A DNA stretch of 36,250 nt, taken from IMG/VR virus record IMGVR_UViG_2870490042_000002; one strand, written 5' to 3'. Made by a program: the position numbers and the translations under genes. The stretch is from a virus. Lineage: Duplodnaviria > Heunggongvirae > Uroviricota > Caudoviricetes. The notes beneath the pieces were generated by a model, which had not been told where the DNA came from, did not search any database, and saw nothing but the letters and a program-made list of their open reading frames with translations. Within the stretch, counting starts at the first letter, position 1. The number at the start of each line of letters is the position of its first letter. Below, one piece after another: positions 1 through 36,250 of this stretch.

Positions 1-318
1 ATGAAAAAGATAGCTGCTATATCATTAATTAGTATTTTTATTATGTCTGGTTGTGCTGTGCATAATGATGAGACAAGTATCGGTAAATTTGGTCTTGCAT
101 ATAAAAGTAATATTCAGCGTAAACTCGATAACCAATACTACACCGAAGCCGAAGCTTCTTTAGCCAGGGGTAGAATATCTGGTGCAGAAAATATAGTAAA
201 AAATGATGCAACTCATTTCTGTGTTACTCAGGGCAAAAAAATGCAAATAGTTGAGCTGAAGACAGAAGGTGTAGGATTACATGGTGTCGCTCGTCTGACA
301 TTCAAATGTGGAGAGTGA
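1..318 (+). CDS. Putative small lipoprotein (105 aa), AT-rich, lying just outside attL
   Basis: ORF track 1..318. N-terminus MKKIAAISLISIFIMSGC has a signal peptide and lipobox-like SGC. Position matches the yegR-like gene next to the P2 remnant in E. coli K-12 as recalled from memory, not verified. Confidence 0.5.
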   Translation: MKKIAAISLISIFIMSGCAVHNDETSIGKFGLAYKSNIQRKLDNQYYTEAEASLARGRISGAENIVKNDATHFCVTQGKKMQIVELKTEGVGLHGVARLTFKCGE

Positions 319-470
319 GAATATTTTTTGGTAAGCGTCAAATATGCGCGTTCTGGCTGTGCGTAGCCGGAACCTGTGGGAGCACGATGCCGATAAGTGA
401 AAGGCATCGTGCTATGAAGGAGGATTCTATCGATGTGGTCAATGGAAGACGGTTACCAGAGATAGGGCTT

Positions 471-499
471 ATGCATAAAAAAATAAGCCCGTGTAAGGG
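471..499. repeat. attL core: direct repeat of the cyaR 3' end (AAAAAATAAGCCCGTGTAAGGG)
   Basis: 22-bp exact repeat at 478-499 and 34718-34739, preceded by ATGCA in both copies. Matches the P2 att core as recalled. Two TGTGGACA arm-type repeats lie at 593-610 on the int side. Confidence 0.6.
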
Positions 500-583
500 C
501 GTTTATATACCCTTACAACAGGGGCTTTCAGCGGTGCAATGCGGGTTTGCGCGGCACGCAAGACCACTGAAAGCCATAATAAA

Positions 584-1597
584 CTACCCTACTGTGGACA
601 CTGTGTGGACACTCTGAGAGCCAACACCACCACGTAGAGGATTAAGCGTTATCGCGTCCTGTAGGTACTCAGGGGCGAAGTGCGCATATGTCATTGTCTG
701 CTCAATTCTTGAATGCCCAAGTATTCTCTGAAGCGTGATAATGTTGCCTCCGTTTATCATAAAGTGCGTGGCGAAGCTGTGCCGCAATGCGTGCGTAGCC
801 TGACCCGGTGGTAGGTCGGGTTTCAGCTCCTTCATTAGCCGTCTGAACGCGGGATAGTTAGCATCAGTGAACAGATAGCCACGCTTACCCGTTGTGATCA
901 TTGTTGCCAGTTCCTCGGATATAGGAACGGTTCGCGGCTTGTTGGTTTTTGTCTTAACGAAAGTGACGCGATTTTGAATGATATTTTCCGCTTTCAGTTT
1001 TGCTGCCTCACTCCATCTCGCGCCGGTGCTAAGGCAAAGAATCGCAATTTTTTTATTATCACCGTCCACTTTTGACAGCAGAAGCGCGATCTCCTCTTGC
1101 GTCAGGTAGCCGGTTTCTGGCTTATCCTCTTTGAGTCTTTTAAGACCTCGGAAAGGATGCTCCCCGAAAAATAGCTCCGCATCTATCAACGCGGTAAACA
1201 TCCCGCTAAGACACGTTAAATCACGATTTATACTCGATGGCTTGATGCCTTGAGAACGCCGCACAGTGCTGTATTGGCTTATCAATGACTTAGTAATCTG
1301 AAAGGCACAAGGGTCACTGGTTATCTTTGTGAACAACTCTAACTTGCCCAGGTAATCTCGGCCGTGAGTTTCATACTTGCCTTTCAGCTCCCACCAGATT
1401 TTTGTTAGCTCTGACAGATGCCGCTTATCTGTCGGTTTCGCCAACCATTCTTTGTTGTGATGGTTGTACTGGGTATGCTTCTCGAAAGCGATAGCTTCGC
1501 TTTTCTTGTCAAATTTCCTGCGGATGCGCTTTCCGTTGCGCCCTGCAGGTCTAATGTCCACTTCATAACGACCATCATCGAGCTTTTTAACAGACAT
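584..1597 (-). CDS. int: Tyrosine integrase, P2 Int-like (337 aa)
   Basis: ORF 584..1630 trimmed to the internal start MSVKKLDDGRYEVDIRP. Near-colinear with P2 Int as recalled, including C-terminal HALRHSFATHFM...LGHSRIEQTMTYAHF (catalytic R, H-x-x-R, Y). Confidence 0.9.
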   Translation of the reverse strand: MSVKKLDDGRYEVDIRPAGRNGKRIRRKFDKKSEAIAFEKHTQYNHHNKEWLAKPTDKRHLSELTKIWWELKGKYETHGRDYLGKLELFTKITSDPCAFQITKSLISQYSTVRRSQGIKPSSINRDLTCLSGMFTALIDAELFFGEHPFRGLKRLKEDKPETGYLTQEEIALLLSKVDGDNKKIAILCLSTGARWSEAAKLKAENIIQNRVTFVKTKTNKPRTVPISEELATMITTGKRGYLFTDANYPAFRRLMKELKPDLPPGQATHALRHSFATHFMINGGNIITLQRILGHSRIEQTMTYAHFAPEYLQDAITLNPLRGGVGSQSVHTVSTVG

Positions 1598-1693
1598 AAA
1601 GCCTCCCGATGATGTTACTGCGTACTTCAATTTCCTGATTTAAATAACAAAAACTCACCGTGCATTTACTGCACAGATAAGCACCGTAAATGG

Positions 1694-1990
1694 TTAGCCA
1701 GTTTTCTGGTCTGAGTGGGGTGACGTTGTTGTCTGCTGCCCAAAGTGCGCGAGAGCCGGTGCAATCTGCCCAGCTTCTGGTGATATCGTCTCAGTCATGA
1801 ACCACATGGTATATTTTTTGAACTGTGGATGATTCAAAATCTTCATCACTGCTTGTATGCCCATATCTTTTACTCCCTTCTCATAACTAGAAAGAGAGCT
1901 ATACGGAACTCCAGTTAAGTCACTGAATTCTTTTCTATTCATACGTTCCGACTCACGCATGATGGCCAGCTTCTCGTTGACGGGTATCAT
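1694..1990 (-). CDS. C: Immunity repressor, P2 C-like (99 aa)
   Basis: ORF 1694..2077 trimmed to MIPVNEKLAIMRESE. HTH segment FSDLTGVPYSSLSSYEKG and C-terminus GQIAPALAHFGQQTTTSPHSDQKTG match P2 C as recalled. Divergent from cox. Confidence 0.85.
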   Translation of the reverse strand: MIPVNEKLAIMRESERMNRKEFSDLTGVPYSSLSSYEKGVKDMGIQAVMKILNHPQFKKYTMWFMTETISPEAGQIAPALAHFGQQTTTSPHSDQKTG

Positions 1991-2125
1991 CGTAATTAAC
2001 ACTCCACTATTGATAGAAAAACGATAACGGAGTAATATTCGCTTCGTTACCGCAGATTTATGGCTCCAATATGGCAATTAAAAGCCATTAGGAGCAATTA
2101 AAACACTAACGAGGAATAGTCACAA
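1991..2125. promoter_or_regulatory. Immunity switch region between C and cox (expected Pc/Pe promoters and operators)
   Basis: 135-bp AT-rich gap between divergently oriented C and cox. Assignment by position only; no individual promoter hexamers called. Confidence 0.4.
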
Positions 2126-2401
2126 ATGAATAGGGTCATTGAGAGCGCGAGCGACGCGGTTCCGTATCAGGAGTTTGCGCGTCTTATTGGTAAAACCCCT
2201 GCTGCTGTCAAAGGGATGATTGAGAAAGGCAAACTACCGATAGTTGAGATGACTGATCCGCAGTCTACAAGTGGGAGAGCAGGGGAATACTGGGTATATC
2301 TGCCAGCATGGAACAAAGGCATGAAGATGGCCTATGACAGTCGCCCTAAAGAAATTCGTGATGGTTGGTTGATGTGGTTGGGATTAGGTGAACCAGCATA
2401 A
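2126..2401 (+). CDS. cox: Cox-like regulatory protein/excisionase (91 aa)
   Basis: 91-aa ORF immediately after C in divergent orientation. Same size and position as P2 Cox. Confidence 0.75.
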   Translation: MNRVIESASDAVPYQEFARLIGKTPAAVKGMIEKGKLPIVEMTDPQSTSGRAGEYWVYLPAWNKGMKMAYDSRPKEIRDGWLMWLGLGEPA

Positions 2402-2411
2402 GGAGCCAGAA

Positions 2412-2582
2412 ATGAAAGAGCCACGTTGTATAGCTCAGTTACTGCGTAACGAAAGTCCACGCCCGATGAAGTTCAACATCACTCATGGTAAAGGGCGTAA
2501 AGGCATCATCATCCGCACTCGCAAGCCTGGATTTATTGCTATGGCTAAACGCTTTATGAAATCCCGAGGGATATCGTTATGA
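2412..2582 (+). CDS. Small hypothetical protein (P2 orf78 position)
   Basis: ORF 2388..2582 trimmed to the ATG at 2412, which has an AGGAG Shine-Dalgarno at 2401-2405. Basic 56-aa product. Confidence 0.45.
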   Translation: MKEPRCIAQLLRNESPRPMKFNITHGKGRKGIIIRTRKPGFIAMAKRFMKSRGISL

Positions 2583-3079
2583 CGGTTATGACTCTTGCAT
2601 TAGTTCAAAAACAACCTGCAGCTCTACGCGTCGTTATAGGAAAGCATCTTGCGGAACCTCGCTGGCACGATACCTGTGATTTTTATAATCAGATGATGGA
2701 GCGTGACCGCTTGACTGTCTGTTTTCATGCTCGGTTAAAACAGCGTCACGCAGTAATGCACTTTGAAGAAATGAATGATGTCGACCGCGAACGTCTGGCT
2801 TGTGCTATCGATGAGCTGCGCGCTGCTTTTTCAAAACGTCGTCAGGTTGGCGCAAGTGAATCTGCATATATTAGTTTTCTAACGGTGGGTCAGCGCCGCT
2901 CTTTATTTCTACACGCGGGATTGAGTGAGGTCGAGTTCAATCAGCCTTACTGGCGCATTGACGAAGATGCTTGTTATTGGCGAGAGAAACTATTCCGCGC
3001 TTTGCGTGAGCTTTTTGGGTTATTTGAACACGCGCCAACGATATTAACCTCGGTAAAGCCTGAGCAGTATTTACATTAA
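2579..3079 (+). CDS. B: Replication protein B-like (166 aa)
   Basis: 166 aa, same length and position as P2 gpB. Start overlaps the upstream stop. Confidence 0.8.
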   Translation: MTVMTLALVQKQPAALRVVIGKHLAEPRWHDTCDFYNQMMERDRLTVCFHARLKQRHAVMHFEEMNDVDRERLACAIDELRAAFSKRRQVGASESAYISFLTVGQRRSLFLHAGLSEVEFNQPYWRIDEDACYWREKLFRALRELFGLFEHAPTILTSVKPEQYLH

Positions 3080-3145
3080 TTAATCTGGATTCGTTTTATT
3101 ACACGCCTTACTGCGTGGGGATTCCTTTTGTCTGGAGATAGGCAA

Positions 3146-3364
3146 ATGCATAAACAAAATAAAGTGCCGACGTGTGTGCTCTCGGTACATCTGGCGCAAG
3201 CGTTGCGCGATGCGCAGCTCGATACCGCGACCCGTTTATCCTCTCATTTTGATCGCCTAATTGCGCACATCAGTAAGTTAGAACTCAACCGCACCGAGAT
3301 CATCGAGCTATTGGGGCAAGAGTCCGAAAAATTGCACAACTCAATTTTTCATTGTGCTTGCTAA
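3146..3364 (+). CDS. Hypothetical early-region protein
   Basis: ORF 3128..3364 starts on TTG; the internal ATG at 3146 is preceded by GGAGATAGG. Position equals P2 orf80-82. Confidence 0.45.
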   Translation: MHKQNKVPTCVLSVHLAQALRDAQLDTATRLSSHFDRLIAHISKLELNRTEIIELLGQESEKLHNSIFHCAC

Positions 3365-3386
3365 TCAATTTTAGAAGGAGACAAAA

Positions 3387-3662
3387 ATGAGTATCCGTAT
3401 CGAGATAAATCATCAGTATGTAGTTACAAGCGATCGCTACCAGTTCATTTTGCAGGAAAAGAAAGTGGCGACTGCTGGAAAAAATAAAGGTAGCGAATGG
3501 CTTGATACTGTCGGGTATTACCCGACGATTCAAAAACTGATTTCTGGTCTGGTGCTACATGACCTTTTAAATGGCGGTGCTGATAGTTTTGCGGCGTTGG
3601 GTGAGCAGGTCGAGCAGTTGGGACTGCAATGTCAGACCGCGTTTTGTGCTGATGGCCGTTGA
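3387..3662 (+). CDS. Hypothetical early-region protein (91 aa)
   Basis: Strong RBS AGAAGGAGA upstream. 3' end overlaps the start of gene A by 11 nt. Confidence 0.55.
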   Translation: MSIRIEINHQYVVTSDRYQFILQEKKVATAGKNKGSEWLDTVGYYPTIQKLISGLVLHDLLNGGADSFAALGEQVEQLGLQCQTAFCADGR

Positions 3663-5943
3663 GACTCGGGGGCGTATTGCCCCCTCGCTAGCCCTGCCAA
3701 TATCTAAGCGCACCGGCGATACTTTCGTTGGTGCTTATCCCTGGAATGCTCCCCGCGCTGCCATTGGCCGTGACAGACCCCTTACACGTGCCGAATTCCG
3801 TCAGGTGCAAGGTGTTTTATACCGGATTGACCGCCTGCCTTTCTTTCTTAAGACGTTGTTTACTTCCCGTTATAACTTCATTCGTCGCACAAAGAGCCCG
3901 CTCGGGGCGCTCTATTTCCTGAAAAACACCTTTGAGCGGAAGCTGTTGCCGCGTCTTGAGCGCGTTAACGAGCTGTGCGGGATGAATGAATCTGCGTCGA
4001 TTGGTTTCTTGTCTGAGCGTGACGAATATGCGCGCTTGCCTGATATGAATGACAAAGAGCTGAAAAAATTTGCGGCCAGAATTGCCGCGCAGCTCTGGCG
4101 TAAATACGAGGAACTCAGCGACGAATGGGCTGAGGCATTCGGCGGTAAAGAGACCCTTTTCACCGATGAGGCGCAGGTGCACATATATGGTCAGGTGGCT
4201 GGTGTTGCACGCGCGTTCAACTTAACCCCGCTCTACTGGAAAAAATACCGTAAGGGTCAGATAACGATCCGCATGGCGTTTTCCGCTATTTCCCGTCTGA
4301 TAAAAGATGATTGGTGGGTTAACCAGCTCAAGGCGCAGCGTATGCGCTGGCGCGAGGCGCTGCTTATCGCTGCCGGTGAAGTCAACAAAGACCGTTCACC
4401 TTACGCCAGCAAAATGGCGATCCGCGAGGTTCACTCGCGCCGGCTGGCTAATCTCGAATACCTGAAATCCTGTGAGCTGGAAAACAAAGTTACCGGCGAA
4501 CGTATCGACCTCATCAGTAAAGTCATGGGGAGTATTTCAAACCCTGAAATACGCCGTATGGAGCTGATGAACACCATTGCCGGAATTGAACGCTATGCGG
4601 CCAGCGTTGGTGATGTGGGAATGTTTATCACGCTGACCACGCCGTCGAAGTATCACCCGACCCGACAGGTCGGCAAAGGTGACAGCAAAACGGTGCAGCT
4701 CAATCACGGCTGGAACGAAACCGCATTCACCCCTAAAAACGGCCAGCGCTATCTGTGCCGAATCTGGAGCCTGATGCGTACCGCTTTCAAAGATAACGAT
4801 TTGGAAGTGTATGGGATGCGCGTTGTCGAGCCGCACCACGACGGCACGCCACACTGGCATATGATGCTTTTTTGCAAACTCAGTCAGCGTAAAGCTATCA
4901 ACGAAATTATGCGTCGTTATGCCCTCAAAGAGGACGGACGCGAAAAGGGCGCGGCAAAACAGCGCTTTGAGTCGCGTCACCTTAATCAGGGGGGCGCGGC
5001 GGGTTATATCGCCAAATACATTGCCAAAAATATCGACGGCTACGCGCTTGACGGTCAGCTCGATCACGATACCGGCAAATCTCTGAAAGATACGGCCGCA
5101 GCCGTAACCGCATGGGCGTCTACATGGCGTATCCCTCAGTTTAAACCGATTGGCCTCCCGACAATGGGCGCTTACCGCGAACTGCGTAAGCTGCCGCGCG
5201 GGGTGAGTATCGCCAGCGAGTTTGACGACCGTGTCGAGGCCGTCCGGGCTGCTGCAGATGAGGGGGAATTTGACCTGTACATCAGCGCGCAGGGTGGGGC
5301 AAACATGCAGCGTGATGCTCAGGCGGTCAGGGTCGCCCGTAAGGTGACGGATGAGGTAAACGAATACGAGGAGGATATCGAGAAAGTGGTCGGTATTTAT
5401 GCCCCTCATCTTGGGGTGAGCCGCGTACATGTAACCCGTACAGCGGAATGGCGCATAGTTCCAAAGGTTTTGGCCGTTGAGCCTTTGACCTTAAAAAGCG
5501 GCTTTGCCGCGCCTCGGAGTCCTGTCAATAACTGTGGAAAGCTTGCCGACGGTGGCGATCCAGTTATGACACCTACACCGTCTGAGCAAGCCGCAGCGGT
5601 GTTAAATTTGATTGAGGCCGGGGTTATCGGCTGGAATGAGCCAGACGTCATGAAGGTTCTTAACGGCGCGTTAAAAGCTGGCGCACCTCGCAATAATCGC
5701 CAGCAAAGAAGCAATGCGCCACTCAAAACGAGCGAGCAAGCTCCATCAGCCAGGATGACAAAACCAGAAAGGGATCGCGTGGCGAAAATTCGTTTCGATT
5801 TGGCTCAGGAGGGCATTACCCCGGAACGGTGGGCGCTCGAAGCGCTGGCGCGTGGGGCAACGGTGATTTATGGCGATAAAAAAATCAAATACGCGGCTGC
5901 TGATGAGTGGCCGGGATTCTCAATTCAAGAGGAGCAGAATTAA
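3652..5943 (+). CDS. A: Rolling-circle replication initiator endonuclease, P2 gpA-like (763 aa)
   Basis: ORF 3571..5943 trimmed to MAVETRGR (P2 A starts MAVKASGR as recalled). Long colinear blocks include EPHHDGTPHWHMM and GGAAGYIAKYIAKNIDGY. Confidence 0.9.
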   Translation: MAVETRGRIAPSLALPISKRTGDTFVGAYPWNAPRAAIGRDRPLTRAEFRQVQGVLYRIDRLPFFLKTLFTSRYNFIRRTKSPLGALYFLKNTFERKLLPRLERVNELCGMNESASIGFLSERDEYARLPDMNDKELKKFAARIAAQLWRKYEELSDEWAEAFGGKETLFTDEAQVHIYGQVAGVARAFNLTPLYWKKYRKGQITIRMAFSAISRLIKDDWWVNQLKAQRMRWREALLIAAGEVNKDRSPYASKMAIREVHSRRLANLEYLKSCELENKVTGERIDLISKVMGSISNPEIRRMELMNTIAGIERYAASVGDVGMFITLTTPSKYHPTRQVGKGDSKTVQLNHGWNETAFTPKNGQRYLCRIWSLMRTAFKDNDLEVYGMRVVEPHHDGTPHWHMMLFCKLSQRKAINEIMRRYALKEDGREKGAAKQRFESRHLNQGGAAGYIAKYIAKNIDGYALDGQLDHDTGKSLKDTAAAVTAWASTWRIPQFKPIGLPTMGAYRELRKLPRGVSIASEFDDRVEAVRAAADEGEFDLYISAQGGANMQRDAQAVRVARKVTDEVNEYEEDIEKVVGIYAPHLGVSRVHVTRTAEWRIVPKVLAVEPLTLKSGFAAPRSPVNNCGKLADGGDPVMTPTPSEQAAAVLNLIEAGVIGWNEPDVMKVLNGALKAGAPRNNRQQRSNAPLKTSEQAPSARMTKPERDRVAKIRFDLAQEGITPERWALEALARGATVIYGDKKIKYAAADEWPGFSIQEEQN

Positions 5944-6401
5944 TGAGCAAAATCCATGAGTTAAAAATTGCACCTGAGTATTTTAACTCTGTGATATCTC
6001 AGGAAAAACGTGCTGAATTTCGTCTCAATGACCGCGATTATTCTAGCGGTGATATTCTCGGGTTGCATGAATGGGAACCGGTAAACAGATATACCGGGAA
6101 ACGTGTATCAGTGAGGGTGACAAACGTTACGGATTTATCTGAATGGGCGGAAAATTATGTGATGCTGAGTTTTCAGTTAATGATGCCAGATGTCCAGTGC
6201 GGTATGTCCCTAATGAACTGGAAAGAGTTAAGCGAGAAGGGGCTTGTTTTCAGAGTTAATCACGAAATTCTACACCCGTTAGGGCTGGCTATTAGATATG
6301 AAACACTTAACAGCGTTTCTGGTAGGGCTTACATCGCTGATGATGGTGTCTGGCAATATTCCGACAAGTTGGTCGCAGATGCTAAAAAAATGGGTGGTTA
6401 A
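5943..6401 (+). CDS. DUF3850/ASCH-like (PUA-fold) protein with an about 80-aa C-terminal extension
   Basis: ATG at 5943 overlaps the gene A stop (TAATG). N-terminus MSKIHELKIAPEYFNSVISQEKRAEFRLNDRDYSSGDILGL matches the DUF3850 pattern as recalled. Confidence 0.6.
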   Translation: MSKIHELKIAPEYFNSVISQEKRAEFRLNDRDYSSGDILGLHEWEPVNRYTGKRVSVRVTNVTDLSEWAENYVMLSFQLMMPDVQCGMSLMNWKELSEKGLVFRVNHEILHPLGLAIRYETLNSVSGRAYIADDGVWQYSDKLVADAKKMGG

Positions 6402-6402
6402 A

Positions 6403-6642
6403 ATGAGTCATATGCGAATGATGCCAGTGCCGCCGATACATTCAACGCAAAACATTAAGCTGATGGCCGTCGTACATCGCCTGCAACAAATTATGATTAA
6501 CGAGAATCTGACCCCTGACGAACTGGTCGGGTGTGCCGGTGTCGTCCGGGATAATCACCGCAAATACAGCGATATCAGCAATCCGAAAATTGAGGCGTTT
6601 CGGCCACCAAATATGGCAAAGCCACCACCGCGTCGACCATAG
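6403..6642 (+). CDS. Possible small ORF (79 aa), hypothetical
   Basis: ATG 2 nt after the upstream stop. No recognisable motif and only a weak RBS; could be non-coding packaging sequence. Confidence 0.2.
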   Translation: MSHMRMMPVPPIHSTQNIKLMAVVHRLQQIMINENLTPDELVGCAGVVRDNHRKYSDISNPKIEAFRPPNMAKPPPRRP

Positions 6643-6924
6643 CAAACGCCGCCGGTGCTGAAACTTGTTTTCAGTGCCAGCGGTGTTGAGCAACGAGCCC
6701 CGCGAGACGTTAGCCTGCACCGTAGAGACCACCCCCAACCGGCACGATTAAAGTCGGTTTTATTATGCAATTTTCCCACAATTTCCCGGTTTTTTAGCCG
6801 TGCATGCAACAGGTGCATTTTTTTGCATGCGTTGGGGATGCCTGTTCTGGCCGCGCGCCGCCAGAGCAGGCGCGGATCCAGAGTGGTCATGCAACTGCAT
6901 TAAAAACGACCCATAAAGCGGGCA

Positions 6925-6943
6925 GGCGAGGCGGGGTAAGCAT
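6925..6943. other. cos site (19-nt cohesive-end sequence GGCGAGGCGGGGTAAGCAT)
   Basis: 17 of 19 identity to the P2 cohesive end GGCGAGGCGGGGAAAGCAC as recalled. Located on the Q side of the packaging genes. Confidence 0.6.
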
Positions 6944-7014
6944 TGCGCGCGCCTGTCAAAGATATTAAGATTGTCTCAAAATCGATTGATTTTATTGAAC
7001 TAATGGAGCTAGGA

Positions 7015-8571
7015 ATGATTAAGGGTATAGGTCTTCAAAACTTCAGGAGCTTTGTCAACAAAACGTTTATTGATTTAAAACCAATTACAGTATTTGTTGG
7101 TAAGAACAGCAGTGGTAAAAGTTCCCTATTGCGCACATTTCCTTTACTTCGTCAATCTGTAGAAGAAAATACTACTGGCCCAATACTATGGTATGGGAGA
7201 TATGTGGATTTTGGCGATTTTACAGATGTACTTTCCCGAAAGTCTGAAAAAAAAGAAATTACGTTTAGTTTTTCACTCTCAATTCCGCCAGAGGTTTCAC
7301 AAAGATATACATATTATCGTTCTACTGATTTAGCAAAGCAACCAACAGATATTGAAGCAGAGTTAACTGTTTACTCTAAAGATAAAAAAACAAAAACGAA
7401 AACGATTAAGCTTATATTGGCTGATTTAACAATATTTATTTCAATGGATGAGAGTAGTAATGTTAAATTACTCATTGAATCAGATGATAAAACAATAGAG
7501 CGTGATGGGATAATAGCTAAAAATCTTGGGCAGTTCATACCAAATCTAATTTTGAAGGGTAAGGAAGACAGTCCTCCTCCAAGCACATCATTCTATTTGA
7601 GACATTCTAGGCATGACAGGGCGTTAGAATTGTCATTTATTGATTCAGCGGCGAAATATATAAAGAAATATTTCCATACTAAATCTGATATAAATCAAGT
7701 GACAGAGGCATTCAAAAGAATTGGCTTTATACCCAAAGCGTACGCTAGTAAATTAGTTGCTTTTCTATTTAAGGAACAAAAAGTTTTTAGTAGAAACTTT
7801 GAATTTCAACATGATGAAATAATGAATGAGTTATATCCATTTATAATTGGATGGAATATTAATAATCTTATAGATATAATAAATACATCCTTGTCAGATT
7901 CATTCAGAAATGTAAAGTACATAGCTCCACTGCGTGCTACATCAGAAAGATTTTATCGTTTTCAAGATTTACAGGTTAATGAGATAGATCATACTGGTTC
8001 CAATCTTGCAATGCTTTTGAATTCATTAAGACCGGCTGATAAATCAAAATTTGAAGATTGGACAAAGTTAAATTTTGATTTCATTATCAAGGTTGAACAA
8101 AGTGGCTCTCACTTTGCAATTTTAATAAATACCGGTGAAAATAGTGAGAACTATAATGTTAGTGATATGGGGTTTGGTTATTCTCAGGTTTTGCCGATAG
8201 TTACAGCCATTTGGCTTGAGACAGAACGTCGTGCTACCACGGTTAGAAAACCTATAACATTTATCATTGAGCAGCCAGAATTGCATTTACATCCGTCATA
8301 TCAGCATAATTTAGCAAGTATTTTTGCAAAAGTAGTAACTAAAGCAAAAGAAAATAATGTAGATTTGAAGATAATTTTTGAGACACATAGCCAGACCATG
8401 ATTGAAGCACTTGGTGAATATATTGAGGAAAATGAAAGTCTTTCACAGGATGATATTTCAATACTGGTATTTGAAAAAGATGATAAGCAGCAGACTATAG
8501 TTAAGAAATCTTATTTTGACGAGAATGGTTTCCTAAAAAATTGGCCGGTTGGCTTTTTCTCGGGTAAGTAG
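7015..8571 (+). CDS. ABC/OLD-type ATPase (AAA_15/AAA_21-like), AriA-like candidate
   Basis: ORF 6943..8571 trimmed to ATG 7015 (RBS GGAG at 7004-7007; the longer ORF would run through cos). Walker A VFVGKNSSGKSS, Walker B-like FIIEQPELHLHP, H-loop FETHS. AT-rich. Confidence 0.8.
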   Translation: MIKGIGLQNFRSFVNKTFIDLKPITVFVGKNSSGKSSLLRTFPLLRQSVEENTTGPILWYGRYVDFGDFTDVLSRKSEKKEITFSFSLSIPPEVSQRYTYYRSTDLAKQPTDIEAELTVYSKDKKTKTKTIKLILADLTIFISMDESSNVKLLIESDDKTIERDGIIAKNLGQFIPNLILKGKEDSPPPSTSFYLRHSRHDRALELSFIDSAAKYIKKYFHTKSDINQVTEAFKRIGFIPKAYASKLVAFLFKEQKVFSRNFEFQHDEIMNELYPFIIGWNINNLIDIINTSLSDSFRNVKYIAPLRATSERFYRFQDLQVNEIDHTGSNLAMLLNSLRPADKSKFEDWTKLNFDFIIKVEQSGSHFAILINTGENSENYNVSDMGFGYSQVLPIVTAIWLETERRATTVRKPITFIIEQPELHLHPSYQHNLASIFAKVVTKAKENNVDLKIIFETHSQTMIEALGEYIEENESLSQDDISILVFEKDDKQQTIVKKSYFDENGFLKNWPVGFFSGK

Positions 8572-8573
8572 TT

Positions 8574-9686
8574 ATGTTGATTAATATCGAAAATGCGACA
8601 CCTGAGAAGGTGCTAAATAACTCATTTGCCATAGCGGTTGAAAATATACTTCGGGCATTCGCTGAACAAAAACACTTGGTTATAGGGGCAAGGGTTTTTT
8701 TTAAAACTATTATCAATGATCAAAGCGGGCTTTATAGCCTTTCATCAAAAAGTTACGCGCAAGAGGCTTTGTCGGGTCTAACAGAGTACTATGCTATCTT
8801 GGATCAGGTCTCATTTTATGTATCTGTCGACTTTAATATTAGTGATAAATCATTTAAATGGGTTCAGATCGGTGAATCTTTTAAATTTGTTTGTGGTCCA
8901 TTGTATTTTAATGACTCGGCACAATTGCAAAAAACGAAAATAGTATGTGAAAATCCTTTGGATTCTGATTTTTTTAAGGTTATAGCGGCTCATTATGCCG
9001 AAGGTATTAACTTATCTCGCTGCGAAATGGGTTTTATCGCTCTAAATGGCGGTGGGGGCAGTACTAAGGATATATTCGAGCGTGCAATTCAAAATAATGA
9101 GATAGTTTTTTGTATTGTGGATAATGACAAAAAACATCCTGGAGCCCCATTCGGAGGTACTTGCTCACATTTTTTGGGCTCACAAATTACTCGCTCAGGT
9201 TTCGTGGAGATTTTAGATGTACATGAAATAGAATCTCTAGTTCCTTTATCGACAATTGAAGATGTATTAAGAAGTCAAAGTCAATTGCAACAAAAAGAAA
9301 AATCTCTCATTTTCTTTAAGCATCTTTGCTCCGTAGATGAATCAGTAAAATTTTATATTGACCATAAAAAAGGTTTTGATTTTAAAACAGCCCTTGAACT
9401 CGATCGAAAACATGGTGCATATTGGCGTCCGATATTAAAGAAGCTTGATATAAAATATGATTGTGAGTATATCGAATCAAAACGTTGTAGCTGCAACGCT
9501 GCTTGTGTAAGTTATGATGGTTTTGGAGAGAATTTGCTCAGCAATACATTGAAATATATACAAAAGGGAAGTTTAAAAAAATATAATCCTCACCTAACAC
9601 CAGTGCTTTCTGATAAATGGTATAAGTTAGGTAAGAATTTCTTTAGTTGGAGTTGTGGTCCATATAAAAAAGCAAGGGTTGGTTAA
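8574..9686 (+). CDS. Partner protein of the ATPase (370 aa), possible Toprim/DUF4435-like nuclease (AriB-like), unconfirmed
   Basis: Starts 2 nt after the ATPase stop, so co-operonic. Contains hydrophobic-E (AIAVEN) and a DxD-type motif (IVFCIVDNDKKH). No HNH or other clear fold recognised by eye. Confidence 0.7.
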   Translation: MLINIENATPEKVLNNSFAIAVENILRAFAEQKHLVIGARVFFKTIINDQSGLYSLSSKSYAQEALSGLTEYYAILDQVSFYVSVDFNISDKSFKWVQIGESFKFVCGPLYFNDSAQLQKTKIVCENPLDSDFFKVIAAHYAEGINLSRCEMGFIALNGGGGSTKDIFERAIQNNEIVFCIVDNDKKHPGAPFGGTCSHFLGSQITRSGFVEILDVHEIESLVPLSTIEDVLRSQSQLQQKEKSLIFFKHLCSVDESVKFYIDHKKGFDFKTALELDRKHGAYWRPILKKLDIKYDCEYIESKRCSCNAACVSYDGFGENLLSNTLKYIQKGSLKKYNPHLTPVLSDKWYKLGKNFFSWSCGPYKKARVG

Positions 9687-9689
9687 ATT

Positions 9690-9716
9690 ATCACAGCCCC
9701 GATAAAGTGGGCTGTG
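9690..9716. terminator. Bidirectional hairpin between convergent cargo operon and Q
   Basis: Perfect 9-bp inverted repeat TCACAGCCC / GGGCTGTGA with a 9-nt loop, followed by a T-rich tract. Confidence 0.5.
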
Positions 9717-9781
9717 ATGTTATTATCTGTGGTTCTTGAGTTACAGGGCTGAATATAATGTTGAGATGTTTATTTTGAAAA

Positions 9782-10789
9782 TCAAAGTGAATATTTTTTA
9801 AATCTTATAACTTCCATTTCTAACCAGTTGTTTAGTTCTTTGAACCGTTCCTGTAAAGGAGTTAACTCATTTCGGACAAACACTTGTGCAGCTTTTACAA
9901 CATCACCAAAACCGCCAACATTGTTAGGCATAATTCCCATCATTTGTGGTGGTACCCTATGAGCACTCAACAAATCTTCTGCACTAACCTTTTTGATATT
10001 GAAAAAATCATCTTTCGTGGCGACTTCACTCAACGGCACAATCTTGATGCCATCCGGTTTGCCGTTGGGCGCGTAGAAAAACAAGTTTTTGAAATTCCCG
10101 AGTCCTTTCGAGTCACGCATCGCGTTGCGGAGCGACTCGACGTCGGTACTGCTTTGCGCGGCGTCGGTGACGTACATGATGTACCCCGCGTGCGCGCCGT
10201 TCTGGTAATACTTGCGGCGAAACAGCGTAGCGGACTCATTCAGCCAGGCAGAATTAAGTGCGCTCAGGTATTCCGGCATCCCGTACAACTCCTGATTGAT
10301 ATCGGGCTCAAGCAGATGGAAAACGGAATCGGGTGCGAACGGGTGCGGCTGGGTGTAGTTCGACACGTACCAGTAAACGCCATCTTCGACACCCCGGCGG
10401 GTGTATTTAGCCGGTGAGGTTTCCAGTTTTAAGAGCTGGCCGGTGACGCTCATGCGCTTCTCAAGATAGCCGTTGGCAAAGACCAGATAATCGAGCACCA
10501 GGCGGCTGAAGTCCTGACGTGACAGCAACGGGTGCGGAATGTAGGTGCTCGCCAGAATGTTACGTTTCACGTAAATCGGCGAGCTGTGATGAACGGAGGC
10601 GCGCAGGCTTTTTGCCAGCCCCGAGAAGTTGACCGGCGGCTCGTACCATTTCCCGTTATTGATACACTCTACGTAGTCGAGAATGTCGCGGCGATCCAGA
10701 ACCGGGGAAGGCACACCAAAGGTGAACGCCTCCATTTTTTGCGGTGTGCTGGCGGTCATGTTGGCGGGTTTCTTCTGTCGTTTTTTCAT
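9782..10789 (-). CDS. Q: Portal protein, P2 gpQ-like
   Basis: 335-aa ORF immediately downstream of P on the reverse strand. Position and size match P2 Q. Confidence 0.85.
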   Translation of the reverse strand: MKKRQKKPANMTASTPQKMEAFTFGVPSPVLDRRDILDYVECINNGKWYEPPVNFSGLAKSLRASVHHSSPIYVKRNILASTYIPHPLLSRQDFSRLVLDYLVFANGYLEKRMSVTGQLLKLETSPAKYTRRGVEDGVYWYVSNYTQPHPFAPDSVFHLLEPDINQELYGMPEYLSALNSAWLNESATLFRRKYYQNGAHAGYIMYVTDAAQSSTDVESLRNAMRDSKGLGNFKNLFFYAPNGKPDGIKIVPLSEVATKDDFFNIKKVSAEDLLSAHRVPPQMMGIMPNNVGGFGDVVKAAQVFVRNELTPLQERFKELNNWLEMEVIRFKKYSL

Positions 10790-10790
10790 C

Positions 10791-12560
10791 TTAGTTAATA
10801 TCCAGAATTGAGGTTGATTGCATGCCGCTACCGGCGGAAAGCGGTTCGTTTAACAGGGCGTGCATGGTCGCCCACGCAATATCCGCGTGGCTGGCCTCTT
10901 CGCTGCGGCTGGCCTCATAGGTGGAGCTGCGCCCGCTGCTGGTCATGGTTTTACGGATAGCCATAAATGACTGTGTGATGTCGGTCGCACCGGCGTCATA
11001 TTCCAGACATCCGCGACGGATGGTGTCTTTCGCTTTCAGCACCATCGCAGTTTTCATTTCCGGCGTGTAGCGAATGGCACGCGCCGCCGGGAAGAAGGAG
11101 CGCACGAGCTGGTAAACCCCCTGGCCGATGCCGGTCGCATCGATGCCGATGTACTCGACGCAATATTTCCCGGTCAGCTCGCGGATAGCCTCGGCCTGTG
11201 TCGCAAAATCCATCCCTTTCCACTGGTGACGCTCAAGGATGCGGAACTTGCCACCGGGAACCAGTGGTGGAGCCAGTACCGCACAGCCAGCGCTGTCGCC
11301 GGTGTGCGACGGGTCATAGCCAATCCAGACCGGGCGCCAGTTAAACGGACGGTCAGAGAACGGCGCAAAGTCCTCCCATTCTTCCATCGCATCGACCATG
11401 CAGCGCTGTAGCTCCTCGAACGGGAATACCGACGCTTTATCGTCAACAAACTCGCACATGAAGAGGTTGCGAAAATCGTCGGCGCTGTTTTCCTGTTTCA
11501 GCTGATCCAGATTAAACAGGGTGCATCCCCCGGCGAGTGCGTCCTCGATGGTGACAATCTGCCGCCACTGGCCGTCCGGGCACAGCACGCCACCGGCGAG
11601 CGCTTTGTGGCTGATATCGATGTCGACGCGCTCGCTCGCGTTGCTGCGTCCCCGGTTAAACAGTTCACCTGACCAGAACGGATACGCGCCATGTGCCAGC
11701 GTTGAGGGTGTTGAAAAGTAGGTGGTGCGCAGGTGGGACTGCGACGCCATCCCCGAGGCGACTTTGCGCAGCTTCTGAAAGTTGGGGATCCAGAAGATTT
11801 CATCGACATACAGGTCGCCGTTATGGCTCTGCGCAGTGTTTGAGTTTGTCCCGAGAAAAATCAGCTCTGCGCCGTTGTTGCCGATGACAATCGGGTCTCC
11901 TGACAGGTCGACGTCGACCATGCGCGCAAAGGCGATGATGTACTTTCGGAACACGTAAGCCTGCGTCTTACTGGCTGACAAAAATATCTGGTTTTGCCCG
12001 GTCTTAAGCGCACGCAGGAGGGACTCACGCGCAAAGTAGAACGTCGCGCCAATCTGGCGTGATTTGAGGATGTGGCGAATACGGTGCGCGATACCGGCCT
12101 TGTGCCAGTTGAGCTGATACTCAAAGGACTGATCGAAGAAAATCTCTTCCAGCTTTTCGATGGCCTCGTCGCTGAAATAATTGCGTTTCGGCTTTTTGCG
12201 ATCCCCTTTATTGCGGCTCGCAATGTTGGGGTTTAAATCCACTTCATTACCGGTCTGGCCGTAGCGGTTGATGCGTGCGAATCGCTCCATCTGGCGTGAC
12301 AGAAAATCAGCGACCTTGAAGTCATGCGGCGTCAGGTCAGGCTTTGCATAAAGCTGGATCAGGCGCGCCTCGAGCGTCGTTTCCACGCGATTAAGCGGGG
12401 CGGTTTCCTCCCACCCGTCGCGCTGTTTCCAGCTCTGCACGGTCGGGCGCTTTACCTGCAGTGTGTCGGCGATTTGTGGTACGGAAAATCCCTGCCAGAA
12501 CAACAGCCGCGCCTGTCGTCGCGGGTCATGCAAAAGGGAGAGGTCAGTCGAAATGGTCAT
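10791..12560 (-). CDS. P: Terminase large (ATPase) subunit, P2 gpP-like (589 aa)
   Basis: ORF 10791..12590 trimmed to MTISTDLSLLHDPRRQARLLFWQGFSVPQIA, which matches the P2 P N-terminus as recalled and has a GAGG RBS. Confidence 0.9.
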   Translation of the reverse strand: MTISTDLSLLHDPRRQARLLFWQGFSVPQIADTLQVKRPTVQSWKQRDGWEETAPLNRVETTLEARLIQLYAKPDLTPHDFKVADFLSRQMERFARINRYGQTGNEVDLNPNIASRNKGDRKKPKRNYFSDEAIEKLEEIFFDQSFEYQLNWHKAGIAHRIRHILKSRQIGATFYFARESLLRALKTGQNQIFLSASKTQAYVFRKYIIAFARMVDVDLSGDPIVIGNNGAELIFLGTNSNTAQSHNGDLYVDEIFWIPNFQKLRKVASGMASQSHLRTTYFSTPSTLAHGAYPFWSGELFNRGRSNASERVDIDISHKALAGGVLCPDGQWRQIVTIEDALAGGCTLFNLDQLKQENSADDFRNLFMCEFVDDKASVFPFEELQRCMVDAMEEWEDFAPFSDRPFNWRPVWIGYDPSHTGDSAGCAVLAPPLVPGGKFRILERHQWKGMDFATQAEAIRELTGKYCVEYIGIDATGIGQGVYQLVRSFFPAARAIRYTPEMKTAMVLKAKDTIRRGCLEYDAGATDITQSFMAIRKTMTSSGRSSTYEASRSEEASHADIAWATMHALLNEPLSAGSGMQSTSILDIN

Positions 12561-12726
12561 GGTTGCCTCGTACTGGTGAATACGGGGCAAGGCTAAGGAA
12601 ATAGCCGGGCATTATCGCTAACCCCCTGTTGTGTCAGGGGTTGCACTTCCGCAAGCGGTGGCTGATGCGGGGCGGAGTCGGGAAACTACCCCCGAACCGA
12701 AAACCCAATATCAGGACACCTGAACA
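12561..12726. promoter_or_regulatory. Divergent late promoter region (P and O operons) with dyad AACCCCCTG-TTGTGT-CAGGGGTT
   Basis: Intergenic region between divergent P and O. Dyad at 12620-12642 contains GTTGTGTCAG, which recurs upstream of FI. Confidence 0.4.
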
Positions 12727-13581
12727 ATGGCAAAGAAAGTTTCTAAATGGTTTCGCATCGGCGTCGAGGGTGACACCTGCGATGGCCGTGTCATCAGCGG
12801 TGATGACATTCAGGAAATGGCGGATTCCTTCGACCCGCGCGTCTACGGTTGCCGCATCAACCTCGAACACCTGCGCGGCATTCTGCCCGACAGTGTGCTC
12901 AAACGTTATGGCGACGTGACCGAAGTGAAAGCGGAAATCATCAGCGATGACTCTGCCCTGAATGGCAAAAAGGCGCTGTTTGGCAAAATCGCACCGCTGG
13001 ACGAACTGGTCAGCATGGTGCGCAGCGGTCAGAAAGTTTACACCTCGATGGAGATCCGCCCTAACTTCGCCAACAGCGGCAAATGTTATCTCGTTGGCCT
13101 GGCGGTGACCGATGACCCGGCAAGCCTCGGCACCGAATACCTCGAATTCTGCAGCCGTGCGACCCAGAACCCGTTGGCCGGTAAAAAAGCTCACCCTGAC
13201 GACCTGTTTTCCGTTGCCACGCTGGCTGAGCTGGAATTCGAGGACGTCCCCGATACTGTCCTCAACAGCCTGACCGACAAGGTCAAAGCCATTTTCAGCC
13301 GCAAGCAGGCGAGCGATGACGGGCGTCTGGCAGATGTGCATGAGGCGGTCACTACAGTCACTGAGCAGGTGCAGACCAGCCTGAGCAATAGCGAAAAACG
13401 TTTAACCGAACTCGAAACCGCATTTGCGCAGTTTAAGCAGGATGTGACCCGCCAGACCGAAGAAAACGCGCAGGCGTTTACCACGCTGAAAAGTTCCCTC
13501 GATAACACCGAAAGCCATCGCCAGCCGCGCCGCGAGAAGTCGAAAGGCGGAATGGGCGACGAGCTGCTGACCAACTGCTGA
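12727..13581 (+). CDS. O: Capsid scaffolding protein, P2 gpO-like (284 aa)
   Basis: 284 aa, same as P2 O. First gene of the rightward capsid operon. Confidence 0.85.
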   Translation: MAKKVSKWFRIGVEGDTCDGRVISGDDIQEMADSFDPRVYGCRINLEHLRGILPDSVLKRYGDVTEVKAEIISDDSALNGKKALFGKIAPLDELVSMVRSGQKVYTSMEIRPNFANSGKCYLVGLAVTDDPASLGTEYLEFCSRATQNPLAGKKAHPDDLFSVATLAELEFEDVPDTVLNSLTDKVKAIFSRKQASDDGRLADVHEAVTTVTEQVQTSLSNSEKRLTELETAFAQFKQDVTRQTEENAQAFTTLKSSLDNTESHRQPRREKSKGGMGDELLTNC

Positions 13582-13641
13582 TAACCCGCCGGGTGCGCGT
13601 CACCCGGCCTGATGCCCCTTTTTAGAGAAACAGGAATAACA

Positions 13642-14709
13642 ATGCGTAAAGATACCCGCTTTAAATTTAATGCTTACCTGTCCCGCGTGGCGGAACTGAA
13701 CGGCGTCGACACCGACGATGTGGCAAAGAAATTCACCGTCGAGCCGTCCGTGACGCAAACCCTGATGACCACTCTGCAGGCGTCATCCGCGTTTCTGACC
13801 AAAGTGAATATCGTGCCGGTCGACGAGCTGAAAGGCGAAAAAGTCGGGGTGGGCGTCAACGGTACGATTGCCAGCACCACCGATACTGCCGCTGATGATG
13901 AACGTAAGACCGCTGATTTTACCGCGCTCGAATCCAACAAATACGAATGCGCGCAAATCAACTTCGATTTCCACATCCGTTACAAACAGCTCGACCTGTG
14001 GGCGCGATTCCAGGACTTTCAGACCCGTATCCGTGACGCGATTATCAAGCGCCAGTCGCTCGATTTCATTATGGCCGGTTTCAACGGTATCACCCGTGCG
14101 GCGACCTCCAGCCGTAAAAACAATCCGATGCTGCAGGATGTGGCGGTGGGCTGGCTGCAGAAGTACCGCAATGAAGCTGCAGCGCGCGTGATGTCAAAAA
14201 TCACCGACGAAGACGGCAAGGTTATTTCCGATGTGATCCGCGTGGGTAAAAATGGTGACTATGAAAACCTCGATGCGCTGGTCATGGATGCGACCACCAA
14301 CCTGATTGATGAGATTTATCAGGATGACCCGGAGCTCGTCGTTATCACTGGCCGTAAGCTGATGGCGGATAAATATTTCCCGCTGGTCAACAAGACGCAG
14401 GAAAACAGCGAAACGCTGGCCGCTGACATCATCATCAGCCAGAAGCGGATCGGCAACCTCCCCGCCGTGCGTGTGCCGTACTTCCCGGCGAATGCCCTGA
14501 TGGTGACGCGTCTCGATAACCTGTCGATTTACTTCATGGATGACGCACACCGCCGCGCCATCATTGAAGAGCCGAAAAAAGACCGTATCGAAAACTACGA
14601 GTCAATGAATATTGACTATGTGATCGAGGCTTACGCGGCCGGTTGCCTGATTGAGAACATCAATTTAGGTGACTTCACCGCACCTGCCGCACCGGAAAGC
14701 GGAGAGTAA
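13642..14709 (+). CDS. N: Major capsid protein, P2 gpN-like (355 aa)
   Basis: ORF 13612..14709 trimmed to MRKDTRFKF with RBS CAGGAATAACA. Length and position match P2 N. Confidence 0.9.
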   Translation: MRKDTRFKFNAYLSRVAELNGVDTDDVAKKFTVEPSVTQTLMTTLQASSAFLTKVNIVPVDELKGEKVGVGVNGTIASTTDTAADDERKTADFTALESNKYECAQINFDFHIRYKQLDLWARFQDFQTRIRDAIIKRQSLDFIMAGFNGITRAATSSRKNNPMLQDVAVGWLQKYRNEAAARVMSKITDEDGKVISDVIRVGKNGDYENLDALVMDATTNLIDEIYQDDPELVVITGRKLMADKYFPLVNKTQENSETLAADIIISQKRIGNLPAVRVPYFPANALMVTRLDNLSIYFMDDAHRRAIIEEPKKDRIENYESMNIDYVIEAYAAGCLIENINLGDFTAPAAPESGE

Positions 14710-14712
14710 GCC

Positions 14713-15468
14713 ATGACGAGTCCCGCAGCGCGTCACATGATGCGGGTCTCGGCCTCTGAAACTGCGCGGCGGGCTGCTGCTCCGCTGCGTAATGCAACTG
14801 CCTATGAGCAGATGCTCGTCAAGCTGGCCGCAGACTGTCGCACGTTAAAACAAATCCGCTCCAACGAGCGCAAGGCAGACAAAAAGCGCGAGCTGTTGCC
14901 GTTTTATCTGCCGTGGGTGGGTGGCGTTCTCAGCTCCGGTAAAGGGGCGCAGGATGACATTGTCATGACCGTCATGCTGTGGCGTCTCGATGCGGATGAC
15001 ATCGCCGGTGCGCTGGAGATTGCCCGCTATGCGATGACCTATGGCCTGACCATGCCGACCGGCGGCCACCGGCGCACCACGCCGTATTTGCTGGCCGAAG
15101 AGGTCGCCCTGTCAGCGCAGCGCCTGCTCGATGCGAAACAGCCTGTCGGGCTGCCGCTCCTGCTCGACACCATCGCACTGACCGAACGGGCAGACATGCC
15201 GGATATCGTGCGCGCGAAGCTGCACAAAATTACCGGCTACGTGCTGCGTGAGGCTGGCCGTCTGACTGACGCGCTGACGCACCTGCAGCGTGCGATCCAG
15301 TTAGAGCGGGCTATCGGTGTGAAAAAGGATATTGAACAGCTCGAGCGCGCGCTGAAACCCAAAGCAGAACCTGCACCCAAACAGAATAAACCGCGCACGC
15401 GCAAACCTGCCGCTAAACCGGCGGCACGGCGCGGGCGTCCCCCGAAAGCGGCAAAAGCCGCAGGTTAA
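14713..15468 (+). CDS. M: Terminase endonuclease (small) subunit, P2 gpM-like
   Basis: 251 aa directly after N, with a basic C-terminal tail. Position and size match P2 M. Confidence 0.8.
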   Translation: MTSPAARHMMRVSASETARRAAAPLRNATAYEQMLVKLAADCRTLKQIRSNERKADKKRELLPFYLPWVGGVLSSGKGAQDDIVMTVMLWRLDADDIAGALEIARYAMTYGLTMPTGGHRRTTPYLLAEEVALSAQRLLDAKQPVGLPLLLDTIALTERADMPDIVRAKLHKITGYVLREAGRLTDALTHLQRAIQLERAIGVKKDIEQLERALKPKAEPAPKQNKPRTRKPAAKPAARRGRPPKAAKAAG

Positions 15469-15567
15469 CAGAGCGCTCCCCGAGCCGGGCGGCACGCCGG
15501 TCAATGCGGGCATTGATTGCCCTGACTGCGACCGGCGTCCACCGCCCACCCATTACCCGAGGTTGTC

Positions 15568-16074
15568 ATGACGACAGTGATTATTGAGCCAAAAAAAGAG
15601 CCGCAGGACGTGCCGGGCGTGGTCATTCCGCCACCGGGCGTGAGTGAACCTGTAATAAAAAACACCTTCTTTTTTCCTGATGTGGATCCGAAGCGTGTGC
15701 GTGAGCTGATGCGTCTGGAGCAGACCGTTTCCGCGCTGCGCCTGAATGATGCGATTAAAGCCGGTATGGCTGAAACCAATGCGGAGCTTGCTCTGTGGCG
15801 GGTTGAGCAGATGGCCGCAGGGCATGACACGCTGGCTGATGTGCCTGCCGATGATATCGATGGCGAAAGCGTGCGCTGTTTTCACTATTTCCGCGCCGTC
15901 TGCGCCATGACCAGCGCCACGCTGTTTGAGCGTTATCGCGGCATCGATGCGACGGCGAAAGGCGACCGTAAAGCGGAAAGCACTGAGGCGGTTATCGATG
16001 AACTGTGGCGGGATATGCGCTGGTCTGTGGCGCGTATTCAGGACAAGCCGCGCTGTATTGTCGGTCAAATCTGA
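15568..16074 (+). CDS. L: Head completion/stabilisation protein, P2 gpL-like
   Basis: 168 aa; size and synteny match P2 L. Confidence 0.8.
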   Translation: MTTVIIEPKKEPQDVPGVVIPPPGVSEPVIKNTFFFPDVDPKRVRELMRLEQTVSALRLNDAIKAGMAETNAELALWRVEQMAAGHDTLADVPADDIDGESVRCFHYFRAVCAMTSATLFERYRGIDATAKGDRKAESTEAVIDELWRDMRWSVARIQDKPRCIVGQI

Positions 16075-16277
16075 TGAAGGTCCGGGCGATGCAGGGTGAC
16101 ACCCTCGATGCGATTTGCGCCCGGTATTACGGGCGCACTGAGGGCGTCGTTGAAACGGTGCTGTGGGCGAATCCGGGGCTGTCGGAGCTGGGCGTTATTC
16201 TGCCGCACGGCACGACAATAGAACTGCCCGAAACCGACAGCGCCCCGAAAACTGAAACGGTGAATTTATGGGACTGA
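16074..16277 (+). CDS. X: Tail protein X (67 aa, LysM-like)
   Basis: ATG at 16074 overlaps the L stop. MKVRAMQGDTLDAICARYYGRTEGVVETVL...TETVNLWD is near-identical in pattern to P2 X as recalled. Confidence 0.85.
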   Translation: MKVRAMQGDTLDAICARYYGRTEGVVETVLWANPGLSELGVILPHGTTIELPETDSAPKTETVNLWD

Positions 16278-16489
16278 GTGTGGAAAAAATCACGACGTTT
16301 TTCGCTTACTGGCTGGCCGTGGGGCTGGCGTATTTCGGGGCTATGTCCCCCGAAAAGCTGGCGCTCTATGTGGGGAGTGCCTGCGCCATTTTTACCGCGC
16401 TGACGAATTACTGGTTTAAGCGTAAAACCTACCGCTACCTGACCTCACTTGGACCCGATAAGGGGGCTGCCCGTGAGCTCAATCATTAA
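16268..16489 (+). CDS. Putative holin/pinholin (73 aa, two predicted TM helices)
   Basis: Two hydrophobic segments (ITTFFAYWLAVGLAYFGAM and LALYVGSACAIFTALTNYWF) and a charged C-terminus. Sits directly upstream of the endolysin. Confidence 0.6.
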   Translation: MGLSVEKITTFFAYWLAVGLAYFGAMSPEKLALYVGSACAIFTALTNYWFKRKTYRYLTSLGPDKGAARELNH

Positions 16490-16982
16490 ACGCTGCAGTG
16501 TGGCCGCCGTGCTGGCGCTGGCGGCACTGGTGCCTGATTTTCGTCTGCTTAACACCTCGCCCGAGGGGCTGGCACTGATTGCCGACCTCGAAGGATGTCG
16601 CCTGACACCTTACCAGTGCAGCGCGGGAGTGTGGACGTCGGGCATCGGCCACACTGCCGGGGTGGTCCCGAAAGGGGATATTACCGAACAGCGCGCGGCG
16701 GAGAATCTCATTGCCGATGTGCTCAACGTCGAGCAACGGCTCGCGGTCTGTGTGCCGGTGGATATGCCACCGCGCGTCTATAACTCGCTGGTCAGTTTTG
16801 CGTTTAACGTCGGAACCGGTGCGGCCTGTCGGTCGACTCTGGTCTCTTATATCAAGCGTCACCAGTGGTGGCAGGCATGCGACCAGCTCACCCGCTGGGT
16901 GTATGTCAACGGCACAAAAAATAAAGGGCTGGAGAACCGCCGTGCGCGGGAGCGGGCTTACTGCGTAAAGGGGATGCAATGA
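16473..16982 (+). CDS. SAR-type endolysin, GH24 phage lysozyme
   Basis: GTG at 16473 follows RBS AAGGGGG (the ORF track ATG at 16449 is also possible). N-terminal hydrophobic SAR segment CSVAAVLALAALV, then lysozyme signature LIADLEGCRLTPYQCSAGVWTSGIGHT. Confidence 0.8.
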   Translation: MSSIIKRCSVAAVLALAALVPDFRLLNTSPEGLALIADLEGCRLTPYQCSAGVWTSGIGHTAGVVPKGDITEQRAAENLIADVLNVEQRLAVCVPVDMPPRVYNSLVSFAFNVGTGAACRSTLVSYIKRHQWWQACDQLTRWVYVNGTKNKGLENRRARERAYCVKGMQ

Positions 16983-17404
16983 AAGTGCTGATGATTCTGC
17001 TGGCAGGGTTGCTCGCCATGGTGCTGTGGCTGCGCCACGATAACGTGAACTTATCCCGGTCTTTTGAGAAAGCGAGCCGCGTTGCCAGCGAGCAAAAGAC
17101 GACGATTGGCATGCTGAAAAATCAGCTTGCCGTATCGCAGCGAATCGCAAGTGCGAATGAGGATGCGCAGGTCAGGCTCGGTGATGAGCTGGCCGTTGCC
17201 GGTGAGCAGGCGGTAAAGCGGGAAGAAACCATAACGAGGTTGATGAATGAAAACGAGACGTTACGCCGCTGGTACAGCGATAAGCTGCCTGATGCTGTGC
17301 GTCGGTTGCACATCCGAACGGGCTGCGCCTCCGCCGCCCGTTGTTTACAACGCCTGCCCGAAGGTGAGTCTCTGCCCGATGCCGGGAAGCGACCCCGTCA
17401 ATAA
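16979..17404 (+). CDS. i-spanin (Rz/LysB-like)
   Basis: N-terminal TM segment VLMILLAGLLAMVLWL followed by a coiled-coil-like region. Start overlaps the endolysin stop. Confidence 0.7.
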   Translation: MKVLMILLAGLLAMVLWLRHDNVNLSRSFEKASRVASEQKTTIGMLKNQLAVSQRIASANEDAQVRLGDELAVAGEQAVKREETITRLMNENETLRRWYSDKLPDAVRRLHIRTGCASAARCLQRLPEGESLPDAGKRPRQ

Positions 17405-17537
17405 CGGTGATCTGAGTGCCGATATTCGGAGGCTTGAGCACGCGCTCACCGCCTGTGCAATTAAGGTCGAAACCATCAAAGACTGTCAGGATAAAATCGA
17501 TGCAGAAAATGAAAAGCCTGCGCAAAGCGCTGAATGA
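17247..17537 (+). CDS. o-spanin (Rz1/LysC-like lipoprotein), overlapping the i-spanin in the +1 frame
   Basis: Signal peptide with lipobox-like LCVGC, then a proline-rich segment APPPPVV. Embedded in and extending past the i-spanin gene. Confidence 0.6.
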   Translation: MKTRRYAAGTAISCLMLCVGCTSERAAPPPPVVYNACPKVSLCPMPGSDPVNNGDLSADIRRLEHALTACAIKVETIKDCQDKIDAENEKPAQSAE

Positions 17538-17967
17538 CGCCGTCCCTCAGATCCTGAATAACCCCGAGATGATGCGCATCTTTGCCGATGAGGGGAATAT
17601 CGATGCGCGTCTCGCAGACTCGCTGTCTCATGAAAAGAATTACACCCTGAATGTGATTGTCTGCGATTTTGTGGGCGACCCTGACCTGATTTTCGTGCCG
17701 GTGGCGGTGTGGCTGCGTGAGAACCAGCCGGATATCTGCACGCTGGATGAGGGGCGCAAAAAGGGCTATCGATTCCAGATGGATTTAAACGACGGTGATA
17801 ATGTGGATATCAGTATCAGCCTGCAACTCACCGAGCGCACCCTCGTCAGAGATGAAAACGGCGCGTTACACGTCAGCTATGCGCCTGAACCGCCATTACC
17901 TGAGCCTGTCACGCGACCGACTGAGCTGTATATCAATGGCGAGCTGGTGAGTAAGTGGGATGAATGA
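17500..17967 (+). CDS. R: Tail completion protein R (155 aa)
   Basis: ORF 17416..17967 trimmed to MQKMKSLRKAL. Colinear with P2 R as recalled, including C-terminal EPVTRPTELYINGELVSKWDE. Confidence 0.85.
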   Translation: MQKMKSLRKALNDAVPQILNNPEMMRIFADEGNIDARLADSLSHEKNYTLNVIVCDFVGDPDLIFVPVAVWLRENQPDICTLDEGRKKGYRFQMDLNDGDNVDISISLQLTERTLVRDENGALHVSYAPEPPLPEPVTRPTELYINGELVSKWDE

Positions 17968-18406
17968 ATTTAAGCCTTTTGATGACAAACTTGCGGGGTT
18001 GATTGCGGCAATATCACCGGCGGGTCGGCGTAAGCTGGCCGCTGAAATAGCAAAGCAACTGCGCAGATCGCAACAGCAACGCATCAAACAGCAAAAAGCG
18101 CCTGATGGCACGCCGTATCAGGCGCGAAAACGCCAGCCGCTCAGAGCGAAGAAAGGGCGTATTAAGCGGACGATGTTTCAGAAGTTGCGAACGAACCGCT
18201 ACATGAAAGCCAGAGGCCGCGATGATGCAGCGGTGGTCGAGTTTACCGGCAAGGTGCAACGTATTGCTCAGATTCATCAGCTCGGACTTAAAGACCGGCC
18301 AAACCCACATGCTCAGGACGTGCAATACCCAGAACGGCAGTTGCTTGGTGTTGACTTTGGAGACAATTTGTTGATTGAAAAATTGGTTATTGAACATCTA
18401 AATTGA
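17960..18406 (+). CDS. S: Tail completion protein S (148 aa)
   Basis: Size and position match P2 S. Overlaps the R stop. Confidence 0.85.
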   Translation: MNEFKPFDDKLAGLIAAISPAGRRKLAAEIAKQLRRSQQQRIKQQKAPDGTPYQARKRQPLRAKKGRIKRTMFQKLRTNRYMKARGRDDAAVVEFTGKVQRIAQIHQLGLKDRPNPHAQDVQYPERQLLGVDFGDNLLIEKLVIEHLN

Positions 18407-18455
18407 CTATTTACGGTTGCAAGTCTCATAAGACGAATCCTAGCTTACCGACCTT

Positions 18456-18484
18456 TTGACCTTAATCATAAAAAATGGTAAATA
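18456..18484 (+). promoter_or_regulatory. Sigma70-like promoter of the S-V cargo cassette
   Basis: -35 TTGACC (18456-18461), 17-bp spacer, -10 TAAATA (18479-18484). RBS AAGGA lies 7 nt before the ATG at 18542. Confidence 0.4.
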
Positions 18485-18541
18485 TTGTTGTTGTCTGCTA
18501 CCTCGTTGATTTTTTAAGCTTTTACTTACAAGGATTGAAGC

Positions 18542-19591
18542 ATGTCTAACGATGATAAAACATTGAATTTATTCCCCATAGATTATCCATTTGAGACTTT
18601 ATGTTCTAGGATGAAGTCCAATCCCATCAAACTAAAACTGAATCCAGACTTTCAAAGAAAGTACAAATGGGATCAGGACGGATGGCTGCGATCTTCAAAA
18701 TTCATTGAATCTTGTTTAATGCGTATTCCTCTTCCATCTTGTTACTTTGCAGAAGATGATAGCGGCAATCATATTGTAATTGATGGTGTTCAGCGATTAA
18801 CCACAATACAGAAATTTTTTGATGACGAGTTCGCTTTGGAGGGAATGACTACATTTAAAGAGCTTGAAGGGAAAAAGTTTTCTGAATTAGGATCTCTACG
18901 TTCAGAGTTAGAGTCGACAACAATAAGATGCATTGTTCTAAGAAAAGAAAATCCCAAAAAATTAATAAGAGAGATATTTTCTAGACTCAATCAGGGGGCA
19001 GTTAAACTTTCTGATCAAGAAATAAGACATGCGTTATATCCGGGAGGGTTTGATGAATTATTAGAAGAGTTAGGTAATATTGATGCCATTAAAAATTTTG
19101 GTTTGGCGGAAACAACTACAGTAAAAAGAGATAGTCGTGAGCCAGACGAACAAGTTTTGCGTTTTTTTGCATTTTATGAAGATAACTTTTTTGATTACTT
19201 TGATAGCTCCTTGAAAGAATTCTTGGATGATCATATGGAAAAATTTTCAGACTTAAAAGATGATGAACTGAATATTATGAGGGAGAGATTCAAAACATCA
19301 TTATCTAAGTGTGAAAAAATATTTGGTGAAGATGTATTTACAAACCCTACAGTTAGGAGAAAACGTAAAGGGTTAGTTCATTATGACATTTTAATGCCTA
19401 CAATTGGCAAGTTAAATGATGATATTGTAAATGAAAAGTCCGAACAAATACGGAATGCTTGGTTTACTCTTTGTTCAAGTGCTGAGTTCAAAAAAACTTT
19501 ATCAGGTGGGCTACAGAATAAGAGTTCGGTGATGAAGCGTAGGGCTAGTTGGGTGGCACTTCTTAAGGAAGTTATTGATGGAAAATACTGA
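18542..19591 (+). CDS. DUF262 (ParB/Srx-like nuclease/NTPase fold) protein, 349 aa
   Basis: Hallmark N-terminal block FQRKYKWDQDGWLRSSKFIESCLMRIPLPSCYF...IVIDGVQRLTTIQKFF (DGQQR-type motif). No DUF1524/HNH tail recognised. AT-rich. Confidence 0.8.
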   Translation: MSNDDKTLNLFPIDYPFETLCSRMKSNPIKLKLNPDFQRKYKWDQDGWLRSSKFIESCLMRIPLPSCYFAEDDSGNHIVIDGVQRLTTIQKFFDDEFALEGMTTFKELEGKKFSELGSLRSELESTTIRCIVLRKENPKKLIREIFSRLNQGAVKLSDQEIRHALYPGGFDELLEELGNIDAIKNFGLAETTTVKRDSREPDEQVLRFFAFYEDNFFDYFDSSLKEFLDDHMEKFSDLKDDELNIMRERFKTSLSKCEKIFGEDVFTNPTVRRKRKGLVHYDILMPTIGKLNDDIVNEKSEQIRNAWFTLCSSAEFKKTLSGGLQNKSSVMKRRASWVALLKEVIDGKY

Positions 19592-20156
19592 ATACTATGA
19601 TGGATATCGTTCATTATTTTTATCCTTAAAAGAAATTATTAAGGAGACGGAGCAACAGGCTATCCTTGAGGAAAATGAATTCTTCAATAAGAACATTAAT
19701 TTTTTTGTTAAATCGTATCTTATTACACTCTGCACTTATTTAGAGTCGTATTTGACTGAGGTTGCAACATGGCACTGCGATACCATCAATCGCAGGCTCA
19801 AAGCAGCCTGCTTGCCACACAATTTTTTGCTTTGGCGAGTCAAAAAAGATGTTAAAGATAAGGAGTTGAAATATATAGATGCTGATTTAAAGGTTGAGAA
19901 AAGTGAGGTGTCGGATAGCCTGTCTGGTAATCCTTACAAGACGATTAAGGCATTTTCTTATTTGGGTGTTAATCTTTTGAATTCGGCGGAATTTAATGCG
20001 AATAAGGATGTTGTGAATGCAGTGGTTGTAAAGAGAAATAACATTATTCATCATAACGACAATGCAAATGATATTAGTCTCACTGACGTAAGTGGTTATG
20101 TAGATCTGTTTGTATCCTATATGGCTGCGATAGATAATATGGTTTGTGGAAAATAA
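19578..20156 (+). CDS. HEPN-like protein with Rx4H motif (candidate RNase), 192 aa
   Basis: ATG at 19578 has RBS AAGGAAG and overlaps the upstream gene by 14 nt. Candidate catalytic motif in VVVKRNNIIHHNDN (R-x4-H). Family assignment from memory of HEPN-like families, unverified. Confidence 0.65.
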   Translation: MENTEYYDGYRSLFLSLKEIIKETEQQAILEENEFFNKNINFFVKSYLITLCTYLESYLTEVATWHCDTINRRLKAACLPHNFLLWRVKKDVKDKELKYIDADLKVEKSEVSDSLSGNPYKTIKAFSYLGVNLLNSAEFNANKDVVNAVVVKRNNIIHHNDNANDISLTDVSGYVDLFVSYMAAIDNMVCGK

Positions 20157-20171
20157 TGTTTTAATATTCGT

Positions 20172-20195
20172 GGGGCTGTTTGATAATTTAGCCCC
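20172..20195 (+). terminator. Weak hairpin downstream of the cargo cassette
   Basis: GGGGCT / AGCCCC stem with a 12-nt loop and no strong T-run. Confidence 0.3.
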
Positions 20196-20419
20196 ATATC
20201 TGCTTTGGTAAGGGTTCGGAAAATAATTTTATATCATGATGAAATGTCTATGAGATTTATTTCATTTCTAAGTTTTGCTATTTGATAAATCCTTTATGTG
20301 GCTCTCATTAATCTAATGGGATGAATTATACTGATATTTTAAAGCTGATAATTGTTGTTTCATCTCCCATAAAACTCCACTTGATTGCCACTAGCCTTTC
20401 CAGTCGGCATCCTTTCCAC

Positions 20420-21061
20420 ATGAATAATTTAAATTCTTTACAGGAAATCGCTCGGGCGATCCGCAACCTTATCCGCACCGGCATTGTGACCGACGTCGAC
20501 CCCGTCGAGGGGCTTTGTCGTGTACAGACCGGCGGGATGCAAACCACCTGGCTTAACTGGCTGACCTGCCGCGCCGGCCGCTCGCGGGTGTGGTGGGCTC
20601 CTTCTGTTGGCGAGCAGGTGCTCATTCTTGCCATTGGTGGCGAGCTGGACACAGCCTTTGTGCTGCCCGGCATTTTCTCTGATGACCATCCTGCGCCGTC
20701 GGCCTCGTCCGATGCGTTTCACGTCACTTTTCCTGACGGGGCGGTTATCGAGTACGAACCCGAAAACGGGGCGCTCACCGTATCCGGTATTAAAACCGCC
20801 GACGTTACCGCGTCGGAGTCCATTACCGCCATCGTGCCGGTGGTGCTAGTGAAAGCCGAAACCCGCATTACCCTCGATACTCCCGAGGTGGTGTGTACCA
20901 ACAAGCTCATCACCGGCACGCTCGAGGTGAAAAAAGGCGGGACGATGTCGGGGAACATCGAGCACACCGAAGGGAAATTTACCTCAAACGGCGTGCAGGT
21001 CGATGCCCACGATCATGGTGGCGTGGAGCCGGGCGGAAACTGGACGAAGGGGGTCAAATGA
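20420..21061 (+). CDS. V: Baseplate assembly/spike protein V (213 aa)
   Basis: ORF 20321..21061 trimmed to MNNLNSLQEIARAIRNL. Size and position match P2 V. Confidence 0.85.
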   Translation: MNNLNSLQEIARAIRNLIRTGIVTDVDPVEGLCRVQTGGMQTTWLNWLTCRAGRSRVWWAPSVGEQVLILAIGGELDTAFVLPGIFSDDHPAPSASSDAFHVTFPDGAVIEYEPENGALTVSGIKTADVTASESITAIVPVVLVKAETRITLDTPEVVCTNKLITGTLEVKKGGTMSGNIEHTEGKFTSNGVQVDAHDHGGVEPGGNWTKGVK

Positions 21062-21408
21062 CGGTGCGTTATCTGGGAATGAACAGCCAGACCGGCCTCA
21101 GTATTTCTGAAGTTGAGCACATCAGGCAAAGCGTGCGCGACATTCTGGTCACGCCAGTGGGCTCGCGCGTCATGCGCCGCGAATATGGCTCGCTGTTGTC
21201 TGCACTGATTGACCAGCCGCAGACCCCGGCGCTGCGTCTGCAGATTATGGCCGCGTGCTACTCCGCGATCCAGAGGTGGGAACCGCGCGTCAGTTTGTCG
21301 ACCATCACCGTTGAACGCGGAGAGGATGACGGCGCGATGTACGTCGATATGACCGGCACGCGTTCGGCATCAGGCCAGCCTTTTTCTATCACCCTTCCAC
21401 TGAGTTAA
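21058..21408 (+). CDS. W: Baseplate protein W (gp25-like), 116 aa
   Basis: ATG at 21058 overlaps the V stop (ATGA). MTVRYLGMNSQTGLSISEVEHIRQS. Size matches P2 W. Confidence 0.85.
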   Translation: MTVRYLGMNSQTGLSISEVEHIRQSVRDILVTPVGSRVMRREYGSLLSALIDQPQTPALRLQIMAACYSAIQRWEPRVSLSTITVERGEDDGAMYVDMTGTRSASGQPFSITLPLS

Positions 21409-21413
21409 ACGTT

Positions 21414-22322
21414 ATGGCTATTGTTGACCTGAGCCAGCTCGCCGCACCTGATGTTGTGGAAGAGTTGGATTATGAAACCATCCTGACAGAGCGAAAGGTG
21501 ACGCTCGTCTCACTCTATCCCGAAGAGCAACAGGACGCGGTAGCGCGTACGCTGACGCTTGAATCTGAGCCGATTGTGAAGCTGTTGCAGGAAAATGCTT
21601 ATCGGGAGATTATCTGGCGTCAGCGGGTGAATGAGTCGGCACGGGCGGTGATGCTGGCTTACGCTGCCGGTCATGACCTTGATAACCTCGGCGCAAATTA
21701 CAATGTTGAGCGTCTCGTTATTACGCCTGCTGATGAGACCACGCTGCCGCCAACGCCTGCCGTCATGGAATCGGACACCGATTACCGTCTGCGAATTCAA
21801 CAGGCTTTTGAGGGAATGAGCGTGGCCGGGTCGACCGGTGCGTATCAGTTTCATGGCCGCAGTGCTGACGGGCGGGTCGCCGATATTTCTGTTATCAGCC
21901 CGCAGCCTGCCTGCGTGACCGTGTCGGTACTGTCCCGGGAGAATAACGGCGCGGCATCCGGGGAACTGCTCGCCGTGGTGCGTAATGCTCTCAACGATGA
22001 GGATGTGAGGCCGGTTGCTGACCGCGTGACCGTGCAGTCGGCGGTCATTGTCGACTACACCATCGATGCCGCGCTTTATCTTTATCCCGGCCCCGAAAGC
22101 GAGCCGGTGCTCAGTGCGGCAAAAGCGAAGCTGCAGGCTTATATCAACGCGCAGCACCGGCTCGGGCGCGATATCCGCAAGTCTGCCATCTATGCCGCGC
22201 TTTACGTCGAGGGGGTGCAGCGTGTCGAACTTGTCGCGCCGGTCGCTGACATCGTACTCAATGAGACACAGGCGTCATATTGCACTGCTTACAGCGTAAA
22301 CATCGGGGGCAACGATGAGTGA
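21414..22322 (+). CDS. J: Baseplate assembly protein J (302 aa)
   Basis: 302 aa, same as P2 J; syntenic. Confidence 0.9.
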   Translation: MAIVDLSQLAAPDVVEELDYETILTERKVTLVSLYPEEQQDAVARTLTLESEPIVKLLQENAYREIIWRQRVNESARAVMLAYAAGHDLDNLGANYNVERLVITPADETTLPPTPAVMESDTDYRLRIQQAFEGMSVAGSTGAYQFHGRSADGRVADISVISPQPACVTVSVLSRENNGAASGELLAVVRNALNDEDVRPVADRVTVQSAVIVDYTIDAALYLYPGPESEPVLSAAKAKLQAYINAQHRLGRDIRKSAIYAALYVEGVQRVELVAPVADIVLNETQASYCTAYSVNIGGNDE

Positions 22323-22845
22323 TACCCGTCTGCTGCCGGTGGGCTCGTCGCCGCTTGAGGTGGCGGCGGCGCGCGCCTGCGCGGATATCGAAAATACGCC
22401 CGTCCCGCTGCGTCGTCTATGGAACCCTGACAACTGCCCCGCGAATCTGCTGCCGTGGCTGGCCTGGGCGTTTTCGGTTGATCGCTGGGATGAGAGCTGG
22501 CCGGAAGAAACCAAACGCGAGGTTATCCGCAGCACGTGGTTTATCCATGCGCATAAAGGGACGATAGGTGCGGTGCGTCGTGTGGTCGAGCCGCTCGGGT
22601 ATCTGATTAACGTGACGGAGTGGTGGGAGACGAACGACCCCCCGGGCACGTTTCGCCTTGATATCGGCGTGCTGGAGACCGGTATCACCGAGGAAATGTA
22701 TTACGAAATGGAAAGGCTGATTGCCGATGCAAAGCCAGCCAGCCGCCATCTTATTGGCCTGAATATTATCCAGGACATACCGGGTTATCTCTTCACCGGA
22801 GCCCTGACCTGGGACGGCGACATCATCACGGTTTACCCCGGATAA
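22315..22845 (+). CDS. I: Baseplate/tail protein I (176 aa)
   Basis: 176 aa, same as P2 I. Overlaps the J stop. Confidence 0.85.
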
Positions 22846-22856
22846 GTGAGAACACA

Positions 22857-24542
22857 ATGACAGTGAAATATAAAACCGTTATCACCCGAGCCGGTGCGGA
22901 AAAACTGGCGGCGGCGACGCTCCCGAACGGGAAGAAAGTCAATTTTGCTGTGATGGCCGTCGGGGACGGCGGCGGAAAACTGCCCGAACCGGACGCCAGC
23001 CAGACAAAACTCGTCAATGAGGTCTGGCGTCATGTCCTGAACAAAATCAGCCAGGACAAAAAACATAAAAATTATGTCGTGGCGGAGCTGGTGATCCCCC
23101 CGGAGACCGGCGGTTTCTGGCTGCGTGAAATGGGGCTTTACGATGACACCGGCACGCTGATTGCGGTCGGCAATATGGCCGAAAGCTACAAACCCGAGCT
23201 GGCGGAAGGATCAGGTCGTGCGCAGACGCTGCGTATGGTGATCATGGTGAGTGATATCGACACGGTCGAGTTGTCCATCGATACCACGCTGGTGATGGCG
23301 ACGCAGGATTATGTCGACGACAAACTCGCAGAGCATGAGCAGTCCCGCCGCCATCCTGACGCCACGCTGAAAGAAAAAGGGTTCACGCAGTTAAGCAGTG
23401 CGACCGACAGCACGTCTGAGGCGCTCGCCGCGACACCGAAAGCGGTTAAGGCGGCGTATGACCTTGCGAAAGGTAAATACTCGGCTCAGGATGCGACCAC
23501 GGCGCAGAAAGGGATTGTTCAGCTCAGTAGCGCCATCGACAGCGTGTCTGAGACGCTCGCCGCAACGCCAAAAGCGGTGAAAGCGGCGAATGATAATGCT
23601 GATGGCCGCGTTCCTTCCTCGCGCAAAATTAACGGACACTCCCTGAATGCTGACACCAGTGTTACCTCGCAGGATATTTTCGACGACCAGGCTATTGGGC
23701 TGGTAACGGAGGATTTAGACACCCTTAAAACGCCGGGTATTTACTTTCAGCCAGCGAATTCTAATACCTCAGCCGCCAGACATTACCCTGAAAATAACGC
23801 CGGGACGCTGGTCATTTATAAAAATGCCGGAGTGACTCAGGTATACCGGGTTTATAACAGCTCCCGGAGCTACTCGCGCAGTCAGTATTCAACAGGCGCA
23901 TGGACACCGTGGACGCCTGATGATGTTTTTCCGGTAGGCGCTCCCGTTGCGTGGCCGTCTGACAGTGTTCCTGCTGGCTATGCCGTCATGCAGGGACAAA
24001 CTTTTGATAAAGCCGCGTATCCGCTGCTTGCTGTGGTGTACCCATCGGGTGTTATTCCTGATATGCGGGGCTGGACAATCAAAGGTAAACCCGCAAGTGG
24101 GCGCGCTATTTTGTCTCAGGAGCAGGACGGCATTAAATCGCACGCCCACGGTGCCAGCGCATCGAGCACCGATTTAGGGACGAAAACCACCAGTGCTTTT
24201 GACCACGGAACGAAAACCACCACGACCTTTGACTACGGGACAAAAACCACTAATGCAACCGGCAACCATGCGCACACTTTTACCGTACACCGGGGAGATC
24301 AGGCCGGGGGACAGGCCGCCGACGGTAACGAAATAGCGACGGGAACGAAAACAACATCAACTGCAGGTAATCACGCGCATACCGTGGCGATTGGTGCCCA
24401 CAATCATAATGTCGGGATTGGCGCACACTCGCACTCCGTTGCTATTGGCGCACACGGTCACACCATTACGATCGCCGCGTCGGGTAATGCAGAAAACACC
24501 ATCAAAAACATCGCATTTAACTATATCGTGAGACTCGCATAA
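22857..24542 (+). CDS. H: Tail fiber protein H (561 aa) with repetitive His-rich C-terminal domain
   Basis: Conserved N-terminus [28 protein letters not shown]...AVGDGGG. C-terminus carries tandem repeats and HxH motifs. Confidence 0.85.
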
Positions 24543-25120
24543 TGACGTTTAAAATGACCGGAGAAAGCCGGACTATCACTGTGTATAACTTTCGTGCAGA
24601 CACCTGTGAATTTATTGGAAAAGGTGACGCCCTGATACCGGCATTTACCGGATTGCCCGCCTGCTGCACCAGTGAAAAGCCCCCGGAAACCCGAGACGGA
24701 TTTATTCCGGTTTATGACACTGAAAATGGTTGCTGGGCTATCACTGAAGACCACCGGGGTGAGGTTGTCTATGACACCGAAACAGGTCATGAGAGGGAGA
24801 TAACCGAGCCGGGTCAGTATCCGGCAGGAACAACACCGGTTGTGCCGGAAAACCCGTGGCAGAAATGGGATGGTAAAACATGGGTTGATGATGCTGATGC
24901 TGCACGTAATGCATTGACAGAGGCTGCGAAAAACAACAAAAACAGGCTTCTTAAACAGGCCAATACTGCGGTTGCGACATTACAGGACTCCGTTGATCTG
25001 GAGATGGCAACCGACGATGAAAAAACGCACCTCATTGCATGGAAAAAATACCGTGTTTTACTGAGCCGCATCCAGCCGGAGGATGCTCCGGATATTGAAT
25101 GGCCGCCGCTGCCAGTCTGA
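24542..25120 (+). CDS. G: Tail fiber assembly chaperone G
   Basis: 192 aa directly after H with a start/stop overlap. C-terminus THLIAWKKYRVLLSRIQPEDAPDIEWPPLPV is typical of Tfa proteins. Confidence 0.8.
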   Translation: MTFKMTGESRTITVYNFRADTCEFIGKGDALIPAFTGLPACCTSEKPPETRDGFIPVYDTENGCWAITEDHRGEVVYDTETGHEREITEPGQYPAGTTPVVPENPWQKWDGKTWVDDADAARNALTEAAKNNKNRLLKQANTAVATLQDSVDLEMATDDEKTHLIAWKKYRVLLSRIQPEDAPDIEWPPLPV

Positions 25121-25130
25121 TCCGACATCT

Positions 25131-25156
25131 GGCGGGCAGTTGCCCGCCTTTTCCTT
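25131..25156 (+). terminator. Rho-independent terminator after G
   Basis: GGCGGG-cagttg-CCCGCC hairpin followed by TTTTCCTTT. Confidence 0.5.
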
Positions 25157-25255
25157 TCCCGTCGTTGTGTCAGACCTTAGCCAACCCTGACAAATAGCCC
25201 GCACCCGCCACACAACAGAAAATATCACTCACCCCTTAACCACGGAGTTAAACGG

Positions 25256-26449
25256 ATGAGTGACTATCATCACGGCGTGCAGGTCATCGAGATTAACGAT
25301 GGCGTGCGCACCATTTCCACCGTTTCGACGGCCATCATCGGCATGGTCTGCACGGCCAGCGATGCTGACGAAAAAACATTTCTCCTCAATGAGCCGGTGC
25401 TCATTACGAACGTGCAGAGCGCTATCGGTAAGGCCGGTAAACAGGGCTCGCTGTCGGCGTCCCTGCAGGCTATCGCTGACCAGTGCAAGCCGGTCATCGT
25501 GGCCGTGCGTGTGGCCGAAGGTATTGAAGATCCGGAGAACCCCGAGGCGGCGCACAAACAGACCATTTCTAATATCATCGGCACCACCGACGAAAACGGC
25601 AAATATACCGGGCTGAAAGCCCTGCTGACGGCGAAAACCGTCACCGGCGTTAAGCCACGGATTCTCGGCGTGCCGGGGCTGGATTCACAGGAGGTGGCGA
25701 CCGCACTCGCGTCCACCTGTCAGAGCCTGCGCGCCTTTGGCTATGTCAGCGCATGGGGCTGTAAAACCATTTCCGAGGCCATCGACTACCGCGAGAATTT
25801 CAGCCAGCGTGAGCTGATGGTCATCTTCCCTGATTTTCTGGCATGGGACACCACGGCGAACGCGACTGCGACAGCCTGGGCGACGGCGCGCGCGCTCGGC
25901 CTGCGTGCCAAAATCGACCAGACGGTCGGCTGGCATAAAACCCTGTCTAACGTTGGCGTTAACGGTGTGACCGGCGTCAGTGCCTCAGTATCGTGGGATT
26001 TGCAGGAACCGGCGACCGACGCCAACCTGCTGAATCAGGCCGGTGTCACCACGCTTATCCGCAATGATGGTTTCAAGTTTTGGGGAAACCGTACCTGCTC
26101 GGATGATCCGCTTTTCCTGTTTGAGAACTACACCCGCACCGCGCAGGTACTGGCCGACACGATGGCGGAGGCGCACGCGTGGGCGATGGATAAACCCATT
26201 ACCCCGACCCTCATTCGCGACATCGTTTCCGGTATCAATGCCAAATTCCGCGAGCTGAAAACCAGTGGTTATATCGTTGACGGCTTCTGCTGGTACGACC
26301 CGGAGTCGAACGACACCGCGACCCTGAAAGTGGGGAAACTGTATATCGATTACGACTATACCCCCGTCCCGCCGCTGGAAAACCTGACCCTGCGCCAGCG
26401 CATCACCGATACCTATCTGGCGAACCTGTCGGACTCGGTCAACAGCTAA
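25256..26449 (+). CDS. FI: Tail sheath protein FI (397 aa)
   Basis: Size and synteny match P2 FI. Confidence 0.9.
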   Translation: MSDYHHGVQVIEINDGVRTISTVSTAIIGMVCTASDADEKTFLLNEPVLITNVQSAIGKAGKQGSLSASLQAIADQCKPVIVAVRVAEGIEDPENPEAAHKQTISNIIGTTDENGKYTGLKALLTAKTVTGVKPRILGVPGLDSQEVATALASTCQSLRAFGYVSAWGCKTISEAIDYRENFSQRELMVIFPDFLAWDTTANATATAWATARALGLRAKIDQTVGWHKTLSNVGVNGVTGVSASVSWDLQEPATDANLLNQAGVTTLIRNDGFKFWGNRTCSDDPLFLFENYTRTAQVLADTMAEAHAWAMDKPITPTLIRDIVSGINAKFRELKTSGYIVDGFCWYDPESNDTATLKVGKLYIDYDYTPVPPLENLTLRQRITDTYLANLSDSVNS

Positions 26450-26461
26450 GGAGCTCTGAGC

Positions 26462-26980
26462 ATGGCGTTACCCCGCAAACTGAAATACCTGAATATGTTC
26501 AACGATGGCCTCAGCTATATGGGCGTTGTTGAATCCGTCACCCTGCCAAAACTGACCCGCAAGCTGGAGAAATATCGCGGCGGCGGGATGCCGGGGGCGG
26601 TGTCGGTTGACCTTGGCCTCGATGACGATGCGCTGTCGCTTGAGTGGACGCTCGGCGGTCTGCCTGACATTGAATTGTGGGCGCAGTACGCCTCACCGGG
26701 TGCTGACAGCGTGCCGCTGCGTTTTACCGGCTCTTATCAGCGTGACGACACCGGCGCGATTTCTGCCGTCGAGGTGGTGATGCGTGGCCGTCATAAAGAA
26801 TACGACGGCGGTGAAAACAAGCAGGGCGAAAGCGGTACAACCAAAATGGCGACCGAGTGCGCCTATTACCAGCTCACGATCGACGGCAAAGAAGTCATCG
26901 AGATTGACGTGATCAACATGGTGCTGAAAGTCGACGGTGTCGACCGTATGGCAGAGCACCGCAAGGTGATTGGCCTGTAA
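26462..26980 (+). CDS. FII: Tail tube protein FII (172 aa)
   Basis: 172 aa, same as P2 FII. Confidence 0.9.
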   Translation: MALPRKLKYLNMFNDGLSYMGVVESVTLPKLTRKLEKYRGGGMPGAVSVDLGLDDDALSLEWTLGGLPDIELWAQYASPGADSVPLRFTGSYQRDDTGAISAVEVVMRGRHKEYDGGENKQGESGTTKMATECAYYQLTIDGKEVIEIDVINMVLKVDGVDRMAEHRKVIGL

Positions 26981-27034
26981 TCCTTCAACCGGTCAGTGAG
27001 GCTGGCCGGTCATTTACCCTGATGAGAAATTCGC

Positions 27035-27349
27035 ATGAAAAATATCAATGAGACTGCTGTTGCTGACACTGAGAACGTCAATCCGAATGTCGTTATTTTT
27101 GACACCCCGCTGATGCGCGGTGAGCAGAAAGTTGAGCAGGTCACCTTAACCAAACCGAATGCGGGAACCCTGCGCGGGGTGTCGCTGGCGTCGCTGGCAA
27201 ATTCCGACGTTGATGCGCTGATTAAGGTGCTGCCGCGCATGACATATCCGGCACTGACCGAGCACGAGCTCGCGCGTCTGGATGCGTCAGACCTGATTTC
27301 ACTGGCCGGTAAGGTGGTCGGTTTTTTGTCACCAGCTTCGGGTCGCTGA
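27035..27349 (+). CDS. E: Tail assembly chaperone E
   Basis: Position between FII and T. Ends just after the slippery TTTTTTG. Confidence 0.8.
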   Translation: MKNINETAVADTENVNPNVVIFDTPLMRGEQKVEQVTLTKPNAGTLRGVSLASLANSDVDALIKVLPRMTYPALTEHELARLDASDLISLAGKVVGFLSPASGR

Positions 27350-27504
27350 CCTTCCCGGAAAAACTGTCGGTCGATGACCTGATGGCGGATATTGCGGTGA
27401 TCTTCCACTGGCCGCCATCAGAGCTAAATTCCCTGAGTGTGACCGAGCTCCTGACATGGCGCGATAAGGCGCTGCAACGAAGCGGAAGCCATCATGAGCA
27501 ATAA
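27035..27504 (+). CDS. E+E' frameshift-extended tail chaperone (-1 programmed frameshift at TTTTTTG, 27322-27328)
   Basis: After the heptamer the -1 frame reads FFVTSFGSLTFPEKLSVDDLMADIAVIFHWPPSELNSLSVTELLTWRDKALQRSGSHHEQ to the TAA at 27502-27504, overlapping the T start. Confidence 0.6.
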
Positions 27505-29935
27505 CGTCAGAATCGAGGTGCTGCTGAACGCAGTTGACCGGGCAAGCCGCCCGCTTAAAGCGATTCAGAACGCCAGCAAATCCCTGTCTGGTGATATCCG
27601 CAATTCACAAAAAAGCCTGTGCGAACTTAATGTGCAGGCGTCCCGTATTGACGGATTCCGCAAAGCCAGCGCCCAGCTTGCCGTGACCGGTCATTCGCTT
27701 GAGAAAGCGAAACAGGAAGCGCAAGCCCTTGCCACACAATTTAAAAACACCGAGCGCCCGACGCGCGCGCAGGCGCAGGTGCTTGAATCGGCAAAGCGTG
27801 CCGCCAACGGGCTGCAGACGAAATACAACAGCCTCACTGAGTCTGTTAAGCGCCAGCAACGTGAACTCGGTGCAGTCGGTATTAATACCCGTAATCTGGC
27901 AAATGATGAGCGGGGGCTTAAATCGCGCATCAGTGAGACTACCGCGCAGCTTAATCGGCAGCGTGAGGCACTGGCGAAAGTCAGCGCACAGCAGGCGAAG
28001 TTAAGCCGGGTGAAAGCGCGGTATCAGGCCGGTAAATCACTGGCCGGAAACGCGGCGGCGGCTGGCGCAGCCGGTGTTGGTATTGCGACGGCGGGAACCC
28101 TCGCCGGGGTTAAGCTGCTGACGCCTGGTTATGAATTTGCACAGAAAAACTCAGAGCTGCAGGCCGTGCTCGGTGTCGACAAACAGTCGCCTGAAATGCA
28201 GGCGCTGCGTAAACAGGCGCGCCAGCTCGGTGATAATACCGCTGCCTCTGCCGATGATGCGGCGGGTGCGCAGATTATCATTGCCAAAAGCGGCGGCGAT
28301 GCGGCGGCCATTCAGGCGGCGACGCCGGTCACACTGAATATGGCGCTGTCGAACAAGCGCACGATGGAAGAAAACGCTGCGCTGCTGACAGGCATGAAAT
28401 CTGCTTTTCAGCTCTCTAACGATAAAGTCGCGCATATTGGTGATGTTCTCTCGATGACGATGAACAAAACCGCCGCCGACTTTGATGGAATGAGTGATGC
28501 GCTGACCTATGCCGCGCCAGTGGCGAAAAATGCCGGGGTAAGTATCGAAGAAACCGCCGCAATGGTGGGGGCGCTACACGATTCCAAAATCACCGGCTCG
28601 ATGGCGGGTACAGGGAGTCGTGCCGTTCTGAGTCGCCTGCAGGCGCCAACCGGTAAAGCGTACGACGCCATCAAAGAGCTCGGTATTAAAACGTCAGATA
28701 GCAAAGGCAATACGCGCCCGATATTTTCCATCCTGAAAGAAATGCAGCGCAGTTTTGAGAAAAACAATCTCGGAACGGGTCAGAAATCCGAATACATGAA
28801 AACCATTTTCGGTGAAGAGGCCAGCTCGGCGGCCGCCGTGCTGATGGCCGCCGCATCAAGCGGCAAGCTCGACCAGCTCACCGCCGCGTTTAAAGCCTCA
28901 GACGGTAAGACTGAGGAACTGGTTAAGGTTATGCAGGATAACCTCGGCGGCGACTTTAAAGAGTTTCAGTCAGCCTATGAGGCGGTCGGCACTGACCTGT
29001 TTGATCAGCAGGAGGGCTCACTGCGTAAGCTGACGCAGACGGCCACGCAATATGTGCTCAGGCTCGACGGCTGGATCCAGAAAAATAAAGGGCTGGCGAC
29101 CACCCTCGGCGTGGTGGTTGGTGGTGCGCTGGCGCTGATCGGTGTGATGGGCGGGATTGGCCTTGTCGCATGGCCGGTGGTGATGGGGATTAATGCCATC
29201 ATTGCGGCGGCTGGCGTGCTCGGTGTGGTTTTCAGTACGGTCGGCGGCGCGATTGTCACGGCCATTGGCGCAATCAGCCTGCCGGTGCTGGCGGTAGCCG
29301 GTGCAGTGGTGGCCGGTGCATTGCTGATCCGCAAATACTGGGAGCCGCTCGGTGCATTCTTCTCGGGCGTGGTGGAGGGACTGAAAGCCGCCTTTGCACC
29401 GGTGGGGGACATGTTTACCCCGCTCGCGCCGGTGTTTGACGCCATCGCTGAAAAGCTGGGTGTCGTCTGCCAGTGGTTTAAAGACCTGCTTGCGCCGGTG
29501 AAAGCCACGCAGGACACGCTCTCCAGTTGCAAAAATGTCGGCGTTACTTTTGGTCAGGCGCTGGCTGATGCGCTGATGATGCCGCTCAAGATGTTTAACA
29601 GCCTGAGCGGCAAGGTCGGCTGGCTGCTGGAGAAACTCGGCGTTATCAAAAAAGAATCCAGCGACCTCGACCAGACCGCAGCGAAAGCGAATAAGGCGTC
29701 CCCGAATGGCGGGTATATCCCTGCGACCGCAGGTTATGGCGGGTATCAGGCGTATCAGCCGGTCACAGCGCCCGCAGGCCTGTCTTATATCGACCAGAGC
29801 AAAAGCGAATACAACATCAACCTGCAGGGCGGAGTCGCACCGGGCAGTGACCTTGACCGCCAGCTCCGTGACGCGGTCGACAAACTTGACCGCGAGAAAC
29901 GTGCGCGTCAGCGATCCAGTATGAGACTCGACTGA
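27494..29935 (+). CDS. T: Tail tape measure protein T (813 aa)
   Basis: Long alpha-helical, Ala/Gln-rich N-terminus and Gly-rich hydrophobic segment. Size close to P2 T. Confidence 0.9.
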   Translation: MSNNVRIEVLLNAVDRASRPLKAIQNASKSLSGDIRNSQKSLCELNVQASRIDGFRKASAQLAVTGHSLEKAKQEAQALATQFKNTERPTRAQAQVLESAKRAANGLQTKYNSLTESVKRQQRELGAVGINTRNLANDERGLKSRISETTAQLNRQREALAKVSAQQAKLSRVKARYQAGKSLAGNAAAAGAAGVGIATAGTLAGVKLLTPGYEFAQKNSELQAVLGVDKQSPEMQALRKQARQLGDNTAASADDAAGAQIIIAKSGGDAAAIQAATPVTLNMALSNKRTMEENAALLTGMKSAFQLSNDKVAHIGDVLSMTMNKTAADFDGMSDALTYAAPVAKNAGVSIEETAAMVGALHDSKITGSMAGTGSRAVLSRLQAPTGKAYDAIKELGIKTSDSKGNTRPIFSILKEMQRSFEKNNLGTGQKSEYMKTIFGEEASSAAAVLMAAASSGKLDQLTAAFKASDGKTEELVKVMQDNLGGDFKEFQSAYEAVGTDLFDQQEGSLRKLTQTATQYVLRLDGWIQKNKGLATTLGVVVGGALALIGVMGGIGLVAWPVVMGINAIIAAAGVLGVVFSTVGGAIVTAIGAISLPVLAVAGAVVAGALLIRKYWEPLGAFFSGVVEGLKAAFAPVGDMFTPLAPVFDAIAEKLGVVCQWFKDLLAPVKATQDTLSSCKNVGVTFGQALADALMMPLKMFNSLSGKVGWLLEKLGVIKKESSDLDQTAAKANKASPNGGYIPATAGYGGYQAYQPVTAPAGLSYIDQSKSEYNINLQGGVAPGSDLDRQLRDAVDKLDREKRARQRSSMRLD

Positions 29936-29948
29936 GGGAGGGATAAAA

Positions 29949-30413
29949 ATGTTAATGGGGCTGGGCTTTTTCGTGTTTGAACGGCGCACCCTGCCGCATC
30001 AGTCAATGCAGTATTCGAAGGACTACCGCTGGGTGTCAAATGACCGTATCGGAAAACCCCCGGCTTATCAGTATCTCGGGGAGGGGGAAACCTCGCGTAC
30101 CCTGTCGGGCACGCTTTACCCTGAAATCACCGGCGGGCGTCTGTCACTGATGGCCATCGAACTGATGGCCGATGAGGGGCGCGCATGGCCGCTGATTGAC
30201 GGAACCGGCATGATCCACGGGATGTATGTCATCGATAAAGTGACTCACAACCACACCGAGTTATTCAGCGACGGCGCGGCTAAAAAAATCGAGTTTAGCC
30301 TGTCGCTTAAGCGGGTGGATGAATCCCTCGCGGCCATCTACGGCGACCTGAAAACACAGGCTGATAATCTGGTCACGTCTGCCGGTAACTGGCTCGGGGG
30401 GCTGGCGGGATGA
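29949..30413 (+). CDS. U: Tail protein U
   Basis: 154 aa with RBS GGAGGG; syntenic with P2 U. Confidence 0.85.
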   Translation: MLMGLGFFVFERRTLPHQSMQYSKDYRWVSNDRIGKPPAYQYLGEGETSRTLSGTLYPEITGGRLSLMAIELMADEGRAWPLIDGTGMIHGMYVIDKVTHNHTELFSDGAAKKIEFSLSLKRVDESLAAIYGDLKTQADNLVTSAGNWLGGLAG

Positions 30414-31573
30414 TAACGGGAATGACTATTCAGGCCGGGGCGCGCATTGCTCCTGATTTTATGCTCACGCTCGGTGGCGCAGATATCACACAGAATTTCA
30501 GCGACCGGCTTATCGGGCTGACCATGACCGACAATCGCGGATTCGAGGCTGACCAGCTTGATATCGAGCTCGATGATACCGATGGACTGGTCGAGCTGCC
30601 GCCGCGCGGGGCATCGCTGACCCTGTGGCTGGGCTGGCAGGGCTCGGCGCTGATTAACAAAGGGAGTTTTACGGTTGACGAAATCGAGCACCGGGGCGCG
30701 CCTGACAGGCTGACTATCCGGGGACGCAGTGCGGATTTTCGCGGGACGCTGAACTCGCGCCGCGAGCAGTCATGGCACGACACCACGCTCGGGGTGATTG
30801 TCGAGACTATCGCGCAGCGTAACAAACTGACGGCCAGCGTGGCTGATACCCTGAAAGCTGTTGCTGTGCCGCATATTGACCAGTCTCAGGAATCCGACGC
30901 GGCGTTTTTGTCCCGACTGGCGGATCGCAACGGGGCAACGGTTTCGGTCAAGGCCGGGAAATTGTTATTCCTGAAAGCCGGTAGCGCGATGACGGCCAGT
31001 GGTAAGGCCATCCCGCAAATGACCGTCGAACGCGGCGACGGCGACCGGCATCAGTTTGCCATAGCCGACCGCGAGGCATACTCCGGCGTAACCGCTAAAT
31101 GGCTGCACACCAGAGACCCGAAACCGCAAAAGCAAAAGGTGAAGCTCAAGCGCAAACCCAAAGAGCAGCACCTGCGTGCGCTGCAGCACCCGAAGGTTGC
31201 TAAAACATCGGCAAAGGCTAAAAAGAAGAAGGTGCAGGAAGCGCGGGAAGGTGAGTATATGGCCGGTGAGTCCGACAATGTTCTGGAACTCACGACCATC
31301 TACGCGACAAAGGCGCAGGCCATGCGCGCAGCTCAGGCAAAGTGGGACAGGATACAGCGTGGGGTGGCGGAGTTTTCGATCACGCTCGCCACTGGCCGCG
31401 CTGATTTATTTCCTGAAACGCCGGTGGCAGTGAAAGGCTTTAAGCGCGTTATAGACGAGCAGGCGTGGATAATCAGTCGTGTGGTACACAGCCTCAACGG
31501 GAGCGGCTTCACGACGGGCTTAGAGCTTGAGGTTAAGGTTTCTGATGTGGAGTATGAAAGCGAGGAAGTTTAA
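30410..31573 (+). CDS. D: Tail protein D (387 aa)
   Basis: 387 aa, same as P2 D. Overlaps the U stop. Confidence 0.9.
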   Translation: MITGMTIQAGARIAPDFMLTLGGADITQNFSDRLIGLTMTDNRGFEADQLDIELDDTDGLVELPPRGASLTLWLGWQGSALINKGSFTVDEIEHRGAPDRLTIRGRSADFRGTLNSRREQSWHDTTLGVIVETIAQRNKLTASVADTLKAVAVPHIDQSQESDAAFLSRLADRNGATVSVKAGKLLFLKAGSAMTASGKAIPQMTVERGDGDRHQFAIADREAYSGVTAKWLHTRDPKPQKQKVKLKRKPKEQHLRALQHPKVAKTSAKAKKKKVQEAREGEYMAGESDNVLELTTIYATKAQAMRAAQAKWDRIQRGVAEFSITLATGRADLFPETPVAVKGFKRVIDEQAWIISRVVHSLNGSGFTTGLELEVKVSDVEYESEEV

Positions 31574-31653
31574 CGGCGTGTGTTGTTTATGTGTTTGTTT
31601 TATAAGTAAAAATTAGTAAAATTAACACATTGAATACGCCGGAGACCCTCATC

Positions 31654-31875
31654 ATGTTTCATTGTCCGAAATGCCATCATGCCGCCCACGCCCGCACGAG
31701 TCGCTATTTTACTGATACCACAAAAGAGCGGTATCACCAGTGCACAAACATTAACTGCAGCTGCACGTTTGTGACCACTGAAACAGTCGAGCGTTTTATC
31801 GTGTCGCCGGGGGAAGTAGTACCCGCGCCGCCGCATCCGACATCATCAGGTCAGCAACAAATTCACTGGATGTGA
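31654..31875 (+). CDS. ogr: Late gene transcriptional activator Ogr (zinc finger), 73 aa
   Basis: ORF 31630..31875 trimmed to MFHCPKCHHAAHARTSRYFTDTTKERYHQCTNINCSCTF. Cys-x2-Cys...Cys-x4-Cys zinc finger as in P2 Ogr. Confidence 0.85.
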   Translation: MFHCPKCHHAAHARTSRYFTDTTKERYHQCTNINCSCTFVTTETVERFIVSPGEVVPAPPHPTSSGQQQIHWM

Positions 31876-31942
31876 CAAACGAGAAAGCCCCGCGATGTAC
31901 TGCACCCATTTTGTTGGACGATGAAATGGAATAGCCCCTAAT

Positions 31943-32464
31943 ATGTCAAAGCCAAAATACCCTTTTGAAAAGCGCCTTGAAGTCGTGAATCACTACTTCA
32001 CAACTGATGATGGTTACAGGATCATCTCGGCACGTTTTGGTGTCCCCCGAACCCAGGTCAGGACATGGGTTGCCCTCTATGAAAAACATGGAGAAAAAGG
32101 TTTAATTCCCAAACCTAAAGGCGTTAGTGCTGATCCAGAGTTGCGTATTAAGGTCGTGAAAGCTGTGATCGAGCAGCACATGTCCCTTAATCAGGCTGCT
32201 GCTCACTTTATGCTTGCTGGTAGTGGTTCTGTAGCCAGGTGGCTGAAGGTCTATGAAGAGCGCGGAGAAGCTGGTTTACGCGCGCTCAAGATTGGCACCA
32301 AAAGAAACATTGCAATATCAGTTGATCCAGAAAAAGCGGCATCAGCATTGGAGCTGTCAAAAGACCGACGCATTGAGGATCTTGAAAGGCAAGTTCGATT
32401 TCTTGAAACGCGGCTTATGTATCTAAAAAAGCTGAAAGCCTTAGCTCATCCCACGAAAAAGTGA
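31943..32464 (+). CDS. insJ: IS150 OrfA (InsJ, 173 aa, HTH)
   Basis: MSKPKYPFEKRLEVVNHYFTTDDGYRIISARFGVPRTQVRTWV. IS3-family OrfA with C-terminal leucine zipper. Confidence 0.85.
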   Translation: MSKPKYPFEKRLEVVNHYFTTDDGYRIISARFGVPRTQVRTWVALYEKHGEKGLIPKPKGVSADPELRIKVVKAVIEQHMSLNQAAAHFMLAGSGSVARWLKVYEERGEAGLRALKIGTKRNIAISVDPEKAASALELSKDRRIEDLERQVRFLETRLMYLKKLKALAHPTKK

Positions 32465-33312
32465 AAGTACTCAACGAGCTAAGGCAGTTTTATCCTCTTG
32501 ATGAGCTTCTCAGGGCTGCGGAGATACCGCGCAGTACGTTTTATTATCATCTAAAGGCTCTCAGCAAGCCTGACAAGTATGCGGACGTTAAAAAGCGTAT
32601 TAGTGAGATTTATCACGAGAATAGAGGCCGATACGGATACCGTAGGGTAACGCTGTCTCTTCATCGAGAAGGGAAACAGATTAACCATAAAGCTGTTCAG
32701 CGCCTGATGGGAACCCTCTCACTTAAAGCAGCGATTAAGGTCAAGCGATACCGCTCTTACAGAGGAGAGGTAGGGCAAACCGCCCCTAATGTTCTCCAAA
32801 GAGATTTCAAGGCTACGCGGCCAAACGAGAAGTGGGTTACCGATGTTACTGAATTTGCAGTCAATGGGCGCAAGCTGTATTTGTCTCCAGTAATAGATCT
32901 CTTCAACAACGAAGTTATTTCTTACAGCCTTTCGGAAAGACCAGTGATGAACATGGTTGAGAATATGCTCGATCAGGCATTCAAAAAGCTTAATCCTCAC
33001 GAGCATCCTGTTCTGCACTCTGACCAGGGATGGCAGTATCGTATGAGAAGATATCAAAATATCCTTAAAGAACATGGTATTAAACAAAGCATGTCCAGAA
33101 AAGGCAATTGTCTGGATAATGCTGTGGTGGAGTGTTTCTTTGGAACCTTAAAGTCGGAGTGTTTTTATCTTGATGAGTTCAGTAATATAAGCGAACTGAA
33201 GGATGCTGTTACGGAATATATTGAATACTACAACAGCAGAAGAATTAGCCTGAAATTAAAAGGTCTGACTCCAATTGAATATCGGAATCAGACCTATATG
33301 CCTCGTGTTTAA
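32461..33312 (+). CDS. insK: IS150 OrfB (InsK, DDE transposase catalytic domain)
   Basis: 283-aa ORF in the -1 frame relative to OrfA, GTG start at 32461. IS3-family DDE transposase core. Confidence 0.85.
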
Positions 33313-33627
33313 CTGTCCAACTTTTTGGGGTCAGTACACGAATGCGGGGCTTTTTGCAACTTTTAGATCAGTTATGTTAAGTACATTTCCGTCGGCAAAG
33401 TGCCAGGAGCGGGTTCTAGAGAGTGACTAACGTTAGTTATATGTGTAAAATTCCTTAAAAATAAGAAGGATATATATCCATGACAGCAATTGCATATTGG
33501 ATTAACTGAGAATCAATTGAGAAATTTTTGGGGGGGCAAAAAATAAACTAGCTAATTAAATTTTTATAAATAACGAATATAAGACTGCAAGCCATTTAAC
33601 AAAAGTTTATAAATAAAGGAGTCAGTT

Positions 33628-34479
33628 TTGAACAATATCCCCATATCTACTCAATGGACTTTAGACGCTACGGGTGAAGTTGGACGCTCATCAGTAAATT
33701 CTGTTTATATGATTATATGTCCTGCGACCGGCTCGAAAGGATCTGGTTTTTTAATAGATAATGGGTTAATAGTAACGAACGAGCATGTTATCACTGGATG
33801 CTCTACAAATCAGATTTTCGCAATTTCAGCTTATGGACAGAAGATTCCAATTTCTCAAAAATGGATAGATTCTGATCGCGATTTAGCTGTGCTGAGACCT
33901 GCCATTACCCAGACTGGTGGGCTAAGTATTGTTAAGGATAATGATCTTAAAGTTGGTGAATCAGTAACAACTTGGGGATACCCATTAGGATACAACGGTC
34001 CTGCACCGTTACTATCCGTTGGTTATCTAGCAGGATTTAACTCATACCAAACCGCCAAGGGACAAAAAAAACATCTAGTGGTAAATGGGGCATTTAACTC
34101 AGGAAATTCTGGTGGAGCTCTTTTAAAAGCTTCAGATAATAAAGTAATAGGTATTGTAGTGAGTAAGCATGCTCCTATCAGTCAATACCATCAATCAGCT
34201 ATTGAAGCTTTGTCTGAAAATATGAGTGGCGTCACCTATACCGCTACTAATGACGCTGGAGAAACTAAAAGTTTTGTAGAATCTCAAATTGTAGCAGAAT
34301 TATTGATTCATATGAGAAGTCTAACTCAAGTTATGATTGGAGAAGCAATTGCAGCAGAGGAATTACTTTCGATGCTTAGCGAAATTGACTTGAGTCCACC
34401 ACAATCTATGTCAAGAAATGCCTTATGTCATTGCGGGAGTGGAAAACGCTTCAAAGAATGTCATGGAAAGATATCCTAG
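33628..34479 (+). CDS. Trypsin-like (S1) serine protease with C-terminal SEC-C zinc-binding motif; cargo gene
   Basis: TTG start with RBS AAGGAG 5 nt upstream. Triad candidates His in VTNEHV, Asp in DLAVL, Ser in GNSGGAL. C-terminal CHCGSGKRFKECHG. No signal peptide. AT-rich. Confidence 0.75.
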   Translation: MNNIPISTQWTLDATGEVGRSSVNSVYMIICPATGSKGSGFLIDNGLIVTNEHVITGCSTNQIFAISAYGQKIPISQKWIDSDRDLAVLRPAITQTGGLSIVKDNDLKVGESVTTWGYPLGYNGPAPLLSVGYLAGFNSYQTAKGQKKHLVVNGAFNSGNSGGALLKASDNKVIGIVVSKHAPISQYHQSAIEALSENMSGVTYTATNDAGETKSFVESQIVAELLIHMRSLTQVMIGEAIAAEELLSMLSEIDLSPPQSMSRNALCHCGSGKRFKECHGKIS

Positions 34480-34628
34480 TAAGTACTTATATCAGTCTGA
34501 TAATGGCTCTTCAAATACAAAAGACTTCACTTACTCTGCCGTCATCTCTGCTCCTCGCTTATTGCAGACGGTCAAAAGCTTACAAGCTGTTGACTAGATG
34601 TGTTCTTACATTGTCAGTTAAAACAAAA

Positions 34629-34651
34629 GCCCCGCAAATGCGGGGCTTTTT
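34629..34651 (+). terminator. Rho-independent terminator after the protease cargo gene
   Basis: GCCCCGC-aaat-GCGGGGC followed by TTTTT. Near-identical to the terminator after ogr that is split by IS150. Confidence 0.55.
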
Positions 34652-34712
34652 GTATCGATGTGGTCAATGTGTGGACATTGATAGAAATAAATCCATTTAT
34701 TTCAGTAATTTA

Positions 34713-34739
34713 CATGCAAAAAATAAGCCCGTGTAAGGG
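34713..34739. repeat. attR core (22-bp direct repeat of attL core plus ATGCA), also the 3' end of cyaR
   Basis: Exact repeat of 478-499. Preceded by TGTGGACA (34668-34675) and TATCGATGTGGTCAATG arm sequence. Confidence 0.6.
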
Positions 34740-34804
34740 AGATTACACAGGCTAAGGAGGTGGTTCCTGGTACAGCTAGCATTTTATGGGTTATGTTTTT
34801 CAGC
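34718..34804 (-). ncRNA. cyaR: CyaR (RyeE) Hfq-dependent sRNA, 87 nt
   Basis: Reverse complement reads GCUGAAAAACAUAACCCAUAAAAUGCUAGCUGUACCAGGAACCACCUCCUUAGCCUGUGUAAUCUCCCUUACACGGGCUUAUUUUUU, matching E. coli CyaR as recalled, with terminator hairpin and U-tail. Confidence 0.75.
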
Positions 34805-34888
34805 GAAACGGATGATAACCTTAATAAATGCAGCTGTATGTGATCGGTTTCTAAGAATTTTCCATCCGGGAAAAATAATCGAAATTAA

Positions 34889-36250
34889 TCACTTACCGTG
34901 TGGGTTACGCGTGGTTTCCCCGGAGAAATTACGCATCAGCAGAGCGTAATTGAGCTCAAGATCCTGCGGGACCGGGAGCCACACAGTATAACCATCGCCT
35001 GGTGCGACCGGCATCGCTTCACCTTTGGCGTTTTCCATGTGCTCAAGGGTAAAGTTAATGTTGCCTTGCGGCGTCATCAGCTCAAGGCTGTCGCCAACGG
35101 AGAATTTATTTTTCACCGCTACCGCCGCGAGGTCCCCCTTGCGCTCACCGGTAAACTCACCAACAAACTGCTGGCGGTCAGAAACTGAATAACCGTATTC
35201 GTAGTTCTGATAATCGTCGTGAGTATGACGACGCAGGAAACCTTCGGTATAGCCACGATGCGCCAGACCTTCCAGAGTTTCCAGCAGGCTGGTATCGAAC
35301 GGTTTGCCCGCAGCGGCGTCATCGATAGCTTTACGGTAAACCTGTGCGGTGCGTGCGCAATAGTAGAAAGATTTAGTACGGCCTTCGATTTTCAGCGAAT
35401 GCACGCCCATTTTGGTCAGGCGTTCTACATGGGCGATGGCGCGCAGATCTTTCGAGTTCATGATGTAAGTGCCGTGCTCATCTTCAAACGCGGTCATATA
35501 CTCGCCCGGACGCTGGGCTTCTTCGATCATAAACACTTTGTCGGTTGGCGCGCCGATACCCAGCGTCGGCTCAACATTTTGCACCGGAATCGGCTCGTAC
35601 TTGTGTACGATGTTGCCAACGTCATCTTCTTTCCCTTCCTGGACGTTGTACTCCCAGCGGCAGGCGTTGGTGCAGGTACCCTGGTTCGGATCGCGCTTGT
35701 TGATATAGCCAGAGAGCAGGCAGCGACCGGAGTAGGCCATGCACAGTGCGCCGTGAACGAAGATCTCGATCTCCATATCCGGCACCTGATTGCGGATCTC
35801 TTCAATCTCTTCCAGCGACAGCTCGCGAGAGAGGATCACGCGGGTCAGGCCCATTTGCTGCCAGAATTTCACCGTCGCCCAGTTTACGGCGTTAGCCTGC
35901 ACCGAGAGGTGGATCGGCATTTCAGGGAAGTGCTCACGCACCAGCATAATCAGCCCTGGATCGGACATAATCAGCGCATCCGGCCCCATTTCCACCACCG
36001 GTTTCAGGTCACGGATAAAGGTTTTCAGCTTGGCGTTGTGCGGTGCAATGTTGACCACGACATAAAACTTTTTCCCCAGCGCGTGGGCTTCATTGATGCC
36101 GAGCTGAAGATTTTCGTGGTTGAATTCGTTGTTGCGCACACGCAGGGAGTAACGCGGCTGGCCCGCATAAACAGCATCTGCGCCATAAGCGAAAGCGTAA
36201 CGCATATTTTTCAGCGTTCCCGCCGGGGAAAGGAGTTCCGGTTTAAACAT
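34889..36250 (-). CDS. yegQ: U32-family peptidase-like protein YegQ (tRNA hydroxylation protein), 453 aa; host gene
   Basis: Full-length ORF ending at the window edge; MFKPELLSPAGTLKNMRYAFAYGADAVYAGQPRYSLRVRNNEF. Sequence and position next to cyaR match E. coli yegQ as recalled. Confidence 0.85.
   Translation of the reverse strand: MFKPELLSPAGTLKNMRYAFAYGADAVYAGQPRYSLRVRNNEFNHENLQLGINEAHALGKKFYVVVNIAPHNAKLKTFIRDLKPVVEMGPDALIMSDPGLIMLVREHFPEMPIHLSVQANAVNWATVKFWQQMGLTRVILSRELSLEEIEEIRNQVPDMEIEIFVHGALCMAYSGRCLLSGYINKRDPNQGTCTNACRWEYNVQEGKEDDVGNIVHKYEPIPVQNVEPTLGIGAPTDKVFMIEEAQRPGEYMTAFEDEHGTYIMNSKDLRAIAHVERLTKMGVHSLKIEGRTKSFYYCARTAQVYRKAIDDAAAGKPFDTSLLETLEGLAHRGYTEGFLRRHTHDDYQNYEYGYSVSDRQQFVGEFTGERKGDLAAVAVKNKFSVGDSLELMTPQGNINFTLEHMENAKGEAMPVAPGDGYTVWLPVPQDLELNYALLMRNFSGETTRNPHGK

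Follow-up and report, generated by a model that had tools for sequence, protein, structure and literature searches.

A predicted PDZ-less HtrA-type protease with a SecA-type tail is single-gene cargo between ogr and attR of a P2-like prophage of Escherichia coli

One lineage of P2-like prophages in E. coli carries a self-contained accessory cassette, a moron, in the slot between ogr and the right attachment site. Its product is predicted, from sequence and a structural model, to be an active-looking, cytoplasmic serine protease of the HtrA type that lacks a PDZ domain and ends in a SecA-type metal-binding (SEC-C) tail. We infer that this protein is a lysogen-expressed exclusion or abortive-infection protease directed against other phages, a role to which we give a probability of roughly 40%.

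The window, that is, the whole stretch of 36,250 nucleotides that was analysed, spans the prophage and its flanks; the host is E. coli and integration is between yegR and CyaR/yegQ. The features that define the prophage and the cargo slot are as follows.

1-318: yegR, left prophage flank
478-504, plus strand: attL core, with 2 mismatches
6943-9686: AAA_15/DUF3696 ATPase (NsnB 6.5e-55, AriA-like) and its partner, in a classical hotspot of the same prophage
18542-20156: GmrSD_N protein (PD-T4-2_A 9.5e-43) and a RiboL-PSP HEPN protein, in a classical hotspot of the same prophage
31630-31875, plus strand: ogr, late transcription activator, the last core gene before the cargo slot
31876-31895, plus strand: 5' half of the ogr terminator hairpin, severed by IS150, from comparison with the uninterrupted locus L001
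31896-33338, plus strand: IS150, IS3 family, 1443 bp, with orfA (31943-32464) and orfB (32461-33312)
33339-33357, plus strand: 3' half of the ogr terminator hairpin and its T-run, from the same comparison with uninterrupted L001
33339-34717, plus strand: low-GC cargo module (moron), between the ogr terminator and the P arm
34625-34655, plus strand: second copy of the terminator hairpin with T-run, at the module end (dG -20.8 kcal/mol, z -4.2)
34656-34717, plus strand: P arm of attR, conserved in four P2-like prophages at the same site (L037, L042, L046 and L047)
34718-34744, plus strand: attR core, the exact P2 core AAAAAATAAGCCCGTGTAAGGGAGATT, overlapping the 3' end of CyaR
34721-34806, minus strand: CyaR, Rfam match
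34889-36250: yegQ/trhP, right prophage flank

Since the att cores at 478-504 and 34718-34744 bracket the protease gene, it lies inside the prophage, and the position of these cores rules out a location outside it. The identity of ogr is consistent with its annotation as "DNA-binding transcriptional regulator", adjoining the D gene, in prophage loci L001 and L002; relatives of Ogr are present in 592 viral contigs.

The first-pass annotation had placed the module between the ogr terminator and the att arm. That placement holds, but it overlooked IS150, which here separates ogr from the module. The element is flanked by a 3-bp target duplication, CGA (31893-95 and 33339-41), so that position 33339 is the first base 3' of IS150, and its sequence matches annotated IS150 copies from 2864 E. 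coli genomes at 99.9% identity. The insertion point is the hairpin loop of the ogr terminator, so that IS150 splits the hairpin and destroys the upstream terminator in the window. IS150 is missing from all 34 complete E. coli genomes with the same prophage and module, where the order is ogr, intact terminator and cargo. The intact hairpin has a predicted dG of -21.5 kcal/mol (z -5.4).

The description of the module as an AT-rich island was borne out: GC content is 0.33-0.40 over 33250-34900, compared to 0.55-0.63 in the phage late genes. There is a terminator 3' of the gene, as had been claimed, but it is a duplicate of the ogr terminator and not the gene's own, and the module is thus flanked on both sides by copies of this hairpin. 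The same duplication brackets different cargoes in L037 and L042. Hairpin copies on either side of the inserts in these two prophages and in the window suggest cassette exchange by recombination between conserved flanks.

We compared the equivalent ogr-att junction in related P2-like prophages, and found other small cargo or nothing. In two of them (L046 and L047, at the yegQ/CyaR site) the slot is empty: the terminator is joined directly to GTATCGATGTGGTCAATG, and the whole path from ogr stop through terminator hairpin and P arm GTATCGATGTGGTCAATG to the core takes ~105 nt. The slot is also empty in P2-like prophages at the pflB site. Elsewhere the same junction holds a 109-aa ORF (L037), a 63-aa ORF (L042), three small ORFs (L048), an EAL-domain protein (L054), a group II intron with a 69-aa ORF (L015 and KV7) or an 86-aa ORF (EC11). 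Because the slot is empty or otherwise filled in these relatives, it is a variable moron site and the protease gene is non-core, in agreement with the earlier view of a single-gene cargo between ogr and attR. The gene thus lies between core genes within an att-delimited element, is absent or replaced in relatives, and sits in a region of deviant composition, as is typical of a moron.

Low-GC, variable and independently terminated cargo between P2-like core genes has been described (PMC9122126; PMC13586616; bioRxiv 10.1101/2024.10.15.618418). The hotspots listed in one of these studies are A-Q, att-int, int-A and the tail-gene position (PMC13586616). By comparison, the slot described here lies between the ogr terminator, which it directly follows, and the P arm, and neither the ogr-attR slot nor a protease cargo is singled out in the three papers on P2 hotspots (PMC9122126; PMC13586616; bioRxiv 10.1101/2024.10.15.618418). 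The insertions right behind the ogr terminator, with the hairpin duplicated, document a precise P2-like cargo slot that could be mined for further accessory genes.

The protease gene occurs in 34 of 5426 complete E. coli genomes. A search for the D-ogr variant of this prophage (at least 99% identity) likewise returned 34 of the 5426, and these are the same genomes that carry the cargo. The protease cargo is tied to one P2-like phage lineage. The possibility that it is a core gene of all P2-like phages can be set aside, as tblastn of the protein gave no match in 50,697 phage records; none was found in 72,556 plasmids either, and the viral structure library returned generic trypsin-fold matches only. 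Carriers of this lineage include clinically relevant E. coli, with strain names that refer to NDM and CRE isolates and to strain '167'. Both classical hotspots of the carrier prophage hold genes that, judged by their profile matches, are defence-like: the NsnB/AriA-like pair and the PD-T4-2-like GmrSD and HEPN pair.

Within the module, the gene and its product are laid out as follows.

33405-33627, plus strand: AT-rich DNA 5' of the gene that moves together with it, presumed promoter/5'UTR
33628-34479, plus strand: protease gene, 283 aa, TTG start; RefSeq WP_001059829.1, 'trypsin-like peptidase domain-containing protein'
33703-34383, plus strand: predicted HtrA-type chymotrypsin-fold protease domain, aa 26-252
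33784-86, 33880-82 and 34108-10, plus strand: predicted catalytic codons for H53, D85 and S161
34414-34476, plus strand: predicted SecA-type metal-binding (SEC-C) tail, ligands C267, C269, C278 and H279

This is the single credible ORF of the module. The TTG start with a strong ribosome binding site proposed from the first reading was upheld: the SD sequence AAGGAG (33616-33621) is six nucleotides 5' of the TTG, and both are conserved across four independent genomic contexts. We considered the ATG at M28 as an alternative start and rejected it, as residues 1-27 are conserved, including in relatives that have a signal peptide ahead of them. A conserved TTG start fits a dose-sensitive product. 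Promoter-like hexamers 5' of the gene numbered 6, compared to 4.9 expected from shuffled sequence, and hence showed no excess.

Profile searches and structure prediction both point to a protease. Pfam matches are to Trypsin_2 (1e-19, aa 38-176) and Trypsin (5e-8). In a HMMER alignment, H53 (TNEHV), D85 (DRDLAVL) and S161 (GNSGG) fall on the catalytic residues of DegQ, and none of the three varies among 60 homologues, the most divergent of which have 51% identity, so the S1-type triad noted at first withstands a proper alignment. A confident AlphaFold2 model built on the 60-homologue alignment (pLDDT 85.7, pTM 0.79) has an N-terminal helix (aa 6-25), followed by a protease domain of two barrels that contains a family-specific helix-hairpin-helix insert (aa 186-232); a further helix and a short knuckle make up the C-terminus. 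When this model was compared with the PDB by Foldseek, the matches were solely HtrA-type protease domains (E~1e-11), among them plant Deg1, DegQ, DegP, DegS, MucD and Mycobacterium tuberculosis Rv3671c/MarP. HtrA/DegP/DegQ/DegS and MarP are the best matches by both sequence and fold, and the protein shares with them and with MEROPS S1C the chymotrypsin fold, the His-Asp-Ser triad and the GNSGG oxyanion motif. It differs from the HtrA proteins and MarP in lacking a PDZ domain, a signal peptide and a membrane anchor, with identity of only ~20%, and in having the N-terminal helix, the insert and the SecA-type tail. No PDZ domain was found in Pfam or NCBIfam, the model shows only a helix and the zinc knuckle past the protease domain, and all scores against the NCBIfam HtrA, DegP and DegS models are far under their cut-offs. 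The missing PDZ domain and these sub-cut-off scores indicate an HtrA-like protease domain rather than a canonical HtrA. The earlier statement that the protein has no signal peptide is also correct: there is no hydrophobic N-terminal segment, and exported relatives bear an extra upstream extension.

The C-terminal zinc motif proposed in the first-pass annotation was recovered by two routes. Pfam SEC-C (PF02810) matches aa 263-281 with an E value of 3.6e-7 (30.4 bits, compared to a cut-off of 20.4), and the motif itself, CHCGSGKRFKECHG, occupies aa 267-280. In addition, the C-terminal 22 residues, RNALCHCGSGKRFKECHGKI, align residue by residue with the zinc-binding domain of E. coli SecA (1TM6, 1SX0). 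They also align with the Haemophilus influenzae SecA peptide crystallised with SecB (1OZB), with E values for matches to SecA structures of 4e-6 to 3e-5, and with the YchJ C-terminal peptide 9L6B. The tail has the CxCx8C[H/C] ligands, the conserved GSG serine, the flanking basic and aromatic residues and the C-terminal position that characterise SEC-C. The pattern RNxxCxCGSGK[KR][FY]KxCHG at the extreme C-terminus is common to the SecA metal-binding domain (MBD), YecA/AscA and YchJ; the carrier of the tail is a translocase ATPase in the case of SecA, a chaperone elsewhere and a protease here. The MBDs of SecA and YecA/AscA coordinate Zn/Fe and mediate binding to SecB and to the ribosome (bioRxiv 10.1101/613315; 10.1101/2020.07.21.215244). 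By analogy, the tail of the protease most likely docks onto SecB and/or the ribosome.

We then searched exhaustively for the wider family using phmmer over 1.84 billion representatives, counting members at E<=1e-30 and E<=1e-10. These thresholds gave 140 and 344 clusters, respectively, amid 13,541 matches at E<=0.001, and the family is thus small and distinct. With one genome per species, it is found in 104 of 185,579 species, with a patchy spread across Gammaproteobacteria, Acidobacteriota, Chloroflexota, Planctomycetota, Chlamydiota, CPR bacteria and several archaea. Among 67 full-length members from species-representative genomes, 41 have a signal-peptide-like N-terminal extension before the conserved helix and 26 have none, which indicates that the protease core is not intrinsically cytoplasmic. 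The exported relatives carry ~25-35 extra residues ahead of the same helix, and never SEC-C. Only three of the 67 have SEC-C, all of them Gammaproteobacteria, and we take the SEC-C form to be a derived clade on mobile elements. SecB is a largely proteobacterial chaperone, which would fit this restriction of the tail. Other cytoplasmic members end in TPR repeats, so that the C-terminal module is SEC-C, TPR or none. These varied ends suggest that the termini act as swappable modules for localisation or targeting, and C-terminal swapping among the cytoplasmic relatives is as expected for a targeting adaptor. A Pfam and PADLOC scan of 132 neighbours of cytoplasmic relatives, with no baseline for comparison, gave housekeeping genes, mobile-element genes and a few defence genes.

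Close homologues share 65-90% identity and, where it can be detected, the SEC-C tail; each is a lone cargo gene in some other element. One is in a Klebsiella lambdoid prophage, by the tail-fibre end, where it adjoins umuDC and a TIR-domain gene; another separates the lysis from the replication genes of a Yersinia P22-like prophage and runs on the strand opposite to the phage genes that flank it; and a third is at the end of a Mu-like prophage. In Vibrio parahaemolyticus the gene is found in superintegron arrays, here recognised as same-strand arrays of short ORFs with repeated ~30-aa spacer ORFs, with Zeta-toxin and Abi_alpha cassettes nearby. In Pseudoalteromonas it adjoins an integron-integrase fragment, and in Pseudidiomarina a retron-type RT-Toprim gene. 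More distant homologues are in a Cas1 and PolB casposon-like element, beside an IS91-type transposase, in an archaeal-type integrated element and next to an integrase.

Nucleotide homology with the E. coli copy extends over 33405-34518 for the Klebsiella copy and over 33550-34572 for the one in the Mu-like prophage. From these limits, the mobile unit consists of the ORF with 80-220 nt upstream and 40-90 nt downstream. All-vs-all clustering of the three neighbours on either side in 80 loci revealed no conserved partner gene; the sole recurrent neighbour is an integron-integrase (IntI)-like gene, in 5 loci. The gene moves between mobile elements as a single gene, and all contexts of the SEC-C clade that we examined are mobile-element cargo positions or defence-like islands.

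Comparison with known defence and toxin systems gave partial matches. PADLOC returned no full-length match to any model, only matches to the protease domain or the motif, and PHROGs only families of unknown function or 'protease' families; every NCBIfam score fell far short of its cut-off. The best PADLOC matches of the protease domain are to defence effectors (RT-Protease_XI at 7e-21, PDC-M35A, LmuA and HamA variants), and the tail matches the C-terminus of CBASS E2 models. A SEC-C motif is also present in the lactococcal defence protein Rugutis. Our literature search, which included Rousset 2022, Vassallo 2022, DefensePredictor, integron-cassette screens and metagenomic selections, turned up no paper that mentions the protein.

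Several defined systems could be discarded as identities for the module. For retron type XI, the RT-Protease_XI match spans only positions 334-495 of the 506-position profile, which is the protease part, and the protein has no RVT domain; an Rfam scan of the window gave CyaR as its sole match and no msr/msd ncRNA. Trypsin-MBL, Canu (nuclease-protease) and gasdermin modules have a pro-effector gene next to the protease (MBL hydrolase, nuclease or gasdermin) and a sensor upstream (Hachiman, Avs or NLR), which does not fit a single credible ORF with no conserved neighbour in 80 loci. IetAS pairs a subtilisin-like protease toxin with an AAA ATPase antitoxin, whereas the cargo protein has a trypsin-like fold, not that of a subtilase, and no ATPase partner. 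The proteases of retron XI (RT-protease), LmuA-protease, Hachiman/Avs (trypsin-MBL), gasdermin-activating and Canu systems are likewise cytoplasmic trypsin-fold enzymes at mobile or defence loci. They are, however, fused to or located beside a sensor, usually with a pro-effector substrate, while the cargo protease is solitary. The nearest functional analogue of the mechanism proposed below is Lit, a protease encoded by a single prophage gene that acts on the translation apparatus. Lit, from the e14 prophage, is a zinc metalloprotease that confers abortive infection by proteolysis when triggered by the T4 Gol peptide on EF-Tu; it has no sequence or fold relationship to the cargo protease.

A defence function was among those suggested when the sequence was first read, and the evidence for a role in conflict is circumstantial: the mobile-element contexts, the resemblance of the protease domain to defence effectors, the presence of SEC-C in CBASS E2 and Rugutis, and the defence-like cargo of the hotspots. 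HtrA proteases are enzymes whose latency is under allosteric control and whose substrates are unfolded chains. In the mechanism that we propose, the protease would be expressed in the lysogen and tethered by its SecA-type zinc finger to SecB and/or the ribosome. Such tethering would give it access to nascent or export-competent proteins, and the tethered enzyme may cleave nascent or chaperone-held unfolded polypeptides. Regulated proteolysis of this kind would exclude other phages, much as Lit does or as the trypsin-like effectors of retron XI, Lamassu, Hachiman and Avs do; in contrast to these effectors, the protein would stand alone and take its targeting from the C-terminal adaptor. The fullest version of this scheme is a single-protein anti-phage system, in which a latent HtrA-like protease is parked on SecB or at the ribosome exit site by a SecA-mimicking zinc finger and destroys nascent or chaperone-held proteins, its core being retargeted in different lineages by the swapping of adaptors (SEC-C, TPR or signal peptide). 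Possible targets would then be SecB-dependent outer-membrane receptors and the exported or early proteins of the invader. We consider this complete version unlikely. Against a conflict role more generally, no sensor domain or partner accounts for the latency of a stand-alone protease, the family is largely exported (41 of 67) and its distant cytoplasmic members are mostly beside ordinary genes. The lack of a full-length PADLOC match and the chance level of promoter-like sites point the same way.

Other readings start from the same observations. The protease may instead serve proteostasis, as a cytoplasmic quality-control enzyme that removes, at SecB or the ribosome, secretory precursors that are stalled or wrongly located; it would then benefit the lysogen under envelope or secretion stress with no direct anti-phage role. 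HtrA-family enzymes are the classical quality-control proteases for unfolded proteins, and this explanation would accommodate the fold matches to DegP, DegQ and DegS, a tail indicative of the secretion-targeting machinery, and a family in which most relatives are exported and many lie amid housekeeping genes. The SEC-C clade, however, is seen solely as mobile-element cargo, at prophage ends, in integron cassettes and in an island by a retron-type RT. Both the gene (34 of 5426 E. coli genomes) and the family (104 of 185,579 species) are rare, which is atypical of a generally useful housekeeping function. We regard proteostasis as a possible but somewhat doubtful account. It is improbable that the gene is a selfish addiction module, in which an unrestrained protease would be toxic and stabilise the carrier element as IetS does, with restraint provided intramolecularly (by the N-terminal helix, the insert or the tail) or by a host factor. 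Integron arrays and prophage ends are common places for toxin-antitoxin genes, as illustrated by the nearby Zeta-toxin and Abi_alpha, the weak TTG start is conserved and IetAS offers a precedent for a protease toxin. Nevertheless, there is no antitoxin-like partner or conserved small ORF, homology stops 40-90 nt past the stop codon, and 34 genomes stably maintain an intact copy of the gene with no partner.

A service to the P2-like phage itself, whether counter-defence by degradation of host immune proteins or help in the lytic cycle, would be in keeping with an orientation shared with ogr and the late genes. The upstream terminator is destroyed by IS150 in the window, and read-through from ogr is conceivable in intact copies. 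This role appears quite improbable, given that the gene is missing from the 50,697 deposited phage genomes and most P2-like prophages, that homologues in integrons, by an IS91-type transposase and in a casposon-like element have no lytic cycle to serve, and that the Yersinia prophage copy is opposite in strand to the flanking phage genes; an upstream terminator and a co-travelling upstream region fit an independent transcription unit. We think it highly improbable that the protein is a lysogenic-conversion factor that works outside the cytoplasm and uses its SEC-C tail to exploit SecB and SecA for non-classical delivery. The signal-peptide-like N-termini of 41 of 67 relatives and the Sec-pathway nature of the tail would agree with export. 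Yet the N-terminus has no hydrophobic segment, the exported relatives are longer by ~25-35 residues and never have SEC-C, and a folded zinc finger does not serve as a signal for Sec export.

Prophage morons and trypsin-like effector proteases are kinds already known, and it is the combination of an HtrA-type protease with a SecA-type tail that is uncharacterised. In bacterial immunity, trypsin-like proteases increasingly turn out to be common effectors, always within multi-component systems, and our literature search found no described defence system that employs the SecB/ribosome machinery of co-translational targeting. If the exclusion role holds, a stand-alone, SecA-tailed protease would tie mobile-element conflict to co-translational targeting at SecB and the ribosome.

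IS150 stands between ogr and the protease cargo gene, and its insertion destroys the ogr terminator. It is listed here with the other accessory elements found in the window prophage and in the comparison loci.

Accessory elements in the window and in comparison loci (L numbers)
window 31896-33338: IS150, with a CGA target duplication, inserted into the hairpin loop of the ogr terminator
L015 6244-8846 and L181 (E. coli KV7) 4080-6265: group II intron (reverse transcriptase and maturase) with a 69-aa ORF, in the ogr-attR slot
L002 7015-7609 and L182 6481-7075: ParDE-type toxin-antitoxin pair, between yegQ and yegP
window 6943-9686: AAA_15/AAA_21+DUF3696 ATPase (542 aa) and downstream 370-aa protein, in the A-Q (tin/old) hotspot
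window 18542-20156: GmrSD_N/DUF262 protein followed by a 193-aa RiboL-PSP HEPN protein, between S and V
L011 6196-13453: distant member of the protease family, between genes for Cas1 and a family-B DNA polymerase

All 34 complete genomes carrying the same prophage lack IS150 at the ogr terminator, and the insertion is therefore recent or strain-specific. Its presence there may alter read-through into, or expression of, the protease gene. Terminators are known targets of retroelements, and the group II intron occupying the ogr-attR slot of some P2-like prophages (interrupted in E. coli KV7) indicates that this terminator-proximal slot draws retroelements too. In some E. coli strains, the ParDE-type pair is inserted just outside the prophage; the natural lysogen AR_0137 is without it.

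Comparison of window positions 425-504 with 34650-34744 shows that the host DNA to the left of attL repeats 20 nt of the phage P arm, TTCTATCGATGTGGTCAATG, ∼35 nt ahead of the core. The sequence from yegR to the core is kept in >5300 E. coli genomes. Given the P-arm copy, part of an older P2-like right end seems to have been left behind in the unoccupied host site. At the other end (window 34718-34806), the CyaR sRNA gene lies on the minus strand with its 3' end and terminator coinciding with the attR core, and this terminator is rebuilt from phage sequence upon integration.

Two further slots of the window prophage hold candidate defence genes. The A-Q hotspot ATPase matches NsnB (6.5e-55), PDC-M55A (7e-46) and AriA (3e-31) in PADLOC, while the 370-aa protein, in which no Pfam domain was found, weakly matches PDC-M55B; together they probably constitute a two-gene defence system. 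Directly 3' of replication gene A lies a gene (5907-6401) for a 164-aa DUF3850/ASCH + DUF7415 protein. The second slot, flanked by genes S (tail completion) and V (baseplate), corresponds to the P2 orf30 position. Its GmrSD_N/DUF262 protein matches NsnA (6.6e-80) and PD-T4-2_A (9.5e-43), and with the HEPN protein it looks like a PD-T4-2-like system.

The distant protease relative lies on a 700-kb metagenomic contig, and the genes that flank it make the arrangement look like a casposon with the protease as its cargo.

Follow-up and report, generated by a model that had tools for sequence, protein, structure and literature searches.

A P2-like prophage integrated at the terminator of the small RNA gene cyaR through a 22-nt attachment core

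The stretch of DNA analyzed here (hereafter, the window; 36,250 nucleotides) almost certainly contains a P2-family prophage that was integrated at the small RNA gene cyaR, also known as ryeE, by Int-mediated recombination between attP and attB. In the mechanism that we propose, a temperate P2-family phage of 34.2 kb would have recombined its attP site-specifically with the chromosomal P2 site between yegR and yegQ, which we take to be locI, and the 22-bp crossover core is the last 22 nt of cyaR, a gene for a CRP-dependent, Hfq-binding sRNA. Given that attP carries these same 22 nt, recombination leaves a full-length cyaR at attR, which is then followed by the phage P arm, and the displaced copy of the core lies at attL beside int. 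P2-type prophages at cyaR are already known and common in E. coli, this being the textbook P2 site, and phage use of the P2 site or of ryeE has been in the literature since about 1992 to 2001. Thus, as an arrangement that is known from the literature and frequent in genomes, the prophage in the window is one more instance.

The core is a 22-mer, AAAAAATAAGCCCGTGTAAGGG, of which the whole window holds two exact copies on the plus strand, separated by 34,240 bp (Table 1). No third copy was found within the window at up to 3 mismatches, and dinucleotide-preserving shuffles contained no match (0/100; chance expectation 0). The identity between the two copies stops exactly at 22 nt, with not one base more on either side. 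On the minus strand, the attR copy runs directly into cyaR: the Rfam model CyaR_RyeE (RF00112) matches 34806..34721, its 100.7 bits being above the gathering score of 47, and the match spans positions 1 to 85 of the 85 in the model and is therefore not truncated. The terminator of CyaR folds as an 11-bp stem, AGCCUGUGUAA/UUACACGGGCU, followed by UAUUUUUU, and both folding and a terminator scan place the 3′ half of this stem, three loop bases, and the U-run wholly within the core, while GGAACCACCUCCUU forms the second CyaR hairpin, the stem-loop that contains CCUCC. A preliminary description of this DNA had proposed that the 22-bp core is also the terminator stem and U-tail of CyaR, that its attR copy is continuous with the full CyaR body, and that a second copy lies about 34 kb away at attL, and these proposals are borne out by the fold, the Rfam match, and the spacing of the two copies.

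Over the Rfam span, CyaR is identical in K-12, HS, and CFT073, and the body of the gene together with its upstream region (34740-34888) is identical to K-12 and HS. Base 34804 is a G, which presumably matches the +1 of K-12 cyaR, the Rfam span being 2 nt longer. A passage in PMC3333887 describes cyaR expression as CRP-dependent; the CRP-like half-site pair found upstream of cyaR is plausible by its position only, a scan of the CRP consensus over the window having returned 19 matches versus 14 expected, so that the pattern is not enriched. The score, the terminator with its U-tail, the CCUCC stem-loop, and the yegQ context with a candidate CRP-type promoter identify the gene as a member of RF00112.

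The junctions are best seen by comparison with chromosomes in which the site is empty. When window positions 1-499 are joined to 34740-36250, the resulting 2010 nt show 0 mismatches to the yegR-cyaR-yegQ locus in E. coli HS. This is the alignment to an unoccupied cyaR-yegQ locus that had been suggested as a check on the preliminary description, which passes it. The HS and CFT073 loci are prophage-free, with a gap of ~330 bp between yegR and yegQ, and the attP core and the attB of this real empty site are identical at 22 of 22 positions, with exact boundaries. The limits of the prophage had been described as precisely defined, and they are indeed known to the base, with the prophage body lying between the two cores. 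Furthermore, when 5,426 complete E. coli genomes were searched with window positions 34560-35000, 5,423 matched, and most E. coli matches begin at query position 159, which corresponds to window position 34718, the first base of the core. Within the window, the range 34629-34804 that first drew attention begins in the phage terminator hairpin (34625-34651), takes in the P arm and the core, and ends at the 5′ terminus of the sRNA.

Table 1. Features of the window around the attachment sites, the integrase, and the cargo beside attR
Feature	Position	Strand	Remarks
yegR, attL-side host flank	1..318	+	GC 36%; annotated equivalently in HS, K-12, CFT073, and AR_0137
B arm of attB	382..477	+	Also in empty sites; hairpin at 382-412; probably includes a P2-type P arm copy that has decayed
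Relic Int arm repeat TCGATGTGGTCAATG	430-444		Within the B arm
attL core	478..499	+	Displaced copy of the final 22 nt of cyaR
attL hairpin	485..527	-	Core plus phage-specific P′ segment (500-520), then U7 at 478-484; 57 nt downstream of the int stop codon
P2-like (Peduoviridae) prophage body	500..34717		tblastn with P2 proteins, Pfam, PADLOC, cos-like site, and AR_0137 RefSeq annotation
Homologue of the P2 Cox-binding region, predicted	521..594	+	P2 24399-24472, constant offset
Tyrosine integrase, 337 aa	584..1597	-	84% identical to P2 Int over residues 1-336 of 337 (tblastn)
P′ arm Int arm-type direct repeats	593..611	+	TGTGGACA ctg TGTGGACA = TGTGGACActgTGTGGACA; equals P2 24471-24489, "Int P' arm"
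IS3-family insertion, 1,443 bp	31896..33338	+	3-bp target duplication CGA; ends TGTACTG...
IS orfA (173 aa) and orfB (283 aa)	31943-32464 and 32461-33312	+	Pfam HTH_28 and rve
Trypsin-like peptidase with C-terminal SEC-C motif	33628..34479	+	Cargo between ogr and attR; Trypsin_2 1e-19, SEC-C 3.6e-7 (Pfam)
GC-rich hairpin flanked by A and T runs	34625..34651		Aligned at the P2 terminator position 24265-24288
P arm Int arm-type direct repeats	34659..34677	+	TGTGGTCA atg TGTGGACA = TGTGGTCAatgTGTGGACA; homologous to P2 24293-24320, "Int P arm"
A/T-rich homologue of the P2 IHF site, predicted	34684..34717	+	Aligned to P2 24324-24357
attR core	34718..34739	+	Final 22 nt of cyaR: loop CCC, 3′ half of the terminator stem, and UUAUUUUUU
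cyaR (ryeE) sRNA gene, full length	34718..34806	-	Rfam span 34806..34721; U-tail reaches 34718
CRP-like half-site pair TGTGATCGGTTTCTAA	34839..34854		Centre ~42 nt upstream of cyaR; 2 mismatches to consensus
yegQ (trhP), attR-side host flank	34889..36250	-	Extends past the window end; directly upstream of cyaR

Several components expected of a P2-type att system are also present. The integrase, whose gene ends 85 nt from the core, has an arm-binding N-terminal domain (Int_N, 2.5e-24) and a catalytic domain match (Phage_integrase, 2e-21) in Pfam, in agreement with the RefSeq annotation in AR_0137, and a Cox homologue, which Pfam likewise confirms, was found at 8e-42. Arm repeats lie on both sides of the core, at the offsets seen in P2, and fit the consensus tgTGGaCa given for P2-type Int arm sites in PMC3448106. 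The hairpin between the peptidase gene and the P arm occupies a position that is annotated in P2 (24265-24288) as "terminator for ogr transcript and F operon", and on the minus strand it likewise has the form of a second terminator, 70 nt beyond the end of cyaR. For the mechanism we follow the established P2 model, as given by the annotation of the P2 record, by PMC3448106, and by what is known of heterobivalent tyrosine integrases in general. In this model, Int bound at the core and at the arms would join attP to attB while IHF bends the P arm, and Cox would direct excision; by analogy, Int presumably acts here with IHF in integration and with Cox in excision as it does in P2, and the prophage should still be able to excise.

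The rest of the prophage is likewise of P2 type. All P2 proteins were used as tblastn queries against the window, and homologues with 49-84% identity were found in P2 order: int, C, cox, orf78, B, orf80, orf83, A, and orf91, followed by the cos site at 6925-6943 and a cargo region at 6943-9686; Q, P, O, N, M, L, and X; the lysis genes, including lysB and lysC, followed by R, S, a second cargo region at 18542-20156, V, W, J, I, H, and G; and finally FI, FII, E, T, U, D, and ogr, beyond which lie the IS and the protease. The same tblastn search of the window gave no match for P2 Y, K, lysA, orf30, fun(Z), tin, orf81, or orf82, and only a weak match for P2 old (residues 259-339, 28.7%). The cos-like site, GGCGAGGCGGGGTAAGCAT, has 2 mismatches to P2 cos, with 0 such matches expected by chance. 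Thus, the gene order, the homologues of replication, head, tail, and control genes, and the P2-type cos place the prophage in the Peduoviridae. Neither the 27-nt core AAAAAATAAGCCCGTGTAAGGGAGATT nor the near-identity over the genome that would mark phage P2 itself was found: the nucleotide identity to P2 is ~75% over 47% of the query, and the nearest phage is Enterobacter phage ENT4, with 84% over 55%. Judged by these alignments, the prophage is a mosaic with an ENT4-like backbone and a P2-type int/att module, P2-like and not P2. E. coli AR_0137 carries the same prophage, differing by 3 SNPs and the absence of the IS.

Several loci of the prophage differ from those of P2 in their content. Between the cos-like site and Q, the region 6943-9686 holds two genes, the first encoding an AAA_15/AAA_21 ATPase with DUF3696 (PADLOC NsnB 6.5e-55, AriA 3e-31) and the second a protein of 370 aa without a Pfam match; this pair is probably an anti-phage system. 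The P2 cargo locus (old/tin) is on the opposite side of cos. The region 18542-20156 replaces P2 orf30 between S and V and contains a DUF262/GmrSD_N protein (PADLOC NsnA 6.6e-80) and a RiboL-PSP HEPN protein; hence, NsnA-like and NsnB-like genes occupy two separate hotspots ~10 kb apart in one prophage. At 16268-16982, a different small ORF and a lysozyme are found instead of P2 Y, K, and lysA, with lysB and lysC being kept. Beside attR, the peptidase gene is bracketed by two copies of one GC-rich terminator hairpin, at ~31880-31905 and 34625-34651, the first of which is split by the IS, and no homologue of the peptidase was found in 50,697 phage records. The IS, which we take to resemble IS150, interrupts the ogr terminator hairpin within its loop; its boundaries were set by comparison with the AR_0137 prophage, and a repeat search found no terminal inverted repeats.

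An alternative account of the same sequence is that the prophage is cryptic, that is, that after its entry at cyaR it lost the capacity for excision or particle formation, so that the att repeats are historical scars. We consider this possible though improbable. The splitting of the ogr terminator hairpin by an IS3-family element would be compatible with decay, but the element is missing from the near-identical AR_0137 prophage and is hence recent. The homologue of DUF3850/orf91 is annotated as frameshifted in AR_0137, and it corresponds to two overlapping ORFs in the window (5907-6401 and 6298-6642); the P2 record, however, labels A and B as essential but not orf91, and the essential P2 genes are all present here as full-length ORFs with 49-84% identity. 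Although this attP variant is absent from sequenced free phages, it occurs in ~40 genomes from varied hosts, and both cores are perfect and both sets of arm repeats intact, which speaks against a cryptic state.

A different question is whether integration at the sRNA is neutral for the host. The preliminary description stated that CyaR remains intact, and this holds for the body of the gene, which is the same as in K-12, HS, and CFT073, but not for the end of the U-run and what follows it. In the empty site of HS, the run has 7 T and is followed by ATGCAT; at attR in the window, it has 6 T followed by the phage sequence GCATGT (window 34712-34724), the block of identity with attB terminating at the last T of the U-run. 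Similarly, the suggestion that the phage sequence reconstitutes the CyaR terminator holds only trivially, in that attP has the last 22 nt in identical form. Lysogeny therefore alters the U-tail length of CyaR and its 3′ flank, and one may ask whether this changes CyaR output and subtly rewires the CRP-CyaR regulon. The length of the poly-U tail of sRNAs governs Hfq action, as work on SgrS indicates, and at attR the loss of one T is accompanied by new downstream sequence and by the second terminator mentioned above. Nevertheless, the stem of the CyaR terminator is the same after integration, the empty site of CFT073 also has 6 T, and in K-12, whose CyaR is the one characterized for regulation and targets, 6 T are likewise followed by phage remnant sequence (ACGCGT). 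Since K-12 cyaR lies beside this remnant, the canonical K-12 CyaR 3′ end is already phage-flanked. An effect of integration on the regulon seems quite unlikely to us, and CyaR is presumably expressed normally in the lysogen.

The K-12 remnant raises another possible route of entry. As the preliminary description stated, this is the locus at which K-12 carries a P2 remnant, and the D′/ogrK remnant does sit exactly at cyaR in that strain. It consists of ogrK and a D′ pseudogene and resembles the window in its attR, in which P arm, core, and cyaR follow one another, in its identical CyaR, and in its 6-U tail running into phage sequence. It keeps only ~0.6 kb, whereas the window holds a complete prophage with two perfect cores. 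While attR is complete in K-12, the attL core there is cut to 18 nt (AAAAAATAAGCCCGTGTA) and fused straight to the D′ pseudogene, which indicates that the remnant arose by a deletion reaching from the interior of the attL core as far as gene D. One could imagine that the prophage in the window replaced or extended a resident remnant of this kind by homologous recombination and inherited its core repeats. The K-12 type of remnant, in which a P arm adjoins cyaR, is frequent, and even the "empty" B arm is P-arm-like and offers some homology, but this homology extends over merely ~35 nt, no D′ or ogrK remnant sequence is left in the window, and the left junction is a clean join of B arm, core, and P′ arm with flanks that equal the empty site at 0 mismatches. 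We regard such an origin as very improbable. That the 22-bp repeat is a product of chance or of misassembly, unrelated to the sRNA, can be discarded, given the shuffles, the Rfam score, and the matching empty site on the one hand and the recurrence of the arrangement in independent complete genomes on the other.

Indeed, the arrangement is widespread. The attL-type junction, in which B arm, core, P′ arm, and int follow one another, is present in 805 of the 5,426 complete E. coli genomes (~15%), and a P arm beside cyaR in 1,172 of them (~22%). Escherichia ruysiae is a second lysogen species, with the true P2-type core of 27 nt. Barreiro and Haggard-Ljungquist reportedly defined both the 27-nt locI core and the K-12 remnant in 1992. 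A passage in Bobay, Rocha and Touchon (2013; PMC3603311) describes E. coli ryeE as "previously known to be targeted by phages" and credits this to Wassarman et al. (2001), and Rousset et al. (2022) make no mention of cyaR, att sites, or ogr.

Compared with P2 at its preferred site, the prophage in the window shares the chromosomal position, the core sequence, the Int family (84% aa identity), the arm repeats and their spacing, the position of the ogr-side terminator, and predicted IHF-like and Cox regions at equal offsets. It differs in having 22 rather than 27 nt of identity with attB, in a core hairpin that P2 lacks, in a backbone that is ~75% identical over 47%, and in the Y, K, lysA, and cargo loci. 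ENT4 is alike in the layout of its terminator and arms, whereas its core is unrelated, and no CyaR-like Rfam match was found in this phage. The possibility that the core co-varies with a host sRNA in ENT4 was considered and rejected; its core being unrelated, that phage provides no evidence of this.

Integration at the 3′ end of structured RNA genes is known from other phages. P2-like phages of the 186 type use tRNA genes and Fels-2 and SopE-phi use ssrA (PMC3448106), and passages in PMC3603311 and PMC3333887 place Salmonella prophages at ryeB/sdsR. The case described here is similar to these in that attP copies the 3′ end of a structured RNA, the gene is regenerated, and the target includes a hairpin with dyad symmetry. 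It is different from tRNA and tmRNA integration in that the target is the terminator of an Hfq-dependent sRNA and not a tRNA-like fold and in that the duplication is of just 22 nt. The orientation is also different: in the usual arrangement at tRNA genes, the intact gene adjoins int, whereas here it is attR, the end far from int, that has the intact RNA gene, and the fragment adjoining int is the displaced one.

The length of the core deserves a comment, given that the P2 attP core in NC_001895 (24356-24382) is AAAAAATAAGCCCGTGTAAGGGAGATT, that is, the same 22-mer followed by AGATT. In the window, a different sequence takes the place of the 21 nt that directly follow the core toward int in P2, and the identity with attB is 22 nt as opposed to the 27 nt of P2. 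The canonical P2 P′ arm was seen in the sampled lysogens O157 AR-0427, PEC41, UPEC69, and E. ruysiae, the P′ variant of the window in ~40 genomes from varied hosts at identities of at least 95%, and a third P′ variant, whose core is also 22 nt, in 19 genomes. Neither non-canonical variant was found in any free phage record, the best match there to the P′ variant of the window being 78%. The 22-nt core is thus a minority attP variant. As natural attP variants share only 22 nt with attB, the identity needed is bounded to those 22 nt, and as the identity is 22 nt and not 27, the Int/att pair here is not literally that of P2. Such a natural attP lineage, with just 22 nt of identity, bounds the region of strand exchange.

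In the same lineage, the displaced core at attL can pair with the P′ segment that adjoins it. RNAfold gives this attL hairpin -31.3 kcal/mol (z -3.0) and also -22.4 (z -3.3), whereas the canonical P2 P′ arm sequence is without such a hairpin (z 0.0 to 0.3); a simple terminator scan of attL made no call for the hairpin at 485-527. The predicted fold, followed by its U-run downstream of int, weakly suggests an int terminator in which half of the CyaR terminator is put to a second use. The phage of this attP lineage may have separately evolved a partner strand of its own, and the shared core may also terminate int.

A further set of observations concerns the empty sites themselves. The B arm region (window 380-477) keeps one Int arm repeat and has a hairpin at the position of the ogr terminator. 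In local alignments of the empty-site B arm with P arms, the score was not reached by any of 2000 shuffles, and the two share TCGATGTGGTCAATG and further collinear matches, with homology over only ~35 nt; in Escherichia sp. MOD1, a longer and less decayed version of the P arm precedes the core. These alignments provide good support for reading the empty-site B arm as a decayed P2-type P arm. As the B arm of the "unoccupied" site is P-arm-like, the site has the appearance of a fossil attR left by an ancient P2-like prophage. The exact 22-mer was found to be the 3′ end of a full-length CyaR in 17 of the 18 loci tested, occurring in Kluyvera spp., two Enterobacter hormaechei genomes, Shigella, and Escherichia. 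The interval between yegS and cyaR varies among genomes, and the divergence always starts from the first A of the core. For instance, this interval contains yegR in E. coli, a Gp49/HTH toxin-antitoxin-like pair in K. georgiana, a 2-thiouracil desulfurase in one E. hormaechei, and nothing in E. ruysiae, and unknown ORFs are also seen.

The most extensive reading of these observations is that the empty cyaR locus is a fossil attR, that the use of the CyaR terminator by P2-type phages predates the diversification of E. coli, and possibly that yegR is stranded cargo, which as a whole we find doubtful. A phage origin of yegR, to which its low GC content (36%) might point, is speculation: a tblastn search of 50,697 phage records with yegR returned two matches, both apparently with host flank beside attL, and thus gave no support for yegR as phage cargo. 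If the fossil attR reading were true, repeated integration and excision might act as gene conversion that holds the last 22 nt of CyaR constant in Escherichia, Shigella, Kluyvera, and some Enterobacter, with drift in the other strand of the stem. This homogenization of the CyaR 3′ end by phage cycling is speculative.

The main value of the analysis lies in correct annotation, as the boundaries of the prophage can be given to the base and cyaR survives lysogeny. Furthermore, the locus is a clean case of a phage that uses the terminator of an sRNA as other phages use the 3′ ends of tRNAs.

Follow-up and report, generated by a model that had tools for sequence, protein, structure and literature searches.

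Morons are reportedly promoter-gene-terminator units (Juhala et al. 2000; Hendrix et al. 2000). The concept has been described (PMC3573123), and passages of Rousset 2022, Egorov 2024 and Moura de Sousa 2026 describe a less populated 'third' P2 hotspot, running from the tail protein to CI/int or lying downstream of gpL toward att, whose cargo is diverse, rapidly swapped and includes defence genes (PMC9122126; bioRxiv 10.1101/2024.10.15.618418; PMC13586616). Those passages define hotspots by their flanking genes, and they contain no description of a duplicated ogr terminator or of L/R-type sites such as those reported below; the words 'terminator' and 'ogr' are absent from PMC13586616. At the nucleotide level, the closest counterpart is P2 itself. 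In its record, ogr is followed by a 'rho-independent terminator for ogr transcript and F operon', then after 4 nt by the Int P-arm, and beyond that by an IHF site and the attP core.

The window, by which we mean the whole stretch of 36,250 nucleotides that was analysed, holds a P2-like prophage with gpD and ogr at its right end and an integrase-sized ORF at its left end. The features that define the two ends are as follows.

584-1630, minus strand: integrase-sized ORF (ORF list)
31654-31875, plus strand: ogr, late-gene activator, 73 aa (ORF; 75% nucleotide identity to P2 over the ogr-att region)
34655-34682, plus strand: Int P-arm binding sites, TCGATGTGGTCAATGTGTGGACATTGAT (alignment to the P2-annotated 'Int, P arm' protein_bind)
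34683-34716, plus strand: IHF site of attP/attR (alignment to the P2-annotated IHF site)
34718-34744, plus strand: attR core (identical to the 27-nt P2 attP core)
34721-34806, minus strand: cyaR sRNA gene (Rfam RF00112, 100.7 bits against a gathering score of 47)

The ogr gene, which ends with a stop codon at 31873-31875 and lies beside gpD, is labelled in RefSeq as a DNA-binding transcriptional regulator. From P-arm through IHF site to core, order and spacing are those of P2, and a second core (attL, 478-504) is located by int at the other prophage end; the two cores have 0 and 2 mismatches to that of P2 (0.00 expected by chance). To the right of cyaR lies yegQ. The cyaR gene is convergent with the cargo gene described below, and its 3' end overlaps the att core.

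Between ogr and the P-arm, a preliminary description of this DNA had noticed near-identical hairpins, one after ogr, split by an IS150 element, and one after a protease gene, at 34629-34651. The parts of the two copies, and the element, are located as follows.

31884-31895, plus strand: left part of terminator copy 1, AAAGCCCCGCGA (intact in the IS-free allele L004, 3585-3611)
31896-33338, plus strand: IS150, 1443 bp, in the loop of terminator copy 1 (ends, target duplication, identity)
33342-33356, plus strand: right part of terminator copy 1, ATGCGGGGCTTTTTG (sequence match, direct-repeat search)
34626-34652, plus strand: terminator copy 2, AAAGCCCCGCAAATGCGGGGCTTTTTG (sequence match, direct-repeat search, folding)

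A pattern search of the window placed the core of copy 2, GCCCCGCAAATGCGGGGC-TTTTT, exactly at 34629-34651, and this is the single match to the full hairpin pattern in the window as it stands (0.02 expected by chance). Copy 2 lies 150 nt past the stop codon of the protease gene and is separated by 75 nt from cyaR. In the left part of copy 1, the hairpin core is GCCCCGCGA (31887-31895). The intervening element has the ends TGTACTG...CAGTACA, a 3-bp target duplication CGA (31893-31895 and 33339-33341) and overlapping orfA/orfB-type ORFs at 31943-32464 (173 aa) and 32461-33312 (283 aa), and is 100% identical to RefSeq copies annotated 'IS3-like element IS150 family transposase'. IS150 has thus disrupted terminator copy 1 in the window. 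Deletion of the element together with one CGA rebuilds copy 1 as AAAGCCCCGCGAATGCGGGGCTTTTTG. This reconstruction is confirmed by a natural IS-free allele of the same prophage in E. coli AR_0137 (NZ_CP021879), in which the ogr piece abuts the cargo piece and the copy 1 hairpin is whole (L004 3588-3605). A direct-repeat search of the IS-free allele returned one direct repeat, of 27 nt, 26/27 identical (96%) and spaced 1296 nt, with the sole mismatch in the loop. Both hairpins are therefore as the preliminary description had them, and so close a match between the copies may stem from a recent event or from gene conversion.

Folding energies of the two copies are -21 to -23 kcal/mol (z -4 to -5 relative to shuffles), similar to that of the annotated P2 terminator. 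The stem consists of 7 G/C pairs lengthened by A-T pairs, the loop has 4 nt, and a TTTTT run follows the stem in both copies. By its stem, loop, T-run and position, the hairpin has the sequence attributes expected of an intrinsic (rho-independent) terminator. With an A-run on its 5' side as well as the T-run after it, copy 2 also gives a terminator pattern on the minus strand, and is thus terminator-like on both strands. Two other assignments for these hairpins were rejected: Rfam matches obtained at a permissive threshold (GcvB, leader peptides, isrJ and others) are sub-threshold, all fall on the hairpin and are driven by the terminator, CyaR being the one genuine match, and a sigma-70 promoter over the T-tail of copy 1 (TTGCAA-17-TTAAGT) fails because the second position of its -10 element is not the conserved A in any relative.

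The P2 terminator (AF063097 24265-24288) resembles these hairpins in its position, about 10 nt past the ogr stop (copy 1 starts 11 nt past it) and 4-8 nt before the Int P-arm, in its build of AAAG, a 7-bp GC stem, a 4-nt loop and a T-run, and in its folding energy. It differs in the stem, which is GCCCCTC/GAGGGGC in P2 and GCCCCGC/GCGGGGC here, and in that P2 is without cargo and has the hairpin once. Against the phage collection, megablast gave almost no matches for the cargo region or for a synthetic cargo-less join of the ogr side and the P-arm side of the window, because this lineage is only ~75% identical to P2. With short-word blastn, the join aligned collinearly to P2 and to 70 further phage records, across 80% or more of its length. 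This collinearity identifies the hairpin as the ogr and late-operon terminator, and judged by sequence the two hairpins are copies of the P2-type ogr/F-operon terminator.

A survey was made of 80 IMG/VR loci encoding Ogr relatives, with a tolerant hairpin search and with redundancy removed. The P-arm motif is found 38-42 nt past the ogr stop in cargo-less loci, and 450 to ~4950 nt past it in many others. One hairpin and no insert are present in P2, Enterobacter phage ENT4, E. coli UTAK-6 (at the same cyaR/yegQ site), OkiPb01676 (at another att site) and four IMG/VR loci; a single hairpin was counted in 8/8 distinct cargo-less architectures, and in P2 and every cargo-less relative examined it stands 4-8 nt before the Int P-arm sites. 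No cargo-less relative with both hairpins was seen among those examined (P2, ENT4, UTAK-6 and the four IMG/VR loci). The earlier statement that the cargo is bracketed by two copies of the same terminator is upheld.

Distinct cargo-bearing architectures numbered 25. The family hairpin is found on both sides of a variable insert in 17 of them, and a stem-loop stands directly after ogr in most. The cargo varies from phage to phage, lies on either strand, and includes EAL, TIR, alkyl sulfatase, ApeA-HEPN, DUF4238 and AbiC-like proteins, an 824-aa protein and a 137-156-aa protein, of which the TIR, ApeA-HEPN, AbiC-like, DUF4238 and EAL proteins fit the third hotspot as it is portrayed in the passages cited above. 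Between the hairpins lies a slot that many kinds of cargo occupy, and the arrangement is a moron slot in the third P2 hotspot. Insulation of this slot by the terminators is plausible and fits the survey, where stem-loops occur on both sides in nearly every cargo-bearing relative. Such insulation from late transcription is not obligatory, since relatives of the KV7 type have a single terminator, on the far side of the cargo from ogr, and lack a hairpin behind ogr itself. Nor is a working terminator always kept on the P-arm side, as several copies there are degraded, having lost the T-run (tails such as TATAGA, TTACAT and TTCAAT) or acquired stem mismatches.

The best explanation overall, to which we give a probability of roughly 0.6, is that the ogr terminator was duplicated, that the two copies insulate a cargo slot, and that the protease gene of the window was exchanged into this slot at a pair of sites, L and R, located inside the hairpins. 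The degraded copies bear on an unlikely alternative, in which the duplication is a neutral scar of slot formation and the P-arm-side copy is functionless and decaying. Such a scar would agree with the many P-arm-side copies that are mismatched or weak in their T-run where ogr-side copies are mostly perfect, and with minus-strand cargo genes, which have the P-arm-side copy upstream, so that it is not their terminator. Yet a stem-loop is kept directly before the P-arm in 25/25 cargo-bearing architectures, even where the ogr-side terminator is unrelated, and its conservation beside attP suggests constraint, or at least tight linkage. In the window, moreover, copy 2 is perfect and follows a plus-strand gene.

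The extent of the duplicated stretch is informative as to its origin. Its length is mostly 23-27 nt; in the small-protein cassette it is 31-46 nt and extends into the last ogr codons, and in L041 and L096 it is 82-85 nt and comprises the terminator, P-arm and IHF site. Since the length differs by lineage within a range of 23-85 nt, the duplication arose repeatedly. Its ends are variable but always span the terminator, which argues against a target duplication of fixed length and against a site-specific event at the hairpin; on these lengths, a fixed-length target duplication is not what is seen.

For the preferred reading, a duplicated terminator enclosing an insulated slot, we propose the following course. 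The short stretch between ogr and the Int P-arm of attP would have opened into a cargo slot in this P2-like clade when illegitimate or unequal recombination duplicated the terminator, leaving one copy with ogr and the other with the P-arm. Only those products would be viable in which ogr kept its terminator and the P-arm, IHF site and core remained intact and contiguous, and this filter would account for a duplicated stretch that always includes the terminator and has variable ends. Copy 1 would block late and ogr transcription into the cargo. Copy 2 would block cargo transcription from crossing attR and running antisense into cyaR, and may also block outside transcription from entering the cargo. 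Since then IS150 has entered the loop of copy 1 in the window, destroying that terminator.

The cargo gene of the window, the sequences that join it to the hairpins, and the two sites are located as follows.

33357-33390, plus strand: left adaptor, from copy 1 to the L site (alignment; conserved in P2-like slots with other cargo)
33391-33413, plus strand: L site, degenerate, GTCGGCAAA GTGCCA GGAGCGGG (central hexamer 33400-33405)
33628-34479, plus strand: cargo gene, 283-aa trypsin-like serine protease with a C-terminal SEC-C motif (Pfam)
34546-34569, plus strand: R site, degenerate, CTCTGCTCC TCGCTT ATTGCAGAC (central hexamer 34555-34560)
34570-34625, plus strand: right adaptor, from the R site to copy 2 (alignment to L051, L045, L082, L022)

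The protease matches the Pfam families Trypsin_2 (1e-19) and SEC-C (3.6e-7). Its gene occurs in 34/5426 E. coli genomes, has no counterpart in UTAK-6, ENT4, P2 or the four cargo-less IMG/VR loci, and was found in 0/80 Ogr loci besides L020 and L021, two truncated copies of the same prophage. GC content is 33-40% over the cargo region (33300-34650), 55-62% in gpD and ~57-60% for the phage genes nearby. The gene is thus missing from close relatives, lies between conserved phage features and has a composition unlike that of the phage, as a moron does. The likeness to morons extends to the terminators, one after the low-GC foreign gene and that of the upstream operon before it. The differences are that here the flanking terminators are copies of each other, that the slot is re-usable and common to unrelated cargo, and that a promoter of its own is not demonstrable for the protease gene: promoter-like hexamer pairs are present at 33423-33451 and 33517-33544, but the count for the region is 8 against a shuffle expectation of 7.8.

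With 78-86% nucleotide identity, the protease cassette is also found in Klebsiella chromosomes, at the end of a Mu-like prophage and in a Yersinia lambdoid prophage. The hairpin was sought in these three contexts and is carried by 0/3, from which it follows that both copies in the window are phage-derived. Of the two flanks seen in the single-copy state, copy 1 retains the one toward ogr and copy 2 the one toward the P-arm, the right flank of copy 2 being identical to that of the sole hairpin in cargo-less UTAK-6.

Inside the hairpins, the flanking sequences are shared with other P2-like slots. Both hairpins with ~35-80 nt of inner flank also occur in P2-like phages carrying EAL, TIR, alkyl sulfatase or a multi-gene insert. 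On the left, ~35-55 nt after copy 1 are common to L035, L042, L045, L051, L090, L043, L022, L082 and the L067 group, and the left adaptor (nhmmer E 2e-12 to 5e-8) is always found ~40 nt past the ogr stop; in some relatives it contains a CRP-site-like TGTGN8CACA, which is not conserved in the window. On the right, ~80 nt before copy 2 are common to L051, L045, L082 and L022. The protease-specific DNA starts at 33404/5, as given by the Klebsiella homology, and ends at 34518-34572; in the Mu-like context the cassette homology ends at 34572, and from 34547 on there is homology to P2 slots that hold other cargo. Because the two kinds of homology meet at the motifs, the boundaries of the protease DNA fall at L and R, which are 34 nt and 56 nt inside the hairpins. 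Relative to the consensus sequences given below, L and R of the window carry 4 or 5 mismatches each, and may be fossils.

The whole slot was also considered as a transposon or MITE whose long terminal inverted repeats include the hairpins, and this was rejected, the inverted repeat not being significant in the window allele (37 vs 41). Inverted-repeat scores of the inner flanks are 37-46 in L045 and L051, against a shuffle maximum of 34-36, and not significant in L082 and L022, and nhmmer gave weak values (E 0.1-1). The inverted-repeat likeness of the inner flanks arises because L and R share palindromic arms.

In another alternative the hairpin is a recombination site in itself, and each acquisition of cargo would leave a copy on either side by a short-homology crossover, by template switching at the hairpin or through a hairpin-specific enzyme. 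In every lineage the direct repeat has the hairpin at its centre, and 27 nt is a length usable by homologous recombination. Other mobile DNA lands there too, namely IS150 in the loop and, in KV7 and L024, a group II intron directly after the hairpin. We nevertheless regard this alternative as improbable, since the protease breakpoints are at L and R instead of at the hairpins, phages that differ in cargo have both hairpins and the inner adaptors in common, and a duplicated stretch of such variable length speaks against a site-specific event. The further suggestion of the preliminary description, that the protease gene was acquired by recombination at the terminator, accordingly does not hold for this gene. 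The alignment of ogr-att regions that it called for gives boundaries unrelated to the hairpin as far as the protease is concerned, an outcome that it had named as refuting, and leaves standing the terminator as the place where the slot itself originated. That copy 2 is the cargo's own terminator, its likeness to the ogr terminator due to chance or convergence, is effectively refuted, for although GC-rich terminators of the form AAAGCCCCGC...GCGGGGCTTTT are common, the other contexts of the protease cassette all lack the hairpin, 26/27 identity stands against 0.02 chance matches, and the 3' flank of copy 2 runs into the P-arm exactly as in cargo-less phages. The protease gene was, on the preferred reading, most likely exchanged into a pre-existing slot at L and R.

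Sites of both kinds extend well beyond the window. The R consensus is GTCCGCTyy TCGCTC wtAGCGGAC and the L consensus GTCCGCTyy GTGCCA rrAGCGGAC, so the two have the same arms (GTCCGCT/AGCGGAC) and different centres. The exact R pattern is present in 90 contig stretches from IMG/VR; the contigs are of diverse size, some hold several copies, and L often follows R by 15-30 nt. When central hexamers were counted between arms with at most one mismatch each, TCGCTC accounted for 98 and GTGCCA for 56 of 180 strand-wise counts, in which most sites are counted on both strands because the arms are palindromic; the other hexamers were singletons. The R-L junction element occurs in 1510/5426 E. coli genomes, at 1-5 places in each, on chromosomes and plasmids, and is therefore part of the accessory genome. 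Many Alphaproteobacteria also contain the exact L pattern, as part of dense site arrays whose arms are the same and whose centres are GTGCCA or GGGTCA.

A lambdoid prophage (L190) has the two sites in alternation, L-cargo-R followed by L-cargo-R. One of its cargo genes, encoding a 314-aa protein, is also present in a CP4-type island (L191), beside DarTG and a type I restriction system. Comparison of these loci shows no relatedness as far as L, identity from GTGCCA through the cargo, and divergence right after the TCGCTC of R. A systematic breakpoint test on the collected loci provided two informative pairs only, most loci being redundant copies. Cassettes plus flanks were also searched against all complete E. 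coli genomes. In hundreds of these genomes only the left flank is present, with the alignment ending at the right edge of L, and in hundreds only the right flank, from R or its central hexamer onward (query 2142/2148/2150); in other E. coli contexts, alignments of the cargo open with the first base of L and run to R (query 194-1382/1403; 200-2164). With inverted arms, a 6-bp centre and breaks of identity at the edges of the centre, L and R fit the core site of a tyrosine recombinase.

A candidate for such an enzyme is encoded in the lambdoid prophage L190, where a 200-aa protein (WP_023147793.1) consisting of a tyrosine-recombinase catalytic domain only, with Arg, Lys, HxxR, His and Tyr, is located exactly between R and L. 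Both E. coli and IMG/VR loci repeatedly have the gene between R and L. In IMG/VR contigs an L site lies 21-29 nt past the stop codon of close homologues, some of which also have R ~70 nt before the start, and cassettes of differing lengths flank them. Two of the alphaproteobacterial loci with L arrays encode site-flanked homologues that are 52-55% identical. The family comprises at least 8000 clusters of ~200 aa with generic names only; the best 120 clusters are 77-95% identical and come from many gammaproteobacterial genera. Against curated models the protein gave weak Xer- and FimB-type matches only, and a sequence search returned no solved relative. Its assignment as an integron integrase was rejected (17 bits against cut-offs of 265-435).

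Integron cassettes are nonetheless similar in several respects, with their arrays of short promoter-less or single-gene cassettes, imperfect palindromic junctions and an adjoining tyrosine recombinase gene. The differences are that the boundary RYYYAAC/GTTRRRY is lacking here, that two site types alternate, alike in their arms but not in their centres, and that the candidate recombinase, unlike the integron integrase, has 200 aa. The junction elements, which contain two 7-10-7 palindromes, were accordingly rejected as attC sites, their ends GTTAGCAA ... TTGCTAAC having the opposite polarity to RYYYAAC...GTTRRRY. No Rfam family covers the L/R junction elements. Considered as a conserved RNA hairpin, R has stem variants that show mismatches and no clear compensatory changes.

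Recombinase-mediated cassette exchange (RMCE) is a man-made exchange with heterospecific lox/FRT sites, and the pdif modules of Acinetobacter plasmids involve XerC/XerD and dif-like 11-6-11 sites. Both resemble the present arrangement in having cargo between two sites with shared recombinase-binding arms and different centres. Since the central hexamers of L and R differ, these should not recombine with each other; as in RMCE, each site would pair only with its own kind, giving exchange and not excision. The present sites differ from both in being ~9-6-9, of other sequence, and associated with a small stand-alone candidate recombinase. A search of openly accessible literature returned nothing relevant on a described system with such sites or on natural cassette exchange in prophages.

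The shared arms, the centres that would not pair, the breakpoints at these centres and the co-located recombinase gene suggest site-specific exchange. We tentatively propose, while putting the odds somewhat below even, that L and R are core sites of an undescribed site-specific cassette-exchange system with the 200-aa tyrosine recombinase as candidate enzyme. Alternatively, ordinary homologous recombination may operate, using the L and R sites as short homologies. As regards cargo in general, exchange probably takes place at the L/R sites. An exchange system of the kind proposed would carry single-gene or few-gene cassettes, many of them defence-like, and its traffic would link P2-like phages, lambdoid prophages, CP4-type islands, plasmids and chromosomes. 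The ogr-att slot, insulated by its duplicated terminator, would be one docking place among these.

These results give a nucleotide-level view of how a P2-like phage hosts foreign genes beside attP while its late-gene termination and integration site remain undisturbed: the slot keeps a terminator on both sides. They also correct the intuitive reading, as the protease gene did not come in at the terminator. How defence and accessory genes are swapped so fast at the hotspots of phages and satellites is an open question; in the passages concerned, Rousset 2022 proposed recombination near cos (PMC9122126), and Moura de Sousa 2026 reported swapping and sharing between element types, with no mechanism given (PMC13586616). 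The L/R motifs most likely mark exchangeable gene cassettes in many mobile elements, and the sites together with the small recombinase offer a concrete hypothesis that can be tested at the bench, and a more novel lead than the terminator slot. If it is true, cassette boundaries would be predictable from sequence, the system might serve as a compact exchange tool, and it would be a natural counterpart of recombinase-mediated cassette exchange.

Comparison of cassette contexts revealed that cargo is bounded by two alternating types of palindromic site (about 9-6-9), designated L and R, not only in P2-like slots but also in the cassettes of lambdoid prophages, CP4-type islands and plasmids:

Window 33391-33413 and 34546-34569: L/R sites
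Lambdoid prophage L190, 5873-5895, 7047-7070, 7089-7111 and 9030-9053: L/R sites
Comparison loci L100-L179: L/R sites

The arms GTCCGCT/AGCGGAC are common to both types, while the central hexamer is GTGCCA in L and TCGCTC in R, and it is at these hexamers that homology between contexts breaks.

A small tyrosine recombinase (200 aa, catalytic domain only) has its gene flanked by an R site on one side and an L site on the other:

L190 9093-9695; L192-L221; L304; L374 4759-5349; L293 1353-1940: recombinase loci

All catalytic residues are present. The family is very large and carries only generic names, and no solved relative was found by sequence. Homologues in Alphaproteobacteria are likewise flanked by L/R-type sites, and dense arrays of sites were observed in Xanthobacteraceae, Pseudolabrys and Methyloceanibacter genomes:

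L260-L379, e.g. L292, L300 and L283: dense site arrays

These arrays contain up to 15 sites per 8 kb, frequently paired about 45 nt apart, with the arms ATGTCCGCT/AGCGGACAT and central hexamers including GTGCCA and GGGTCA among others. They may be arrays of cassettes or, alternatively, a REP-like family spread across the genome.

Cargo in the slot between the terminator hairpins includes:

Window 33628-34479: protease cargo gene, whose product is trypsin-like and carries a SEC-C zinc motif
L037, L040, L050, L058, L083 and L096, minus strand, between the two hairpins: recurrent small cassette (slot about 490 nt)

The protease has more than 900 relatives across bacteria, and PADLOC returned domain-level matches only, to the protease portions of RT-Protease_XI, PDC-M35A, LmuA and HamA, all defence proteins. 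The small cassette encodes a protein of 137-156 aa with a signal-peptide-like N-terminus, for which no Pfam match was found; no L/R sites were detectable in this cassette.

The terminator downstream of ogr is itself associated with mobile elements:

Window 31896-33338: IS150, in terminator copy 1, precisely within its 4-nt loop
L005 (E. coli KV7), about 5020-6950, and the same in L024: group II intron, with Rfam D1-D4 and domain V/VI matches

The IS150 insertion is accompanied by a 3-bp CGA duplication and should abolish termination after ogr in the window's strain; the prophage region of E. coli AR_0137 is otherwise identical but without the IS. In KV7 and L024, the group II intron lies in the interval from hairpin to P-arm, starting directly 3' of the terminator T-run (TTTTTGTAT followed by GTGCG), and is a second mobile element with the ogr terminator as its landing place. 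The KV7-type lineage also carries a small 69-aa ORF between ogr and its single terminator.

In some relatives, the unit of terminator, P-arm and IHF site is wholly repeated in tandem with cargo between the copies, and the att core adjoins the right-hand unit only:

L041 (6223 onward), L096 and L059: tandem units

In L059, each of the two units is followed by a different core-like sequence. In the window, cyaR is full length by score (85/85 model positions). At 34718-34806, the 3' terminator of this sRNA gene and the att core share sequence, and the last bases of cyaR therefore come from the prophage.
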